Assembly: GCA_002269645.1 (NCBI GenBank) | Contig: NIVC01000995.1 | Location: 324,100-388,099 of the forward strand | Length of the DNA stretch: 64,000 nucleotides | Direction of reading: 5' to 3' | Origin: Macrostomum lignano | Lineage: Eukaryota | Shown here: piece after piece, positions 1 through 64,000 of the stretch | Layout of the letters: the number at the start of each line of letters is the position of its first letter | How positions within the stretch are numbered: the stretch's first letter is position 1 | Program-made: the position numbers and the translations under genes | Notes under the pieces: generated by a model | Databases searched by the model: none | Told to the model about the DNA's origin: nothing | The model's input: the letters and a program-made list of their open reading frames with translations, nothing else

Positions 1-507
1 CAGGGGCTCGTGGTGAAATTAATGAAGCGGCAATTTTATTAGGAGGCAAAAATGATGGAATAAAGCCGTAAGCATATTTGAAACCATAATTTGAATTTTT
101 CATTTTCAGTCTCCAATCTGCCTCGCTCGAATTTAATCTATTGATTGACACTGCGCAGCTCGAGAGCTGCAGTTGCTATGCTTAAAGCTCTTTGCCAGAT
201 TGCTTCACGGGTCGCGCGCGCCTTTCATTCGTATAGCAACCCGATAAGCCTGGCGCAGGTCCGCCTAACCAGAATTACTCAATCCAACGCATTCCTGCAA
301 ATCAACTGCGAGTGGCACCGAAGATATCCTCAGCTCCCACCTCACGGCTCAGCTCTCTCGCCAAAATCTAATGCCGAGATCCGGCCAGCAGCCTATGTGA
401 TGGGATCAAGATCCTCTTTTTCTACTTTATTCTCAAATGCCACAAAATCCATCTTGAAGTTTGAGGTCTACACCTCACATCAGCTCTTCTTCTGCTAAGG
501 ACCTTTG

Positions 508-1345
508 CTCTGTCTCCCTCTCCTGCATATGCATCCTCTGTCTCCCTCTCTCGCCTCTGCATCCTCTATCTCCCTCTCTCGCCTCTGCATCCTCTATCTC
601 CCTCTCTCGCCTCTGCATGCTCCATCTCCCTCTCCTGCATCTGCATCCTCTGTCTCCCTCTCTCGCCTCTGCATCCTCCATCTCCCTCTCCTGCATCTGC
701 ATCCTCTATCTCCCTCTCTCGCCTCTGCATTCTCCATCTCCCTCTCTCGCCTCTGCATCCTCCATCTCCCTCTCCTGCATCTGCATCCTCTGTCTCCCTC
801 TCTCGCCTCTGCATCCTCTGTCTCCCTCTCTCGCCTCTGCATCCTCTGTCTCCCTGTCTCGCCTCTGCATTCTCCATCTCCCTCTCTCGCCTCTGCATCC
901 TCTGTCTCCCTCTCTCGCCTCTGCATCCTCTGTCTCCCTGTCTCGCCTCTGCATCCTCCATCTCCCTCTCCTGCATCTGCATCCTCTGTCTCCCTCTCTC
1001 GCCTCTGCATCCTCCATCTCCCTCTCCTGCATCTGCATCCTCTGTCTCCCTCTCTCGCCTCTGCATCCTCTGTCTCCCTCTCTCGCCTCTGCATCCTCTG
1101 TCTCCCTGTCTCGCCTCTGCATCCTCCATCTCCCTCTCCTGCATCTGCATCCTCTGTCTCCCTCTCTCGCCTCTGCATCCTCCATCTCCCTCTCCTGCAT
1201 CTGCATCCTCTGTCTCCCGCTCTCGCCTCTGCATCCTCTGTCTCCCTCTCTCGCCTCTGCATCCTCTGTCTCCCTCTCTCGCCTCTGCATCCTCCATCTC
1301 CCTCTCCTGCATCTGCATCCTCTGTCTCCCTCTCTCCCCTCTGCA
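508..1345. repeat. CT-rich minisatellite (~26-32 bp units, ctctgcatcctctgtctccctctctcgc variants)
   Basis: Directly visible tandem array; explains the repetitive ORFs at 461-1528 on both strands. Confidence 0.95.
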
Positions 1346-1914
1346 TGCATCGATCAGCTGTGTAGCGTTACAGACTTCTATTATTTCTTTATCACCGGAT
1401 TCATAAGCACACGTACGCATCTGTAATGCATTACGCATTAGACAAGTGAACAAATTAAATAAATAATAGTGTATTCGAGCAAGCCTAACTACTTTCAATA
1501 TTATAATGCAGAAGCCAAAACAGCACAATTTTTTGAATGGATTAATGAAAAATTCAGATAGTATGAATAGATACGCTCGTACAGTGATGATGCTGGTTGT
1601 AACTAAATAACCAAAATGAAAGCAAAACAGAGTAAAACTAAAAGTGGAAGATGGACACCAAGAATCGCATTGAATTTAATTAGTACTTATTTACATACTA
1701 CAATTTCTAAACAAAACTTCAACGCACCACACCGAAAAATCAATAATTAGAATAAACTACAAGAAACAACTGCACACAGGAAAGTTAGATGGGTGCACTG
1801 TGTAACCTGGCTCTGACACCCAAGGCTTACCGGTATAATTGTGGTGTCAGAGAAGAGAGGACACGGGAGAGAAGAGACATGACAGTTTAAATTTACAATG
1901 AGAATGAAAGCCGA

Positions 1915-2499
1915 TCAGGTAAAGCTTGGGAGGCGCAGCGGTCTGCCATAGCGCAGGCAGGTGACTCGAGGCCTCACCACAGTCAGTGGACGCAGGCTGG
2001 TGGGGCCTCTGCCGCCAGAGACAGAAGAATGCTTCGAGTCCGCACTGGAATAGGTGGCACCAATTTGGTCACAGTTGTCATAGATAGGCAGCTCAGCTTT
2101 CATGCACTGCATGATGCCAGGCGAGATGTCCAGCTGGCGCAGCAGGCTCACAGACAGAGGCGCGGCGGCTTGGCTCCATTCATCATTATTGACAGCATCA
2201 TAAATGTCACTGTGAGTTTCCTCAGCTTCAAAGCTATCATTGATACTGTCGCTGCTATTATACAGTGCAGAGTGCTGAGGGGGTGGCAATGCTTCCATAC
2301 TGTCTGAGCCAATGCTGCTGCTGGCTTGACTGCCAGTTGTGGAGAAATCCAGTTCCAATGGCAAGATGCCAAATGATAAGCGACTGCTGCTGGCTACATA
2401 TCCAATTTGTCCAAATGAAGATGGTTTAGAATTTTGATGGTAAATACTAGAAGAGGTGTATGTACCTGATGATGACATTGCATGAATAGAAAAGATCAA
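1915..2499 (-). CDS. Ser-rich ORF of unknown function (194 aa), possibly an exon
   Basis: Non-repetitive open frame in a GC-richer island flanked by AT-rich DNA; no recognisable domain. Confidence 0.25.
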   Translation of the reverse strand: MIFSIHAMSSSGTYTSSSIYHQNSKPSSFGQIGYVASSSRLSFGILPLELDFSTTGSQASSSIGSDSMEALPPPQHSALYNSSDSINDSFEAEETHSDIYDAVNNDEWSQAAAPLSVSLLRQLDISPGIMQCMKAELPIYDNCDQIGATYSSADSKHSSVSGGRGPTSLRPLTVVRPRVTCLRYGRPLRLPSFT

Positions 2500-4758
2500 T
2501 AGAGAAATTAAGTCAATTGAAAATGTTTTCTTGTTGTTCTATATAGTTTCAATTTAATTCTGATAGTCAAATATTCATAAAGTCAAGAGATTGAATGTAA
2601 AAAGGCCAATTATTATGTTCAAAATGCTATTTAGTATTTAAAACTTTCTAGGCTTAGGCCTACTTGGAGTAAAAATAATAATTAGTTCTTCATTATCAAA
2701 AGTTCTTGACTTGAAGATATAACTTTTGGTTAAGGCAAATTAATAAAAAAGAATTTTACTTTAAGATAAATAAATATAATAAGTAAAACAAAACATTATG
2801 ATCAAGGAAACTAAAAATATCAATAAAACAGATACTATTGTTAAAGATATAGAGTGCAGCATTAGTAGGCCTAATAAATAAAAATCATACAAAATCAAAA
2901 ATATATAATAATAAAAAAAGAAATATTTTAACTTGTTTATGACTTTTTAAAGCTAGATAGGCCTATATGATTTTGAAACAAAGTTATAATACAATTTAAA
3001 TTAAAATTTTTAACACTCATTATAAGTTAGAACTATTGGGTTAAAATTCAAGCTCTTATTATGTTAGAGTTTGAATTTTATAGAATAATAAAACATTATT
3101 CATAGATAATTCTCTTGTATCTTGACTTAGCAACCACCCAAAAGAACTTACAATACAATCACAATATCACATCTCTAAGATATACATGTGTTTTACAAGC
3201 TTGTTCCAGTTGTACTAAGAAATTTCAATTTTCGTTTTAGTCCTGTAGCCTATAATATAAGCCTCTGTAGTAGGTCTACTAAAACTGATTGAAATTTGTA
3301 ATGAGCAAGTATTATCATAATACAACAAAGAAAATATACATTTGCATCCTTATAAGAACTATAAACAAGCAACCAACACCAACTACGACTAGCAAGTCCG
3401 CATCATATGTCATCAGCAGTCATAGTGACAGAATACACGTGGCAAGATCTCCAACTTTGCCAACTCTGACGTGTCAATTATGAATTTCTTTCTAAGAAAG
3501 TGTAAATATAAATCAAACACGTGCAAGTGCACGTGCTCAACTAAACAGCTGATTCGAGCATTATTGTAGAATATTACGCCTTAAATCCATTTAAATACAA
3601 AAAGATGCTCAAAGTAGACATATTTTTACTCAAATACTTTACGCTTTATCATAGACCAACGAAAATATCCACGATAATTAAATTTCGAGCGTATAAACTA
3701 AGTACGCTCGACCAAAAGAGGGCCCTGACGATTCAATGACGGAAAACGCCTTACAAATTGTTGAAATGTTTTTGAAAGAAGATGCACGTCGTGTATTTTG
3801 CAATTGGTTGTTTATCAATTCATAATATTATATATTTCTTTCGGTTTTTTAAACTCATACAAGCTAATTGAAGCTTTATTCTGAGACTGTTTAATTCATC
3901 TAGCTTCAAAGCCCACTTCACCGCGGTAGAATGACTATAAAATAGCAACAATCCGAAATAATTGGATCAATCTTTGAGGAGTGTATACAGGATTCTTGTT
4001 TATTTTATGATTCGGAGCAGAAATACATAATAAATGTTACTAAATAATTAAATAATTAAATAAAAAAGGTTACATAATACATAAATATGTAACCTGTTAC
4101 ATATCCCGTATTGAAGGTCAATGCACATAACATACACCTGTACACATTAAAAAAACTGACATGCAATTCATTCAGCTGTATTTACCGCTTTTTTCTCCCT
4201 ATTAACATGCTTTTTATTTATTTACATGGATAAGACTTAAGTTAAAAGCTAAATCTTGATTTAAATCACAGAGACAGCTAGCATGTTTACGAGTATTGTT
4301 CCAAGTTTCTGCTATAGCTAAAGCAACACTGCACTGCCAGTCGTAAACAGGAAATCGTGTTTCCAGCTCAATTCTGCCAAAAATGCAGAAAGAATCACAA
4401 TGGGTAAAGCAGCGAATAATGTTACATACTGTAGATGAGCACTGTCTGCTCCCTCCGACTCATTTTCGGAACAGTATTTCAGTGACAAGCAGCAGCAAGC
4501 AAAGTGAGTTCAATCTACGAAAGTGAGGTCTGAATACCCGCTTGAGAAGTTGTGTGCGTTTGAGCACAGCTGCATTCAGTTAAATGTGCATGGCATAGAG
4601 TGTACAGTGTAGATGCAGCTTCACTGGGCCGGGGGTATATTTATAAGCCACCTAGCTCGTATAGGTGGAAAGAGCTCCACAGTGAAACAAAAACAAGTTT
4701 GAAAAAAAGCTTTACGTGCCCGCAGCTTGAACGCAGCTAAGGAGGCCAGTGCGAAACA

Positions 4759-7700
4759 ATGTCGCAGCCAAATCCCGGATTCTTGAGATCTCTGTTTGCG
4801 ACAATTCTACTGCTGACTATTGCGGCATCTGCGGCTAAGTCGCAAACTATCAAGATTGGTAGGGAAAACTTTCAATTGCTGATCCTTTTACTGCCGAAAA
4901 TGTTTTTTATCTAGAAAAACTACTAACCAGCTTCTCTAAGAAACACAGCGCTCCCCTTCGTCCAATTCAGCATCAAATCTTTACATTCCCAAGAGGTTGG
5001 AAATAACGAAGCCCGACGAGGCGCGAAGACAATTATTATTGGGCGAATAAATTATTATATAGATAAATTTTCTGATCGGTTTTTGATCTCGAACGAGCTC
5101 GTGAGATTATTGCCGCTGGCCTGCACTGTCACGAATTTTGCGACAGCAGGACCTGCTCTGTGCGAATCCGGGATTAGCGCTCGACAAGGCGCTTCTTTTG
5201 CGCTGCTGCAGGGCCTTTTCTAGTGGGATAATTTCTTTCCCCTTCCAGCCCCCTTGCCAGCCCCGATGGCCAGGCGGGTTGAAGGCAGCTCATCTGGAAA
5301 CTGGGCCAAACAGACGAATACAGCGGTGCCAATAATGAATTACAACCTGGAGGCGCAGTCGCAATTCAAAACGCTCGCCAACCGGAAAGACGAACGCCGT
5401 TCACGCTCTGGCTTGCGCTATTATTTTTCCTGGAAAAGATGGGGGGAGAAAATAAAAAAACGCACGCCCCCGTTCCGACTGGCACCGATTCAAGTCGCGT
5501 CCAAATCCCCAGATTTATTTTAATTTATTGAAGAAAATTTGGCATTCAGTATTTTGCAAAATTTATTGCTTCTGGGGCGTTTGCATAGCGCGATGAGTCC
5601 GAATGAGGAACACATTCGCGCGGTAACTAAGCTATCTTTCGAGGCTTTGAGACATGATTTTATAACCCTCCGACCCGAATGCAGGTGTGCACAACGATGT
5701 GAAGATTTTGAACTCTCTAACCAGCTTGAACAGTTCCGAGGTGGCCAGATTATTCAACATCACTTTTATAAATGTCAGCAGTTTCCATTTAGGCCCCGAC
5801 CCGGAGACTCTGGTCCAGGTGCGCTCCTGTAAGTTTCTGTCGTGCTTTCAAATGCAAACTTTTTCAGAGGGCATAAGGAAAAACACAGGAGTGTCATACA
5901 AAGTAGAAACAGCTGGGTGTCACTAGAAACAGCGGGGTGTCACTAGAAACAGCTGGGTGTCACTAGAAACAGCTGGGTGTCACTAGAAACAGCTGGGTGT
6001 CACTAGAAACACAGGGGTGTCACTAGAAACACAGGGGTGTCACTAAAAACAGCTGGGTGTCACTAAAAACAGCTGGGTGTCACTAGAAACAGCTGGGGGT
6101 CATTAGAAACAGCTGGGTGTCACTAGAAACAGCTGGTTTCACTAGAAACAGCTGGGTGTCACTAGAAACAGCTGGTTTCACTAGAAACAGCTGGGTGTCA
6201 CTAGAAACAGCGGGGTGTCACTAGAAACAGCAAGGTGTCACTAGAAACACAGGGGTGTCACTAGAAACACAGGGGTGTCACTAGAAACACAGGGGTGTCA
6301 CTAGAAACACAGGGGTGTCACTAAAAACACAGGGGTGTCACTAGAAACACAGGGGTGTCACTAAAAACACAATGGTGTCACCAGAAACACAGGGGTGTCA
6401 CTAGAAGCACAGTGGTGTCACTAGAAACACAGGGGTGTCACTAAAAACACAGGGGTGTCACTAGAAACACAGGGGTGTCACTAAAAACACAGGGGTGTCA
6501 CTAAAAACACAGGGGTGTCACTAGAAACACAGGGGTGTCACTAAAAACACAGGGGTGTCACTAGAAACACAGGGGTGTCACTAGAAACACAGGGGTGTCA
6601 CTAAAAACACAGGGGTGTCACTAAAAACACAGGGGTGTCACTAAAAACACAATGGTGTCACTAGAAACACAGGGGTGTCACTAGAAACACAGGGGTGTCA
6701 CTAAAAACACAGGGGTGTCACTAGAAACACAGGGGTGTCACTAGAAACACAGGGGTGTCACTAAAAACACAGGGGTGTCACTAGAAACACAGGGGTGTCA
6801 CTAAAAACACAATGGTGTCACTAGAAACACAGGGGTGTCACTAGAAACACAGTGGTGTCACTAGAAACACAGGGGTGTCACTAGAAACACAGTGGTGTCA
6901 CTAGAAACACAGGGGTGTCACTAGAAACACAGGGGTGTCACTAAAAACACAGGGGTGTCACTAGAAACACAGGGGTGTCACTAAAAACACAATGGTGTCA
7001 CTAGAAACACAGGGGTGTCACTAGAAACACAGGGGTGTCACTAAAAACACAGGGGTGTCACTAGAAACACAGGGGTGTCACTAGAAACACAGGGGTGTCA
7101 CTAAAAACACAGGGGTGTCACTAAAAGCACAGGGGTGTCACTAAAAACACAGGGGTGTCACTAAAAACACAGGGGTGTCACTAAAAGCACAGGGGTGTCA
7201 CTAAAAACACAGGGGTGTCACTAAAAACACAGGGGTGTCACTAAAAACACAGTTGAGTGTCACTAGAAACAGCGGGGTGTCATTAGAAACAGCTGAGGTG
7301 TCACTAGAAACAGCTGGGGTGTCACTAGAAACACAGGGGTGTCACTAGAAACACAGTGGTGTCACTAAAAACACAGGGGTGTCACTAGAAACACAGGGGT
7401 GTCACTAAAAACACAGGGGTGTCACTAGAAACACAGGGGTGTCACTAAAAACACAGGGGTGTCACTAGAAACACAGTGGTGTCACTAAAAACCCAGGGGT
7501 GTCACTAGAAACACAGGGGTGTCACTAGAAACACAGGGGTGTCACTAGAAACACAGGGGTGTCACTAAAAACACAGGGGTGTCACTAGAAACACAGGGGT
7601 GTCACTAAAAACACAGGGGTGTCACTAGAAACACAGGGGTGTCACTAGAAACACAGGGATGTCACTAAAAACACAGGGATGTCACTAAAAAGCAGCGCAA

Positions 7701-10700
7701 TTGTGAGAGAGGAATTTTCAGGAAAGAATCGCGAGGGACGAATTGTCAGAGAGGAATTGTCAGAGAGTAATTGTCAGATAGGAATTGTCAGGGAGAATTT
7801 GTCAGAGAGTTTCATGCAATGTTCAACTGTGAAGCAGCTGGAGACTGCAATTGTCTTCATAAAGACACGGTCACACCGACAAACTTTGGTCAGACTTGGA
7901 ATCGGTCAGGTCGAACCCGCCGCACCTGATCATCGGCGGCTACAATGGCACAGTGTCAGCCATTGCCAGCGAGCTGGGCATTCCGTACTATTGCACCAGC
8001 CCGAGCCATCAGAGCCCGCTGCTGATGGACGCAACCTACCTGAATGCCAGCTCGCTGCTGCTCATGAACTCTTACATGGAAGACATGATTGCGGCGGCCC
8101 AGCAGCTCACTAACTCCATCATTCAGCGGCAGGCTTTGATTGTGGTTACCGATGACATCAGTGACAGTGAGTGATAAGTGTTTAACAATCATGAGTGAGA
8201 GTGCTCTGGGTGACAATGTCCTGAGTGACAGTGTCCTGAGTGACAGTGTCTTGAGTGACAGTGTCCTGAGTGACAGTGTCCTGAGTGACAGTGTCCTGAG
8301 TGACAGTGTCCTGAGTGACAGTGTCCTGAGTGACAGTGTCCTGAGTGACAGTGTCCTGAGTGACAGTGTCCTGAGTGACAGTGTCCTGAGTGACAGTGTC
8401 CTGAGTGACAGTGTCCTGAGTGACAGTGTCCTGAGTGACAGTGTCCTGAGTGACAGTGTTCTGAGTGACAGTGTCCTGAGTGACAGTGTCCTGAGTGACA
8501 GTGTCCTGAGTGACAGTGTCCTGAGTGACAGTGTCCTGAGTGACAGTGTCCTGAGTGACAGTGTCCTGAGTGACAGTGTCCTGAGTGACAGTGTCTGAGT
8601 GACAGTGTCCTGAGTGACAGTGTCCTGAGTGACAGTGTCCTGAGTGACAGTGTCCTGAGGGACAGTGTCCTGAGTGACAGTGTCCTGAGTGACAGTGTCC
8701 TGAGTGACAGTGTCCTGAGTGACAGTGTCCTGAGTGACAGTGTCCTGAGGGACAGTGTCCTGAGTGACAGTGTCCTGAGTGACAGTGTTCTGAGTGACAG
8801 TGTCCTGAGTGACAGTGTCCTGAGTGACAGTGTCCTGAGTGACAGTGTCCTGAGTGACAGTGTCCTGAGTGACAGTGTCCTGAGTGACAGTGTTCTGAGT
8901 GACAGTGTCCTGAGTGACAGTGTTCTGAGTGACAGTGTCCTGTGTGAGTGTGGTGATTATGCATAACTATTCAGAGTTTATGATTAATTGTGCCAATTTG
9001 CAATGGTTCCAGGCGTGAATTTCCTGCTGAACTCGCTGTCCGACCAGGCCCTGCACATGGTACTTCTGAACGGTTCTATTCGCGATTCGCTGTACAATGC
9101 CAGTCTTAAATTCAACATTAGCTCGGCAGTGTTCCAGACAATGTTCACGTCCGACCTCATGCTCGAGGCCCTACTGCCTGAAGTGAGCGGCACTCTGGTT
9201 ACAACGCGGGGTGTTGAATAGCAAAGAATAACAATACGTATCGTTAGTGAATCAAATTATTAAATAATAACTAGTCACAATCACACACCACTTCTTCAGG
9301 CTGCCCGGCTGAGTCTAATGAAAAATGTATCGTTCTGGATCATCACAGACTTGGTGAGTGACTATGAGATGTGCTCAGTCTCTAACCCAAGCCCCCGTCT
9401 TAAATAGAAAGTAATTCCTCTGTCTTAAGTCATGACAATGATCTTCATTGTGTTGCTGTGTTCTGTTGTCGCTGAAAAAGCAATCAAATTAAGTCGCCAC
9501 TCCGCTCCCGCAGTTTCCCAACAGCAGTCAGCTGCTGGCGTACCGCAGAACGGGCTGCACAATGTTCTCCTTTGCGCTGCAGTCTGCAGCGTCCAATGTG
9601 ACGAGTCCTGATGCCCTGACGCTGGCGATGGCGCAGGACGCAATTAATCACTACCTGAAGGTGGTCGATGGTGGCCGTTTGTCATTCGATCTGTCGAGAG
9701 CGCTATTGGTAAACAAATAACTGTACAATCTCTGAATTCCTGTTTATTTAATTGGTTCCAACGCTTGTAAACGCATAAAAGCAATAAATATCCAACTCAG
9801 ACAAGCTACAATGGAATACTGGGCCAACTGCACTTTAGTTCCGGCACCAGACGGAATTTGTACAGCCAGCTCAATACAATGATGACGTCATACAGGCTTC
9901 CCTACTTGGAAGAGGTGATGCATGAGGCTTGTGTTGTGATTTGCGATTCTGGCTTCTGATCTTTAGCTCCTCTGCTGGTTTCACAACCAAGCCACCAGAT
10001 CCCCAACCAAGCCACCAGATCCCCAACCAAGCCACCAGATCCCCAACCCAGCCACCAGATCCCCAACCCAGCCACCAGATCCCCAACCAAGCCACCAGAT
10101 CCCCAACCAAGCTACCAGATCCCCAACCCAGCCACCAGATCCCCAACCAAGCCACCAGATCCCCAACCAAGCCACCAGATCCCCAACCCAGCCACCAGAT
10201 CCCCAACCAAGCCACCAGATCCCCAACCCAGCCACCAGATCCCCAACCAAGCCACCAGATCCCCAACCCAGCCACCAGATCCCCAACCAAGCCACTAGAT
10301 CCCCAACCAAGCCACTAGATCCCCAACCCAGCCACCAGATCCCCAACCAAGCCACCAGATCCCCAACTAAGCAACCAGATCCCCAACCAAGCCACCAGAT
10401 CCCCAACCAGCCACCAGATCCCCAACCAAGCCACCAGATCCCCAACCAAGCCACCAGATCCCCAACCAAGCCACCAGATCCCCAACCAAGCCACCAGATC
10501 CCCAACCAAGCCACCAGATCCCCAACCAAGCCACCAGATCCCCAACCAAGCCACCAGATCCCCAACCAAGCCACCAGATCCCCAACCAAGCCACCAGATC
10601 CCCAACTAAGCAACCAGATCCCCAACCAAGCCACCAGATACCCAACCAAGCCACCAGATCCCCAACTAAGCAACCAGATCCCCAACCAAGCCACCAGATC

Positions 10701-13700
10701 CCCAACCAAGCCACCAGATCCCCAACCAAGCCACCAGATCCCCAACCAAGCCACCAGATCCCCAACCAAGCCACCAGATCCCCAACCCAGCCACCAGATC
10801 CCCAACCAAGCCACCAGATCCCCAACCAAGCCACCAGATCCCCAACCAAGCCACCAGATCCCCAACCAAGCCACCAGATCCCCAACCAAGCCACCAGATC
10901 CCCAACCAAGCCACCAGATCCCCAACCAAGCCACCAGATCCCCAACTAAGCAACCAGATCCCCAACCAAGCCACCAGATCCCCAACCAAGCCACCAGATC
11001 CCCAACCAAGCTACCAGATCCCCAACCAAGCCACCAGATCCCCAACCAAGCCACCAGATCCCCAACCAAGCCACCAGATCCCCAACCAAGCCACCAGATC
11101 CCCAACCAAGCCACCAGATCCCCAACCAAGCCACCAGATCCCCAACTAAGCAACCAGATCCCCAACCAAGCCACCAGATCCCCAACCAAGCCACCAGATC
11201 CCCAACCAAGCCACCAGATCCCCAACCAAGCCACCAGATCCCCAACCAAGCTACCAGATCCCCAACCAAGCCACCAGATCCCCAACCCAGCCACCAGATC
11301 CCCAACCCAGCCACCAGATCCCCAACCCAGCCACCAGATCCCCAACCAAGCCACCAGATCCCCAACCAAGCCACCAGATCCCCAACCAAGCCACCAGATC
11401 CCCAACCAAGCCACCAGATCCCCAACCCAGCCACCAGATCCCCAACCAAGCCACCAGATCCCCAACCAAGCCACAAGATCCCCAACCAAGCCACCAGATC
11501 CCCAACCAAGCCACCAGATCCCCAACCCAGCCACCAGATCCCCAACCAAGCAACCAGATCCCCAACCAAGCCACCAGATCCCCAACCAAGCCACCAGATC
11601 CCAGACCGATTAAAGCAGACTCAACTCGTCTCAATAAAATCGCAGTTCGGGGTCTGGGCCAAGAACAACTCTGGCGGCATCGCTTTGATCCGAGGCGGCC
11701 TCAGAAGCAAGCTCCCAATTTTGCGCGTGCTTACCTTTATGGTAAGTGGATTCTTGAGAATACATCTGCAGCTTTTACTCTCCAGCTATCATGCTAAATA
11801 ATTATTAAAATGAAAAAAATAATCAAATGTGCATACGAGCGTAGATAAGATATGAGTCGTTCTACCATAGATATGAGTCGATCTACCATAGGTACGAGTC
11901 GTTCTACCATAGATACGAGTCGTTCTACCATAGATATGAGTCGATCTACCATAGGTACGAGTCGTTCTACCATAGATACGAGTCGTTCTACCATAGATAT
12001 GAGTCGATCTACCATAGGTACGAGTCGTTCTACCATTGATACGAGTCGTTCTACCATAGGTACGAGTCGTTCTACCATAGGTACGAGTCGTTCTACCATA
12101 GATATGAGTCGATCTACCATAGGTACGAGTCGTTCTACCATAGATAAGAGTCGATCTACCATAGATACGAGTCGATCTACCATAGATATGAGTCGATCTA
12201 CCATAGATATGAGTCGATCTACCATAGATATGATTCGATCTACCATAGATACGAGTCGATCTACCATAGATGCGAGTCGATCTACCATAGATACGAGTCG
12301 TGCTATCATAGATAAGAGTTCAGAAATAGTTTTGATATAAATCAATTACTTAATATTAATGATTGATCTCTCTGCCTGAATGCCCGATAATTTTACAGCG
12401 TCAGCCCTTCACGATGGCCTCGCCAACTGAGTACTACGGCTTCAGCATCAGCGTGCTGAATCATCTGAGCGCCGGCCTATTCGAGTGGGACGTGGTGCCT
12501 GTGGCTGAAAATGGCGACCTGCTGCCGCTGCTGCGCCAAGGGGTCAGTGATGGGATTTGAATAGCCAGTCCCTCCCAGAAAAAACCGATATCCCAATCCT
12601 ACCGGATAATCTATTGATGACATCCATGATTATCCCTCAATTATTCATAATAATCTATTAATAACCCATCGATAATCCTTCGATAATCCCTTGATAACCT
12701 TCGATAATCCCTTGATAATCTTGATAATCCCATAATAATCCTTCGATAATCCCTTGATAATCTTGATAATACCATGAGAATCCTTCGATAATTCCTTGAT
12801 AATACTGATAATCCCTTAATAACCCATTGATAATCCACTGATAATCCATTGATGATCCCTCGATAATCCTGTTCCAGGCTGGCGATCTGATAGCCAACCC
12901 CATGCAGATGCCGTTAGACAACATCAAGAACGACTCAAACGTTAGCTACTCCTCCTGGCCGCTGATGTACACCAGCGTGTCGGCCATGGGCTACGCGGAG
13001 AGTCCCAAGCTGAGCTTCCTCAGTCCGCTGTTCCCGTTCTCCTGGAACGTCTGGCTCGCCGTAGTCGTGGCTTTCGTGATCCTGTCGGCGACTCTCTACT
13101 CCATAGACAAGATAAGCCCGAATGATTACAGGCGACCGAAGTTCAGCATCTCGGAGTCCGTGTTCTTCGTCTATTCATCCTTCATGATGTCCAAGCTGAG
13201 CGCCAAGGCTATCAAACCGTCGTCAAGGATATTCATCTTAATCCTGTGGTTCGCCTCGCTGATGTACTGCACCACTTACGGCACCAACGCCTTCTTCCTG
13301 CTGATCCGCAGCAACCGAGCTTTGCCGTTCACCTCGCTGGACGGGCTGTACAACCAGAGCGGCAGGTACTACCGGGTCCTGGTCGAGAACAGCACCAGCT
13401 CCGGGATCCTGGCCGCTCAGCCTGAAGGATCTGTCTACAGGAAGCTGGCCACCGCCGATCTGTGGGTCGAGTCGGAGGAGGCGGCCCTGGCGCTAATAAA
13501 GAACCAGACGGCTCTGCCAGATGGTCGGCAGCCAGTTTACGTCGGCGACGGCGCCGCAATCAGCTACGCGGTGGCGAAGTCCTGCGACCTGATGATGGCC
13601 GGCAGCAATGAGCTGTACAGGCCGTTGTTCCTGGCGATGCGGGCAGGGCTGGACCCGCAGCTCCGGCGGACCATCAACGACAGGATTCAGAGCATGTCTG

Positions 13701-15192
13701 ACCGGGGTCTGCTGGACCAGTACAAGGACACGTGAGCTACCCAGTTATTTTGCAGGGGGCTTTGGTACTGCCGCTAATCTCAGTCGACAGCCAGTCCCAG
13801 GCCCACTCCGCTGACTCGGATTCGTACGCAGGCACGCGCTCACACAGGGTGTACAGCGGCCCTGACTTTCTCATTGTCAGGCATGTACACTCTCTGCGCT
13901 GCAGGGGGCTCCGGGCATCCCGACACAGCGGGGAGGCGTCGCCGCCCATTTCTTAAACACCTGGCGAACACGGCAGCCGGTGCTGCGGTGTCGCGCAGGG
14001 AGATCCGGTGGTGCAGGTGTCCGCAGTGCGGTCCTCCTCCGGAGAGTCCATTAGAAGGACTCTGCCCCCTATAGAGATAAGCACCTGGGATTCCATGAGC
14101 TGATCACCTGGGATTCCATGAGCTGATCACCTGGGATTCCATGAGCTCATCACCTGGGATTACATGAGCTCATCACCTGGGATTCCATGAGCTCATCACC
14201 TGGGATTCTATGAGCTTATCACCTGGGATTCCATGAGCTGATCACCTGGGATTCCATGAGCTCATCACCTGGGATTACATGAGCTCATCACCTGGGATTC
14301 CATGAGCTCATCACCTGGGATTCTATGAGCTTATCACCTGGGATTCCATGAGCTGATCATCTGGGATTCCATGAGCTGATCATCTGGGATTCCATGAGCT
14401 GATCACCTGGGATTCCATGAGCTCATCACCTGTGATCCCATGAGCTCATCACCTGAGATTCTATGAACTGAGCACCTGGGATACCATGAGCTCAGCACTT
14501 GGGATTCAATGAGCTGATCACCTGGGATTCCATGAGCTGATCACCTGGGATTCTATGAGCTCATCACCTGGGATACCATGAGCTCATCACCTGGGATAAC
14601 ATGAGCTCATCACCTGGGATAACATGAGCTCATCACCTGGGATAACATGAGCTCATCACCTGGGATACCATGAGCTCATCACCTGGGATACCATGAGCTC
14701 ATCACCTGGGATAACATGAGCTCATCACCTGGGATACCATGAGCTCATCACCTGGGATAACATGAGCTCATCACCTGGGATAACATGAGCTCAGCACTTG
14801 GGATTCCATGAGCTGATCACCTGGGATACCATGAGCTCAGCACTTGGGATTCCATGAACTCATCACCTGAGATTCTATGCAATGGGCGCATTGATATTAA
14901 ATAATATCTTTCATTCAATTCAAATGCAACCCTCCCAACCCGACTCAGTTACTGGTCGGAGATAAAATGCTCATCAAACGACTATCTGATCAACGCGAAG
15001 GAGCTGAACTCAATCCATATCGAGCAGGTGTCCGGCATTTTCATAGTGCTGGCCTGCGCACTGGGCCTGTCCTTCATTGTGCTGCTGCTTGAGCACGCGT
15101 TCTACCAGCTGCAGCTGTACTGGCACCGAATGGCAAGTTCTAGTGTGAAATATGGAATTTTGAGTAGTCAGTTTTTTCAGTGGATGAATTAA
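4759..15192 (+). CDS. Divergent ionotropic glutamate receptor family subunit (multi-exon)
   Basis: Exons with GT/AG: 4759-4858 (signal peptide MSQPNPGFLRSLFATILLLTIAASAAKSQTIKI), tentative 4971-4995, 5589-5684, 5725-5818, ~7894-8166 (HLIIGGYNGTVSAIASELGIPYY), 9013-9182, 9300-9353 (FWIITDL), 9583-9708, 9801-9914 (GILGQLHF..GTRRN), 11619-11741, 12399-12542 (QPFTM..YYGFSISVL), 12878-13731 (FLSPLFPFSWNVW-M1, M2, M3, S2) and 14949-15192 (YWSEIKC...SGIFIVL-M4). Order ATD-S1-M1-M2-M3-S2-M4 is typical of iGluRs. Phase of the 5818/7894 junction is unresolved. Confidence 0.85.
5905..7690. repeat. 20-bp intronic minisatellite (gtgtcactagaaacacaggg)
   Basis: Visible tandem array in an iGluR intron. Confidence 0.95.
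8195..8945. repeat. 15-bp minisatellite (ctgagtgacagtgtc)
   Basis: Visible tandem array just after the donor at 8166/8167. Confidence 0.95.
9987..11601. repeat. 20-bp minisatellite (ccaagccaccagatccccaa)
   Basis: Visible tandem array; source of the WLGIWWLG ORFs. Confidence 0.95.
11845..12310. repeat. 21-bp minisatellite (atagatacgagtcgatctacc)
   Basis: Visible tandem array. Confidence 0.95.
12600..12870. repeat. Degenerate gataatcc-type short tandem repeat
   Basis: Visible in the intron before exon 12878. Confidence 0.8.
14078..14875. repeat. 23-bp minisatellite (cacctgggattccatgagctgat)
   Basis: Visible tandem array in the last iGluR intron. Confidence 0.95.
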
Positions 15193-15390
15193 AGTACCTT
15201 TAACATGTAGCGCATAGAAACGATGGGTGCGGTGTGTGCCTTCCTGTTAGTCTGAGCATTCACTGCTGGCTAAATGGTAATCGCTAAAATTCAGGTATGC
15301 ACAATGGGATTTGATGATGCGTGGAAAAATTCTATATCTTTGCTGTATTGACTAAGATTGCAAATTAGGGATTCGAGTCCAGGACCTTAA

Positions 15391-17032
15391 ATGCAAGCTG
15401 TGGGAGCTTTGGCTACATACATGATACTGAGACTTGCCAACCACCTGCGCTCATTCCAGAAGGTGAACTCTCGCCTTGAGTTCATGAAGCCATATCAGGC
15501 CGAGGTCACAAACGTGACGCCCAGCGGCATCAGGGTGCGAGTGCAGGGCTGGGTGGAATTCCTGCCCAACCAAATGCTGTCGCCGGACCCCACCAAGGTT
15601 GGTGCGACTGCGCTGATTCATGCTTTGAGAACGAAGTGGCTGGGATCACGGAAGCTGGCCCAGTAACTGGGGATCTGGGAGGCTGGCCCAGCAAATGAGG
15701 ATCTGGGAGGCTGGCCCAGTAACTGGGGATCTGGGAGGCTGGCCCAGCAAATGAGGATCTGGGAGGCTGGCCCAGCAAATGAGGATCTGGGAGGCTGGCC
15801 CAGCAACTGAGGATCTGGGAGGCTAGCCCAGCAACTGAGGGTCTGAAAGGGGGTGGTAGGTGTATCTGGCTCTCAGATAAAATCGAAATTCCCGAAATTA
15901 TCTGTAAATCAGCTTCGAAAAAATTGAAAAAAAAGTTTATTGCAAATCGCATTTTCAAAAATTATGTTTTTAATTATGCTGGTTGTCAAAGAAGCGTGTA
16001 GAATTCTGCTTGCTAGTTTGAATAATCCTTCTTAACTTACATTATGTAGGTTATACAAAAGTGTTCGCGCCATCGCAGAGTGCAGAGTACAGAGTGCAGA
16101 GTGGAAAGTGCAGAGAGGAGATAGCAGAGTGCAGAGTAAAGAGTACAGAGAGCAGAGTGCAGAGTGGAAAGTGCAGAGAGAAGATAGCAGAGTGCAGAGT
16201 AAAGAGTACAGAGAGCAGAGTGCAGAGTAAAGAGTACAGAGAGCAGAGTAAAGAGTAAAGAGTACACAGAGCAGAGTTCAGAGAGCAGAGTGCAGAGTGC
16301 AGAGTGCAGAGTGCAGAGTGCAGAGTGCAGAGTGTAGAGTGCAGAGTGCAGAGTGGAGATAGCAGATAGCAGAGTGGAGAGTACAGAGTGCAGAGAGGAG
16401 ATAGCAGAGTGCAGAGTGCAGAGTACAGAGTGCAGAGAGGAGATAGCAGAGTGCAGAGTGCAGAGTACAGAGTGCAGAGAGGAGATAGCAGAGTAAAGAG
16501 TACAGAGTGCAGAGTGTAGAGTGCAGAGTGCAGAGTGTAGAGTGCAGAGTGCAGAGTGGAGATAGCAGAGTACAGAGTCATTATTGCCTGTTCCGCGCCA
16601 GCGCAAGATTTCAGAAGCCGGATTTCACAGGGGAGCAAAAAACTTCAAACGGACGCAGCCACTGACAAAGTAAGGATTCTGTAAATCCAGTAAAAATGCC
16701 GCGTCATCGAACCCCCCCCCCTCCCCGATAGATTTCATGATCCATCAAACGCAGCCGAAATCCGAGGGGGGGGGCAACCCGAGTCTGGCTTCTTGCAATT
16801 CGATGTTCTGCCGTCGATCGCTCTTCATCATTTTGCTGTTTACACAATCAAACGACCGCAGCTTCCTCCCTCCGCATCGCCCCCCCCACCGCAGAAAATG
16901 ACGGCCGCCGATTTGGAGATTCGCATCGGCGACTCGGTTGAGGTTGTTTACCTTGGCAACGATCCAAAAACTGGAGAGCGATTGTTCAGACGGAACGCCG
17001 AGTCGGTTGAAGTTGGCAAAATTGGCATCTGA
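15391..17032 (+). CDS. Small S1 RNA-binding-domain protein resembling the C-terminal S1 domain of PNPase (2 exons)
   Basis: Exons 15391-15597 (donor AAG|gttggt) and 16895-17032 (acceptor ccgcag|) join in frame: LEFMKPYQAEVTNVTPSGIRVRV...FLPNQML...ADLEIRIGDSVEVVYLGNDPKTGERLFRR. This parallels the animal PNPT1 S1 domain as recalled (LEFGAVYTATITEI..GV.V...LEVGQEIQVKYFGRDP..G). Confidence 0.6.
15655..15840. repeat. 28-bp minisatellite (gaggatctgggaggctggcccagcaact), short array
   Basis: Same unit as the array at 19735-21395. Confidence 0.9.
16075..16575. repeat. gtgcaga-type 7-bp degenerate repeat
   Basis: Visible array in the S1-gene intron. Confidence 0.9.
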
Positions 17033-17410
17033 GAATTTCGGTGCAAATGATTGATGAAAATTGGCGAACCCTGGTTGATCGATTGAACACTTATTTTTTA
17101 GCGACTCTACCGACATTGTCGCGAAGCTTTGCTACTTGAGTTCGTTTTCTCCTGTTCATTTCTTAGAATACAGGATCCATTTTCTTCGTGTATTTTTACC
17201 ATTTATCCAAAGCGAACCGATGTGACTTGTGCAGTATCTGAGCACAGTTTCATGTCGAGTGTTTCTTGGCGGTCAAGAGAAGCTCAAACTTAAATATAGC
17301 GACTTGCTTAGTATCACAGACTCATTGAAGCGCTTAGAATTACCTAGTGGGCTTCGATAGAGCGTGGGTTCAGTGCCCAAAGATTCAACTGTCCTTCATT
17401 AAGCGGGTCT

Positions 17411-18615
17411 GTGATTCAGATTCTCATAGTTCAGATTCTCATGGTTAAGATTTTCATGGTTCAGATTCTCATGGTTCAGATTCTCATGGTTCAGATTCTC
17501 ATGGTTCAGATTCTCATGGTTCAGATTCTCATGGTTCAGATTCTCATGGTTCAGATTCTCATGGTTCAGATTTTCATGGTTCAGATTCTCATGGTTCAGA
17601 TTCTCATGGTTCAGATTCTCATGGTTCAGATTCTCATGGTTCAGATTCTCATGGTTCAGATTTTCATGGTTCAGATTCTCATGGTTCAGATTCTCATGGT
17701 TCAGATTCTCATGGTTCAGATTCTCATGGTTCAGATTTTCATGGTTCAGATTCTCATGGTTCAGATTCTCATGGTTCAGATTCTCATGGTTCAGATTCTC
17801 ATGGTTCAGATTTTCATGGTTCAGATTCTCATGGTTCAGATTCTCATGGTTCAGATTCTCATGGTTCAGATTCTCATGGTTCAGATTCTCATGGTTCAGA
17901 TTCTCATGGTTCAGATTCTCATGGTTCAGATTCTCATGTTCAGATTCTGTTGCAGATTCTCATGTTGCAGATTCTGTTGCAATTCAGACTGTTGCAATTG
18001 AGACTGTTGCAATTCAGACTGTTGCAATTGAGACTGTTGCAATTGAGACTGTTGCAATTGAGACTGTTGCAATTGAGACTGTTGCAATTGAGACTGTTGC
18101 AATTGAGACTGTTGCAATTGAGACTGTTGCAATTGAGACTGTTGCAATTCAGACTGTTGCAATTGAGACTGTTGCAATTCAGACTGTTGCAATTGACTGT
18201 TGCAATTGAGACTGTTGCAATTCAGACTGTTGCAATTGAGACTGTTGCAATTCAGACTGTTGCAATTGAGACTGTTGCAATTGAGACTGTTGCAATTGAG
18301 ACTGTTGCAATTGAGACTGTTGCAATTGAGACTGTTGCAATTGAGACTGTTGCAATTGAGTCTGTTGCAATTGAGACTGTTGCAATTCAGACTGTTGCAA
18401 TTGAGTCTGTTGCAATTGAGACTGTTGCAATTCAGACTGTTGCAATTGAGACTGTTGCAATTCAGACTGTTGCAATTGAGACTGTTGCAATTGATACTGT
18501 TGCAATTCAGACTGTTGCAATTGAGACTGTTGCAATTGATACTGTTGCAATTGAGACTGTTGCAATTGAGACTGTTGCAATTGAGACTGTTGCGATTGAG
18601 ACTGTTGCAATTCAG
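17411..18615. repeat. Two abutting 15-bp minisatellites (ggttcagattctcat; gactgttgcaattga)
   Basis: First array 17411-~17945 grades into the second, ~17946-18615. Confidence 0.95.
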
Positions 18616-19452
18616 ACCGGTGGGTTCGCCTTTCTAAGTTTCCATTCACAGTTTTTGTTTTTCAGACGCTCACCAGGCCTCTGCTTTCCAAGCAATTGCT
18701 TCTTTATTTCCTGAACTAAAAGCCTGTTTTCTGCCGAGCCACTCTCACGACTGCTAGCGAGGCGCAGGCGACCCGGTATTAAGCCGAACCTGGCCGCAGA
18801 AATAACATTCCTGAGCGGCATTGGGTCTGCCAGTTGGCTCCTGGGCAGCAGCTGCAGTTGGCGCCAGGCAGTTCAAGCAGGTCAAAGCAACAGCCAGCGA
18901 ATGAGGGCAATTGCACAGCCTGGCTACATGGACTCCGCTGCTGCTGCTGCTGCTGCTGCTGATGTTGCTGCGACTTTGCATTAATGAAAGCAAAAGTAAG
19001 AGAGGAGACAGACAGAAATGCAGATGCAGCTGTTAGTGCCTAGGCGCCATAGCTATCCACCTATATCAACCGCATTCTATACACTTTACTAACGTAAAAA
19101 CTTGATCTTGACCTTGATTGGCAGACAGATAGAAACTGCCATCACTTATCGCATCACTTGTCATATAGCTTAAATTTGGGCGCTAATACTAGATAGAATC
19201 AGATACTGTCGCGAGCTACCAACAAGCAAGTGGGCAGGGGGGGTTAGCTATAGTGAGAGAGACCATCTGGCATCTGATTGGCTAGCCGCTGCCACCACTC
19301 TGTAAGCAAAGCGGAGTCCGTACCGCACTGCGCGGGCGCCATTAAAAAAGGAAAGAAATCCGAGGGGTCCGCGGCGACGGCGGCAAGTTCTTGACGAGAC
19401 TGGGCTGACTACCGCGACTCTTCCACGACTTTGACAGAACTGGCAGCAGGGC

Positions 19453-22400
19453 ATGCTCACTCCCAACGCCACCTTCGGCATGGCGGCCGCTGCGGCCAGC
19501 AACGCCAGCTCCTACCCTGCGGGCCTGAACTCCAGCCTGGACGCGAACACCACCTACGACAACGGGACGACGGCGACGTCAGCGATGTCCATCGGGTTCC
19601 AGCCGAGATTTGGGCCGCTGCAGATTGTCATGACCAGCCTGCTGCTGGGCATCATGATTCTCTGCACCATTGTTGGCAACGTGTTTGTGGTGGCGGCCAT
19701 CATCTTGGAGAGAAACTTGCAGGTGAGACCGGATTAGGGATCTGGGAGGCTGGCCCAGCAACTGAGGATCTGGGAGGCTGGCCCAGCAACTGAGGATCTG
19801 GGAGGCTGGTACAGCAACTGAGGATGTGGGAGGCTGGCCCAGCAACTGAGGATCTGGGAGGCTGACCCAACAGCTGAGGATCTGGGAGGCTGGCCCAGCA
19901 ACTGAGGATCTGGGAGGCTGGCCCAGCAACTGAGGATCTGGGAGGCTGGCCCAGCAACTGAGGATCTGGGATGCTGACCCAGCAGCTGAGGATCTGGGAG
20001 GCTGGCCCAGCAACTGAGGATCAGGGAGGCTGGCCCAGCAACTGAGGAGCTGGGAGGCTGGTGGCAAAGAAACTGAGGATCTGGGAGGCTGGCCCAGCAA
20101 CTGAGGATCTGGGAGGCTGGGCCAGCAACTGAGGAGCTGGGAGGCTGGTGGCCCAGCAACTGAGGATCTGGGAGGCTGGCCCAGCAACTGAGGATCTGGG
20201 AGGCTGGGTCAGCAACTGAGGAGCTGGGAGGCTGGTGGCCCAGCAACTGAGGATCTGGGAGGCTGGCCCAGCAACTGAGGATCTGGTAGGCTAGCCCAGC
20301 AACTGAGGATCTGGGAGGCTGGCCCAGCAACTGAGGATCTGGGAGGCTAGCCCAGCAACTGAGGATCTGGGAGGCTGGCCCAGCAACTGAGGATCTGGGA
20401 GGCTGTGGCCCAGCAACTGAGGATCTGGGAGACTGGGCCAGCAACTGAGGAGCTGGGAGGCTGGTGGCCCAGCAACTGAGGATCTGGGAGGCTGGCCCAG
20501 CAACTGAGGATCTGGTAGGCTAGCCCAGCAACTGAGGATCTGGGAGGCTGGCCCAGCAACTGAGGATCTGGGAGGCTAGCCCAGCAACTGAGGATCTGGG
20601 AGGCTGGCCCAGCAACTGAGGAGCTGGGAGGCTGTGGCCCAGCAACTGAGGATCTGGGAGACTGGGCCAGCAACTGAGGAGCTGGGAGGCTGGTGGCAAA
20701 GAAACTGAGGATCTGGGAGGCTGGTGGCCCAGCAACTGAGGATCTGAGAGGCTGGCCCAGCAACTGAGGATCTGGGAGGCTAGCCCAGCAACTGAGGATC
20801 TGGGAGGCTGGCCCAGCAACTGAGGAGCTGGGAGGCTGGCACAGAAACTGAGGATCTGGGAGGCTGTGGCCCAGCAACTGAGGATCTGGGAGGCTGGCCC
20901 AGCAACTGAGGATCTGGGAGGCTAGCCCAGCAACTGAGGATCTGGGAGGCTGGCCCAGCAACTGAGGAGCTGGGAGGCTGTGGCCCAGCAACTGAGGATC
21001 TGGGAGACTGGGCCAGCAACTGAGGAGCTGGGAGGCTGGTGGCAAAGAAACTGAGGATCTGGGAGGCTGGTGGCCCAGCAACTGAGGATCTGGGAGGCTG
21101 GCCCAGCAACTGAGGATCTGGGAGGCTAGCCCAGCAACTGAGGATCTGGGAGGCTGGCCCAGCAACTGAGGAGCTGGGAGGCTGGCACAGAAACTGAGGA
21201 TCTGGGAGGCTGTGGCCCAGCAACTGAGGATCTGGGAGGCTGGCCCAGCAACTGAGGATCTGGGAGGCTAGCCCAGCAACTGAGGATCTGGGAGGCTGGC
21301 CCAGCAACTGAGGAGCTGGGAGGCTGGCCCAGAAACTGAGGATCTGGGAGGCTGTGGCCCAGCAACTGAGGATCTGGGAGGCTGGTGACCCAGTAAGCAG
21401 TAACTGGGGATCTTGCATGGCTGTAGGTTAGACATGGAAAAAGTGCAGTGAAACGTACGGATTTGAAAGCAATCTGCAAAGAGATCAATACCAAGCGCTA
21501 TTCAGCGTATTAAAGAAAAGTTTCTGTTTCTTTTACTTGACAAAAATCTACAAAGGCTCCCGCTAAAAACCCAAGCTCTTGCGATTCCACATGAGAACCG
21601 GGCGGCTGGGCCGCCCCCGAGGATTTCGGGTCACCGATCGTCTTCACAGAGAAAAGGAAAACAGACAAAGACAAACAGAACGAGGCGCGGCTGGGGACTG
21701 AGGATCAAAGCGGGATGGGGGAACTAAAAGCAAAGTCTCTTTGGCTGTAAAGAGGAGAAATTCGACAGCTTTTAGTGCAAATTAGCGGCGGAGGAAGAGG
21801 CGGGCCGGAATTGCAGGCGGGAGGCAGGGAGACAAGGTGAATGCAAAACAGGGGGCGGATCAAGCAGTCGTCATCATAGGCTATGCAGAACATTCTGTTG
21901 CTTTAAAAGCCTCCCAGATAAAAGACTCGACCAATTCGAGACGAAGTATCCCTTGGGATGAACTCCGGGGGTGGGGAGGGGAGGTGTGTAGCTTTGGCTG
22001 CTCAGTTGCTATGCAAGCCGGCTTACTTCAAAGGGGAAGCTACCTGAGCACAGCTGCTGCGCTACTCCTATATCTACTAAATATGAAAATCCGAATGCGG
22101 GTCATAAAACACTGCTCACTTCAGATAGGTCAGTCCCTGTTTATTGGTCGATTGAGTTCCATACATTGCTGCGAGTTAGTCCAGCTTTGAGTAGGGGTTC
22201 GAGAGCTAGGGAGATTAGTAGTCTCATCGACTAATGAGATTAGCGACACTTGAGCCGCGGAGTGAAGTCGCTGCTACACTTTTGAGTACGTTTTAGCCGG
22301 ATACTATTGAATTTGCCCAGCGGTGCAAATGAGATATATCACTATGAGCGACTGAGTCTCTCTAGCTGATGTCTCACCGGTGTCTCAACCGATTCTCTCC

Positions 22401-25400
22401 AGCTGATGTCTCACCGGTGTCTCAACCGAGTCTCTCTAGCTGATGTCTCACCGGTGTCTCAACCGAGTCTCTCTAGCTGATGTCTCACCGGTGTCTCAAC
22501 TGAGTCTCTCTAGCTGCCGTCCCACCGGTGTCTCAACCGAGTCTCTCTAGCTGTTGTCCCACCCCGGTGTCTCAACTGAGTCTCTCTATCTGATGTCCAA
22601 CCGGTGTCTCAACTGAGTCTCTCTATCTGATGTTCAACCGGTGTCTCAACTGAGTCTCTCTAGCTGATGTCTCACCGGTGTCTCAACTGAGTCTCTCTAG
22701 CTGATGTCTCACCGGTGTCTCAACCGAGTCTCTCTAGCTGATGTCTCACCGGTGTCTCAACCGAGTCTCTCTAGCTGATGTCCAACCGGTGTCTCAACCG
22801 AGTCTCTCTAGCTGATGTCCCACCCCGGTGTCTCAACTGAGTCTCTCTATCTGATGTTCAACCGGTGTCTCAACTGAGTCTCTCTATCTGATGTTCAACC
22901 GGTGTCTCAACTGAGTCTCTCTAGCTGATGTCTCACCGGTGTCTCAACTGAGTCTCTCTAGCTGATGTCTCACCGGTGTCTCAACCGAGTCTCTCTAGCT
23001 GATGTCCAACCGGTGTCTCAACCGAGTCTCTCTAGCTGATGTCCCACCCCGGTGTCTCAACTGAGTCTCTCTATCTGATGTTCAACCGGTGTCTCAACTG
23101 AGTCTCTCTAGCTGATGTCTCACCGGTGTCTCAACCGAGTCTTTCTAGCTGATGTCCAACCGGTGTCTCAACCGAGTCTCTATCTGATGTCCAACCGGTG
23201 TCTCAACCGTGTCTCTATCTGATGTCCAACCGGTGTCTCAACCGAGTCTCTATCTGATGTTCAATCGGTGTCTCAACCGAGTCTCTGTCTGATGTCCCAC
23301 CGGTGTCTCAACCGAGTCTCTGTCTGATGTCCCATCGGTGTCTCAACCGAGTCTCTGTCTGATGTCCCACCGGTGTCTCAACCGAGTCTCTGTCTGATGT
23401 CCCATCGGTGTCTCAACCGAGTCTCTATCTGATGTCCCACCGGTGTCTCAACCGAGTCTCTATCTGATGTCCCACCGGTGTCTCAACCGAGTCTCTGTCT
23501 GATGTCCCACCAGTGTCTCAACGGATGAACTCAGACAGCAGTGGCTATTCGAACTCAAGCTGGCCTCAACTATGATACACAATTAAGCATGAGTTGCGGC
23601 ATTTACCCACCAACCGAGTTAGTTATGAGAGAAGAAGCGAATTGGCAGTTCAAGAAAATTATCCTGCCCCCAGCATTGGAATTTTCTGTCAGCTAAATAT
23701 TAATAAACCCCTTGGGGTGCCGAATGGAGAAAAGTGTTCGCAACTGTGTCCCGGAAAATTCACAAGCAGTTTTGCACCAGCTGATTACTAATCGGTTGGC
23801 AATAGTTCGTGCCTAAGATGCCACATCAGCCCCAGGGGCAACTGGGGGGGGGGAGCAGGAGAAGGGAGATGTGGGAAAACGACGGCCGACCTGCAGCCTG
23901 GCTCGGGTCCCGGCCTGGCCTCTCCAGATGGCCGGATGGCCGGCGGACATGCTGGCTGGGTGCATTTGCCACGCAGATGCACCCAGCCAGCGAGGCTTGA
24001 TTGACACCGGCCCGTCTGCTTGCAGGAGCAGCTTAATTATATTAAATTATCTTCCTGCGGTGCCAGACCATTCATTGTTCATCAATTTTGCCAGCCCTTT
24101 CTATAGCATGGGAGGGTGGTACTCAGAGAGTACTCATCGATGCCAAACCGGTCCATCTTGATTAATTAATATCGGGAGCTGAGGTGCAGCATCCAGGATG
24201 ATGCAAATTCGCGTCCGGAAATTGTCTAATTGCCGAATTACGAAACCGCAAACCAAACAGAGAGTTGTAGGCAAACTTAGTCACCTGCCTACCTCTGCCT
24301 CTCCATCTCGATAGAAGGGATTTTCCCTGATTAGCATCCTAAACTCCAATCCAAGAGACAGTGGCGCCTCACTAAGAGACAGTGGCGCCTCACTAAGAGA
24401 CAGTGGCGCCTCACTAAGAGACAGTGGCGCCTCACTAAGAGACAGTGGCGCCTCACTAAGAGACAGTGGCGCCTCACTAAGAGACAGTGGCGCCTCACTA
24501 AGAGACAGTGGCGCCTCACTAAGAGACAGTGGCGCCTCACTAAGAGACAGTGGCGCCTCACTAAGAGACAGTGGCGCCTCACTAAGAGACAGTGGCGCCT
24601 CACTAAGAGACAGTGGCGCCTCACTAAGAGACAGTGGCGCCTCACTAAGAGACAGTTAAGAGACAGTGGCGCCTCACTAAGAGACAGTGGCGCCTCACTA
24701 AGAGACAGTGGCGCCTCACTAAGAGACAGTGGCGCCTCACTAAGAGACAGTTAAGAGACAGTGGCGCCTCACTAAGAGACAGTGGCGCCTCACTAAGAGA
24801 CAGTTAAGAGACAGTGGCGCCTCACTAAGAGACAGTGGCGCCTCACTAAGAGACAGTTAAGAGACAGTGGCGCCTCACTAAGAGACAGTTAAGAGACAGT
24901 GGCGCCTCACTAAGAGACAGTGGCGCCTCACTAAGAGACAGTGACGCCTCACTAAGAGACAGTGGCGCCTCACTAAGAGACAGTGGCGCCCCACCAAGAG
25001 ACAGTGGCGCCCCACCAAGAGACAGTGGCGCCTCACCAAGAGACATTGGCGCCTCACTAAGAGACAGTTAAGAGACAGTGGCGCCTCACTAAGAGACAGT
25101 GGCGCCCCACTAAGAGACAGTTAAGAGACAGTGGCGCCTCACTAAGAGACAGTTAAGAGACAGTGGCGCCTCACTAAGAGACAGTGGCGCCTCACTAAGA
25201 GACAGTTAAGAGACAGTGGCGCCTCACTAAGAGACAGTTAAGAGACAGTGGCGCCTCACTAAGAGACAGTGGCGCCCCACTAAGAGACAGTTAAGAGACA
25301 GTGGCGCCTCACTAAGAGACAGTGACGCCTCACTAAGAGACAGTGGCGCCCCACCAAGAGACAGTGGCGCCTCACTAAGAGACAGTGGCGCCCCACCAAG

Positions 25401-28400
25401 AGACAGTGGCGCCTCACTAAGAGACAGTGGCGCCCCACCAAGAGACAGTGGCGCCCCACCAAGAGACAGTGGCGCCCCACCAAGAGACAGGCGCGGGCAC
25501 CAAGTTAAGTTTCACTGGCGCTCCTCAGGGCTGAGGCCCCTTGCAGTTAAAAGTGAACTGTACGCTCGTAGTACATAGTCTGCCCATCAAGCGCAAGGGC
25601 TTCAGGAACCAGCGGACGCAGAAATCAAATCTATAGTCGATCGATCTCACAGGGTGTACAGAGGCCCAGACTTTCACATCTTTAGGCAGTGGAACTGAAT
25701 GCAGACCTTCTCCCTTCTTACACCTAAGCTACCTGGATAAAGTTTTACATTAATTTTGCAGAGCGTGTCGAACTACCTGATCCTGAGCCTGGCTGTCGCC
25801 GACCTGATGGTGGCCACCCTGGTGATGCCCATCTGCGCCCTGAAGGAGATGTCCAAAGTCTGGTGGCTCGGTAAGATGTTAATTCGCTTGAATACTGAGT
25901 TGCTCACTGCTTAACCGTAGTCTCAAACTGAGTCACTAACTGCTCTATCAGTCTCAAACTGAGTCACTAACTGCTCTATCAGTCTCAAACTGAGTCACTA
26001 ACTGCTCTATCAGTCTCAAACTGAGTCACTAACTGCTCTATCAGTCTCAAACTGAGTCACTTACTGCTCTATCAGTCTCAAACTGAGTCACTAACTGCTC
26101 TATCAGTCTCAAACTGAGTCACTCACTGATCTATCAGTCTCAAACTGAGTCACTAACTGCTCTATCAGTCTCAAACTGAGTCACTAACTGCTCTATCAGT
26201 CTCAAACTGAGTCACTCACTGCTCTATCAGTCTTAAACTGAGTCACTAACTGCTCTATCAGTCTCAAACTGAGTCACTTACTGCTCTATCAGTCTCAAAC
26301 TGAGTCACTAACTGCTCTATCAGTCTCAAACTGAGTCACTCACTGATCTATCAGTCTCAAACTGAGTCACTAACTGCTCTATCAGTCTCAAACTGAGTCA
26401 CTCACTGATCTATCAGTCTCAAACTGAGTCACTAACTGCTCTATCAGTCTCAAACTGAGTCACTCACTGCTCTATCAGTCTTAAACTGAGTCACTAACTG
26501 CTCTATCAGTCTCAAACTGAGTCACTCACTGCTCTATCAGTCTCAAACTGAGTCAGTCACATCACAAGGCAATTTTCATTCAGTACTGTTATTGGGTCGA
26601 ATCTGTCCAATGCCTGGATGCAGGGTCCATCACCACTCAATCGATTTTCACCAACACTGTTAGGCGCCTCAAGTGCTTTTCCTTGTCAGTCAGCCTAGCA
26701 CCGCGTCATTTATTAGCGTCAGCGTATTCGGTGTAAAACAAAGGCGAAAGTACCAGCTATATAGACAGCGGAACACCATCGCAACGCAGCCAGGCCTCGT
26801 CATCATCATCAGTCGGAATTTCCACCCCATACCTCTCCCTCAACCCCCTCTCTCCCTCTCGCCTGTTTCCTTACTAATTCTTTTCAAGCATCGCCAGTCG
26901 CGTTGGCGGGGGACGCCCAGACGTAAAAAATAGCTGGCGTTGGAGGCGGCGATGGAGAGCGGCGCATGCAGGCAGCGTCAGGTCGCCCGCTACACCGCCG
27001 GCCAGACCAAATAGGGAAGGGGGCGACCGGGACAACAACGGGAGGGCAAGAAGACTAAAGCTGGGACACACAAGAAGGAGCGTCTCCGGTCGCTGTTCTC
27101 CCCCTTTTCAAAGCTGTCGGGGCCTCCTGCAAGCTGTGCCAGCAAAAATATCTGGCGTAGTCCAGCAGAGGGAAAGAAAGAATTAGGCTATATAAACGCG
27201 TTTCCTGATCCTCCCAGCCCAGGGGGATCAGCTTTCGCTTTGGTTTGTTCCCTGTTTCCTAACCCGTTTCGCCAAGCCTTTACATCCGGACTGGAGTAGC
27301 TTTAATCCCCGATCCCACCTATCCCTGATGCCGTGTCGGACCGAGGCGGCCTTTGGGACAAAAAAGTTTAGCCAAGGGGGGCTGAATTAGACCAAGCCGA
27401 GAGGGTAGTGGGTGCTGGGTATAAGCTGGAATAACAGGAGGGGAAAGGGGGATCGAGAGATGAGGCTTCAAAAGCGGCTGGAATGCGACGGTTGGACACA
27501 GGAGGACCTGCGCAGACTGGGAAGCGATGGGACCAGCTGATTGAACTCCGTCAGTTGATCTGCTGGCCGTGGGGGGGGGGGGTAAATCAGACGCCTTGGG
27601 CTGTCACTGACCAGGCAGTGGCTTGCGCGCACTTATAAATTTATATTTAATTTATATTTAACTACAATCCAATTGAAGAGCAGCCGGCAGTGGGGGGGGG
27701 ACAGATGGCAATAATAGTCTGCTGAATGAGGCCACGGTAGTTAAAGCGAACTATTGGGTTGAAATGCAAATGAATAGGAGACCGTATTTCTATATAATAA
27801 CTAGCATCGTTATGATATATCTCTAGCTGCGCAGAAACTCAAGTGTTCCGATAATCCTTTCCTCCCTTATTTCCAGACTTACGAGCGTTATGGCTAAGCA
27901 TGGCAAAAGAGGCTTGCCGCTGTTGCCTGTTATGCAGGAAAATGCGCAAAATAATTTGAAATTTAATCTTATTTACGATGCTTATGGGGAAGCGGCATGC
28001 TTAAAATTTTTTTTAATAAGTTTGAAAGTCGTTATAAAAACAAAAATTTATTAACCTGGCCCTTATGGTTTTATAAGTACACAGACAGGCACAGGGCAGA
28101 GTGGCGGGGTGAGGACTGGTACTGGCAGAGTGGCGGGGGTGAGGACTGGCACTGGCAGAGTGGCGGGGTGAGGACTGGCACTGGCAGAGTGGCGGGGTGG
28201 GGACTGGCACTGGCAGAGTGGCGGGGTGGGGACTGGCACTGGCAGAGTGGCGGGGGTGAGGGCTGGCGCTGGCAAAGTGACGTGGTGAGGCCTGGCGCTG
28301 GCAGAGAGGCATTACAGCAACAAATGTGGGCACAGTAAAACGAGCAGCGGTTTAAATATTCTTAAGCCATTTTTAGCCGAAAATTGCAGGTATAAAGCAC

Positions 28401-29341
28401 TAATAAATCAGCCCTACTCTACAGGTGTGCACCTGTGCGACCTGTGGACCTGCCTAGACGTGCTGTGCTGCACAGCTTCGATCCTGCACCTGGTTGGCAT
28501 AGCGGTTGATCGCTACTGGGCCGTCACCAACATCAACTACATCAGAGCCCGCACCGGACGCCGCATCGGCCTGATGATCGCCGCCATTTGGATCATCAGC
28601 GCCGCGATCAGCGCCCCGGCGCGCTTCTGGCGCATGAGGAAAGAGCCGGACGAGTGTCGCATCAACGAATCGCCAGCTTACACCGTATTCTCAACTGTTG
28701 GCGCCTTCTACCTGCCCATGCTGTTCATGATCGGCATCTACCTGAGAATTTATCACGCCGCTCGCAAAAGAATTCGTCGGAAAGCCTTCAAGCCAAGCCA
28801 GCCGGCGGCTTCGGCCGCGGCAACTGCCGCTGCGACGGCGCAGCAGCAGCAGCAGCAGGCGGCGAAAAAATCCACATCCGATTCCGACCACACGCCGGAA
28901 GTGTCCAGTGGCGCAGGTCCCTGTCAAACGACGTCATTTAGCGCTACTACTAAAAAGCTGAACTCAAAGCAGAAAAAACAGCAGCAGAAACAGCTACAAC
29001 AAAACGGTCGAGCAGAAGCTCAGGAGCGCATCACCATCCAGTCCAAAGCGGCTATGCAGCGCGAGAGGCTGGAACAGAAACGAGAAAGGAAGGCAGCAAG
29101 AACCCTGGCGATAATTACAGGCTGCTTTCTGTTCTGCTGGTTCCCCTTCTTCGTTCGAGCCATAGTCTGTCCCTTCTATTCGCCGCTGTGCACCGACCTC
29201 ATCTCCGAGACTGGGCACTCGTTGATCCAGTGGTTGGGCTACACAAACAGCCTGCTCAATCCAGTGATATACACCATCTTCTCGCCGGACTTTCGCAGCG
29301 CATTTAGCAAGATCCTATTTGGACGTTACCGACGAAGGTGA
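19453..29341 (+). CDS. HTR1: Serotonin (5-HT1-like) class A GPCR, 3 coding exons
   Basis: Exons 19453-19722 (TM1 GNVFVVAAIILERNLQ), 25762-25870 (SVSNYLILSLAVADLMVATLVMP) and 28425-29341 (CDLWTCLDVLCCTASILHL, DRYW, GAFYLP, ERKAARTL, CWFPFF, NSLLNPVIY). Phases join cleanly; TM3 Asp of aminergic receptors is present. Confidence 0.9.
19735..21395. repeat. 28-bp minisatellite (gaggatctgggaggctggcccagcaact)
   Basis: Visible array starting just after the donor at 19722. Confidence 0.95.
22350..23520. repeat. ~37-bp minisatellite (ggtgtctcaaccgagtctctctagctgatgtctcacc)
   Basis: Visible tandem array. Confidence 0.95.
24352..25490. repeat. 21-bp minisatellite (aagagacagtggcgcctcact)
   Basis: Visible tandem array. 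Confidence 0.95.
25918..26555. repeat. 31-bp minisatellite (cagtctcaaactgagtcactaactgctctat)
   Basis: Visible tandem array after receptor exon 2. Confidence 0.95.
28090..28305. repeat. ~29-bp GC-rich minisatellite (ggcactggcagagtggcggggtgaggact)
   Basis: Visible short array. Confidence 0.85.
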
Positions 29342-29402
29342 CTCGTCGGTTTGACAAGGTCCTGATGTTCGTTTTGTACCGACGAGGGTAACCGTAACTG
29401 AT

Positions 29403-30425
29403 TCAGCAAGATCCTGCTCGATTGGTACCGATGAGGGTGATGTGATTGAGCAAGATCCTGTCCGATTGGTACCGATGAGGGTGATGTGATTGAGCAAGAT
29501 CCTGTCCGATTGGTACCGATGAGGGTGAAGTGATTGAGCAAGATCCTGCTCGATTGGTACCGATGAGGGTGATGTGATTGAGCAAGATCCTGTCCGATTG
29601 GTACTGATGAGAGTGATGTGATTGAGCAAGATCCTGTCCGATTGGTACTGATGAGAGTGATGTGATTGAGCAAGATCCTGCTCGATTGGTACCGATGAGG
29701 GTGATGTGATTGAGCAAGATCCTGTCCGATTGGTACCGATGAGAGTGATGTGATTGAGCAAGATCCTGCTCGATTGGTACCGATGAGAGTGATGTGATTG
29801 AGCAAGATCCTGTCCGATTGGTACTGATGAGAGTGATGTGATTGAGCAAGATCCTGTCCGATTGGTACCGATGAGAGTGATGTGATTGAGCAAGATCCTG
29901 CTCGATTGGTACCGATGAGGGTGATGTGATTGAGCAAGATCCTGTCCGATTGGTACCGATGAGAGTGATGTGATTGAGCAAGATCCTGCTCGATTGGTAC
30001 CGATGAGAGTGATGTGATTGAGCAAGATCCTGTCCGATTGGTACTGATGAGAGTGATGTGATTGAGCAAGATCCTGTCCGATTGGTACCGATGAGAGTGA
30101 TGTGATTGAGCAAGATCCTGCTCGATTGGTACCGATGAGGGTGATGTGATTGAGCAAGATCCTGCTCGATTGGTACCGATGAGAGTGATGTGATTGAGCA
30201 AGATCCTGCTCGATTGGTACCGATGAGAGTGATGTGATTGAGCAAGATCCTGCTCGATTGGTACCGATGAGGGTGATGTGATTGAGCAAGATCCTGCTCG
30301 TTTGGTACCGATGAGAGTGATGTGATTGAGCAAGATCCTGCTCGATTGGTACCGATGAGAGTGATGTGATTGAGCAAGATCCTGCTCGATTGGTACCGAT
30401 GAGAGTGATGTGATTGAGCAAGATC
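29403..30425. repeat. 44-bp minisatellite downstream of the receptor stop codon
   Basis: About 23 units of gagcaagatcctgctcgattggtaccgatgagggtgatgtgatt. Confidence 0.95.
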
Positions 30426-32224
30426 CTTGATACTTTTCGCACGACGATTTAGTGACATGCAAATGTAAAAAAATAAAGTAGATCCAGCTGTACTCGTAGC
30501 CCTATATCTGAAAAAAATTCTCTCATTGCCAGACTATATTATATTGAATGTCTATATATTCTATTTTTCTGTTGAAATAAAAGTAAAAATACAGTGCACC
30601 CAGTCTGCTCTACTGCCGAACGCTTCTTTGATGCCATCCAAGCGTGGCCACTTTCGGCTTGCGTAAATTTCAAGCCGGTAAAGCCGCTCTCAGCAACATG
30701 CAGCTTTGACATTTCCATTCGCCTTGTTTTAGTTTTTACCTTTTTTCCTTTAAAATGGCAGCGCTTCTACCAGCGTCTTCCTAGCGACCTCCTCTGCTAT
30801 CCCTTTCCCTCCAAGCACGCGATCGGTCTGACAAATATAGTATGCAAAAGGGCGCACAGCTTCTACCAGACGAACGAAAAAAGTGGCTCAATAATGTTTT
30901 AAGGTAAAGACCCTAGAACGGGCTCCCCTCCCTGATTAAGCTAATAAGGAAGGCTAATTAAGCTAATAGTCTACGAGCTATTGATGAAAAACTCCGACGG
31001 GTAACCGTGGAACTCGAAGCGCATTGACTACGAGCATACAGGCTACAAGCTAATAACTCTCTCTGGCATTGACTTGCCGTATGTGTTGTCTGCAGCAGCT
31101 GGCTCCTGCCGTGCGCTCACACTTTCTAATGGTGCACACGGTTGGTCTGCGTGTGCGTATTAACATTGCCCAATTTTATCGCCCCGTATCCATGCACACT
31201 ATCCATGTTTACGCGCGTAAGGAACACAACAAGTCACGAAGCATGCAGCTGTCTTTTTGCGCGCCTGTCGAGAGATCACCCGGAAAAGGGAAGAGGCAAG
31301 ATGTAGGTTGTACGAGGTCGTAAAGAAAGTTTTTATTCGGGCCCGCCCGCAAGGCGAGGACTCCCTCCAGGCAGAGAGACCCAGCTGCGGGACAGCGGCG
31401 GAGCAAAAGTTGCATTTCCTTCTCCTAGAAGAAGTTTCCTTAAGTAATTAATGCGTTGGGACAAGTGGGCCGGCTGTCCAACGCGAGATGCCTATCAGAG
31501 ACGAGAGCTGTGGAGAGACTTGTCTTGTTGTTTCGCGGCTCTACGAATCGTCCGCAATCAGTCATCCGGGAGGTTGCGAGTGACTGATCGAGAGTCTCCG
31601 GGGGCGGACGGGATGGCGACACATTCTGACCACTGCGTTCTGGACCTCAATGCCAGCAGCTGAGACAGCAAGGATGAAGGAGTGAGTAGAGGCCGGATGC
31701 AGAGATGTTATTAGAGAGAGAAAGAGAAGAGTTGAAGACATAAGAGAAATCGAAAGATGAATGCAGCTGGAAGGGAGTCGAGGAGCTGATGGGGAAAGGA
31801 GTGGAGAAAATGGCAGAGAAAGGAAACAGAAAGGAGATTAGTGAAGAAAATGGAAGTGGAATGGTGACATCACTGACTGATCGCTCACTAATTAAGGCTG
31901 ATTCACGCTGTCATCAAATCACACGACCGATTTATAAAGGAATGACGGTATGATCACACGAACTTTGGCCTTACTTGATGGCGGTGTGGACGAGCTTTAA
32001 CCAGTTATGAAATTCGCATGGATTTGTTTTACTCTCAGAGACTGACGCTGAGACGCAGAGAGTCTGATAGGGTTCTGCTAGGGGACTCGATCTGCTGGCA
32101 GTCGAATAACCAGGCAAACATGCTGGGCAAAAGTTTGCCAGAGGTGGAGCTATAGATGGAGAGTGAATCAGGTTCGAACCACGCGGACCACCCTGCAGCG
32201 AGTGAGGAATCCTCATTTCTCTCC

Positions 32225-32445
<221 letters not shown>

Positions 32446-32639
32446 TTCATCATATTTGTCGACGCCAATTTCCAGCGCCAATGAAGTAGGCCTATGTTCG
32501 GCAATATTGCCAAAATGCGATATCTGCTGCTTGGCTGGGCGTGTCTGCGGGGTGGATGGTGGGGCGCCCCTGCACTTCTCAGCGCCTCATCTGGGCGCCA
32601 ATTGAGCCCGCAAATGAGGTGGAACTGGTTGGCCCCGGC

Positions 32640-33230
32640 ACTGTTGGAGCTGGGGGTTGAGACCAGGGACACCTAAATAACTAAAACTGGACTGGAGCTG
32701 GTTGAGACCCAGGGACACCTAAATAACTAAAACGGGACTGGAGCTGGTGATTGAGACCAGGGACACCTAAATAACTAAACTAGACTGGAGGTTAAGACAA
32801 GGGACACCTAAATAACTAAACTGGACTGGAGCTGTTTGAGACACAGGGACACCTACATGTAAATAACTAAACTGGACTGAAGCTGGTGGTTGAGACCAGG
32901 GACACCTAAATAACTAAAAATGGACTGGAGCTGCTGGTTGAGACCAGGGACACCTAAATACTAAAAATGGACTGGAGCTGGTGGTTTAGACCAGGGACAC
33001 CTAAATAACTTAATTGGACTGGAGCTGGTTGAGACCAGGGACACCTACATGCAAATAACTTAATTGGACTGGAGCTGGTTGAGAGCAGGGACACCTAAAT
33101 AACTAAACTGGAGCTGGTGGTTGAGACCAGGGACACCTAAATAACTTAATTGGACTGGAGCTGGTTGAGACCAGGGACACCTACATGCAAATAACTTAAT
33201 TGGACTGGAGCTGGTTGAGACCACTGACAC
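32640..33230. repeat. ~45-55 bp degenerate minisatellite (gagaccagggacacctaaataactaaaactggactggagctggtt)
   Basis: Visible imperfect array. Confidence 0.9.
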
Positions 33231-34004
33231 CTAAATATACATGTAGCTAAACTGTACTGAATAAAAGACATCTCTAGCAGCTCGCTAAAATGCAAATGAT
33301 TTGTGGTGGCCCCCTAAAAGTTTTGTCTCCTGGATCCGCCTCTGATCGAGAAGGCAACGTTGGCCATCGTACTGGATTTGAAATGGAGACTTTATTTTAT
33401 TGCCGAACAAGACGCCTGCTGCATCAACTTTGAATGTGCCTCAGGGAATTGAATAAAGCACTGTTGGCGGTCACTGAGACCGTTCTGAGTTTAAATTCAA
33501 CCAAACTTCACCCAAGTTCTCAATCCCAGTTGCTATCCAAAGGTCTCGGGATTTTCCGCACTCACTGCTTTTCAATTGAATTTTGGTTACGAAATTCTGA
33601 AGTTTACAGCTGGAAATTCGATTAAAAACTCACGTGCTCAACTTTTTGTCGCCACCTGTCACGCAGCTCGGGCTGAACGGCTGGCAGCCGAAGTTTTGGG
33701 GACCGGGAGGCTGGAGGGCTCCACTCGCGTGCAACCTCATCAGAGCGGTGGGAAGGGGAAAAAAGCCTGATTATTTATATATTCTGCAGTCAGCAAAATG
33801 GTGGGTGCGTGTGTGTGTGCGTGTGTGCTCCTTCGATGACAAACAGCAGAGCCTTCAATCAGAAGCGTGATAGCCGACTCATGTCTGCTGCAGCTCAGAG
33901 AAGCGAGTGTGAAAGTGTGAGAGAAAGATAGGAGAGGTTACGGCGACTGGTTGAATTGGCAACATCATTCAAGCTTTTAGGCTCTTCCTCAGGCTAAAAG
34001 AGAA

Positions 34005-35170
34005 TGAGAAAGAGAGAGAGAGTTTGTGTGTGTATATGAGAGAGAAGTGAGAGAGAGTGAGAGAGAGGAGGGGAGAAAGAGGGAGGGAGAGAAAGGGGGA
34101 GAGTGAGTGTGTGAGAGAGGTAGGGAGAGAGAGTGTGAGAGAGAAAGATAGAGGGAGGGAGAGGAAGAGAGGGAGGGTGAGAGGGAGGGTGAGTGAGAGA
34201 GAGAGGGGAGGAAGAGAGAGACGGGGGAGGGAGAGAGGGAGTGAGTGAGAGAGAGAGTGTGAGAGAGAGAGGGGGAGAGAGAGGAGGGAGAGTGAGAGAG
34301 GGAGGGAGAGAGAGGGGGAGAGAGAAAGGGGAGAGAGTGTGTGAGAGAGGTAAGGAGAGAGAGTGTGAGAGAGAAAAAGAGAGGGAGGGAGAGGGAGAAA
34401 GGGAGAGAGGGATACAGGGAGAGAGGGAGAGAGGGATACAGGGAGAGAGGGAAAGAGGGATACAGGGAGAGAGGGAGAGAGGGATACAGGGAGAGAGGGA
34501 GAGAGGGATACAGGGAGAGAGGGAGAGAGGGAGAGAGGGAGAGAGGGAGAGAGGGATATAAGGAGAGAGGGAGAGAGGGAGAGAGGGAGAGAGGGAGAGA
34601 GGGATATAAGGAGAGAGGGAGAGAGGGAGAGAGGGAGAGAGGGATATAAGGAGAGAGGGAGAGAGGGAGAGAGGGAGAGAGGGAGAGAGGAGAGAGGATA
34701 TAAGGAGAGAGGGAGAGAGGGAGAGAGGGAGAGAGGGAGAGAGGGAGAGAGGGATATAAGGAGAGAGGGAGAGAGGGAGAGAGGGAGAGAGGGATACAGG
34801 GAGAGAGGGATATAGGGAGAGAGGGAGAGAGAGTGGGAAAGAGGGATACAGGGAGAGAGGGAGAGAGGGATACAGGGAGAGAGGGAGAGAGGGATACAGG
34901 GAGAGAGGGAGAGAGGGATACAGGGAGAGAGGGAGAGAGGGATACAGGGAGAGAGGGAGAGAGGGATACAGGGAGAGAGGGAGAGAGGGATACAGGGAGA
35001 GAGGGAGAGAGGGATAAAGGGAGAGAAGGAGAGAGGGATATAGGGAGAGAGGGATACAGGGATACAGGGAGAGAGGGAGAGAGGGATACAGGGAGAGAGG
35101 GAGAGAGGGATAAAGGGAGAGAAGGAGAGAGGGATATAGGGAGAGAGGGATACAGGGATACAGGGAGAGA
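34005..35170. repeat. GA-rich low-complexity/minisatellite block
   Basis: Purine-rich gggagagagggatacag-type units. Confidence 0.95.
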
Positions 35171-36109
35171 GTGGGTCACTCTGCAGCCTGCTCTCGGGGA
35201 TCGCTGGGAGGCAGCAGAGGCAGTACTACTGAGCTCGGCGGCGCTGCTCCCCAGTCACTACCGAGTTACCAAGGAGGACGGGGAGGCGGAGGGGAGAAGC
35301 GGAGACGGGTCAGCGGGGCTGGGCAAGGGGCAGCGTCGGGGCGCAGGGGGGTCGGTGGTTTTAATCACGCCTAGCCGGCTCCCCTGAGTGATTGATCCCC
35401 GCTGCTCCACTCTGCTTTAATTGCCCAGACGCCGGGCCCGCGGACTCATCCATGGCGGCAGTGAGGGAGGCGGCGCGGACCCCAAGAGCTGGCCGAATAT
35501 GCAGCATGCACTTCCACCCGGGTCCTAGGGCAAGGGGCATGCCCGGGGTACGAGTATAGCTTCTTTGGAATTTGCTTCTTACTTCCTCTCTCTCCTCCCC
35601 TCCCAGCCGCATGCTCCTCTCCTCCTTCACTAGTCTAAATCCCAGAACTTCTCATCCTTCAACTCCTGCTCAATTTCCTTCCAGTTTTGCTCCCCAGACC
35701 CCGCTGCTTTTATCTCGGCTGGGAAAGCGAAAGCTCAGCTGTTGAGGATAACATAAAAGGCGGTATGGGTTTGGAAGCCGGAGACGGCAGACAAGCGAGG
35801 CATTTCCCAACAGCTTCCGGGCATTCAGACTGGCGGGGGCATTTCTTTTATTTCCTCCTCCGCCTCATCCGTGCGGAACTCCCGCAGCTGGCCTTGGCTC
35901 TGCCGATCCGCCCCGCAATTACAGGCTGCCTGGGAAATTGCGGTCTTGGAGGGATCGATTTTAATTCTGTTTTGTTGGTGGGAGAGTTGAGAGTTCCACG
36001 AAGGAGGCTGGCGATCAGATAGTGGCATAGCATTTAACTGATGGTATGCTATACTATGCTGATAGTGTGCTTTCAGTAACACGACAGAACTGCCAATTAA
36101 CTGCCAATT

Positions 36110-36918
36110 AATTAGCTAGATGCCAGTAGATGACAGAGGTGGCAGATAGATGCCAGTAGATGACAGAAATGGCCGTTCGATGCCAGTAGATGACAGAAAT
36201 GGCAGTTAGATGCCAGCAGATGACAGAAATGGCGGTTAGATGCCAGTAGATGACAGAAATGGCCGTTAGATGCCAGTAGATGACAGAAATGGCCGTTAGA
36301 TGCCAGTAGATGACAGAAATGGCAGTTAGATGCCAGTAGATGACATAAATGGCAGTTAGATGCCAGCAGATGACAGAAATGGCAGTTAAATGCCAGTAGA
36401 TGACATAAATGGCAGTTAGATGCCAGCAGATGACAGAAATGGCAGTTAGATGCCAGCAGATGACAGAAATGGCAGTTAGATGCCAGCAGATGACAGAAAT
36501 GGCAGTTAGATGCCAGCAGATGACAGAAATGGCAGTTAGATGCCAGCAGATGACATAAATGGCAGTTAGATGCCAGCAGATGACAGAAATGGCAGTTAGA
36601 TGCCAGCAGATGACAGAAATGGCAGTTAGATACCAGCAGATGACAGAAATGGCAGTTAAATGCCAGCAGATGACAGAAATGGCAGTTAGATGCCAGTAGA
36701 TGACAGAAATGGCAGTTAGATGCCAGCAGATGACAGAAATGGCAGTTAGATGCCAGCAGATGACAGAAATGGCAGTTAGATGCCAGCAGATGACAGAAAT
36801 GGCAGTTAAATGCCAGCAGATGACAGAAATGGCAGTTAGATGCCAGTAGATGACAGAAATGGCAGTTAGATGCCAGCAGATGACAGAAATGGCAGTTAAA
36901 TGCCAGCAGATGACAGAA
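36110..36918. repeat. 30-bp minisatellite (gatgacagaaatggcagttagatgccagca)
   Basis: Visible tandem array. Confidence 0.95.
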
Positions 36919-37238
36919 CACTCAATTTTAAAGCTGGCCAATGCATATTTTCGAACAAAACTATTTATAGCTTGCGGAATACAGCGGTCCTGCGAGCTGA
37001 AAAGCTCAATAATTCGACACCAGGCAGGCTATTGATAAGAAAATTCTTTCTCCGCCGAAACGCCTCGTGTCGAGTTCTCACGCGCAAGCAAGACGCTCTG
37101 ATCGACTCGCATTTCAGAGACTCCTGGTAAACCATATATGCAGTGATTTGCTATGAGCTGAGACAAGCATTCAATACTTCTGAAACAGAAAGCGTTTAAC
37201 TTTTCTCCTGCATATTAGACTGACGACAGACAGCAGCT

Positions 37239-41644
<4,406 letters not shown>

Positions 41645-41674
41645 TGCCGGTGACCAGACTAATACTAATGAGGT

Positions 41675-42035
41675 ACTGACGGACTGGGGTGGGGGTAGCA
41701 GCCCACTGACGGACTGGGGTGGGGTTAGCAGCCCAGTGAGGGACTGGGGTGGGGTTAGCAGCCCAGTGAAGGACTGGGGTGGGGTTAGCAGCCCAGTGAG
41801 GGACTGGGGTGGGGGTAGCAGCCCAGTGAGGGACTGGGGTGGGGGTAGCAGCCCAGTGAGGGACTGGGGTGGGGGTAGCAGCCGAGTGAGGGACTGGGGT
41901 GGGGGTAGCAGCCGAGTGAGGGACTGGGGTGGGGGTAGCAGCCCAGTGAGGGACTGGGGTGGGGGTAGCAGCCCAGTGAGGGACTGGGGTGGGGGTAGCA
42001 GCCGAGTGAGGGACTGGGGTGGGGGTAGCAGCCGA
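41675..42035. repeat. 30-bp G-rich minisatellite (gggactggggtgggggtagcagcccagtga)
   Basis: Visible array just after the astacin stop. Confidence 0.95.
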
Positions 42036-42631
42036 TGTGTTGCATTAAAAAAATCAAGATAATAAACTGCATGCAAAAAGTTCAAATTCAATTTTAAAAA
42101 AGCAACTGTAATTATTTGAAGCTGATTTGCTACTGACCGCATAGTAGACTGCTATGTTTATTTTTGTTAAAAAAAACTATAGAAAAATATTTTACCATGT
42201 TAATTAAGATCAAGACTTGGTAAGGAACAAATTTTAGGACAAAAAGATGATTAATGAATTATTAATTTGACAAAAATTGGATTAGAACAAATGCTGAAAT
42301 TAAATTAGCCTATCCAGCAATATCCAACTGTTGGTAAGCAAAAAGGCATAAAATTACAATTGTAAACCAAAGAAAAATGCTTATCTCATTTCATTTTGAA
42401 AATGCGGCACAGCTAAAAAATAATATAAACATTAGGGTTACATAAAATATACTACTAAGAAACTACCGCATCAGCAGTTCCTACTTCTGCCATAATTAAA
42501 TATACAATGGATTCGTTGCAATGCCTTGAGTTCAATTTGTATTAAAAATCAATTACACACAAATAAATGTATAGAAAATAGTATTTATTTAAAGTATAGT
42601 TGTTGGTTGTTTGAGATAGTGACCCTCGACT

Positions 42632-44131
42632 GTGGGATAGGGACTCACAGGTTTGGGATAGGGACTCACAGATTTGGGATAGGGACTCACAGGTTTGGGA
42701 TAGGGACTCACAGATTTGGGATAGGGACTCACAGGTTTGGGATAGGGACTCACAGATTTGGGATAGGGACTCACAGATTTGGGATAGGGACTCACAGATG
42801 TGGGATAGGGACTCACAGGTTTGGGATAGGGACTCACAGATTTGGGATAGGGACTCACAGGTTTGGGATAGGGACTCACAGGTTTGGGATAGGGACTCAC
42901 AGATTTGGGATAGGGACTCACAGATGTGGGATATGGACTCACAGATGTGGGATAGGGACTCACAGGTTTGGGATAGGGACTCACAGATGTGGGATAGGGA
43001 CTCACAGATTTGGGATAGGGACTCACAGATGTGGGATAGGGACTCACAGATGTGGGATAGGGACTCACAGATTTGGGATAGGGACTCACAGGTTTGGGAT
43101 AGGGACTCACAGGTTTGGGATAGGGACTCACAGATTTGGGATAGGGACTCAGGTTTGGGATAGGGACTCACAGATGTGGGATAGGGACTCACAGATTTGG
43201 GATAGGGACTCACAGGTTTGGGATAGGGACTCACAGGTTTGGGATAGGGACTCACAGATTTGGGATAGGGACTCAGGTTTGGGATAGGGACTCACAGATT
43301 TGGGATAGGGACTCACAGATTTGGGATAGGGACTCAGATTTGGGATAGGAACTTACATATTTGGGATAGGGACTCAGATTTGGGATAGAGACTCAGATTT
43401 GGGATAGGGACTCAGATTTGGGATAGAGACTCACAGATTTGGGATAGGGACTCTTAGATTTGAGATAGGGACTCAGATTTGTGATAGAGACTCAGATTTG
43501 GGATAGAGACTCAGATTTGGGATAGGGACTCAGATTTGGGATAGAGACTCACAGATTTGGGATAGGGACTCTTAGATTTGAGATAGGGACTCTTAGATTT
43601 GAGATAGGGACTCAGATTTGTGATAGAGACTCAGATTTGGGATAGGGACTCAGATTTGGGATAGAGACTCACAGATTTGGGATAGGGACTCACAGATTTG
43701 GGATAGGGACTCAGATTTGGGATAGGAACTTACATATTTGGGATAGGGACTCAGATTTGGGATAGAGACTCAGATTTGGGATAGGGACTCAGATTTGGGA
43801 TAGAGACTCACAGATTTGGGATAGGGACTCTTAGATTTGAGATAGGGACTCTTAGATTTGAGATAGGGACTCAGATTTGTGATAGAGACTCAGATTTGGG
43901 ATAGGGACTCAGATTTGGGATAGAGACTCACAGATTTGGGATAGGGACTCTTAGATTTGAGATAGGGACTCTTAGATTTGAGATAGGGACTCTTAGATTT
44001 GAGATAGGGACTCAGATTTGTGATAGAGACTCAGATTTGGGATAGGGACTCAGATTTGGGATAGGGACTCACAGATTTGGGATAGGGACTCTTAGATTTG
44101 GGATAGGGACTCAGATTTGGGATAGGGACTC
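42632..44131. repeat. 19-21 bp minisatellite (gggatagggactcacagattt)
   Basis: Visible array between the astacin and PRIM2 3' ends. Confidence 0.95.
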
Positions 44132-44204
44132 TTTATTACGTCTCACAATATTGCTGCTCGGAATAGAACCTCACAAAATCATGCAATCAGCTCCCAGAGC
44201 CTCA

Positions 44205-49418
<5,214 letters not shown>

Positions 49419-49509
49419 GCCTGCTGCAACCGGAAGGATTGGCATAAATCCCACCTAGTAGTGCTCTAGTGCTTAGGTATGAGCACAGATAATATAATGA
49501 GTGAACGCA

Positions 49510-50360
49510 AGACGGACAAAAATTAGGCTAGGGGGCAGGCCCAATTTAGCTCAGCCAATGAGAGAGCAGTAAGGAAAGAGATCAAAGACCGACAGACGAA
49601 ATTAAGGCTAGGGGACAGGCCCAATTTAGCTCAGCCAATGAGAGAGCAGTAAGGAAAGAGATCAAAGACCGACAGACGAAATTAAGGCTAGGGGACAGGC
49701 CCAATTTAGCTCAGCCAATGAGAAAGATCAGTAAGGAAAGAGATCAAAAACCGACAGACGAAATTTAGGCTAGGGGGCAGGCCCAATTTAGCTTATTTAA
49801 AGTCTAGTAGGCCAAAAAGATTGTAAGAATGGGTAATAAGTATAAGAATAAGTAAACATTCTTACAATCTTTTTGGCCTACTAGACTTTAAACAATTTAC
49901 CATCTCTCTGAAAATATACAATTTAGCTTAGCCAATGAGAGAGCAGTAAGGAAAGAGATCAAAGACAGACGGACGAAATTTAGGCTAGGGGGCAGGCCCA
50001 ATTTAGCTTAGGCAATGAGAGAGCAGTAAGGAAAGAGATCAAAGACAGATGGACAAAATTTAGGCTAGGGGGCAGGCCCAATTTAGCTTAGGCAATGAGA
50101 GAGCAGTAAGGAAAGAGATCAAAGACAGACGGACGAAATTTAGGCTAGGGGGCAGGCCCAATTTAGCTTAGGCAATGAGAGAGCAGTAAGGAAAGAGATC
50201 AAAGACAGATGGACAAAATTTAGGTTAGGGGCCAGGCCCAATTTAGCTTAGCCAATGAGAGAGCAGTAAGGAAAGAGATCAAAGACAGACGGACAAAATT
50301 TAGGATAGGGGGCAGGCCCAATTTAGCTTAGCCAATGAGAGAGCAGTAAGGAAAGATATC
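49510..50360. repeat. ~82-85 bp tandem repeat upstream of PRIM2
   Basis: About 9 units of ggctagggggcaggcccaatttagcttagccaatgagagagcagtaaggaaagagatcaaagac. Confidence 0.9.
49801..49887. mobile_element. 87-bp MITE with 31-bp perfect TIRs, TTAA-flanked (Kolobok-type termini)
   Basis: TTAA|agtctagtaggccaaaaagattgtaagaatg ...25 nt... cattcttacaatctttttggcctactagact|TTAA. Confidence 0.7.
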
Positions 50361-51030
50361 AAAGTCAAACACAAGCAGACAAGAGCAAAACATACCAGGT
50401 AACTTTACTGACCTAACTAGGGGTCTTAAATAGGATCGAGATGCTAATTTGATGGGTTTGCTTCTGTGGAAAGCCAACAGCCATTGTTGTAGCATCAAAA
50501 ACGTCTAATTATATAAGAATCTGTAAAACCAAATAAAAATAAAAGCAAAACATCTTTGAAGAGTTTGTTGGCTTTTAAATAGGATCCAATGCCTTTGTCA
50601 AAGGAATATTTCATCTTTTGTTAGATATACTCCAAAGGCTAACACTGGATAGCAGTTATATTTTAAGGAGAAGACTATGACTAGTGTTTATTCTACAATG
50701 GCCAGCTTAGGCCAAAGGAATCCTAGAAATGGAACCGAAGACCACTTTTGTCCAATGTATGACCCATGAATCCTTCAAAAAATGATTTTTAAGTAAATTA
50801 TTGTACTATAATAAATCATAAGTCTATTATATCATAGGTATAGGCCTACCCATAGAATATACACAGAATATAGAAAAAGTATTGCTACATTTATTTGTCA
50901 AATAAACTGTAGGTCAATGAGATTTTCCACAAGCAGGTTTCTTACAAACAGGTTCTTTTACCAGTTTTTTGCTACCAAAGCTTTGTTTTCAATATTTTAC
51001 AGTTTGCACATCAAGGATTAAAAAACATGG

Positions 51031-53241
51031 TGATGTAACCACGCTCTGGTCGCGGGATAGGGCATGGGAACTTTTTCGAAAGTGCCTTCTATCCCGTGTA
51101 CCCCCCTGCACAGAGCTGTCGAGACTCGGCCAGGTCTCCGACCAGGCCTGGAGACTCCCGCTCTGCTGCACCCCCCTGCTGCCTTGGTTCCGTCTCCCCT
51201 GCCGCCACACCTGCCTTTCCGGAGCCCCATATCCCTCTCTGTACCTCCCCTCTACCTTATCTCCCCTGTGCTCCACCCTAGTCTTCTTGTACTTTCCCTA
51301 TCCCCCCTCTTTTTGTCCCTCTCTGCACTATTTTCCTGCGCTGCCCCCTCTTTCTCTGCGTCTACTTACAGTATTTTGTGTGCTCACCGACCTCCCATCT
51401 CTTCCCAAACTCCCAAACGGTGACGCAAGTCGTGTGACCGCCCCTCGATGACTCATCCCCCTCTCTTGCGCAACCTTTTCTCATGCTATTGCTCTCCTCT
51501 CCAAATTTCTCATGCGACACCCACCCCACCTCCGCTTCTATTGTTCTCGTTTTTGATTCTTTTGTTCTCTTTACCCCCACCAATTATCACATTTTCTCCG
51601 ATTTTCTCTTTCTTTTGTTCTCGTTTTCGCACCTAATTATCACCTTTTCTCCAATGTTTGCTTTTCTATTGTTCTCGATTCTCCCCAATTATCCCCGATT
51701 TCCAATTCCTTTGTTCTCGACCCCGGCCCTATTGGTCTCAATGTTTGCTTGCGCAACACTTTCGCAACCACCTGCTGCGCCAATTATCCCCCACCCCACC
51801 TCCGGATTGCGCAATTTCCCTTTTTCTCATGTTGCTATGCCGGTCTTATGTTTCTCATCATGACTCATTCTGACGTCATTCAGCCGGCAGCCAATCAGAG
51901 AGAGGGAGTCATGGAAACGACCTTGGAGCGGCGGCTGGGAAGGCTATAAAAGGAGGCGGTTTTCGGCATGAGAATGCTCAACTTTTGCCCACCTTCGGGC
52001 TCCTAGTCTTTCTTTAGACTTGCCGTCAGACTGAATGAGTTCTGACCCATTCGTCTATAAGACGAATCCCTGCCGGTCCGCGGTCTGTTACCGCCAAGTT
52101 ATCTTCAGCTCCCCAAGTGAGCTCGCCTATCGGCCAGCGGTCTGACACCGCACAGCATCATCAGCTTCGCCTGATCTACACCAGCGCCTCGTCGCTTCAG
52201 CGCATCGCCGCTTCACTGTCCGCCTGACTGCAGCCTACAGCCGCCCTCGGTCACTCCGTCTCTCTCTCTCTCTCTCTCTCTGTGCAGCCGCTGGTAAGTT
52301 CCTGTTACTGATTTGTGCTCTAATTGCCTTTGCTTATCCGGAGTTTGCCTATTTTTCCATGGTCTGATTAGAGAGCTGAGCCAGTTGTGATACCGTACCT
52401 TTTGCTGTATTTTTACTCAATAGTGAAGCCGCCTAATTGCCTGATTATTTGCCTAAGGGCCTAATTATTAACTATTAACTAACCTCATCATTATTCACTC
52501 TTTCACCATCATTTCACTCATGGCTTGCTAAGCCTTTCTCCCGGGGTGGCAAAGCATAGAGAAGTTTGGGTAAGCTAATGGCCTCTCCCCGTGCAAAGCT
52601 CGCCTGTGAGTGCGGGCTGCGGGGCCGTGCGTGCGTGCAGTAGAGGGATTAGCGAGTCTTGGCACAGAATGGCAGTAGGAAGGTTGCAACCCCATGCTGA
52701 CGCGCCTCTTTGCCCTGAGCAATCTAAACTAGAGACAGTACATGTTCACCTCATACTACTCTTAGTAATCAAAGTCGCAAGTCAGCCTCGCTCACAGCCA
52801 CAAGGATCCCCTGCTGAGAAATCCTCCAGGATTGAGCCCAGAGTTCCCGATCATGCCCCAAGCAGAGTCCCTGTACTCGGCTGCATGCGTCTCCCCTGTT
52901 AGCCTAAATCCCCTGGTAACCAATCCAGGCGGGGCTCTAGCCTCAAGAGGTCTGGTAGCAAGATCCAGGTGCACCAGGTCACATAGAGTGGTGGCAGCCA
53001 CTCGGTCATACCATGACCGAGTGACCAACTATTGCACCTTGGCTACAGGTGGGGTCCATGTGGGTCCTTGGCCCTCTGGTCACGAAGCGCTACCAAAGCT
53101 ACTAATCATGTGGGCGGGACAGTCTGGTGCTGGAGGTCCGTCAGGTCATTGCCCGGTCATAGGCAGCCTACGGTCATTGCCCCTCTAGCCAAGCGTTCGT
53201 CTCTCAATAGGAGTGGACTGGCGACAAGGGCGGTTACATCA
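51031..53241 (+). mobile_element. Solo LTR (~2.2 kb) with 4-bp TSD
   Basis: Termini TGATGTAACC...GGTTACATCA form a 10-bp inverted repeat, with ATGG duplicated at 51027-30 and 53242-45. Internal CCAAT (~51891), TATAAAA (51945) and a gtaagt donor (52294) give the orientation. Confidence 0.85.
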
Positions 53242-53409
53242 ATGGGCCTATTAGGTCTTAGGCTATATAGTGTAAAATCCATTTGAAAATCTATAGTAGC
53301 TATACCTAGGACTCTAGGGCCTTAGAAAGGTAAGGTATCAAAATCCTTGGGATAATGGCTTAACTTTCTTATGCTCATATTATATTGTGGGCCTAACCCT
53401 AGCTAGTAG

Positions 53410-54273
53410 TGATGTGTTCCTTATTACCCGACTTTCGATAATCAAGGAACAATCACTTCTAGCTCAACAGCTAGGCAACCCAGTAAGTCAAACGAAGGTA
53501 TTCAATTACCTTTAATCCGGATTTGAATTTCTTGAGTAGTTCTCGCTAGGAACTTGTCAGTAGATCTCGTAGATCAGGCGCCTTGATTCTTCAGTTGCTC
53601 TGGTCCTGGTTCCTCTTGTACTTCCGATAAGTTCTTCCGGCCGGTATCTTCCGTCAGGACCAATCAGAGGCCTCGTAGCAACAATGGGTACCCTGCGCCA
53701 AACTGCGGTCTAAATTAAGCCTCCTTCTTCTAGCAGTGCCTCTATGCACTCTAGGTATAGCTCCGGAAACCACTGATAGTCCTCTAAGATCTATCAGGGG
53801 CAGTCCTTCTGGAGACTGCAACCAATGGAGTCTAAACAGACTCAAGAGTCTCAACAGACTCAATTAGACTCAAGTCTCAATAGACTTGAGCGAGACGTCT
53901 CTAACACAACGGGCGCAAATAAGGAAGGCTTACCGCAACAACTCGACCGAGTCTCGATTGACTTGGTAGATCAGGAAGTCCTCCTAAGGCTTCCTCTTCG
54001 GAGCGCTCCTCTTCCGTGGGGAGAATGGCTCCGGTACCGCTTCAGATCGCTTGTATTTATAGACAAGTTTTTGATCCAAAATAGTATCATGACAATTCAC
54101 GTGTTGCGCTAAAAGGGGAAAATGGCTCATGGCGTATTATTCTGGTAACATCTTTTTCTGGTAGCGTGATTCATTCAAAGCTTAGGCGCACATGCGTGTA
54201 CTTACTTACTTATAGTAGTATTATACGATTATCTTCTTTTTTCCTTTTTTAACGGGAGGTAGAACACTCTACA
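53410..54273 (-). repeat. 3' LTR (864 bp)
   Basis: Matches 63138-64000 by eye except for a 1-nt indel in a T-run. Starts TGTAGAGTGTTC and ends GAACACATCA on the - strand; TATAAA lies at 54056-61 (-). Confidence 0.9.
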
Positions 54274-54277
54274 AAAT

Positions 54278-54288
54278 CTCCCTTTTTT
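54278..54288 (-). other. Polypurine tract candidate
   Basis: AAAAAAGGGAG, 4 nt upstream of the inferred 3' LTR start TGTAGAG. Confidence 0.6.
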
Positions 54289-54453
54289 ACGAAAAAACTC
54301 GTCCCGAGTTTTAACAATAAAATTCTGTGGTGATCAGTTAATATAGGAAATAAACAATTGATTTTGTGCGCGTCTAGTGAAGCGAGGGTTTGGTCAAAAC
54401 TCTAAAAACTTTTCAGTACATATTGCGGTCAAAACTCGAATATCGCGTAGACA

Positions 54454-54828
54454 TCAAGTGGCATCAGGTTTGATCCGACACCACTTTCGAAACGTGCAGT
54501 CTCGCGGCATACTATTACATAAGGGGCATCCTATAACGCCCCTACTAGCGGTTTGCTTCAAACAGTGCATGCAAATAAAATGTTGGTGGTTACAATATTG
54601 AAACGTGCGCCAAGAATAACAATAGGCACATTGTCGCAAACTATCTCTACAGAGGGGACAATTCTGCCATGGCTGAATATAATGTGAATCGCTTAAACAT
54701 TGTCCGCAAACTTTATGTTCGTTGATGCAAATAGTCGGTGGCTTGACAGCCAAGTCATCAGTTAAACATATCGGGCAGTCATATAGCTGCTGAGGCTGGG
54801 GCGCCTGTTTTGACAGTGCGTTGCCCAT
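54454..54828 (-). CDS. Retroelement accessory protein: N-myristoylation motif plus two RING fingers (124 aa)
   Basis: The first ATG (54828; A at -3, G at +4) gives MGNALSK; the track's start at 54840 is a TTG. Two C-x2-C...C-x3-H-x2-C-x2-C...C-x2-C motifs follow. Lies between pol stop and PPT. Confidence 0.8.
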   Translation of the reverse strand: MGNALSKQAPQPQQLYDCPICLTDDLAVKPPTICINEHKVCGQCLSDSHYIQPWQNCPLCRDSLRQCAYCYSWRTFQYCNHQHFICMHCLKQTASRGVIGCPLCNSMPRDCTFRKWCRIKPDAT

Positions 54829-54948
54829 AATTGTCGTCAATTTGTCGCTGTCTTTGTGTCGCTCGGATTAGTCGCCTTTTACGACAAGCTTGCGAAGCTG
54901 TAGTGCTATTCTTTATCCCGGTCACTACACGGGGTTGTTCTCTAAACT

Positions 54949-57900
54949 CTAGCGTGGTCGTAGGTTGTAGCCATGTGGCTGGCTCACATCTGTCGTTTGA
55001 GTCTCCTCGTGCTTCGTCGCGATGTGGCGGTTCGTTGAACGCGTGCGATCAGCGTTGTCTAATGTCGGTAGAAACGTCGCTGTGTCAGTGTTGATCTTCT
55101 TTAGTCGATGAATGTGTACGTAGAACTGGTGCTGATGTGGATCTTGTACATTAGCCAGGCGTGCCGTTGTTGGTGACGTTAGTTGGACCACTCGATAGGG
55201 TCCTTTGTACTTCTGTGCATGTTTATGCGTCTGCTGTGGCGGGTAGTGTAGGTAGACGATGTCGCCGGCCGTCAGGGTTGTCGATCTCGCGTCGTTGCCG
55301 GTGGTCAGAGCCACCTGGTTGTCAATGTTGTGCTTGGCGATCTTCCATGCGAGGTGTAGTTGCGTGACGAATTTCTGAATGGAAGTCGGTACTTCCACGT
55401 ACTGCGATGGTAGCAATTGCTGTGCGAGCAGATTCGGCGGTTGGAAGTCTCGTCCAAACATTAGGAAGAATGGCGTATTGTCCGTTGATCGATGAATAGC
55501 GCTGTTGTAGGCCATTGTTACAGATTGCAGGTAGATGATCCAGTCTTCCGGCTGTTGGTGCGCGAAATGTGTAATCATCTCGTGCAGGTTGCGGTGAAAC
55601 CGTTCAACCATGTTTGCCTTCGGATTGTAGGTCGATGTGTAGATCTGCGTAATGTTGAGAATCCTTACGACTTGCTGAAACAGTTGCGATGTAAACTGCG
55701 ATCCGTTGTCCGATGTGAGGTTCTTCGGCGTGCCGTACTTGCAAATGATTTCGTTGAAGAAACTCATTGCCACTGTCTGAGCTGTGATGTCCGGTATCGG
55801 TATGGCGATAGCAAACTTCGAGAAGATATCCAAGGCGGTTAGAATGTAGGTGTAGGCGATGCCCTGGAGACAGCTCGGTGGTAGCGGTCCGGTGATGTCG
55901 ATGCTTAGACAGTCCATTGTAGTCGACTTCGGAATGGACTGTAGCTGCGGTTTCTGTCGTCGTCCTGTCTTTGATGCAGCACATGAATGGCAGTTGTTGC
56001 AATACTGCTTGATGTCGCCGTACATAGTTGGCCAAAAGTAGTATTGTTCCACTCTCGCGATGGTCTTTGCTGCCGACAGGTGTCCAGCGAGTGGGTTGTC
56101 GTGTAGCTCGTTGAGAATTGCTTGCCGAAACGAATATGGTATGTAGATCTTGGGTTTATTGTCGCTCATCCAGTAGAGCCGTGACTTATTGATTGTTAGG
56201 TGTTGTCGTTGCTTGCGTAGGAATTTTCGTTCCATGGGACTGAGTTTGATGTTCTTGTCGTCGTCTTTAACCGCTTGGTAGAAGTTGTCGCGCTCGGTTT
56301 CATCCACCAACTCCTTGATGTTAGGGATTGGATGAATGGCGTTGACTTCATAGGCTCTTGACAGGGCGTCCGCGGCTTTGTTGGTAATTCCTGGTTTGTA
56401 GACGAGTTTGTAGTTGTAATCCTGGATCTTGAGTGTCATTCTGATGAGTCGGTTGTTGGTCTGTCCTTTTGTAGTTACGACGTAGGTCAATGGTGCATGA
56501 TCCGTGCGTACTATCGTCTGTATTGGAGAACCATAGATGTAGTAATGAAACTGTCGCAGGGCGAACAAGACTCCTAGTAGCTCTCGTTCCGTAGCTGACC
56601 ACTTTGTCTCATTTGGTTTGAGTGCTCGACTGACGTAAGCAATAGGTCGTTCCTTCTTGTCCTCGGTTTCCTGTAGTAGGACTGCTCCGAGTCCCGTTCC
56701 TGAGGCGTCTGTCTCGATGATGAAGGGCTTGTCGAAGTCCGGATGCTGTAGCAGTGCGTCTGATGTCAGCTGTCGTTTGATTTCGTCGAAACTTTCCTGT
56801 TGTCTCTGTGTCCAGTTGTCTTGCTTCCATTTGTCGAACTTGAGCAGGTCGTACAGTGGCTTTGCTGTCTTTGCGAAGTTAGGTAAGAACTTCCTGAAGT
56901 ATTGCGCAAGTCCAAGGAATGATTGGACCTTCGTTATACTGGTTGGCGTAGGAAACTTCTTCACCTTTTCCACGTTGTCTGGGTCCGGTGAGATTCCTTT
57001 GGCTGTCACCTGATGTCCCAGGTAACGCACGTTGTCTCGGAAGAATTTGCATTTAGTTGGTTGTAGCTTCAGACCTTGGCGTTGAATGAGCGCTAGGGCC
57101 TTCTCCGTAGCTTCGTAGAGTCGCTCGAAATCCTCTCCGTAAGCTAAAATGTCGTCGACATAGTGCAGCAGGTTCGTGCATCCTGCTAGCATGTATGCTG
57201 TTAGTCGACTCATCGTTGCTGGGCTGTTGCTAAGTCCCATCGGCGATCGATTGTACTCGTATACTTGTCCATTGTAGGTTTTGAAAGCCGTGTACTGTCG
57301 TGACTCTTTCTCGATTTCAATTTGCCAAAATCCATGACGTAGGTCGAACACCGTGAACAATTTTGCCGTGTTGAGCTTTGCTAGTAGTTCGGAGATCTTC
57401 GGTAGGCTTTGCTGATCCGTCGGTATGTACTTGTTCAACAGTCTGAAGTCGCATACGAGTCGTCTTTCGTTTGTCTCCTTCTTCTGTACCAGTAGGCACG
57501 GTGAGGAGTAAGCCGAAATAGCTTTGCTGATGATGCCGTGCTTTAGCATTTTATCGATGATTTCGTCAAAGTGTTGTTGCAGATGCTTGGCGATCGGGTA
57601 CGGCTTGCACTGAATTGGTTCCGTGTGCGGCAGAAGTTTGATTTCCTGTTTGATGTCCTTGGCTCGTCCGATGTCGTAATCATGATGGCAGAAGGCTTCG
57701 TTGTACTTCCACAACAGCTGTCGAACTTTCCTCTTTTGCTGTTCCGTAATCGGGCTGTCATCCAAATTGATCTTCTTTTGAAATTCTTCCTCTGTTAGTC
57801 GTGGAGTCGCTTGTTCAATCAGCATAACCGATGCTTGGGTGTTGAGATGACCGATGCACATTCCTTGTCGTAGATGAACCGTTTCTGTGTTCGGGTTGAA

Positions 57901-60648
57901 GATTTGTACTGGCAGTTGCTTATCCTTTGCAACCAGCACTAGTGCCGTAGGCATCATGATTTGATGTTTTGCCGTGACTCTCCTGTGTGGATCAAATATC
58001 ATTGCTTCATCTGCCGCGCTGGTCGTTTTCGCTCTGACCCAGCATGCGCTTTCAGGCTGGATAATGACATCTTGCTGCAGAGTTACTTTCGGTAGTACTC
58101 GAATCTGGTTGATCAGCGGTTGCTCCACCGTGTCGATCCTAAACGTTTGCTTGTTGAAGTCGAAGGTCAATGGTAGTTGAAGCTGCTTGAACGTGTCGAT
58201 TCCAACGATGACGTCTTGGTTTGGTAGTCTGTCGATGATGTACGTCGGGACCGTCAGCTGTTTATTAGCAATTTTCAAGTCGATATCTGCTTTTCCTAGG
58301 ATGTTGAGTGAATGTCCTCCTGCTCCTGCAACTGCGATTGCTGCTGGTCGTACCGCGAGTCGTAGCTTGTTGCATAATTGTTGCGAGATGACTGTGATCG
58401 AGCTGCCTGAATCCAGTAGTGCTCGACATGGCAAGTTGTTGACAATGACCTGAGCCATTGCTTTGCCAATCTCGGCGTGTAGCGTACAGACGTAGTTTTC
58501 CGGCCATTTTGGCTCGTGCTGTTCTGCTTGATAGTTGGGTGGTTGTATCCTTGGTGCCGTTGGTGTTGTCGGAATCGATGGATATAGCCGCGTTGCTAGT
58601 GTCGGTTGCCCTTGAACCTCACAATGTGCAGTTTCTGTTAGTTCTAAACTGTTGTCGCTTTCCGTTGTCGTTCTTTGCATTATGGCATTCACTGTCTTCT
58701 TAGCTCTTGGACAAGTTTGACTGAAGCACCGTACGATCGATGAAATGATGAAGATTGCCGTGACAATCCACACAATGCAAGCACCGTAGAAGATGAATCC
58801 TTGATAGAGACTGCCTCTTCCATTGAGCAGCTCCCAGAAGCTATTTGTCCAAAATGATTTGATGGCGCTGTCCATTGAAACAAGGACGGGAAATCTTCCT
58901 GTCCCGGTTCCTTTGTCCTTTCTTGTGAACAGCTGGTGAATCATCTTGCGTTGGGTGATGAACGCTTGCAAGAAGTCGTTGATCGTCCATCCTGGTGTTA
59001 TCTCGTCAAGTTGGATATCGGCGAATGGCGTATACTTCGTTCTGTTGAATCGGATTTTCAAATCCTCCATGTCGTAGTTTTCGTCGACGATTACTTCCGG
59101 TTCTGTGACGTTTGCTGTCGTTCCAGTTGTTTTGATGACGTGTAGTGCATTGTCCAGTTGATAGTAGTTTACTGCCGTGGTGCAAGGTCTCGGTATTGCG
59201 GTGCCAACGATGATGTTGTGTACCGTGTCCAAGAATCCCTGAATTCGTTTTCCTTCGTAGAACGCTTCAATCCTTGGCTTATCGTAGCAGGTTGTTGACG
59301 TGTTTGACGGCAAGATGTTAAAGTGCTGTATCGGCGTGCACTTGTATATCAACAGATGCTCGTATATTGGAACTGCCAAAACGTTCGTCATTCCGGTGAT
59401 TTTACGAAAAGTCATCGTAGGGTTGACATAGTAGTTTTGTCTGGCATAATTTAAGTTGATTGCGTGCATTTTGCAAGTTAGCTGGACCAGTGTTCGATGC
59501 AAGTGGTTTAACTGGTTGTGTAGATTGTGATCCAAAGCCGTTATCTTTGCTGACAACAGCCGGTTTGACACCAGTTTGGGACGTTCGATGTCACGTCGTC
59601 TTCTATTCTGTTTTTCTTGTTGCTGATACGTTCCATTGATGATTGCCAAGAAGGTTTGTTTGTCTTCATCCTTTACGTAGACTGGTATCTCTTGTTCCGA
59701 GATGAATAGTGTCTTGTCTGTATCCTTGCATTTCAGTTTTTGCTCGACTGGTTTCTTTTGAAACGTCAGTGCCAAGTCTCCTGACTTTGCCAAAAACGTA
59801 TTTGACAGTAGTCCTCCTTCAACTGTGTGATACTTTTGAAGCTTGCAGTCAATTTCCGGCTCAACTTCCCACGCGAAGAAGTATTGTCGTGATTTGTACG
59901 GTTCCTCATAGTGTGATTGTGCTCTGTGCTCAATCTGCCATCGATAGTCTTGATGATATGTTGGACTCAGTGGTAGACTGTGTAGTTCTTCCTTCCGTAG
60001 AATCGGCGTTGGACACCATCCTTCACTGTATCGACATTCGCTTAGTTGCAGCTGTAACGATTCCATTTTCTCGTACGGATTGTAGTAGAATGGAATATTT
60101 CTGATCAAGTAGCTGTTGCGTGCCATATATTCTTTCCATTTTCCGAAGAAGTGAATATATCGACCGTTGGCTGAATTCTTTGTTCTGAACAGCTGTGCGT
60201 TGCCGACCTTCTCATCTGGTTCCAGTTCACCATCCTTTGAAAATAGTGTTTGATTCCATTGTAGGCATTCCGCGTGCGACACATGTAGCTCATGTTGTTT
60301 AAATCGGATCCGGTTCCATTGTCCGCGCCAAACTTTTTCCACCAGGTGCTTGTCTCTGAAGCATACTATCCCGTGTTGTCGATGCTTCTTGATGTTAGCC
60401 TTGTAGAGATCGAGTGTAATCTTCTTTGGTTTTGTCTGGTTTGTCTTGAAGTAACTGCATTTGATGTCGGTTGGTATCTTGTAGATCATCGGTTGGATAT
60501 GCGCATCCGTTGGACAAATCATTGGCTTTTCCGTTGCCGTTGCTTTGGCGACTACTGCTATCAGTAGTATCACGATGATCCAGAATAGCCAGTTTTTCCA
60601 CTTCTTGGATTTTGCCGTTGTCCTTGCTGCATTGGCTGCGATCGCCAT
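54949..60648 (-). CDS. Env-Pol polyprotein (signal peptide, class III-like glycoprotein, TM, protease, RT, RNase H, integrase), 1899 aa
   Basis: Uninterrupted ORF. Signal peptide WLFWIIVILLIAVVAKA; furin RRRR|D aa349-352; TM aa617-639; LLDSGS aa744-749; YVDD aa1163; DAS...ERE...DH RNase H; H-H-C-C zinc finger, IDITGP, SDNGSQF, VERFH and GPY integrase motifs; C-terminal YNLRPR. Confidence 0.95.
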   Translation of the reverse strand: MAIAANAARTTAKSKKWKNWLFWIIVILLIAVVAKATATEKPMICPTDAHIQPMIYKIPTDIKCSYFKTNQTKPKKITLDLYKANIKKHRQHGIVCFRDKHLVEKVWRGQWNRIRFKQHELHVSHAECLQWNQTLFSKDGELEPDEKVGNAQLFRTKNSANGRYIHFFGKWKEYMARNSYLIRNIPFYYNPYEKMESLQLQLSECRYSEGWCPTPILRKEELHSLPLSPTYHQDYRWQIEHRAQSHYEEPYKSRQYFFAWEVEPEIDCKLQKYHTVEGGLLSNTFLAKSGDLALTFQKKPVEQKLKCKDTDKTLFISEQEIPVYVKDEDKQTFLAIINGTYQQQEKQNRRRRDIERPKLVSNRLLSAKITALDHNLHNQLNHLHRTLVQLTCKMHAINLNYARQNYYVNPTMTFRKITGMTNVLAVPIYEHLLIYKCTPIQHFNILPSNTSTTCYDKPRIEAFYEGKRIQGFLDTVHNIIVGTAIPRPCTTAVNYYQLDNALHVIKTTGTTANVTEPEVIVDENYDMEDLKIRFNRTKYTPFADIQLDEITPGWTINDFLQAFITQRKMIHQLFTRKDKGTGTGRFPVLVSMDSAIKSFWTNSFWELLNGRGSLYQGFIFYGACIVWIVTAIFIISSIVRCFSQTCPRAKKTVNAIMQRTTTESDNSLELTETAHCEVQGQPTLATRLYPSIPTTPTAPRIQPPNYQAEQHEPKWPENYVCTLHAEIGKAMAQVIVNNLPCRALLDSGSSITVISQQLCNKLRLAVRPAAIAVAGAGGHSLNILGKADIDLKIANKQLTVPTYIIDRLPNQDVIVGIDTFKQLQLPLTFDFNKQTFRIDTVEQPLINQIRVLPKVTLQQDVIIQPESACWVRAKTTSAADEAMIFDPHRRVTAKHQIMMPTALVLVAKDKQLPVQIFNPNTETVHLRQGMCIGHLNTQASVMLIEQATPRLTEEEFQKKINLDDSPITEQQKRKVRQLLWKYNEAFCHHDYDIGRAKDIKQEIKLLPHTEPIQCKPYPIAKHLQQHFDEIIDKMLKHGIISKAISAYSSPCLLVQKKETNERRLVCDFRLLNKYIPTDQQSLPKISELLAKLNTAKLFTVFDLRHGFWQIEIEKESRQYTAFKTYNGQVYEYNRSPMGLSNSPATMSRLTAYMLAGCTNLLHYVDDILAYGEDFERLYEATEKALALIQRQGLKLQPTKCKFFRDNVRYLGHQVTAKGISPDPDNVEKVKKFPTPTSITKVQSFLGLAQYFRKFLPNFAKTAKPLYDLLKFDKWKQDNWTQRQQESFDEIKRQLTSDALLQHPDFDKPFIIETDASGTGLGAVLLQETEDKKERPIAYVSRALKPNETKWSATERELLGVLFALRQFHYYIYGSPIQTIVRTDHAPLTYVVTTKGQTNNRLIRMTLKIQDYNYKLVYKPGITNKAADALSRAYEVNAIHPIPNIKELVDETERDNFYQAVKDDDKNIKLSPMERKFLRKQRQHLTINKSRLYWMSDNKPKIYIPYSFRQAILNELHDNPLAGHLSAAKTIARVEQYYFWPTMYGDIKQYCNNCHSCAASKTGRRQKPQLQSIPKSTTMDCLSIDITGPLPPSCLQGIAYTYILTALDIFSKFAIAIPIPDITAQTVAMSFFNEIICKYGTPKNLTSDNGSQFTSQLFQQVVRILNITQIYTSTYNPKANMVERFHRNLHEMITHFAHQQPEDWIIYLQSVTMAYNSAIHRSTDNTPFFLMFGRDFQPPNLLAQQLLPSQYVEVPTSIQKFVTQLHLAWKIAKHNIDNQVALTTGNDARSTTLTAGDIVYLHYPPQQTHKHAQKYKGPYRVVQLTSPTTARLANVQDPHQHQFYVHIHRLKKINTDTATFLPTLDNADRTRSTNRHIATKHEETQTTDVSQPHGYNLRPR

Positions 60649-61368
60649 TCGTTATCTTCCATGTCCGCATCATATTCTTTCGGTTGTTCCATTGGCTGAT
60701 CCAGGCGGAAGGCTTCTGATTCGCTTTGCTTTTTGGTTATTTCATTATCTTCGTCTGCGGCTTCTTCCGATGTTTCCGTGTTTCACTCCATTGCGTTGTA
60801 TCTTTTCTCTGTCTTGTAGTCGACCGTTTGAATATAGGCTTCACCATTTCGTTTGTATCGGATCTCGTAGCATCGTCGCTGTCGGAACTCGCTTTCTTTT
60901 CACCTGTTCTTTTCCATTTCTTCATCTTTCCATTGTATTTCGTAGCCTTGATCGCTGTCGGAACTTAGATTCTCCGCTCCGGTTCTTCCTGCATTCCTCT
61001 TTCGGCTTGGTAGTCGTTCGTGTCATCACGCACCTCGCAGTCGTGGTCGTTGCCGTAACTTCTACATTCTTCTTCTTCTTTCATTTCTTTGTCTTTCATG
61101 CTCGTTTTGTCGTCATCCACTGTTGTCGATTCATAGTTGTTTTCTTCGCCGGTTTTCATCTTTTCTTCGTTGCCGATGTCGCTCTCCGCCTCCTCCCTTG
61201 TCTTGTGATTTACTTTCTTCCTGTTTTCTCTGCTGTCTCCGGTGGTCTCTTTTAATTTGATCATTTCGTTTCATCGTCTCTTCTGTTTGTCAGTGTTGTC
61301 CTCGTGCGTCGTCTTCTTTTCGATCAGCTGATGTCAAGTTCCGGACTGTGAAGTCCATTTCCAAGTCG

Positions 61369-62427
61369 TCAATTGTGAACACTTGCTTTCTTGCTTTCAT
61401 TTCCGGTGTGAACGTGATGGCATTCGCGTATCGTGGCATTGCTTGCGTCGGCTGTCTTGTGTGTATCTGACGTTGCGTGGCCTGTAGCCATTACTTCTGA
61501 AGCGGCCTTCGTTTCCGAAGCGGCCATCATTTCCGGAGCGGTCATTATTTCCGAAGCGTCTATCATTTCCGAAGCGTCTTTAGCCTGTTGTTGGCGATTT
61601 TGATATTGCTGCCATGGTTTCTGCGGCTTCTGATTGTTGAATATCTGTCGCGGCTTGTCGTATCTTGTTGACCAATGAGGACAATTAATCTGATAATGTC
61701 CTTCTTGTCCGCAGTAGTAACATCTGGCTGAGGCTTGTTCATTTCGTCTTTTTTGTTCGGCGATAGCAGCTGTCTGGTGCTGCATTAACTTGTTTAGTTG
61801 CTGCGTCAGTTTCTGCACTTCATTGTTGCCTGTCGTCATTAATGGGGCACTGGCTTCCCATTGCATTCCGCAACGCAAAAGGTCTTCTTCGGTTTCGATA
61901 TTTTCACGCAAAAGTCTATCCCGAAGTGACGGCTGTGCGTTGTTTATTACGTGCAGGATGAGGTTTTGTTCACGATCCATCAATCGTTGTCTTTCTCTGG
62001 CGGCCAATTCTGCCGCTCCCAGTGGTGGTTGGTCCGCAGCTTGCAGCGGTGGCTGATGCAGTGCCTTAATTATCTGGCGGATATCGTCCACAAAGGCGAG
62101 GAAGGATTCTGTTGCTTGCATCCTTCTGTTATGCAACTTGTGCAGCAGCACTGATCTGTTTGTGCCGCAACGGTTGAAATGCGCGCGCAGTTGAATGATT
62201 AGTGCTGGATAATTTTGCTGTGTTGCCGCATCCAGCTTGCCGTAAATTTCTCGCGCAGTACCTTGGAGAAGAGGTGGCAGCAGCTGTGCCTTCTCTGGAT
62301 TTTGTAGGTTGTATTCCCTACATACCAGGTCAAAATGGTCGACAAATGTGTTAAAATCTTTCTCCATCGAGAAAGTACCGACCGTTTCTTTGATGTCTCT
62401 GTGTACCGTTGGATTGCGCCGCGCCAT
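61369..62427 (-). CDS. gag: Gag (capsid-like domain plus CCHC zinc knuckle)
   Basis: F..F...F..VC....LLPPLLQGTAREIY...L...F capsid-like N-terminus; CYYCGQEGHYQINC knuckle at 61681-61722. The C-terminus may be frameshifted. Confidence 0.9.
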   Translation of the reverse strand: MARRNPTVHRDIKETVGTFSMEKDFNTFVDHFDLVCREYNLQNPEKAQLLPPLLQGTAREIYGKLDAATQQNYPALIIQLRAHFNRCGTNRSVLLHKLHNRRMQATESFLAFVDDIRQIIKALHQPPLQAADQPPLGAAELAARERQRLMDREQNLILHVINNAQPSLRDRLLRENIETEEDLLRCGMQWEASAPLMTTGNNEVQKLTQQLNKLMQHQTAAIAEQKRRNEQASARCYYCGQEGHYQINCPHWSTRYDKPRQIFNNQKPQKPWQQYQNRQQQAKDASEMIDASEIMTAPEMMAASETKAASEVMATGHATSDTHKTADASNATIRECHHVHTGNESKKASVHN

Positions 62428-63117
62428 GTTGTTGATAGGTAGAACGGTAGTTCAAGATCTGGATCGATTTGTAACGGATCGTCCAGTGTGGTGTTTGCCT
62501 CGGAATAAACCTCGACTGTAACGAATTGCCTTGTGGTGTCGATTTGTTATTCGCTGGCCTCGGATGCGGTGTGGCTTGCTGCCACTGGTTGTCCTCAAAT
62601 GAACTTGTTCTGTTCGCTTGCTGATTTCGCACTTATGCGGCGTCCCGCAAAGTGTATCTTCAAGTTGAAGTGGACTTGTCTTCTTGCTTTGCAAAGTCTT
62701 TTTCTCTTCTTTGACTCTCTCTCTTTTGTCAATTAACTCTGCTCTCCACGAAGTTTCAATTAATTTCGGTTTTGTTTTAGTTTTTGTGCCGGCAAAATGT
62801 TTCAGTTATTTTTTGTTTGTTTTGCGTCGACGATTTTTTATTTTGGTTTGTTTTCAGTGTACCGACGAAGTTAATTTCGGTTTTGTTTTAAACTCACACT
62901 TGCTCGAGCTCGTCAAAACAAAATTTAACACGCGTGCTCAAACTGTACTCAAATTTGACAGGTGCTCAAACCTGTACACCAAATTTTACTCGAGTTTCAA
63001 AACGTAACGGACTTAAAAAGTGTTAACTCTAACACGTGCGCGCAAAATTAATGAAGTCGCTCTGTCGTCACTTTACAATAGCTTGGCCAGGCTATTGCTC
63101 AAGGTTTGAGTAGTGCC

Positions 63118-63135
63118 GAGAGGGCGAGATCACCA
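63118..63135 (-). promoter_or_regulatory. Primer-binding-site candidate
   Basis: TGGTGATCTCGCCCTCTC begins 2 nt after the 5' LTR ...CA; cognate tRNA not identified. Confidence 0.5.
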
Positions 63136-63137
63136 AT

Positions 63138-64000
63138 TGATGTGTTCCTTATTACCCGACTTTCGATAATCAAGGAACAATCACTTCTAGCTCAACAGCT
63201 AGGCAACCCAGTAAGTCAAACGAAGGTATTCAATTACCTTTAATCCGGATTTGAATTTCTTGAGTAGTTCTCGCTAGGAACTTGTCAGTAGATCTCGTAG
63301 ATCAGGCGCCTTGATTCTTCAGTTGCTCTGGTCCTGGTTCCTCTTGTACTTCCGATAAGTTCTTCCGGCCGGTATCTTCCGTCAGGACCAATCAGAGGCC
63401 TCGTAGCAACAATGGGTACCCTGCGCCAAACTGCGGTCTAAATTAAGCCTCCTTCTTCTAGCAGTGCCTCTATGCACTCTAGGTATAGCTCCGGAAACCA
63501 CTGATAGTCCTCTAAGATCTATCAGGGGCAGTCCTTCTGGAGACTGCAACCAATGGAGTCTAAACAGACTCAAGAGTCTCAACAGACTCAATTAGACTCA
63601 AGTCTCAATAGACTTGAGCGAGACGTCTCTAACACAACGGGCGCAAATAAGGAAGGCTTACCGCAACAACTCGACCGAGTCTCGATTGACTTGGTAGATC
63701 AGGAAGTCCTCCTAAGGCTTCCTCTTCGGAGCGCTCCTCTTCCGTGGGGAGAATGGCTCCGGTACCGCTTCAGATCGCTTGTATTTATAGACAAGTTTTT
63801 GATCCAAAATAGTATCATGACAATTCACGTGTTGCGCTAAAAGGGGAAAATGGCTCATGGCGTATTATTCTGGTAACATCTTTTTCTGGTAGCGTGATTC
63901 ATTCAAAGCTTAGGCGCACATGCGTGTACTTACTTACTTATAGTAGTATTATACGATTATCTTCTTTTTCCTTTTTTAACGGGAGGTAGAACACTCTACA
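63138..64000 (-). repeat. 5' LTR (863 bp visible; ends at the window edge)
   Basis: Copy of 53410-54273; flanks diverge immediately outside TGATGTG. Confidence 0.9.

Follow-up and report, generated by a model that had tools for sequence, protein, structure and literature searches.

Nematode endogenous retroviruses (NERV) reportedly have gag, env, pro and pol, in that order, in one continuous ORF, with a glycoprotein resembling those of Nyamiviridae/Chuviridae, and their extra ORFs are said to encode a small hypothetical protein or a Upf1-like helicase. More broadly, Ty3/gypsy elements with a gB-type Env and the gene order GAG-ENV-POL are known from Nematoda, Bryozoa and Platyhelminthes (Chary and Hayashi, PMC13524379); the same paper places env before pol in NERV, and finds that GAG-ENV-POL elements are not monophyletic. 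Foamy viruses (Spumaretrovirinae) provide a second point of reference, since their Gag lacks a membrane-targeting signal and relies on the long type II leader of Env (PMC7828637). Lineage-specific extra ORFs are also documented in LTR elements, among them the ORF3s of rotifer Ty3/gypsy elements (PMC5408684) and the sORF2 of the MDG1 group (PMC11952523), in which the motif MGxxxS/T is frequent. These ORFs encode lipases, exonucleases or small fusogens with a transmembrane segment, unlike the RING proteins considered here, and the word RING does not occur in the rotifer paper.

The window analysed here, a stretch of 64,000 nucleotides from Macrostomum lignano, contains an env-bearing Ty3/gypsy element on the minus strand (53410-64000), whose features are as follows.

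53410-54273, minus strand: 3' LTR, 864 bp, with 863 of 864 columns matching the 5' LTR
54277-54288, minus strand: polypurine tract (PPT), unchanged in other copies
54454-54828, minus strand: accessory ORF of 124 aa, with N-terminal MGxxxS and two tandem C3HC4-type RINGs
54864-54934, minus strand: conserved non-coding element of 71 nt lying between pol stop and RING start, with a proposed H-type pseudoknot (4+7 bp) and two hairpins
54949-60648, minus strand: env-pol ORF of the window copy, 1899 aa
54952-56142, minus strand: integrase (H2C2, core and C-terminal part; Pfam)
56416-57486, minus strand: reverse transcriptase, with YVDD, and RNase H (Pfam)
58168-58458, minus strand: aspartic protease (LLDSGS)
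58504-58713, minus strand: cytosolic tail, between Env anchor and protease, with the late-domain-like motifs LYPSI, PTAP and PPNY
58717-58809, minus strand: C-terminal TM anchor of Env (TM2), from hydropathy, aa 614-646
58810-60519, minus strand: Env ectodomain, a class III fusogen of gB/chuvirus-G type, with a furin-like site
60523-60603, minus strand: internal signal sequence/TM1 before Env, aa 16-42 of the 1899-aa ORF (about 615-639 of the single polyprotein elsewhere)
60628-61585, minus strand: acidic linker joining Gag to Env (other copies: about 300-365 aa), broken in the window copy by private frameshifting indels
61369-62427, minus strand: gag ORF of the window copy, 352 aa
61586-62427, minus strand: gag, with a capsid-like domain from its start and one CCHC zinc knuckle (aa 236-249)
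63124-63135, minus strand: primer binding site (PBS), a 12-mer
63138-64000, minus strand: 5' LTR, 863 bp, with the contig stopping right at its end

The hallmarks of Ty3/gypsy are present, namely LTRs with TG...CA termini, a PBS, a PPT, a short target duplication and the order PR-RT-RH-IN. The near-identical LTRs, PPT and long ORFs reported in an initial annotation of this sequence do lie on the minus strand, with a single indel separating the two LTRs. Because its source contig ends at the 5' LTR, the window copy's own target duplication is unreadable, and the lengths come from the 11 other copies that can be read on both sides (4 bp in 10 and 5 bp in one). Many near-identical copies of the element are found in the genome; no relatives turned up in IMG/VR scans, and a metagenome scan returned one unrelated, decayed gypsy locus. 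The window contains no tRNA gene. The nearest solved relative of the RT is that of Ty3 (E 1.3e-64), with foamy Pol more distant (E 3e-40). On the joint weight of the whole explanation developed below, we consider this probably a Ty3/gypsy retroelement of the GAG-ENV-POL, gB-Env kind that has amplified recently in its free-living flatworm host.

The element itself is not new. It is Platyhelminthes_Rhabditophora_Mlig_errantivirus_2, listed in row 1445 of supplement 1 of PMC13524379 as a GAG-ENV-POL Ty3/gypsy element with ENV_HSV and 16 copies, and assigned in that catalogue to RT clade S and IN clade H; the window and the row agree in strand, in LTR offsets (0-863 and 9727-10591) and in the PBS 12-mer. 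The gene order is no novelty either, having been published with the window copy itself among the listed elements. The element does not have the separate F-type env ORF after pol of a classical insect Errantivirus; its Env is class III and precedes PR, and it shares with the gB-type errantiviruses of PMC13524379 a gB-like class III Env between gag and pol. While kind and gene order were already known, three of its features were not found in print in the literature searched. The main text of PMC13524379 does not contain the terms RING, myristoyl, late domain, ESCRT, PTAP, polyprotein or budding, and does not state that the three genes form one ORF.

That they do form one ORF is obscured in the window, where Gag and Env-Pol are separate because the junction between them is misassembled. 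Across 60,628-61,585, 16 frameshifting indel sites set the window apart from all 14 other full-length copies (L002-L015), one of which (L002/L027) has the window's own 3' flank (22/22 nt). Sequencing contigs from four runs of four studies, presumed to be RNA, agree with the other copies against the window across the junction; one contig bridges the patch with 18 gaps in three of the four runs, and six listed sites are at full depth in all four. We read the patch as an assembly error, and the catalogue entry is based on this one copy with the misassembled gag-env junction. None of 12 listed joints has canonical minus-strand splice ends, a result from contigs that could not in themselves prove splicing absent.

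In the other copies and independent reads, Gag, Env and Pol share a single ORF, about 2,500 aa long. The zinc knuckle is joined to Env in 13 of 17 copies, six of the 17 are complete, and Env is joined in frame to PR in 16 of the 17 (L014 being judged by ORF continuity). Many copies are broken, some of the breaks perhaps being assembly errors. A sister family (family 2), with an Env 63% identical, has a single ORF of 2480 aa and a third family one of 2852 aa; knuckle, Env and protease occur in one protein in 10 of 50 distant Env homologs, one Env homolog being annotated to the nematode Panagrolaimus. Separate Gag and Env-Pol ORFs are rejected on the basis of other copies, reads and ORF continuity. 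Instead, the polyprotein runs CA-NC-acidic linker-TM1-Env ectodomain-TM2-tail-PR-RT-RH-IN, and downstream of its ORF lie a conserved RNA element and then double-RING ORFs, from one to several in number. The in-frame fusion of Env with Pol proposed at the outset is upheld, while the proposed three-ORF layout with a separate Gag gives way to one Gag-Env-Pol ORF plus RING ORFs; the RING ORF, for its part, proves degenerate in one subfamily of copies. The continuous ORF resembles that reported for NERV, whereas the RING arrays differ from the extra ORFs reported there.

Gag does begin at a capsid-like domain, and no matrix domain was found in it. A start at the capsid is the ordinary state of Ty3/gypsy elements, so the feature is present as first described but is no sign of a redistribution of functions. 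Gag also gave a sub-threshold match to DUF1759; no match to the BEL/Pao Peptidase_A17 was listed. Env is under purifying selection (dN/dS 0.10-0.12), with its furin-like site (RRRR at 349 of the 1899-aa ORF), cysteines and fold retained. A profile search retrieves herpesvirus gB at E 3.7e-17, and the match to the Pfam family Monjiviricetes_fusion (E 3.5e-5) falls short of the family's cut-off. The predicted model (pLDDT 79.7) finds gB by Foldseek at E 1.1e-20, yet with TM-scores of only 0.22-0.35. Because Env is similar to herpesvirus gB and to chuvirus-type G alike, a construction partly from modules like those of negative-strand RNA viruses, as first proposed, is not supported. In each of the four polyproteins checked, hydropathy places exactly two hydrophobic segments around Env.

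The late-domain-like motifs behind the Env anchor fared better. In the 1899-aa ORF, PTAP lies at 696 and PPNY at 703; PTAP and YPx(I/L) are retained between Env anchor and protease in families 1 and 2, within a 100-aa block that is 41% identical between them, while PPxY shifts from after TM2 in family 1 to before TM1 in family 2. Among 29 distant tails, 9 contain strict late motifs, where shuffling yields 1.1 on average (maximum 5 in 2000 shuffles); the density is 3.06 versus 0.30 per 1000 aa, the homologs being related to each other. The placement of these motifs on the cytosolic side of the anchor, as first annotated, is thus borne out by the sister family and by enrichment in distant relatives, although the motifs may instead be sorting or endocytosis signals.

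Downstream of pol, what was annotated as a RING protein contains two RINGs in tandem. The first RING ORF of family 1 exists in forms of 124, 144 and 222 aa, of which the window carries the shortest; the 222-aa variant has an extra helical domain, with a second double-RING ORF of 210 aa downstream. Foldseek against viral models gave no match at E <= 0.001, and a fold search with the C-terminal helical domain reached a best Z of 6.5, a score that is uninformative for helical bundles. PxCR after RING1 is invariant in five of five aligned ORFs (P58, C60 and R61), and its arginine is presumably the linchpin arginine. Best PDB matches are the RINGs of TRIM21, TRIM5 and BRCA1 (E 4e-5 to 3e-4, weak and generic), and zf-C3HC4_3 of Pfam is above cut-off for one of four RING ORFs, the rest being sub-threshold or unmatched. 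Together, PxCR and the TRIM/BRCA1 matches suggest that these ORFs encode putative accessory E3 ligases. Of 102 strong RING matches, 84 lie no more than 700 nt downstream of an integrase match, with one to six behind a single integrase; the arrays on C4009, C272, C391, C1063 and C1405 and the 3' region of the third family (P0004) are defined by match coordinates only. Word-limited searches returned no RING homologs among 93 candidates and none among 1258 by profile.

Between pol and the RING ORF, translational readthrough was considered and rejected: family 1 has in-frame stops on the way, and in family 2 the RING ORF is in a different frame. The RNA element there has no relevant match in Rfam (two unrelated weak matches lie elsewhere in 15.5 kb), and comparison with hammerhead, twister, pistol and HDV structures led us to reject those identities. 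Without the pseudoknot it folds no better than shuffles (z -0.3 and -1.7), and its covariation amounts to one event, equalled by 166 of 500 shuffles. Loss of the element alongside RING degeneration is contradicted, as it is kept, with a compensatory change, where the RING is degenerate.

Overall, we favour, as the likelier account, a single membrane-threaded polyprotein with late motifs in the Env tail and dispensable RING E3 accessories, a model built from sequence analysis, with TM segments placed by hydropathy. The polyprotein would cross the ER membrane as a hairpin, leaving Gag and Pol cytosolic and Env lumenal and yielding the three at 1:1:1. The internal signal anchor would tie Gag to the membrane, and a matrix protein would therefore be unnecessary. 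For budding, the cytosolic PTAP, YPx(I/L) and PPxY motifs may recruit TSG101, ALIX and NEDD4-type factors; particle maturation would fall to furin and the element's protease, and fusion into germ cells to the class III Env. The RING ORFs would be dispensable accessory E3 ubiquitin ligases and not a structural matrix, one lineage probably membrane-targeted by myristoylation, and most likely would counter host defence or aid ESCRT sorting. A functional likeness to foamy viruses would lie in the membrane link of Gag through the Env leader. Foamy Gag and Env, however, are separate proteins that interact, with the late motif carried by Gag, whereas here the two would be joined covalently and the motifs come after Env. 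A more far-reaching version, in our view somewhat unlikely, is a self-contained budding system unlike that of retroviruses, in which the polyprotein would thread the membrane twice, the capsid would be held by the Env signal sequence much as in flavivirus- or alphavirus-type structural polyproteins, ESCRT late domains would sit in the Env tail instead of Gag across GAG-ENV-POL lineages, and, in this flatworm lineage, the element's own tandem-RING E3s, expressed via a pseudoknotted RNA, would supply ubiquitin for budding or disarm host defences.

Arenavirus Z has a single RING and C-terminal late domains and is essential, and the initial annotation envisaged a Z-like myristoylated RING protein lining the membrane and coupling core to envelope. 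The N-terminal Gly motif, confined to family 1, and the RING fold are in keeping with this: MGNALS begins 33 of 42 RING-pattern frames read (all of family 1, many redundant), Gag lacks a matrix domain, the RING ORF is under purifying selection (dN/dS 0.20-0.24), and RING2 aligns weakly with Z (E 0.11-0.26), the structural comparison (Z-score 4.4, rmsd 2.6, 49 aligned) being tied with cellular RINGs. Yet the protein has two RINGs and, in its longer form, a helical domain, without PTAP or PPxY, and Gly2 is missing both from the first RING ORF of family 2, which begins MDCP, and from the second of family 1; of 24 RING matches no more than 60% identical, none extends into the first 10 residues at the N terminus. 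Furthermore, the ORF is variably present and multiplied one- to sixfold, and 21 of 150 listed matches form a subfamily with a stop at codon 71, the two of its RING ORFs that were read having also lost two zinc ligands, beside an open polyprotein in L018, although other copies might complement in trans. On RING architecture, Gly2 loss, degeneration and arrays, we have set this reading aside as the leading one and regard it as very improbable.

The same degeneration, with the variation in length and number, would suit RING ORFs that were captured from the host or a DNA virus and are carried along in the 3' region as neutral passengers, and their look-alikes in the atlas are giant-virus RING clusters, at low recognition. 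Selection on the RING ORFs speaks against this, as do 16 Cys/His ligand positions invariant at only 21-39% identity, their retention in two families, their repeated duplication and the conserved RNA element in front of them, and such passengers seem quite improbable. Spread within germ cells alone, with Env and tail kept for intracellular assembly of the IAP type, budding at the ER, and the late-like motifs serving as sorting or degradation signals, would account for the many near-identical copies, which require no extracellular step, and for the 20 of 29 distant tails in which no strict late motif is found. The conservation of Env, in its furin-like site, cysteines, fold and dN/dS, points instead to selection for fusion, and we judge germ-cell-only spread unlikely.

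The membrane-threaded polyprotein bears on a question raised in the discussion of PMC13524379, where the assembly and cell entry of gB-Env retroelements are described as unknown. The anatomy of this element offers a concrete model, in which a covalent Gag-Env-Pol precursor would use a signal anchor instead of a matrix and would carry its late motifs just past the anchor of Env, a placement that distant relatives support statistically. It also hints at an unusual budding route for such elements. An expanding array of element-encoded double-RING ligases would, if true, be a kind of accessory new to LTR retroelements, and would lead to the host factors by which these elements are restricted.

The element (contig G000:C995) has a PBS and a PPT at the expected places, and its LTRs, called near-identical in the initial annotation, are indeed separated by a single indel. 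Its features are as follows.

53410-54273, minus strand: 3' LTR
54864-54934, minus strand: pseudoknot-like non-coding element, 71 nt, lying after the pol stop and ahead of the RING start (7685-7756 in L046, from the sister family, family 2)
63138-64000, minus strand: 5' LTR
Open reading frames, minus strand: gag, 352 aa; env-pol, 1899 aa; RING, 124 aa

Within the env-pol ORF, a sub-threshold Monjiviricetes fusion domain is followed by PR, RT, RH and IN (Pfam), and the RT is nearest to Ty3 among solved structures. The split between gag and env-pol in the window is an artefact. Sixteen frameshifting indel sites at 60,628-61,585 set the window apart from all 14 other full-length copies, including L002/L027, which carry the window's own 3' flank, and contigs from four runs of four studies (runs taken by guess to be RNA) match the other copies and not the window. 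Among 17 copies scored, a set without the partial or overlapping L016, L017 and L019-L025, zinc knuckle and Env share one frame in 13, Env is joined to protease in 16, and the complete single ORF is found in 6; in L017, gag and env are separated by a break particular to that copy. Single ORFs also occur in the sister family (L046; 2480 aa; Env 63% identical) and in a third family (2852 aa), knuckle, Env and protease lie within one protein in 10 of 50 distant Env homologs, and all four polyproteins checked contain exactly two hydrophobic segments. The family thus has the design CA-NC-acidic linker-TM1-Env-TM2-tail-PR-RT-RH-IN. In the layout proposed initially, the fusion of Env to Pol stands but the separate gag does not. 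Open frames of 2,700-2,870 aa at P0004 (the third family) and on G000:C270, C1672, C4280, C247, C759, C3266, C362 and C1512 were also seen; they represent additional Gag-Env-Pol families, a third at the least, in the same genome.

Searched at the DNA level (18 of 201 candidates scored), the genome yielded at least 15 full-length copies at 95-100%, along with a partial copy and two further ones at ~90%, and the Env search at least 76 matches among those listed. Target duplications are 4 bp in 10 of the 11 copies with both flanks readable and 5 bp in the other. The same insertion flank recurs in contig pairs (L007 with L008/L033, L009 with L012, the window with L002/L027), which are duplicated loci or haplotypes, and copy counts therefore overstate independent insertions. 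The ~90% subfamily (L017/L018) keeps the LTR ends but differs from the window LTR in U3, with 78% identity over positions 208-864 and the first ~200 nt unaligned; U3 differs between L042 and L043 as well. On G000:C2121, C1130, C87 and C3033, many diverged copies are packed close together, possibly as nested clusters or piRNA-cluster-like loci. Elsewhere, the window holds a rhodopsin-family GPCR in one long ORF (28289-29341, plus; 7tm_1 E 4e-46; amine-receptor-like by eye), a ligand-gated ion channel exon (12845-13735, plus; Lig_chan E 4e-15), DNA primase large subunit exons (47938-49454, minus; DNA_primase_lrg E 9e-26 for 47941-48504) and, at 1-46000, very dense minisatellite arrays (periods ~8-44 nt, 41 direct-repeat families).

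The element is of a known kind and already catalogued. Chary and Hayashi (PMC13524379) describe GAG-ENV-POL elements of gB type from Nematoda, Bryozoa and Platyhelminthes, and the catalogue's one Macrostomum lignano entry, Platyhelminthes_Rhabditophora_Mlig_errantivirus_2, shares strand, LTR offsets and PBS with the window copy (supplement 1). UniRef holds a 98%-identical polyprotein fragment annotated to this species. NERV, described by Sacco et al. in 2022, reportedly has a continuous gag-env-pro-pol ORF, and the window family likewise has one Gag-Env-Pol ORF.

An Env profile of 40 sequences matches herpesvirus gB structures (E 3.7e-17), as does the AlphaFold model (mean pLDDT 79.7; Foldseek E 1.1e-20). 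The TM-scores of the model are low (0.22-0.35), which would fit a domain arrangement that varies from one conformation to another. By a crude estimate without correction, dN/dS amounts to 0.10-0.12 in Env and 0.01-0.02 in RT-RH. The first 230 residues of Gag look like capsid clusters of retrotransposons (scores 0.89-0.92), in keeping with the capsid-like start noted initially; a Gag without matrix domain is the normal state in Ty3/gypsy. The late motifs placed behind the Env TM were confirmed: LYPSI, PTAP and PPNY lie between TM2 and protease in family 1 (the window element and its close copies), and PTAP and IYPKI in family 2, which has PPPY just before TM1. Motifs of these PTAP, YPx(I/L) and PPxY types are known as ESCRT late-domain motifs and may act as such here. 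The P0004 tail contains PSAP and LYPTL. Among 50 distant homologs (P0001-P0003 omitted as own or close family), 17 showed no TM2 at the threshold used and in 4 the tail was shorter than 50 aa. A strict motif is present in 9 of the 29 tails tested and absent from 20, where shuffling yields 1.1 tails on average and never more than 5 (2000 shuffles; the homologs are interrelated). Per 1000 aa, these tails hold 3.06 motifs versus 0.30 elsewhere. Because the tail lies just before the protease, the position of p6 in HIV, an insertion of Env at the end of Gag may have left a p6-like segment behind Env.

The 71-nt element is 92% identical between families, versus 58-72% in adjacent coding DNA, and is predicted to fold into an H-type pseudoknot (4+7 bp) and two hairpins; Rfam gave no relevant match. 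The 7-bp helix is kept in 92/92 genomic pattern matches (control pattern 0); 55 share one form, and the remaining 37 differ by a double compensatory change, which is a single event and not significant. The element may act in RING expression or genome packaging; alternatively, its high identity could reflect recent exchange between families. In contigs of two studies, a short env-like stretch is fused directly to the element's start (window 54934-59816), possibly an internally deleted derivative. On G000:C301, C525, C1192, C2828, C2869 and C352, none of the Env or integrase matches listed lies close to the family-2 RNA elements and RING ORFs, which could be non-autonomous derivatives or candidates left unscored.

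Every RING ORF comprises two tandem RINGs, with a helical domain added in longer forms, and 16 Cys/His positions and a PxCR motif are invariant in the five aligned. There is one such ORF in the window, and two in both the long variant and L046. Rows of 3 to 6 double-RING matches, read from coordinates only, come after integrase or the first RING ORF and would represent an expanding accessory array.

G000:C4009, 39917-48270: RING row
G000:C272, 407486-415283: RING row
G000:C1063, 100876-102984: RING row
G000:C1405, 270776-272831: RING row
G000:C391, 137451-139544: RING row

Of 102 RING matches (at least 90 bits, among 150 matches listed; two split halves dropped, integrase matches a lower bound), 84 start at most 700 nt after an integrase match. 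The ORF stops at codon 71 in a subfamily of at least 21 among the matches listed, with two zinc ligands lost in both ORFs read; in L018 the polyprotein is open although the RING ORF stops there. That the RING ORFs are neutral passengers seems improbable to us; their dN/dS is 0.20-0.24. The myristoylated Z-like matrix of the initial annotation fares slightly worse and is highly doubtful. The best PDB matches are the RINGs of TRIM21, TRIM5 and BRCA1 (E 4e-5 to 3e-4), and arenavirus Z appears at E 0.11-0.26 only. An MG start is found only in ORF1, the first RING ORF, of family 1. Together with the variable number and the degenerate subfamily, this restriction suggests an accessory gene family rather than an essential matrix. 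Protein homolog and profile searches found no RING ORF homologs outside the Macrostomum lignano genome, and Atlas look-alikes, of low recognition, are mostly giant-virus RING clusters.

Architecture, selection and motif enrichment are established here. We consider rather probable a mechanism in which the polyprotein would form a membrane hairpin with Gag and Pol cytosolic, TM1 would anchor Gag to the membrane, Gag, Env and Pol would be synthesized 1:1:1, the Env tail would recruit ESCRT, Env would mediate gB-type fusion, and the RING proteins would serve as accessory E3 ligases. A cycle that is intracellular only is unlikely, if less so than either alternative for the RING ORFs. Overall, the initial observation is confirmed in part and its interpretation partly supported, in the env-pol fusion and tail motifs but not in the ORF split or the Z-like matrix. 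In the literature searched, which excludes most subscription papers and with them the NERV paper, and in the portions consulted of PMC13524379 and PMC5408684, nothing was found on RING ORFs, late motifs in the tail or the RNA element; the accessory RING array and RNA element are apparently undescribed so far. The anatomy of the element also gives a testable model of budding.

Follow-up and report, generated by a model that had tools for sequence, protein, structure and literature searches.

Tandem double-RING genes behind pol in a Macrostomum lignano errantivirus, a cassette of candidate accessory ubiquitin ligases

Introduction

The usual view of Gypsy-type elements is limited to gag-pol(-env), and counter-defence in invertebrate errantiviruses is a largely open subject. 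The window analysed here, a stretch of 64,000 nucleotides from the flatworm Macrostomum lignano, contains a minus-strand open reading frame (54454-54828, 124 codons plus a stop) that starts with MGNALSK and encodes two RING motifs within a retroelement. What does an LTR element do with such a protein? A sequence-only reading of the window had offered two answers, a matrix substitute resembling the arenavirus Z protein, or a membrane-bound E3 ligase countering host defence or superinfection. The analysis below places the frame in its element and gene family, and weighs a ligase role against its alternatives.

The host element

The frame belongs to a 10.6-kb minus-strand LTR element with LTRs of 863 nt, which are identical to each other bar one indel, indicating that the element is young. 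Its parts, in window coordinates, are:

63138..64000, minus strand: 5' LTR (863 nt, TG...CA), matching the 3' LTR bar the one indel; the contig ends at the LTR's first base
63784..63789, minus strand: TATA box candidate in the LTR, from its motif only
63124..63135, minus strand: primer-binding site (PBS), at the same place in a supplement row of PMC13524379
61369..62427, minus strand: gag frame (capsid-like DUF1759, CCHC knuckle), without an N-terminal Gly
60652..61368, minus strand: acidic gag-env linker, its frame broken in the assembly copy and continuous in other copies
58744..60588, minus strand: env, with signal-anchor, class III-type ectodomain with an RRRR site, and second TM helix (PF24664, hydropathy, PMC13524379 typing)
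58531..58587, minus strand: late-domain-like motifs LYPSI, PTAP and PPNY in the tail between the Env TM helix and the protease (motif scan)
54949..58452, minus strand: pol, with protease, RT (YVDD), RNase H and integrase, in frame with env (translation, Pfam)
54277..54288, minus strand: polypurine tract (PPT; sequence)
53410..54273, minus strand: 3' LTR (LTR pair comparison)

Downstream of gag, a single frame of 1,900 codons runs from signal-anchor through glycoprotein, TM helix, protease, RT and RNase H to integrase, and in four loci the frame is already open at the Gag knuckle and continues across env as far as RT. Compared with the window, contigs from all four public sequencing runs have small indels in the gag-env linker, so that the window's frame breaks probably reflect assembly errors or changes private to this copy. 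Env matches PF24664 with E 3.5e-5, under the Pfam cut-off, and has two TM helices by hydropathy. The three late motifs fall within 19 residues of its tail; among 19 distinct Env tails, PTAP is present in 18 and PPxY in 16, with PTAP placed elsewhere in two distant relatives, and shuffling the tail gave both motifs at once in 55 of 100,000 trials.

LTRs, PBS, PPT, a PR-RT-RH-IN order and a gB-type env between gag and pol are all present, as in GAG-ENV-POL errantiviruses of the Ty3/Gypsy group, and the element is the catalogued Mlig_errantivirus_2, whose row in the supplement of Chary and Hayashi (PMC13524379) matches it in LTR positions and PBS, types its env as ENV_HSV (gB-type) and gives 16 copies. 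Assignment to the Kuafuorterviruses, described in the available text of PMC11673190 with an IADD/VADD/LADD RT motif and a length of 5-6 kb, was rejected, given the YVDD motif and 10.6 kb of this element. The RING frame had been said to occupy the usual place of env; it does lie between the pol stop (54949) and the PPT and 3' LTR, but an env exists upstream, in frame with pol.

Three features were noted in the surroundings. A 256-codon antisense frame (60485-61255, plus strand) lies over the acidic linker, is open in several copies too, and is probably a shadow of the purine-rich strand. Exons of the host DNA primase large subunit (46012-49454, minus strand; PF04104 E 1.7e-35 for 46012-46383) lie about 4 kb from the element, and positions 1-50400 contain dense minisatellite arrays with unit lengths of 8-44 nt.

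The RING gene family

The RING frame is divided as follows:

54454..54828, minus strand: RING-A ORF, 124-aa truncated allele (translation, comparison with sister alleles)
54808..54828, minus strand: MGNALSK myristoylation-type start, clade-specific (tree and N-terminus comparison)
54649..54777, minus strand: RING1 (C3HC4, P-x-C-R linchpin; Pfam, PDB profile match, alignment)
54517..54630, minus strand: RING2 (C3HC4, without the linchpin Arg; alignment, profile searches)
54356..54453, minus strand: remnant of the C-terminal-domain coding region past the stop, with the remaining RING-A and all of RING-B missing (75% DNA identity to the RING-A coding sequence of locus L059)

The frame, its MGxxxS start and both RINGs with the ligand spacing first read from the sequence are all borne out. 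Zinc ligands are spaced 2-12-3-2-2-12-2 in RING1 and 2-8-3-2-2-11-2 in RING2, which begins six residues past RING1, and the double-RING pattern was found in none of 100,000 shuffles of the 124-aa protein. A contig from public run X1 is identical to 54252-54771 with zero differences, establishing that the short form is real and no assembly error.

In full, the gene encodes a 222-aa protein consisting of RING1, RING2 and a helical domain, and the window ORF is a truncated allele of it; the gene is the first of one to three tandem paralogues behind pol. A 222-aa RING-A together with a 210-aa RING-B is found in copies with a pol 100% identical to that of the window, and relatives at about 81% RT identity have two or three tandem RING genes. 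In the window type RING-B is missing and RING-A has lost its end, stopping after codon 124 where sister alleles stay open. Compared with the 222-aa type, its first 106 codons have a dS of 0.09 and the next 18 codons a pS of 0.83, indicating that the window allele is a recombinant. The paralogues are about 20-27% identical, and across 21 sequences the 16 zinc-ligand columns show little or no variation.

The genome contains at least 151 RING-gene matches, ranging in identity from 100% down to about 30% (150 of 212 candidates scored, 150 listed). Counted by eye among the 150 listed places, 16 have the 124-aa frame, 7 a 144-aa form and about 20 a stop near codon 71, some of these places being duplicated loci; the same 3' flank (window 53402-53409) recurs in G000:C2447 and C2065, which marks them as duplicates, so that copy counts overstate independent insertions. 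Among 69 loci fetched, 58 have a RING match, and 57 of these 58 also have element markers. The exception, in L019 (2523-4031 and 8099-8381), is an isolated RING-A fragment near an intronless ORF that by eye is cytochrome P450-like. Beyond this genome, a profile search of 1.8 billion proteins returned three distant full-length relatives and two partial ones, none starting with MG, together with one gene model of the same family; word-indexed homologue searches returned nothing besides the query, and scans of viral and metagenome contigs found no relative.

Some loci have unusual arrangements. Nested whole and partial copies, on one strand per array, occupy G000:C2121 1-70000, C1130 1-50000 and C87 228000-285000 (L041-L056), and may be self-targeting nests or piRNA-cluster-like loci. 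A pol-less derivative (L013, L014) has gag, part of env and the integrase tail in one frame, with two intact RING genes; its RING-A frame occurs at about 8 of the 150 listed places. In L015 (1-9500) and L024, a retroelement 3' end with three RING genes is joined to a Polinton-like element, with neighbouring ORFs that we take, from weak Pfam matches, to be capsid-like, A32-like ATPase and penton-like. A Polinton origin of the cassette, with the RING genes as Polinton cargo, was rejected: PPT and LTR mark this stretch as the 3' end of a retroelement, and its junction lies within a Polinton ORF.

Domain structure of the RING proteins

The CCCHCCCC ligands are present in 20 of 21 aligned rows for RING1 and in 19 of 21 for RING2. 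In RING1 the Pro and Arg of P-x-C-R are found in 21/21 sequences, with Ile or Val at position 20 in 18/21, and after RING2 the Arg is found in 0/21. A linchpin Arg in P-x-C-R is the usual sign of active E2~Ub priming. The best PDB matches of the family profile are RING1B, TRIM21, TRIM5 and SIAH1 (E 4e-6 to 3e-5, among the best 60 of 101), and Sina_RING (PF21362) is matched by 23 of 26 family members, past the cut-off in 1 of 9 RING proteins. For the 124-aa protein itself no Pfam RING family reaches its cut-off. These E3-RING profile matches and the linchpin Arg of RING1 fit the membrane-bound E3 option of the sequence-only reading.

Sina/SIAH proteins have a C-terminal beta-sandwich substrate-binding domain. 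No such domain was found here: an AlphaFold model of a natural full-length allele of 222 aa (pLDDT 87, pTM 0.79) has only helices in its C-terminal part, and no Pfam family of the beta-sandwich kind is among the matches of the 26 members. For this helical C-terminal (WPxP) domain no relative was found, and the Atlas gave no usable match. A single-sequence model of the 124-aa protein has a pLDDT of 36. The fold search proposed as a check for Z likeness matches generic E3 RINGs over residues 13-65, weakly (best Z-score 5.2); arenavirus Z is not among the rows listed, which alone excludes nothing. Overall, the RING proteins look like ubiquitin ligases directed at host proteins.

The N-terminal motif

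A loose myristoylation pattern is found at 9 of 1,429 ATG starts in the window, and MGxxxS/T starts 26 of 83 distinct family ORFs. In a tree with several long branches, from which P0155, a near copy of P0007, was left out, all MG starts group in a single clade within RING-A, with support 100/99, and they are absent from the outgroups and all paralogues. Among 10 distinct N-termini of the clade, Asn3, Ala4 and Ser6 are invariant, Gly2 is present in 9 and position 7 is Lys or Arg; Ser6 is encoded by all four TCN codons. We take this comparison to mean that selection keeps the motif within its clade, with the caveats that Gln11 is just as invariant and that a codon-level test confined to residues 2-7, which is underpowered, was not significant. 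We read the MG start as a selected, lineage-specific predicted anchor gained in one clade, and not as a family trait.

Selection and cassette exchange

In 11 whole-gene pairs, which share history and are not independent, dN/dS is 0.09-0.28 in nine and dS is saturated in two, with Fisher p<=6e-4 for all. Selection in other copies had been proposed as the check on the sequence-only reading, with disruption there, or a host fragment free of purifying selection, as the result that would count against it. The outcome is purifying selection on a protein-coding RING gene; many copies, including the window's, are truncated, but the gene family is clearly under selection. No positive selection was detected over the whole gene, all pairs having dN/dS<1. 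An arms race might give positive selection, and its absence is counted against a host-targeting role.

The dS of RING-A far exceeds that of the adjoining integrase in some pairs (3.8 against 0.58 in one, 0.55 against 0.04 in another), which shows the cassette being exchanged between backbones. Cassettes with 74% identity in RING-A and 60% in RING-B sit on elements with 100% identical RT and 94% identical Env, and thus the cassette does not co-vary with the polyprotein.

Expression

Two features are relevant to expression:

63376..63661, minus strand: splice donor and matching in-LTR intron position (LTR alignment, X1 contig)
54868..54934, minus strand: conserved non-coding block with a candidate YACAG acceptor (AG at 54899-54898), common to the 6/6 subfamily representatives shown; role inferred

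The donor at 63661 lies 128 nt past the TATA candidate and is identical in 56 of 56 aligned LTR matches. The X1 contig departs from the window at 63662 and picks up again in sister LTRs, 261-284 nt beyond, at an AG acceptor. The genome was not found to contain this joined form; sister LTRs with the same donor are spliced in run X1. No run listed is on record as RNA. CAG lies immediately 5' of the ATG at 9 of 10 RING-B starts, which are partly close kin, compared with 50 of 1,692 background ATGs (3%), and at none of 5 RING-C starts. In gene model P0005 the LTR leader is fused at the donor straight to the RING-B Met; no donor-to-RING-A joint is among the 8 joints listed. These splice signals suggest subgenomic mRNAs starting in the LTR.

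A joint between 54934 and 59816 (X1, X3) was rejected as a splice: it is non-canonical, and the adjacent loose end matches the pol-less L013 type. The 67-nt block at 54868-54934 is near-constant between subfamilies whose synonymous sites are saturated, and may be an acceptor, a packaging signal or a template-switch hotspot. The 125 nt upstream of RING-A fold no better than shuffles (z -0.33).

Proposed role of the cassette and alternatives

We consider it rather probable that the cassette consists of accessory ubiquitin ligases, one of them membrane-anchored, acting in trans on host factors. Genomic RNA would be translated into a single Gag-Env-Pol polyprotein, as the observed architecture indicates; its two membrane helices would thread it through the membrane, with Env tethering Gag and Pol, and the Env tail would bring its own ESCRT motifs for budding. 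The one to three genes behind pol would be read from spliced RNAs starting in the 5' LTR, a step for which donor use is seen in the sister LTR, RING-B splicing is taken from a gene model and motifs, and RING-A splicing is presumed. The full protein would be a RING-type ubiquitin ligase, with RING1 binding E2~ubiquitin, RING2 as its structural partner and the helical C-terminal domain picking the substrate. The myristoyl anchor of one RING-A clade would direct the ligase to membrane proteins. The likeliest task would be the removal, in trans, of host restriction, silencing or receptor proteins. With action in trans it would be understandable that young subfamilies still spread despite repeated loss of cassette parts, and the numerous subfamilies with a truncated RING-A indicate that the cassette is dispensable in cis. 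The window's 124-aa allele, which retains the anchor and the RINGs and has lost the probable substrate domain, is probably a passenger.

A fuller version, which we offer tentatively and think less likely than not, is that of an invertebrate 'complex retrovirus': a budding errantivirus whose one membrane-threaded polyprotein has all three kinds of ESCRT late domain in the Env tail, and whose spliced 3' cassette encodes a new family of self-contained ligases, one myristoylated. These would degrade receptors, restriction factors or piRNA-pathway proteins of the host, and subfamilies would exchange them as a common counter-defence module. With a RING cassette of several genes, under selection and carried by a young element in a tractable laboratory flatworm, counter-defence becomes testable, and the substrates of the ligases would name host anti-retroelement factors. 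The family further contributes a protein domain for which no relatives are known, and the element a polyprotein design in which Env supplies both membrane tethering and budding motifs.

The ligases could instead act on the element's own proteins, ubiquitinating or sorting the membrane-bound polyprotein for processing or ESCRT budding, or limiting self-superinfection. The myristoyl motif of one clade, the membrane-threaded polyprotein with its PTAP and PPxY motifs, and the pol-less derivative, in which both RING genes are still intact beside gag and part of env, are in keeping with this; it is nevertheless unlikely, since the cassettes vary between elements with the near-identical RT and Env described above. 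Somewhat less likely again is that the proteins are non-catalytic zinc-finger adaptors, serving as regulators of RNA export or transcription or as decoys titrating host E2/E3 partners. RING2 without a linchpin, the conserved RNA block just upstream of RING-A and a C-terminal domain without recognised relatives suit adaptors, but the P-x-C-R of RING1 is invariant in 21 sequences.

A Z-like matrix substitute, that is, a myristoylated RING protein lining the membrane and driving budding, we regard as very improbable. The MGxxxS start is kept by selection in its clade and Gag has no N-terminal Gly of its own, and RING2 alone, searched against the PDB, does match LCMV Z (E 0.052, rank 2 of 21 behind TRIM32; Lassa-type Z chains 0.55-2.4); the Atlas, too, lists a Z cluster, at 0.87 and rank 17. 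The weak match of RING2 favours the sequence-only reading, but is lost with profiles: Z is absent from all 21 matches of a RING2 profile of 7 orthologues, and from the best 60 of 70 matches of a RING2 profile of sixteen paralogues. The Z family zf-P11 (PF03854) matches 0 of 26 members at E<=1 and is not among the 21 families matched (the Pfam check of RING2 lists 25 of 27 matched families); none of its 22 weak genome matches falls at the 150 listed RING places, and the best of them, three of the 22 having been inspected, fall in exons of ordinary RING genes of the host. The spacing of RING2 also differs at three of seven intervals from that of Z (2-9-2-2-2-10-2, read off the LCMV Z alignment). 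Z itself, as described in the available text of PMC3509680, has a single RING with YxxL inside it, late domains of the P[T/S]AP or PPxY kind at its C-terminus and a length of 90-99 aa, whereas the full RING protein has 222 aa, PTAP, PSAP and PPxY are found in none of the 83 distinct family ORFs, YxxL is absent from the 124-aa protein, and the late domains lie in the polyprotein. In addition, the MG start is absent from relatives and all paralogues, and copies with truncated forms spread. Neither kinship with Z nor a matrix role is supported by Pfam, profiles, spacing or the late-domain scan, and the retroelement RING genes do not link retroelements to arenavirus Z.

Equally improbable, and already largely refuted for the family, is a recently captured, decaying host gene fragment: the truncated window allele, the many broken copies and the Sina/SIAH-like RING1 are compatible with it, but strong purifying selection, three old paralogue groups, distant full-length relatives and the lack of a host-type locus among the 58 inspected, bar one fragment, leave it true at most for truncated alleles.

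Comparison with known systems

What is already known is the element, its gene order and extra ORFs behind pol as a kind (PMC5408684, available text). The GAG-ENV-POL order is known from Platyhelminthes, Nematoda and Bryozoa (PMC13524379). The description of Mlig_errantivirus_2 in that paper concerns the same element, but the RING cassette is not mentioned in the parts available: RING, zinc finger, accessory and ubiquitin do not occur in the main text (figures aside), nor RING, zinc, accessory and ORF4 in the seven supplementary files. No description of a double-RING cassette was found in the literature, including the available text of PMC13524379, PMC6431247, PMC5408684, PMC12801592 and PMC11673190, though Repbase, subscription papers or supplements may annotate the ORF.

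The giant planarian Gypsy elements Burro and GYPSM1 (PMC6431247, available text) likewise have env in frame between gag and pol, and also carry apoptosis- or ubiquitin-related domains, namely MATH, BIR, SUMO-like and an AIR1 match with a RING Zn-finger. By contrast, the Burro domains are parts of a 4,900-aa polyprotein or of an ORF upstream, and tandem double-RING genes behind pol are not described in that text. The ORF3 cargo of bdelloid LTR retrotransposons (PMC5408684, available text) resembles the flatworm cassette in comprising non-env ORFs behind pol, typically with spliced messages, but encodes a GDSL esterase, a DEDDy nuclease, or TM or coiled-coil proteins, with RING, zinc and ubiquitin unmentioned there.

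Arenavirus Z (zf-P11, PF03854) shares with the flatworm protein its small size, the Gly2 motif and a compact C3HC4 RING weakly like RING2, whereas the flatworm protein has two RINGs, a different spacing and a helical third domain, and lacks late motifs. With the RING E3s of cells and DNA viruses (Sina/SIAH, RING1B, TRIM21; herpes ICP0; NCLDV RINGs) it has in common C3HC4, the C-x3-H spacing and the linchpin Arg, and it differs from them in its second RING six residues on and in the unmatched WPxP helical domain. In function, the cassette is presumably analogous to ICP0 or to lentiviral Vif/Vpu.

Follow-up and report, generated by a model that had tools for sequence, protein, structure and literature searches.

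Anatomy of the element

The window, that is, the whole 64,000-nt stretch that was analysed, carries on its minus strand an LTR retroelement with its genes in the order gag, env and pol (Table 1). The minus-strand frame 60648-54949 encodes 1,899 aa and has no internal stops. A hydrophobic segment, an ectodomain, a TM segment, a tail of about 105 aa and the protease DSG (aa 746 of the frame) were all seen in this one env-pol frame, as the original prediction had described, and the gag-env-pol order with Env fused in frame to Pol was seen in the window and in sister copies alike. Pfam gave a fusion-glycoprotein match at aa 365-520 (E 3.5e-5, below the cut-off), followed by PR, RT, RNase H and IN. 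A check for a masked stop at 58400-58800 found none: a short-read contig spanning 58311-59319 showed no difference from the window and no gap. Across copies, the junction from TM to protease was open in 31 of 39 and broken in 8 of 39. The RING-like ORF was also found in sister subfamilies, and RING ORFs follow pol in a related family that is 62% identical in Env. A tRNA search of the window with ARAGORN was negative.

Table 1. Features of the retroelement in the window
Feature	Position	Strand	Basis or detail
5' LTR (TG...CA)	63138..64000	-	99.88% identity with 3' LTR over 864 nt
Primer-binding site	63124..63135	-	TGG-starting 12-mer, 2 nt past LTR
gag, including a capsid-like region and a CCHC zinc knuckle	61369..62427	-	Pfam zf-CCHC, aa 236-251
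Acidic Gag spacer, fragmented in window copy	60592..61368	-	28-35% D+E in natural sister copy
TM1, putative internal signal/anchor	60532..60591	-	aa 21-39 of frame (60588-60532), KD 2.41
gB-type (class III) fusogen ectodomain	58801..60531	-	profile search and structure model
Furin-type site RRRR in ectodomain	59604-59593	-	sequence motif
TM2, putative stop-transfer anchor of Env	58732..58800	-	aa 617-635 (58800-58744), KD 2.43
Cytosolic tail, in-frame link from Env to protease	58453..58731	-	open in 31/39 copies
Late-domain-type cluster	58531..58587	-	LYPSI (58587), PTAP (58563), PPNY (58542); 19-aa stretch
pol: PR, RT, RNase H, integrase	54949..58452	-	DSG 58413-58405, YVDD 57162, GPY motif
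Cys/His-rich double RING-like ORF, 124 aa	54454..54828	-	starts MGNALS; Pfam zf-RING_2, E 0.003
Polypurine tract	54277..54288	-	purine run ending 3 nt ahead of 3' LTR
3' LTR	53410..54273	-	LTR comparison

The contig ends at window position 64000, and its final base is the first base of the 5' LTR; because the 5' LTR begins there, a target-site duplication is unreadable in the window copy. Two sister insertions were flanked by 4-bp target-site duplications. The paired LTRs, primer-binding site and polypurine tract, together with a Pol that has the PR-RT-RH-IN order, YxDD, a zinc-binding IN N-terminus and a GPY motif, are those of a Ty3/gypsy (Metaviridae) element, the class to which all elements in the available text of PMC13524379 are assigned. 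Its gB-like class III fold, gag-env-pol order and multiple copies of >98% identity are those of the HSV/gB-type GAG-ENV-POL errantiviruses. The gag-env-pol order with a gB-type Env has been published (Chary and Hayashi 2026, PMC13524379, available text). Row 1445 of Supplementary file 1 of that paper, listed as a rhabditophoran flatworm element with 16 copies, has the same PBS 12-mer and offset and matching LTR offsets (0-863, 9727-10591). Supplementary file 4 has 5 Rhabditophora rows, none of which is this element. In the literature outside subscription journals, this was the only paper bearing on the element when a prior account of the single polyprotein or of the tail motifs was sought, and its searchable text makes no mention of a polyprotein, a single or fused ORF, a late domain, ESCRT, budding or RING. 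Both the element and the order of its genes are already known; the anatomy is corrected here, and the tail motifs provide one testable new lead.

A single Gag-Env-Pol frame in sister copies

The gag frame ended early in the window copy only and continued in sister copies. Seven of 19 close copies were open from gag to RT, and 3 of 19 more distant copies had a frame that began in gag and stayed open through the whole of IN. In the family 62% identical in Env, 2 of 4 copies had a single gag-env-pol frame, and across the genome 11 of 75 Env matches lay inside open frames longer than 2,400 aa. We conclude that the family almost certainly encodes one Gag-TM-Env-TM-Pol polyprotein of about 2,440-2,500 aa. 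The env-pol frame is the C-terminal three quarters of this one ORF, so the spliced or subgenomic mRNA or internal initiation originally thought probably necessary is not required. The stretch from the zinc knuckle to TM1 was open in 23 of 39 copies and broken in 16 of 39; because most assembled copies are broken somewhere, intactness rests on a minority of copies and on read contigs. The frameshift sites were scattered, 63 of 77 occurring in one copy only. Four near-identical copies shared a single-base loss in the tail, and because a fifth close copy did not have it and a copy of another subfamily had a base loss 4 nt away, error and real variant are indistinguishable here. A programmed Env/Pol frameshift was considered and rejected, the tail having no in-frame slippery heptamer. 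Among 73 distant Env relatives, a zinc knuckle lay upstream in the same protein in 25, a protease motif lay downstream in 24, and both were present in 14; P0052, labelled Globodera rostochiensis, had the same single-protein layout.

Nineteen deletions of 1-3 nt were private to the window copy; they all fell at 60629-62926, with none between 60628 and 56500. Read contigs of all four runs, from four studies, differed from the window at the 12 places listed (60628-61342) at full or nearly full depth; these contigs merge all copies and lose rare variants, and therefore cannot prove this insertion deletion-free. The breaks in the window copy are very probably assembly errors at the contig end, and its separate env start is most likely a sequencing or assembly artefact; any catalogue built on this copy should be read with that in mind.

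Two other explanations of the broken gag region were weighed. One keeps the same anatomy and takes the insertion to be truly decayed, with all 19 deletions genuinely genomic; a single-copy variant would be invisible to read contigs among many copies, and the window differs from copy L003 by 16 substitutions in the very stretch that carries the deletions. However, the LTRs are nearly identical, only 3 substitutions separate the window from L003 in env-RT and yet the deletions are all confined to the terminal 3.4 kb of the contig, and 10 of 15 single-base losses fell in homopolymer runs against a 44% background, so that decay is unlikely. The other explanation makes env-pol an independent ORF with its own start, read from a spliced or subgenomic RNA, and the window sequence as written does show an ATG, an in-frame TAA two codons ahead of it and a signal-like segment, as first described. 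This is very unlikely, and the own-start model was rejected by comparison of frames among sister copies: neither the window ATG nor the upstream TAA shared the env-pol frame in 18 of 19 sisters, the sole exception being L015, which itself has seven deletions; and the frame is kept between subfamilies despite a 177-nt difference in spacer length. Both spurious codons fall inside the acidic Gag spacer. The hydrophobic segment taken for a signal peptide is present, but it is internal, at aa 620-638 of the longer polyprotein, and not N-terminal. In a weaker form of the explanation the single ORF is real and a minor Env-Pol product arises from a Met that is in frame and lies 14 residues upstream of TM1; such a Met was found ahead of TM1 in four aligned natural copies of the 90-100% subfamilies but was absent from L040 and L041. 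Of 21 read-contig joints, 15 were examined for splicing and none had minus-strand canonical intron ends, although contigs cannot show absence.

Env and its membrane segments

All 45 PDB matches (45/45) in the Env profile search were herpesvirus gB (best E 5.3e-18). An AlphaFold model of Env, which reached a pLDDT of 78 with an alignment as input and 31 from the single sequence, matched HSV gB with E 1.5e-22, and its best viral fold match was a Nyavirus glycoprotein (E 1.1e-24). The ectodomain dN/dS was 0.04-0.09, near that of Pol; that of the tail was 0.10-0.21, and that of gag between subfamilies was 0.03, values that show purifying selection. In the related family 62% identity was kept although about half of the shared residues use different codons. 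Among 12 copies, the stretch 59031-58554 was low in synonymous variation, which affected 9 of 153 codons. A cis-acting RNA element under TM2 and the tail was considered for this and rejected in favour of recent recombination, which is more likely, as reduced synonymous variation was not seen against the 62%-identical family.

TM1 had its basic flank on the Gag side (6 K/R upstream vs 2 downstream), and the 20 aa after TM2 contained 4 K/R and 0 D/E. The 62%-identical family had a hydrophobic segment at the TM1 position, but a less typical one with a proline-rich end. A probable signal-peptidase site (A-x-A) is predicted at the TM1 end, and cleavage by signal peptidase after TM1 is fairly likely. 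In its available text, PMC13524379 describes gB ectodomains with a TM domain on either side.

Late-domain-type motifs in the tail

The 19-aa stretch with LYPSI, PTAP and PPNY was identical in 39 of 39 copies, and the 1,899-aa frame contained no others of this kind. When the tail was shuffled, all three motifs occurred together by chance in 4.5e-5. Across proteins, 16 motifs were found in 2,083 tail residues vs 10 in 30,481 other residues; the n = 20 tail counts exclude P0001 (a gene model without the stretch), P0002 (the window's family) and L041 (near L040). Among 16 distant tails outside the window's host label, which further exclude the window, L040, L043 and P0005 (the same flatworm label), motifs were present in 7 (null 0.93; a count of 7 was reached in 0 of 5,000 shuffles), with a motif set fixed after viewing the window tail, a YPx[LI] pattern looser than the textbook YPXL, and tails that are not independent lineages. 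PTAP/PSAP and PPxY alone occurred in 4 of 16 (null 0.44, P 0.0006). No motif was found in 9 of the 16, P0052 as cut here being among those.

P0078, which was found via Pol and not via Env, had a zinc knuckle, two hydrophobic segments, and PSAP and PPxY before the protease; a Pfam search of it gave no fusion match. In the protease families from 60 control loci, the protease frame carried a motif in 0 of 6 families without a TM-like segment, a small set in which two had short open frames, and the one family with such a segment (1/1) carried two. Set against the late-domain definitions in the available text of PMC8952333, the window tail has the motifs, a predicted cytosolic position and conservation beyond chance, with a Y motif that ends in I and not L. 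In viruses, signals of this budding type normally belong to the capsid protein.

Proposed topology and life cycle

The type I topology put forward originally, with PR-RT-IN on the cytosolic face and Pol hung on the Env tail, stands as a reading of the two hydrophobic segments, and a two-pass arrangement, into the lumen at TM1 and back at TM2, is highly probable. Translation would start at the gag ATG on genomic RNA, Gag would stay cytosolic, and TM1 would serve as an internal signal that takes the ectodomain to the lumen of the ER. TM2 would halt transfer, and the tail, PR, RT and IN would therefore be cytosolic. A signal-peptidase cut after TM1 and a furin-type cut at RRRR would yield equimolar membrane-anchored Gag-TM1 and Env-Pol. 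Packaging of Pol through the glycoprotein was also part of the original prediction; if TM1 is cut, Pol would indeed be carried into the particle on the Env tail rather than by Gag, but not as the product of an independent env-pol ORF. The motif cluster may recruit ALIX, TSG101 and NEDD4-type ligases for budding, and the element's own protease would free capsid, RT and IN. Equimolar Env and Pol per Gag would be hard to fit into a capsid.

On the motif data, the chances that the tail motifs act in budding are about even. They may instead be sorting or turnover signals that send the protein to endosomes or to ubiquitin-dependent degradation, also lowering the excess of Env and Pol, an alternative that is rather unlikely but has several points in its favour. 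YPSI-type sequences match YxxPhi sorting signals as well, over half of the distant tails have no motif, and the stoichiometry problem of an equimolar polyprotein needs some such answer. PPxY binds NEDD4-type ligases (PMC8952333, available text), which suits sorting too. Against it, P[TS]AP and PPxY were enriched in distant tails while generic YxxPhi was not (9/16 vs 7.6), and three motif classes lie inside 19 aa, as in retroviral late regions. It is scarcely credible that Env is a passenger of an element replicating inside the cell, with the ectodomain only an in-frame spacer: the constraint on the ectodomain is close to that on Pol, the model has a full gB-like fold, and the residues kept in the 62%-identical family are kept through different codons.

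Comparison with known systems

The non-canonical nematode endogenous retroviruses (NERVs) reportedly have a continuous gag-env-pro-pol ORF, a Nyamiviridae-like Env and small extra ORFs. The element is like them in its continuous ORF, in its best viral fold match to a Nyavirus glycoprotein and in the Globodera-labelled protein with the same single-protein layout, and differs in coming from another host phylum; it works like a NERV and is not filed as one. In a midpoint-rooted RT tree, built without named Ty3/gypsy or BEL references and with one nematode-labelled row only, the window RT fell outside the clade holding the Globodera protein. Neither the nematode host nor the RT monophyly with nematode elements that define the NERV clade was found, the nearest named protein, P0002, being flatworm-labelled. 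The tree placement agrees with the non-monophyly stated in the available text of PMC13524379, where the nematode elements (Sacco et al. 2022) are cited for the flipped env-pol order in a metavirus. The GAG-ENV-POL errantiviruses of Chary and Hayashi, as far as that text describes them, resemble the element in order, gB-type Env and Ty3/gypsy Pol.

Atlas virus and other Belpaoviridae with a single Gag-Pol-Env polyprotein, according to the available text of PMC9094657, are similar in having all three genes in one ORF and in freeing Env from the polyprotein, and differ in their BEL/Pao lineage, their Env in last place, their class II fusogen and their Pol on Gag. The foamy viruses (PMC3705266, available text) share Env-dependent budding and an Env precursor whose N-terminal leader spans the membrane. 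They belong to the Retroviridae and have separate genes, late domains on Gag and an unrelated fusogen, and the element differs in all of these. In foamy viruses Pol is not known to be made as Gag-Pol. The structural polyproteins of flaviviruses and alphaviruses run from a capsid through an internal signal and a lumenal glycoprotein and back to the cytosol. The analogy with these is functional only, without homology, and in this element what follows on the cytosolic side is a retroelement Pol.

Taken as a whole, we regard the element with good confidence as a young multicopy Ty3/gypsy element, a gB-type errantivirus, in a family with one Gag-TM1-Env-TM2-tail-Pol polyprotein. The family is a clean example of a single-polyprotein layout, and its copies in a free-living flatworm are nearly identical and look active. 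More tentatively, and with the odds somewhat against it, Gag-Env-Pol retroelements in general may carry their budding signals on the cytosolic tail of Env, to which the polymerase is also attached. Once signal peptidase has cut, a single molecule would hold the fusogen, PR-RT-IN and the motifs that recruit ESCRT, so a particle could pinch off only at places that have both fusogen and enzymes. If true, the assembly logic would be unlike Gag-driven retroviral budding, and env may have entered by an in-frame insertion that separated the nucleocapsid from a p6-like peptide where Gag meets protease; alternatively, such tails may have acquired late motifs repeatedly. The tail cluster offers a first concrete, testable idea of how Pol packaging and budding may be achieved in polyprotein elements and, if right, it would mark a route from retrotransposon to enveloped particle distinct from the retroviral one.

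Results

A single LTR element was annotated on the minus strand (table below), and the end of the window coincided with the end of the contig. This element is already known: in the accessible part of PMC13524379, row 1445 of Supplementary file 1 lists 16 copies and agrees with it in LTR offsets and PBS. An imperfect 18-nt repeat of about five 6-residue units lay downstream of the zinc knuckle (61487-61582). Positions 1-50000 formed a dense minisatellite mosaic with periods of 8-44 nt, where ORFs mostly overlapped the arrays.

Features of the LTR element in the window
Feature	Position	Strand	Remarks
LTR element, single	53410-64000	minus	
LTRs	63138-64000 and 53410-54273	minus	99.88% identity between the pair
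PBS	63135-63124	minus	
Polypurine tract		minus	precedes the 3' LTR
Gag frame			352 aa with zinc knuckle; upstream of the 1,899-aa frame
Env-pol frame	60648-54949	minus	1,899 aa
Hydrophobic segments	aa 21-39 and aa 617-635		within the 1,899-aa frame
RRRR	aa 349		within the 1,899-aa frame
DSG	aa 746		within the 1,899-aa frame
RT, RNase H, integrase			3' of DSG in the 1,899-aa frame
RING-like ORF, double	54454-54828	minus	124 aa; after pol; starts MGxxxS, which we take to be an N-myristoylation-type start

The genome assembly (G000) was searched with window positions 58000-61600, which gave 63 matches; 20 loci were used, the window's own and 19 close copies (sisters). In seven of the 19 sisters, gag, zinc knuckle, TM1, Env, TM2, protease (PR) and RT lay in one stop-free frame, TM1 and TM2 being the hydrophobic segments before and after the Env ectodomain. 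When 19 further copies with 89-94% DNA identity were added, three of these were a single ORF from gag through the end of integrase (2,439-2,498 aa counted from the first Met), and a single ORF was also present in two of four copies of a family with 62% Env identity. Between zinc knuckle and TM1 the frame was open in 23/39 copies, and between TM2 and protease in 31/39, which bore out the predicted in-frame join of Env to protease without a stop. Frameshift sites were mostly private to one copy (63/77), and the length of an acidic spacer differed by 177 nt between subfamilies with the frame kept. The dN/dS values, which are noisy for short segments as the copies are mosaics, were 0.03 for capsid, 0.36-0.46 for the acidic spacer, 0.04-0.09 for the ectodomain, 0.10-0.21 for the tail and 0.02-0.05 for Pol. 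Outside G000, 14 of 73 Env relatives, many of the others being partial sequences, were single proteins in which a zinc knuckle precedes Env and a protease motif follows it; one of these was labelled Globodera rostochiensis.

The near-identical loci L018, L019, L038 and L039, which occupy at least three insertion sites, all lack one base in the stretch joining TM2 to protease (near 58660 in window coordinates); this reflects either a sequencing error that recurs or a sub-lineage whose Pol is out of frame. Almost no synonymous variation was seen at 58554-59031 within the 90-100% subfamilies (9/153 codons), probably through recent recombination; no such drop was seen against the 62% family.

The original prediction described env-pol as a free-standing ORF. 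The 1,899-aa frame, with a TAA two codons upstream of its ATG, was present in the window, but this start was not family-wide: ATG and TAA were out of frame with env in 18 of the 19 sisters, because a deletion private to the window copy lies downstream of the ATG and ahead of the hydrophobic segment. With a single polyprotein frame, the second mRNA proposed for env-pol is not needed. Compared with the sisters, the window copy had 19 private deletions of 1-3 nt each, all within 60629-62926. Contigs assembled from the short reads of four runs, each from a different study, represent pooled copies; they disagreed with the window at all 12 places listed (60628-61342) at full or near-full depth, and individual contigs bridged 60487-62200 with 18 gaps. 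Because they pool copies, these contigs are also compatible with a genuinely decayed insertion. However, the deletions cluster at the contig end, the LTRs are near-identical and the losses lean towards homopolymers (10/15 vs 44% background), so decay is not favoured and the ATG and TAA more probably reflect an assembly error.

Read contigs also connected the LTR end to the element interior (59772 / 63138; 53466 / 63138), which suggests that copies were inserted into copies. Contig C2447 had the same 3' flank as the window element but carried two tandem copies belonging to a different subfamily, with the middle LTR in common, and contig C4160 shared its 5' flank with C2447 (loci L045, L046, L052 and L053); the window locus may have been assembled several times as haplotypes.

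The envelope was compared with known folds. A profile of 48 relatives matched herpesvirus gB in 45/45 PDB matches, and the AlphaFold model of Env (pLDDT 78, pTM 0.52) matched HSV gB (E 1.5e-22, TM ~0.5); the top viral-model match was Nyavirus glycoprotein. Env is, by its predicted fold, a gB-type class III fusogen.

Six K/R residues were counted at TM1 on the Gag side and four at TM2 on the Pol side. Given this placement and the positive-inside rule, we infer a cytosol-lumen-cytosol path of the polyprotein. The C-terminal end of TM1 was A-x-A, likely a signal-peptidase site, and the 62% family was less typical at that place. A cut there would leave Gag-TM1 and Env-tail-Pol in the same membrane in equal numbers, with Pol riding on Env. 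The predicted tethering of Pol through the envelope would hold in this changed form, within a single polyprotein.

We then analyzed late-domain-type motifs in the tail between TM2 and protease. LYPSI, PTAP and PPNY lay within 19 tail residues, were identical in 39/39 copies and had no counterpart elsewhere in the 1,899-aa frame; all three occurred by chance in 4.5e-5 of tail shuffles. The 62% family had YPxI in 3/3 tails and PTAP in 2/3. With the motif set chosen after the window tail was seen, and among mutually related rows, 11/20 tails bore a motif (1.3 expected), or 7/16 (0.93 expected) without rows of this host label. P0078, a related protein found via Pol, had the two-TM layout with PSAP and PPxY in its tail, and no fusion family by Pfam. 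In G000, none of six protease families without a TM-like segment had a motif in the protease frame, a small control, and the one family with a TM had two. A late-domain reading is weakened by the 9/16 tails lacking any such motif, the relatedness of the rows and the small control, and the motifs would also fit sorting or degradation signals; against sorting, generic YxxPhi was not enriched in these tails, whereas P[TS]AP/PPxY alone was (4/16 vs 0.44 expected). In L040/L041, of the family whose tail is without PPxY, a PPPY immediately preceded TM1 and thus lay on its Gag side, as if PPxY were able to occupy either cytosolic arm.

The double RING-like ORF was retained in 6/7 sister copies examined. 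Being putatively myristoylated, judged by its start motif, it would recall arenavirus Z; its Atlas matches, large DNA virus RING proteins and Z (0.87), are a lead only. The 62% family (L040-L043) had two tandem RING-like ORFs after pol (~8200-9900; 210-266 aa stop to stop) without the MG start.

Discussion

According to the accessible text of PMC13524379, which refers to Sacco et al. 2022, gB-type GAG-ENV-POL elements occur in Nematoda, Bryozoa and Platyhelminthes and are not monophyletic, and some ectodomains are bracketed by two TM domains. The RT tree (21 rows) placed the window element apart from the Globodera protein. Sacco et al. 2022 reportedly found a continuous gag-env-pro-pol ORF in nematodes. 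In the available portions of the respective sources, Gag, Pol and Env share one ORF in Atlas virus, which belongs to a different lineage (PMC9094657), Env-linked budding has a parallel in foamy viruses (PMC3705266), and PTAP, YPXL and PPXY are retroviral late domains, usually on Gag, that bind TSG101, ALIX and NEDD4 ligases (PMC8952333). No prior description of late motifs on such Env tails was found in the open-access literature searched.

The original observation was partly confirmed and its interpretation partly supported: the headline gene order is already published, and the most surprising detail, the own start, is most probably an artefact. The tail motifs and the corrected single-polyprotein anatomy together provide a specific and testable model of assembly, although this model is less likely than not to be correct.

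Follow-up and report, generated by a model that had tools for sequence, protein, structure and literature searches.

The analyzed window, a 64,000-nt stretch of the Macrostomum lignano genome, carries on its minus strand a recently active Ty3/gypsy errantivirus with the gag-env-pol order and a gB-like Env, the Ty3/gypsy placement being suggested by domain order and PMC13524379 and the RT tree containing no named references. The LTRs, PBS, PPT and PR-RT-RNaseH-IN order of a Ty3/gypsy (Metaviridae) LTR element were all present, env was located between gag and pol as in GAG-ENV-POL errantiviruses, and a class III gB-like ectodomain lay between the hydrophobic segments, as in those with an HSV/gB-type Env. 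The following features were assigned:

63138..64000, minus strand: 5' LTR, 863 bp, beginning at the window end; identical short frames in both LTRs
63124..63135, minus strand: primer binding site, the same 12-mer as in the catalogued element
61369..62451, minus strand: Gag frame; first ATG at 62427, CCHC knuckle at aa 244-259, no N-terminal MG
60652..61368, minus strand: acidic Gag-to-Env linker with several small frame breaks, open in other copies
54949..60651, minus strand: Env-PR-RT-RNaseH-IN open frame, 1,900 aa, the C-terminal part of the Gag-Env-Pol polyprotein
60523..60603, minus strand: first hydrophobic segment (signal/anchor, aa 17-43), from hydropathy
58810..60522, minus strand: Env ectodomain, class III (herpesvirus gB / nyamivirus G-like) fold, from a structure model and fold search
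59593-59604, minus strand: RRRR in the Env ectodomain, furin-type by consensus
58711..58809, minus strand: second transmembrane helix, aa ~615-647, from hydropathy
58504..58716, minus strand: cytoplasmic Env tail, about 71 aa, with a conserved Trp-Pro at its end, from family comparison
58162..58503, minus strand: aspartic protease, catalytic Asp747; the Pro of Trp-Pro is its candidate N-terminus
57007..57486, minus strand: reverse transcriptase core (RVT_1), domain match
56416..56814, minus strand: RNase H, domain match
55621..56142, minus strand: integrase, zinc-binding and core domains, domain match
54454..54828, minus strand: accessory Cys-rich RING-like ORF, 124 aa, with an MG start; this allele is the shortened form of a longer ORF
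54277..54288, minus strand: polypurine tract, from sequence
53410..54273, minus strand: 3' LTR, 864 bp, from sequence

One indel separates the two LTRs. The genome contains several near-identical copies: across the tail region, all 40 matches that were scored agreed at 96-100%. The element protein was 99% identical to a UniRef entry labelled Macrostomum lignano, and a word-index homolog search returned only two proteins, both of the window element's family. The LTR length, the element length and the PBS 12-mer were all equal to those in the supplement row for Mlig_errantivirus_2, one of the GAG-ENV-POL errantiviruses with an HSV/gB-type Env (Chary and Hayashi, eLife 2026, PMC13524379). The element itself is already catalogued; the late-domain function is what we infer here. 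In contigs of four sequencing runs no joint apart from LTR-to-LTR was detected, and splicing may still occur.

The alignment-based model of the ectodomain (pLDDT 82), which replaced a single-sequence fold with pLDDT 28.9, had KSHV gB as its best PDB match (E 2.4e-22, TM-score 0.46), and nyamivirus glycoproteins were among the top viral fold matches. The RING ORF was considered as an arenavirus-Z-like budding driver and set aside: it contained no late motif, the MG start was missing from the family B and B2 ORFs, and in many copies the ORF was shortened or interrupted.

The frame breaks of the window copy spanned about 60,600-61,600, and because of them Gag and Env-Pol appear to be separate. 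Among the match rows, 11 of 88 sat in open frames of 2,460-2,538 aa, and in the copies inspected among these long-frame matches Gag and Env stood together in one frame. Intact copies encode a single Gag-Env-Pol polyprotein, and the contrast between Gag and Env-Pol drawn in the first-pass annotation was an artefact of the window copy. Its claim that Gag has no late-domain motif did not hold either, the Gag frame containing YPAL (YPxL) at aa 81. This motif is probably structural, since the region around it is capsid-like and, in five further families examined, the part ahead of the last zinc knuckle contained no YPx[LI]. The Gag part contained no motif cluster comparable to that of the Env tail, in which three matches were located:

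58573..58587, minus strand: LYPSI, ALIX-type late-domain motif, motif match
58552..58563, minus strand: PTAP, TSG101-type late-domain motif, motif match
58531..58542, minus strand: PPNY, NEDD4/WW-type motif, x = N/T/I/G among copies

The positions of all three, reported earlier, were confirmed. The combined stretch LYPSIPTTPTAPRIQPPNY corresponds to aa 689-707 in the 1,900-aa frame (60651-54949); it lies about 45-60 residues past the second transmembrane helix and about 40 ahead of the catalytic Asp747. The earlier judgement that three motifs in 19 residues are unlikely by chance was borne out: when the 71-aa tail was shuffled 500,000 times, all three appeared together in only 8 cases. They were also the sole P[TS]AP, PPxY and YPx[LI] matches in the Env-Pol frame. 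Hydropathy and domain order predict that they occupy a cytosolic, flexible place in a structural protein.

The tail, defined as the stretch from the last transmembrane helix of Env to the protease, was compared between the eight env-bearing families of the M. lignano genome. P[TS]AP was present in six families (0.23 expected) and [LIM]YPx[LI] in five (0.04 expected), counts that are not independent because the families are related to each other. When lineages, with 34-44% RT identity between them, were counted instead, each of the two motifs occurred in three of four (P=2e-4 and 1e-6, respectively). The RT tree and the env-less control missed 5 of 50 loci, and the RT of family H was not recovered. 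PSAP/PTAP was the most recurrent 4-mer of the eight tails, which are 10-24% Pro. Altogether 12 motifs fell within 605 tail residues, none within 4,400 ectodomain residues and one within 6,536 Pol residues. PPxY was not enriched in the tails across families (1/8, 0.47 expected), and the family H tail had no canonical motif. The idea that an alignment of the linker across relatives would set the motifs off from a variable background was upheld for P[TS]AP and YPx[LI], which recur in three deep lineages while the rest is unalignable, but not for PPxY, which among the eight families was confined to family A. Likewise, the proposed three-motif cluster is real in the window family but specific to it, the general signal being P[TS]AP plus [LIM]YPx[LI]. 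The motif order varied as well, YPxI preceding PTAP in the window element, whereas families B, C and G have YPx[LI] after P[TS]AP. Such changes are turnover with retention, as expected of late domains, which passages of PMC8402826 describe as position-independent.

The selection test was confined to family A, to which the window element belongs, and used 17 distinct tails after the exclusion of 7 of 44 loci for indels. None of the 10 motif-defining sites varied in at least two sequences, versus 26 of the 60 remaining tail sites (Fisher p=0.010), and six of the motif-defining codons varied synonymously. The pN/pS ratio was 0.03 for motif residues, 0.61 upstream and 0.06 in the protease. The motif residues are under purifying selection in this family; the x of PPxY takes four residues among the copies, and one copy reads PPAP. 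All four non-motif tail prolines were likewise invariant, and the constraint could therefore be general in part. Conservation beyond the background combined with position independence was found for P[TS]AP and YPx[LI], and for PPxY within family A only.

Distant relatives were collected as 74 GP2-matching records, from which 19 with no transmembrane helix in the record were dropped, leaving 55 tails. Because the query contained motifs, we relied on the 38 tails that passed on the ectodomain alone. Any motif was present in 10 of these 38 versus 1.7 expected, some hosts possibly being of the same genus, and P[TS]AP in five versus 0.27 expected. No enrichment was observed for 14 decoy patterns, and 28 of the 38 tails lacked a canonical motif. 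The enrichment of PPxY among all 55 tails (6/55) did not hold in the unbiased set (2/38, P=0.13) and was discarded. By these counts, the tail signal persists in distant relatives, weaker and not universal. In protease-bearing families with no upstream transmembrane helix, chosen by that missing helix only and possibly having env genes downstream, no motif was found in up to 90 residues before the protease (0/9). The 28 protease-only records, seven of them with motifs, were not a valid control; two of the seven were family D of this genome, one was a fragment, and four had an upstream hydrophobic segment (maximum hydropathy 1.72-2.44).

The host encodes a TSG101 UEV domain and an ALIX V domain, the latter retaining the KFY segment and being directly followed by a PSAP of ALIX itself. 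The UEV differs from human TSG101 at the equivalents of Tyr63 and Phe142, which we take to be PTAP-pocket residues. The predicted complex of the host UEV with a 37-aa tail peptide scored 0.15, the mark being 0.34, and is given no weight either way.

These results make it fairly probable that the tail motifs are true late domains that recruit ESCRT and have been relocated to the cytoplasmic Env tail. The polyprotein order is Gag, signal/anchor, gB-like ectodomain, transmembrane helix, tail and protease-RT-RNaseH-integrase, which would place Gag and tail-Pol in the cytosol, anchored to the membrane through two helices. This anchoring would stand in for a myristoylated matrix domain, which the Gags of these elements appear to lack. 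The tail would be a flexible cytosolic linker in every subunit, and its partners would be TSG101 for PTAP, ALIX for LYPSI and, in family A, a NEDD4-type ligase for PPNY; ESCRT-III/VPS4 would thereby be recruited to the neck of the particle budding at the plasma membrane or endosome. The protease probably releases itself at the conserved Trp-Pro, leaving the motifs on the Env transmembrane subunit. Against this reading, in spike-tail tests described in passages of PMC10121106, the late domains of HIV p6 and Ebola VP40 led to little or no particle release, and release with EIAV p9 was about tenfold below that with the cellular motif.

Alternatively, though we consider this unlikely, the motifs could bind ESCRT factors or ubiquitin ligases for endosome/multivesicular-body sorting or degradation of surplus Env rather than for neck scission. 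Every selection and enrichment result fits this role equally well, ALIX is reported to sort a membrane receptor via a YPXnL motif (PMC3341166), and the single frame suggests that Env is made 1:1 with Gag. However, P[TS]AP, YPxL and PPxY in a flexible linker form the late-domain signature of MLV Gag, as given in parts of PMC4848597 and PMC8402826. Moreover, membrane scission would be required if the fusogen rides on the particle, and Gag offers no comparable cluster.

It is rather improbable that YPx[LI] owes its retention to a role as an aromatic-Pro protease site or a YxxPhi clathrin-adaptor signal, P[TS]AP alone being ESCRT-related. Aromatic-Pro bonds are typical of retroviral protease sites, and the Trp-Pro junction follows YPx[LI] by 7-8 residues in families C, F and G; in families A and B, however, the distance is 24-27 residues, and Trp-Pro is already a candidate site in seven of eight families. 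Cleavage and ALIX roles can coexist, as in MLV LYPAL. Retroviral Env tails pair tyrosine motifs with clathrin adaptors (PMC1592117), but neither Pro-less tyrosine motifs (1/8, 1.8 expected; 14/55, 15.9 expected) nor acidic dileucine motifs were enriched, and all five YPx[LI] families follow the ALIX pattern, in which Tyr is preceded by a hydrophobic residue and L/I stands at +3. That the matches arose by chance in a linker rich in proline and are passed on without any function is very improbable: the tail composition, the motif-free majority of distant relatives and the invariant non-motif prolines would agree with this, but composition-preserving shuffles, decoy patterns, region contrasts, lineage counts, order changes and the pN/pS of the motif residues have largely refuted this explanation.

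Canonical late domains are known from Gag, matrix proteins and nucleoproteins. The Gag of murine leukemia virus (PSAP, LYPAL, PPPY) resembles the window element in having all three canonical classes in one polyprotein linker region, but its motifs lie in MA/p12 and it buds without Env, whereas those of the window element lie behind the Env helix and before the protease. In nematode endogenous retroviruses, gag-env-pro-pol reportedly forms one continuous frame and Env is nyamivirus-like. Their env/pol order is flipped as in the window element (Sacco et al. 2022, as cited in passages of PMC13524379), and the same passages report the gag-env-pol order for Nematoda, Bryozoa and Platyhelminthes. 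Foamy viruses, according to parts of PMC3705266, have a Gag without a membrane-targeting domain and Env-dependent release, like the arrangement proposed here, but in them PSAP belongs to Gag and Env is made separately, whereas in the window element Env is part of a fused polyprotein and its tail carries the motif. For glycoprotein tails, a connection to ESCRT has been proposed in hartmanivirus GP2 and hantavirus Gn as matrix surrogates (PMC6261641) and engineered in spike-EABR (passages of PMC10121106); the hartmanivirus link would be indirect, through a speculated ALG-2 motif, and EABR is an artificial construct, neither being a natural canonical set in a retroelement Env tail. The main text of PMC13524379 gave no matches for 'late domain', 'ESCRT' or 'RING', its abstract, passages, section 6 part 2 and table rows do not describe the tail motifs and RING ORFs, and our literature search found no paper describing late domains on such an errantivirus Env tail.

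The chances seem evenly balanced that gag-env-pol errantiviruses represent a distinct design of retrovirus-like particle, with one membrane-threaded polyprotein, Env helices in place of matrix, the Env tail rather than Gag recruiting ESCRT, and motifs repeatedly gained, lost and reordered. If late domains occur naturally in the tail of a fusogen and go with a one-polyprotein design, the range of known assembly strategies would be broadened. Passages of the survey (PMC13524379) document that envelope-carrying gypsy elements in invertebrates have intact Env genes and recent copies, and selected late domains would independently point to an extracellular or vesicular stage. They would also name host factors open to knock-down in a tractable flatworm. 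If true, the proposal would provide sequence evidence that non-insect invertebrate errantiviruses bud as enveloped particles.

The first-pass annotation placed three late-domain motifs in the Env cytoplasmic tail of the element, here identified as an errantivirus, and all three were found at the stated positions on the minus strand:

64000 to 53410, minus strand: element (length 10,591 bp; LTRs 863 and 864 bp long; PBS; polypurine tract)
58573-58587, minus strand: LYPSI (ALIX-type, [LIM]YPx[LI])
58552-58563, minus strand: PTAP (TSG101-type, P[TS]AP)
58531-58542, minus strand: PPNY (NEDD4/WW-type, PPxY)

The motifs span residues 689-707 of a 1,900-aa frame and are the sole matches of their kinds in it. 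Their clustering was judged unlikely to be accidental in that annotation; all three occurred together in 8 of 500,000 shuffles of the 71-aa tail. The accompanying remark that Gag holds no such motif was not strictly right, since YPAL is present at Gag residue 81.

In Gag, Pfam profiles identified a zinc knuckle; the protease, RT, RNase H and integrase domains were detected in Ty3/gypsy order, and a match to a Monjiviricetes fusion protein stayed below the cut-off. An ectodomain model built from an alignment of 55 sequences (pLDDT 82) matched herpesvirus gB (E 2.4e-22 and TM-score 0.46 for the best hit) as well as nyamivirus-like glycoproteins, which makes the modelled Env ectodomain a class III fusogen. 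The element has the LTR lengths, total length and PBS given for Mlig_errantivirus_2 in the supplement to Chary and Hayashi (PMC13524379), and a UniRef protein with the label Macrostomum lignano shows 99% identity; judged by these matches, the element is already catalogued. All 40 tail-region matches scored, out of 75 candidates, showed 96-100% identity, hence the sequences indicate that family A, to which the element belongs, spread recently. Multiple diverged family-A copies were clustered on several contigs (C2121, C1130 and C87 of the M. lignano genome, G000), perhaps as nested arrays or piRNA-cluster-like regions. In the flank at window positions 1-50000, minisatellite arrays predominate; they are numerous and unrelated, with units of 8-44 bp, and most ORFs there resemble repeat artefacts.

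Several small frame breaks lie between Gag and Env in the window copy (approximately 60,600-61,600, near the contig end). Contigs of four runs from four studies showed the same differences from this copy at 60600-61600, so the breaks are probably assembly errors, or else private to the copy. The passage from Gag to Env is open in two family-A copies, open frames of 2,460-2,538 aa contain 11 of the 88 match rows, and in copies of families B, C and F the Gag knuckle, Env and Pol share single frames of 2,458-2,866 aa. Intact copies thus encode one Gag-Env-Pol polyprotein. Two hydrophobic helices detected by hydropathy (residues 17-43 and about 615-647 of the 1,900-aa frame) would leave Gag and tail-Pol on the cytosolic side. 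An MG start was absent from all six Gag starts checked (first four Met of each). The number of CCHC knuckles per Gag was three in F and G and two in D (loci L055, L061, L053), and one in A, B and C.

A search with the family-B ectodomain revealed more distant families (22-29% identity), and the 20 such loci read were all grouped into eight env-bearing families, A-H. The RTs of seven families formed three lineages, AB, CDE and FG (the RT of H was not recovered), with 80-84% identity within lineages and 34-44% between them. The tails, 60-97 aa long, carry the following motifs:

Family A: LYPSI-PTAP-PPNY
Family B: PTAP-IYPKI
Family C: PSAP-LYPTL
Family D: PSAP
Family E: PSAP
Family F: LYPKI
Family G: PSAP-IYPTI
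Family H: none

Against composition-preserving shuffles, P[TS]AP was found in six of the eight tails (0.23 expected) and [LIM]YPx[LI] in five (0.04 expected); counted per lineage, each was present in 3/4 (P=2e-4 and P=1e-6, respectively). These two classes recur across lineages; PPxY was not enriched among the eight tails (1/8 vs 0.47 expected). The tails were mostly unalignable from lineage to lineage. Motif density was 12 in 605 residues for tails, 0 in 4,400 for ectodomains and 1 in 6,536 for Pol. The order in A is the reverse of that in B, C and G, which means that at least one motif was newly gained. PTAP is replaced by PNAP in one family-B copy (L033). On the other cytosolic side, from the zinc knuckle to the first helix, there is PPPY in B, PPAY in B2, PPRY in D and a second PSAP in C (L031 aa 590; L090; L053; L051); neither PPxY nor PSAP was seen there in A, F or G.

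A HMMER search gave 187 hits (150 listed), and 74 GP2-matching records among them yielded 55 further tails. Because the query contained the motifs, counting was restricted to the 38 tails passing on the ectodomain alone. Ten of the 38 had a motif (1.7 expected) and 28 had none; P[TS]AP occurred in five (0.27 expected), YPx[LI] in four (0.86 expected) and PPxY, not significantly, in two (0.63 expected). None of 14 decoy patterns was enriched. In nine G000 protease families without an upstream helix, no motif lay within 90 residues before the protease, and two were present in 2,521 upstream residues overall.

Within family A, 44 loci minus seven with indels gave 17 distinct sequences; the copies behind the selection figures are related. 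No motif-defining site (0/10) varied in at least two sequences, vs 26/60 other tail sites (p=0.010), and silent variation was noted in 6/10 motif-defining codons. One copy has PPAP; in PPxY, x was N, T, I or G with P, P and Y fixed. Relative to the window copy, the motifs had a pN/pS of 0.03, compared with 0.61 in the upstream tail and 0.06 at the start of the protease. Four non-motif tail prolines were also fixed. In the public family-A gene model P0003, precisely the tail segment with the motifs is skipped; this joint was not seen in contigs of the four runs, and the skip is probably a prediction artefact.

A TSG101 UEV (E 6.7e-39; L091 1252-1992, minus strand) and an ALIX V domain were found in the host, whose ALIX keeps PSAP after the V domain. 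The UEV differs from the human one at two candidate pocket positions, which we take to be PTAP-pocket residues. We consider it fairly probable, from sequence, that the tail recruits ESCRT, which would sever a particle built of the membrane-threaded polyprotein. The published spike-tail work points in both directions: a spike tail fitted with an ESCRT-binding motif was sufficient for budding, but the HIV p6 and Ebola VP40 motifs had little effect there (PMC10121106). It is unlikely that the motifs act in sorting or degradation with no scission step. That YPx[LI] serves as a cleavage site or adaptor signal also appears distinctly unlikely.

Trp-Pro lies 30-37 residues ahead of the catalytic Asp in seven of the eight families and was enriched in the distant tails (16/55). 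Retroviral proteases cut at aromatic-Pro sites, and by this analogy Trp-Pro is likely the protease N-terminus; a cut there would leave every motif on the Env subunit. In families C, F and G, YPx[LI] is placed 7-8 residues from Trp-Pro, where it may also serve as a cut site. Generic YxxPhi and dileucine signals were not enriched in the tails, which makes ALIX a likelier predicted partner than clathrin adaptors. Chance as the origin of the motifs is very improbable.

In the A/B lineage, one to three Cys-rich double-RING-like ORFs form a cassette between pol and the 3' LTR:

54454-54828, minus strand: RING-like ORF of the window element
L031 8307-9723: RING-like ORF cassette, also in L079, L082, L086 and L087

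No cassette was seen in the fetched 3' stretches of families C-H. The window ORF is a shortened allele with a myristoylation-like MG...S start, and in many copies the ORF is truncated or interrupted. Among its atlas look-alikes, RING proteins from large DNA viruses predominated; arenavirus Z, at 0.87, is only a lead. No RING ORFs in gypsy elements were found described in the literature search. Small ORFs downstream of pol in C and D (L075 3476 plus; L071 4508 minus) encode a hydrophobic segment followed by a palmitoylation-like Cys run.

Late domains are known from Gag and matrix as well as other internal proteins (PMC8402826, PMC4848597). In foamy viruses, budding depends on Env, yet PSAP sits in Gag (PMC3705266), and for hartmaniviruses a glycoprotein-tail link is speculation (PMC6261641). 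In a literature search that covered mainly open papers and selected rows of the eLife supplements, late domains in errantivirus Env tails were not described. Altogether, the motif patterns indicate that the tail motifs are a real, selected feature of these elements, with a putative late-domain function.

Follow-up and report, generated by a model that had tools for sequence, protein, structure and literature searches.

A predicted gB-like class III envelope ectodomain fused to Pol in a young Ty3/gypsy element of Macrostomum lignano

The minus strand of the window, the whole 64,000-nt stretch of Macrostomum lignano DNA analysed here (contig NIVC01000995.1), encodes an envelope-like ectodomain whose motifs had suggested a class III fusogen rather than a retroviral class I Env, raising the question of which fold this Env adopts and in what kind of element it resides. 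Every motif named in the original prediction was located in one minus-strand ORF starting at 60648, within 58732-60540 (aa 37-639): GIVC at aa 93, KVWRGQW at aa 105 (nt 60336), AEC at aa 126 and YIHFFGKW at aa 164 (nt 60159) in the N-terminal part; RRRRD at aa 349 (nt 59604), LHNQLNHLHRTLVQLTC at aa 376 and ITG at aa 417 in the middle; and HLLIYKC at aa 431, CYDKP at aa 454, GFLD at aa 471 and PRPC at aa 486 in the C-terminal part, together with six N-glycan sequons and a Trp/Phe-rich segment near aa 600. An 8-residue window with at least 4 aromatics arose in 4054/5000 shuffles, 21% of shuffles produced an R-x-[RK]-R site, and sequons averaged 3.5 compared to the 6 observed, so that aromatic windows, furin site and sequons were individually within chance and a motif-only argument for class III was rejected. 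At the sequence level, the signal above chance is positional conservation. Each of the 12 ectodomain cysteines is retained by 95-100% of the relatives whose alignment reaches its column, the loop-1 tip has at least two aromatics in 21/27 relatives, and 25/34 have a furin motif in the corresponding linker. The relatives were recovered by an exhaustive search (59 hits), to which word-based homologue searches were nearly blind (1 hit and 2 hits).

The ORF belongs to an LTR element bounded by a 5′ LTR of 863 nt (63138..64000, minus strand; the window edge is its last base) and a 3′ LTR of 864 nt (53410..54273, minus strand), both TG...CA and differing solely by one 1-nt indel. A primer-binding site (63124..63135, minus strand) lies 2 nt inside the 5′ LTR and a polypurine tract (54277..54288, minus strand) adjoins the 3′ LTR. 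The gag ORF of 352 aa (61369..62427, minus strand) contains a CCHC zinc knuckle (Pfam zf-CCHC, 22.4 bits, exceeding the cut-off) and is separated from env by a 720-nt spacer (60649..61368) of 44% A, closed in all three minus-strand frames by 13, 8 and 4 stops and containing 22 ATGs; pieces of it match the sister gene model P0004, and the spacer is probably an interrupted coding linker. Beyond it, a single ORF of 1899 aa (54949..60648, minus strand; an unbroken 5.7-kb frame) runs from signal segment and ectodomain through the transmembrane helix to protease, reverse transcriptase, RNase H and integrase; Env, its N-terminal third, therefore precedes Pol and is fused to it. The original prediction had made no mention of this fusion. 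The aspartic protease (58174..58452, minus strand; Pfam Asp_protease_2, E 1.2e-9) follows the Env anchor after ~90 aa without a change of frame, and the reverse transcriptase with RNase H (56416..57486, minus strand) has Ty3 Gag-Pol as its best PDB match (E 4.5e-96); the integrase (55159..56142, minus strand) comprises zinc-binding, core and GPY/F parts. The protease-RT-RNase H-integrase order, Ty3-like Pol, TG...CA LTRs, primer-binding site and polypurine tract place the element in Ty3/gypsy (Metaviridae). A Troyka LTR element, which has CG...CG termini and no env, was ruled out by the TG...CA ends. No Rfam match was found within 53400-64000, and the heat-shock element pattern that was applied matched nothing in the LTRs. 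Because the frame is open, all cysteines are kept and the LTRs are one indel apart, we argue for recent activity of the element.

The element also has a published counterpart. Its LTR offsets (0-863 and 9727-10591) and primer-binding site offsets (865-877) are identical to those of Platyhelminthes_Rhabditophora_Mlig_errantivirus_2, an element classed as ENV_HSV and listed with 16 copies in supplementary file 1 of Chary and Hayashi (eLife 2026, PMC13524379), and the primer-binding 12-mer and the position at the sequence end are equal as well. No difference was seen, and the two very probably represent a single locus; a Macrostomum lignano polyprotein is the named homologue at 98%. The same paper describes elements of flatworms, nematodes and bryozoans as ordered gag-env-pol, and the window element, listed there and having a gB-type env between gag and pol, is a member of its HSV/gB-type GAG-ENV-POL errantiviruses. 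The gB-type Env in Ty3/gypsy, the flatworm gene order and Mlig_errantivirus_2 itself are thus already published; the novelty implied by the original prediction was not upheld, and our work is largely confirmation, since the element had already been typed ENV_HSV. Mlig_errantivirus_2 has no entry in the structure table of PMC13524379, and in its main text we found neither Env and Pol joined in one frame after an interrupted gag-env linker, nor a 124-aa ORF combining tandem RING arrays and a myristoylation-type start, nor mention of a likeness to nyamiviruses. We consider it very likely that the envelope gene belongs to a young gag-env-pol element of the Ty3/gypsy LTR group, equal to Mlig_errantivirus_2, with a class III gB-like Env ectodomain.

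The fold was approached by profile search and structure prediction. The single Env sequence found nothing relevant in the PDB, the irrelevant matches having E values of 0.67 or worse. A profile built from the query and 44 relatives, 3 of these 45 alignment members weakly matching Pfam gB on their own, gave 48 hits at E up to 1 among PDB sequences, all of them herpesvirus gB (22 at E up to 0.001, best 7.8e-18), with loop 1, the furin site and six cysteines in register. The AlphaFold model of Env had a mean pLDDT of 79.1 (at least 70 for 416/580 residues) and a pTM of 0.56. Foldseek against the PDB returned gB in its post-fusion form for 32/32 of the matches listed (best E 1.3e-22), the whole-chain superposition being loose (TM 0.39-0.47, rmsd 12-18 Å). 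With VIA-align, only five of 48,161 chains reached a Z of at least 8, all gB (Z 9.3-11.2; rmsd 8.0 with 413 aligned for the best match); next came Bourbon virus GP at 6.7, Chandipura G at 6.3 and then PH domains. The second structure comparison gave gB for all of the best 50 rows listed (best Z 12.4), and thogotovirus GP and rhabdovirus G scored clearly below gB at Z 5.7-6.7; a structure comparison Z of 9-12 is only moderately above the tool's background of 7-8. Domain IV in isolation matched gB at Z 10.7 (rmsd 3.6, 163 aligned), compared to about 5-6.5 for PH domains. In BFVD, nyamivirus-type G ranked best, before gB (E 2.3e-23), entomopox, chu- and xinmo-like proteins; the top two were the glycoproteins of Beihai rhabdo-like virus 3 (E 1.1e-25) and Midway nyavirus (E 4.6e-25), both of which we take to be of nyamivirus type. 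Pfam PF24664 (Monjiviricetes_fusion) matched the query at 24.1-24.5 bits (E about 1e-5), under its 27-bit gathering cut-off, and matched 21/45 alignment members, several relatives exceeding the cut-off; the herpesvirus gB HMM PF00606 did not match the query at E up to 1 and matched 3/45 members weakly. Taken together, the Env ectodomain almost certainly has a class III, gB-like fold by prediction and homology. The profile, the model and four structure comparisons thus agreed with the original call of class III over class I, and the structure prediction and Foldseek search proposed with it led, among the matches listed, to gB and not to a class I or class II fusogen. The resemblance is to the gB/nyamivirus/chuvirus branch; rhabdovirus G, one of the class III relatives then suggested, scored clearly lower among solved structures, as did thogotovirus GP. 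Rhabdovirus G is not known to be cleaved by furin.

The model also located the individual features of Env. The only hydrophobic segments are aa 21-39 and 617-646, consistent with a type I topology. The former (60532..60588, minus strand; hydropathy 2.41) is a putative signal peptide, presumably cleaved, or signal anchor. The ectodomain (58801..60531, minus strand), with its 12 conserved cysteines and 6 sequons, has PH-like domains I-II, a long central helix and a beta-rich domain IV, as seen in the model and the structure comparisons. Fusion loop 1 (aa 105-111; 60316..60336, minus strand), the KVWRGQW motif, forms the tip of a long beta-hairpin (model strands E53-72 and E75-85), and in the profile it coincides with fusion loop 1 of EBV gB, in agreement with the role originally proposed for it. 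Probable fusion loop 2 (aa 164-171; 60136..60159, minus strand) precedes model strand E136-153, a plausible place for it; the region has at least two aromatics in 26/31 relatives, and the query lacks the Cys-Cys pair present there in 22/29. The furin-type site (aa 349-353; 59590..59604, minus strand) lies in a disordered domain II-III linker (pLDDT <50 at model residues 308-324) and aligns with the gammaherpesvirus gB furin site in the profile. The heptad helix predicted to follow it corresponds to a 47-residue central helix of domain III (aa 362-408; 59425..59565, minus strand; H326-372 in the model) with 71% hydrophobic a/d positions in the best heptad register. An aromatic membrane-proximal helix (H556-572 in the model) and the transmembrane anchor (aa about 592-640; 58729..58875, minus strand) complete the Env portion.

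Class I proteins, too, have a heptad helix behind a furin site, but here the residues past the site are charged, a hydrophobic segment or fusion peptide is absent between aa 40 and 616, and among solved structures gB alone takes the top ranks by both sequence and fold. A CX6CC or CX6-7C loop is likewise absent, the post-furin ectodomain cysteines being at aa 392, 437, 454 and 489, and no class I or class II fusogen, including the flavivirus-E-like fold, was among the listed solved-structure matches. It is therefore extremely improbable that Env belongs to class I (retroviral or baculovirus-F type) or class II, or is a non-viral protein, and resembles class III by chance, even with a weak Baculo_F match in 1/45 relatives (E 2.8e-4) and the flavivirus E, haemagglutinin and arenavirus GP entries that Atlas lists at 0.83-0.85 at lead level only. 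As to origin, it appears quite unlikely that Env was captured recently from a negative-strand RNA virus resembling nyamiviruses or chuviruses, as opposed to belonging to an ancient retrotransposon-resident lineage: the two best BFVD matches and the Monjiviricetes_fusion leads from Pfam and Atlas point to such a donor, yet identity to the Beihai and Midway glycoproteins is merely 13-14%, gB scores almost equally in BFVD, and the other recognisable domains in 27 scanned relatives, at 20-30% identity, are nearly all of retroelements. An ancient acquisition of env is argued in PMC13524379. In an Env tree made by a quick method from 44 rows (the query and 43 of the 59 hits; 16 omitted for short coverage or as a near-copy), the query grouped loosely with P0005 and P0006 (SH-aLRT 91); with no viral references among its rows, the tree is silent on the donor.

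The layout suggests how Env-Pol might work. The segment at aa 21-39 would direct the chain to the ER; there the ectodomain would be glycosylated and disulfide-bonded and would form a trimer. Furin would cut the domain II-III linker, with disulfides keeping the halves together as they do in gB. The second hydrophobic segment presumably anchors Env in the membrane, which would leave the Env tail and the attached Pol cytosolic, and the cytosolic protease could then release PR, RT and IN. Fusion would proceed through the two internal loops at the domain I tip rather than a cleavage-freed peptide, and Env probably fuses alone, because the element encodes no gH/gL-like helper; we would guess that endosomal low pH is the most likely trigger. 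Env may thereby allow particles to pass between cells and to enter the germline or stem cells. Such stand-alone fusion and particle transfer is the function that we somewhat favour. It is possible, though unlikely, that the class III fold is no working fusogen but a mere membrane tether delivering Pol to where particles assemble, or that this copy is unable to make Env-Pol owing to its interrupted linker: the stops and ATGs of the gag-env linker, the frequent joining of gag and env in one protein in relatives (gag knuckle upstream of env in 17/59 hits) and the missing Cys-Cys pair of loop 2 agree with this, and the entry mechanism of gB-type errantiviruses is given as unknown in PMC13524379. 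Yet the Env-Pol frame is unbroken, the cysteines, aromatic loop tips and furin site are kept, the LTRs are near-identical, 16 copies are reported (PMC13524379), and a spliced or subgenomic RNA could get past the spacer.

An accessory ORF of 124 aa (54454..54828, minus strand) has two tandem RING-like arrays, a pattern seen in 0/5000 shuffles, and a Met-Gly-x-x-x-Ser start. It had no homologue among 68-217-aa proteins and did not match Pfam zf-P11, its PDB matches were no better than E 0.03, and its structure model was unusable (pLDDT 35.6). We regard as very unlikely a reading of the element as an infectious enveloped virus of the flatworm, combining a gH/gL-free gB-fold fusogen, Pol packaging by the Env tail and a RING matrix/budding protein. 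Pol would then enter particles as the cytosolic Env tail instead of as Gag-Pol, and the myristoylated tandem-RING protein would provide the matrix or budding function, like arenavirus Z, because Gag lacks a myristoylation-type start. Classification of the element adds little; its remaining value is practical, the element being young and multi-copy, with an intact Env, and its host a laboratory flatworm open to transgenesis. It offers a convenient test of whether a gB fold fuses without gH/gL, given the unknown entry of gB-type errantiviruses noted above, and permits asking how Pol is packaged when made as an Env tail.

Compared with known systems, Env shares with herpesvirus gB the domain order, central helix, loop 1, furin-site position and six cysteines, but identity is 10-16%, the ectodomain is shorter, and its element lacks gH/gL and has Pol behind the tail; EBV gB has five disulfides, and Env 12 cysteines. 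The nyamivirus, chuvirus and xinmovirus glycoproteins (PF24664) are the best predicted-structure matches and the only relevant Pfam family, although identity is 10-14%, Env is below the Pfam cut-off, and Env is encoded by a retroelement. Certain nematode endogenous retroviruses reportedly have one continuous gag-env-pro-pol ORF and a Nyamiviridae-like Env, whereas gag is a separate ORF in the window element. These non-canonical elements (Sacco 2022) have, as here, a class III glycoprotein in an LTR element and env before pol. Anakin, a chuvirus glycoprotein in a mosquito element (Dezordi 2020, PMC7642597), is a further class III glycoprotein in an LTR element, but of BEL/Pao rather than Ty3/gypsy; the relative P0054 carries Pao domains. 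The Drosophila errantiviruses gypsy and ZAM are likewise Env-bearing Ty3/gypsy elements with a furin site, but their Env, of the baculovirus-F type (class I), belongs to another fold class, frees its fusion peptide by cleavage and is encoded in an ORF of its own after pol.

The Env lies on the (−) strand of an LTR element spanning 53410–64000, whose 5′ LTR (63138–64000, (−)) and 3′ LTR (53410–54273, (−)) both carry TG...CA termini and differ by a single 1-nt indel. A primer site is present at 63124–63135 (−), a polypurine tract adjoins the 3′ LTR, and a gag ORF of 352 aa that contains a CCHC knuckle (62427–61369, (−)) is separated by a 720-nt spacer (61368–60649, (−)) from a single large ORF of 1899 aa (60648–54949, (−)). 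This ORF runs from a hydrophobic segment (aa 21–39) through the ectodomain to a hydrophobic anchor (aa 617–646), behind which ~90 residues are followed by protease, RT, RNase H and integrase; the closest solved-structure relative of the Pol part is Ty3 Gag-Pol (E 4.5e-96). This domain order places Env upstream of Pol and in the same frame, so that the membrane glycoprotein would carry Pol as its cytosolic tail. Downstream, at 54828–54454 (−), lies a 124-aa ORF that encodes two RING-like arrays. Five copies of an 18-nt repeat lie close to the end of gag (61487–61576), each LTR also holds a two-copy 18-nt repeat, and the leader holds a 30-nt repeat. Elsewhere, minisatellites with 8- to 80-nt units are very dense across 1–50400, and a host DNA primase large-subunit gene contributes an exon at ~47900–49500 (−) (Pfam E 6.4e-26), with a probable further exon at 48948–49454.

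The original prediction assigned this Env to the class III fusogens rather than to the retroviral class I type on the basis of motifs, all of which were found on the (−) strand in the order described, the range 58732–60540 corresponding to aa 37–639 of the 1899-aa ORF. On their own, the motifs prove little, and the case depends on conservation and fold. A furin motif appeared in 21% of shuffles; both predicted aromatic loops are present, and loop 1 (aa 105–111) falls in the profile alignment where EBV gB has its first fusion loop. Of 5000 shuffles, 4054 contained aromatic clusters resembling loop 2, which is within chance.

As a single sequence, the query gave no relevant match in the PDB, and it reached 24.1 bits with Pfam Monjiviricetes_fusion, below the 27-bit cut-off. 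A profile, which includes three alignment members that by themselves weakly match Pfam gB, returned 48 PDB sequences within an E limit of 1, every one of them herpesvirus gB (best 7.8e-18). In this alignment, read against EBV gB landmarks (PMC12859058), the furin motif (aa 349–353) coincided with the gB furin site and six query cysteines with gB cysteines. The AlphaFold model (mean pLDDT 79.1, pTM 0.56) placed loop 1 at the tip of a long hairpin and the furin site in a disordered linker, and contained a 47-residue central helix. Structure searches with this model placed gB at the top among solved structures: gB accounted for all 32 Foldseek matches listed from the PDB (best E 1.3e-22), with loose superpositions (TM 0.39–0.47, rmsd 12–18 Å), and for all five chains with Z of 8 or more among 48,161 compared by VIA-align, above Bourbon virus GP (Z 6.7), Chandipura G (Z 6.3) and then PH domains. 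A further structure comparison, again with gB, gave a best Z of 12.4 over 414 residues (rmsd 7.6). Among predicted viral structures in BFVD, the top matches were the glycoproteins of Beihai rhabdo-like virus 3 and Midway nyavirus (E 1.1e-25 and 4.6e-25), both nyamiviruses, followed by gB, entomopoxvirus, chu- and xinmo-like proteins, every match being at 9–14% identity. Uncharacterised entomopoxvirus proteins (W6JPK9, Q9YVZ3 and A0A916KPE9) matched the model at E 1e-17 to 1e-21. A weak Atlas lead (0.90) pointed the same way. Class I features were absent, no hydrophobic stretch following the furin site. The gB-only profile matches and the top structure matches, together with this absence, bear out a class III fold.

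When 1.84 billion representatives were searched exhaustively, 59 related proteins fell within the E limit of 0.001, most of them at 22–30% identity. In the alignment of the query with 44 of these (15 long ones were left out), each of the 12 ectodomain cysteines was conserved in 95–100% of the rows covering it; a Cys-Cys pair in loop 2 (60159–60136, (−)) is carried by 22 of 29 aligned relatives and is missing from the query. A Pfam scan of 27 longer relatives revealed chiefly retroelement domains. Among three of them (P0054, P0007 and P0061), one combines Pao domains with this Env type, in another a NADAR domain precedes Env, and the third has a weak hit to Pfam herpes gB. P0062 (UniRef A0A0M4HFM6), which represents this family in the database, begins within the Env ectodomain and is named simply a retrovirus-related polyprotein. 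By motif, a gag knuckle lies upstream of env within one protein in 17 of the 59 (including one near-identical sister gene model), a protease motif lies downstream in 19, and both occur in 10; thus, a gag-env-pol polyprotein is common in this family.

The spacer between gag and the large ORF is closed in every frame (13, 8 and 4 stops) and contains 22 ATGs and 44% A. Its 25 stops are nevertheless fewer than the 34 ± 4 in shuffles, and it matches a sister gene model piecewise. It resembles a coding linker that has been interrupted. The present copy may be damaged at this point, or else a spliced or subgenomic RNA might skip the spacer.

The order of parts, the open frame and the topology signals are read directly from the ORF, and the fold is predicted. 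By analogy with gB, Env would enter the ER, become glycosylated and trimerise; furin would cleave it, disulfides holding the two halves together, and two internal loops would mediate fusion. The two hydrophobic segments would make the ectodomain lumenal and leave Pol, as well as Gag in the fused relatives, in the cytosol, where the protease could free the enzymes. Because the element has no gH/gL-like gene, stand-alone fusion, perhaps at low pH, would be the simplest reading.

The RING ORF looks real, since its two patterns (aa 18–60 and 67–104) occurred in 0 of 5000 shuffles. It begins Met-Gly-x-x-x-Ser, which fits the motif for N-myristoylation. No homologue was found among 68–217-aa proteins, and Atlas resemblances were weak, to RING proteins of large DNA viruses (0.90–0.91) and, as a lead only, to arenavirus Z (0.87). 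A ubiquitin ligase countering host defence and a matrix role are equally plausible.

Both the element and the type of its Env have been published before. In the accessible text of PMC13524379 (eLife 2026), HSV/gB-type Env, with five domains, fusion loops and cysteine bridges, is widespread in invertebrate Ty3/gypsy elements, gag-env-pol order occurs in Nematoda, Bryozoa and Platyhelminthes, and the entry mechanism is called unknown. Searching the accessible parts of PMC12801592 and PMC12440569 did not bring up the Env described here. Mentions of RING, zinc finger, polyprotein or fused products, in-frame, frameshift, splicing and nyami- are absent from the available main text of PMC13524379, whose figure supplements may show ORF layout. 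No report was found of RING-bearing extra ORFs in LTR elements, or of gag-env-pol order beyond PMC13524379, which is weak evidence of absence, as most subscription journals were outside the scope. The in-frame Env-Pol ORF and the RING ORF are thus possible novelties, and the AlphaFold model is a small addition because Mlig_errantivirus_2 does not appear in the structure table of PMC13524379. The query shares 98% identity with an M. lignano polyprotein in UniRef. Mlig_errantivirus_2 itself is a Macrostomum lignano element listed as type ENV_HSV in 16 copies and with LTRs at 0–863 and 9727–10591 and a PBS at 865–877 (PMC13524379, supplementary file 1); counted from the window end, these LTR and PBS offsets, and the PBS 12-mer, are identical to those of the element described here.
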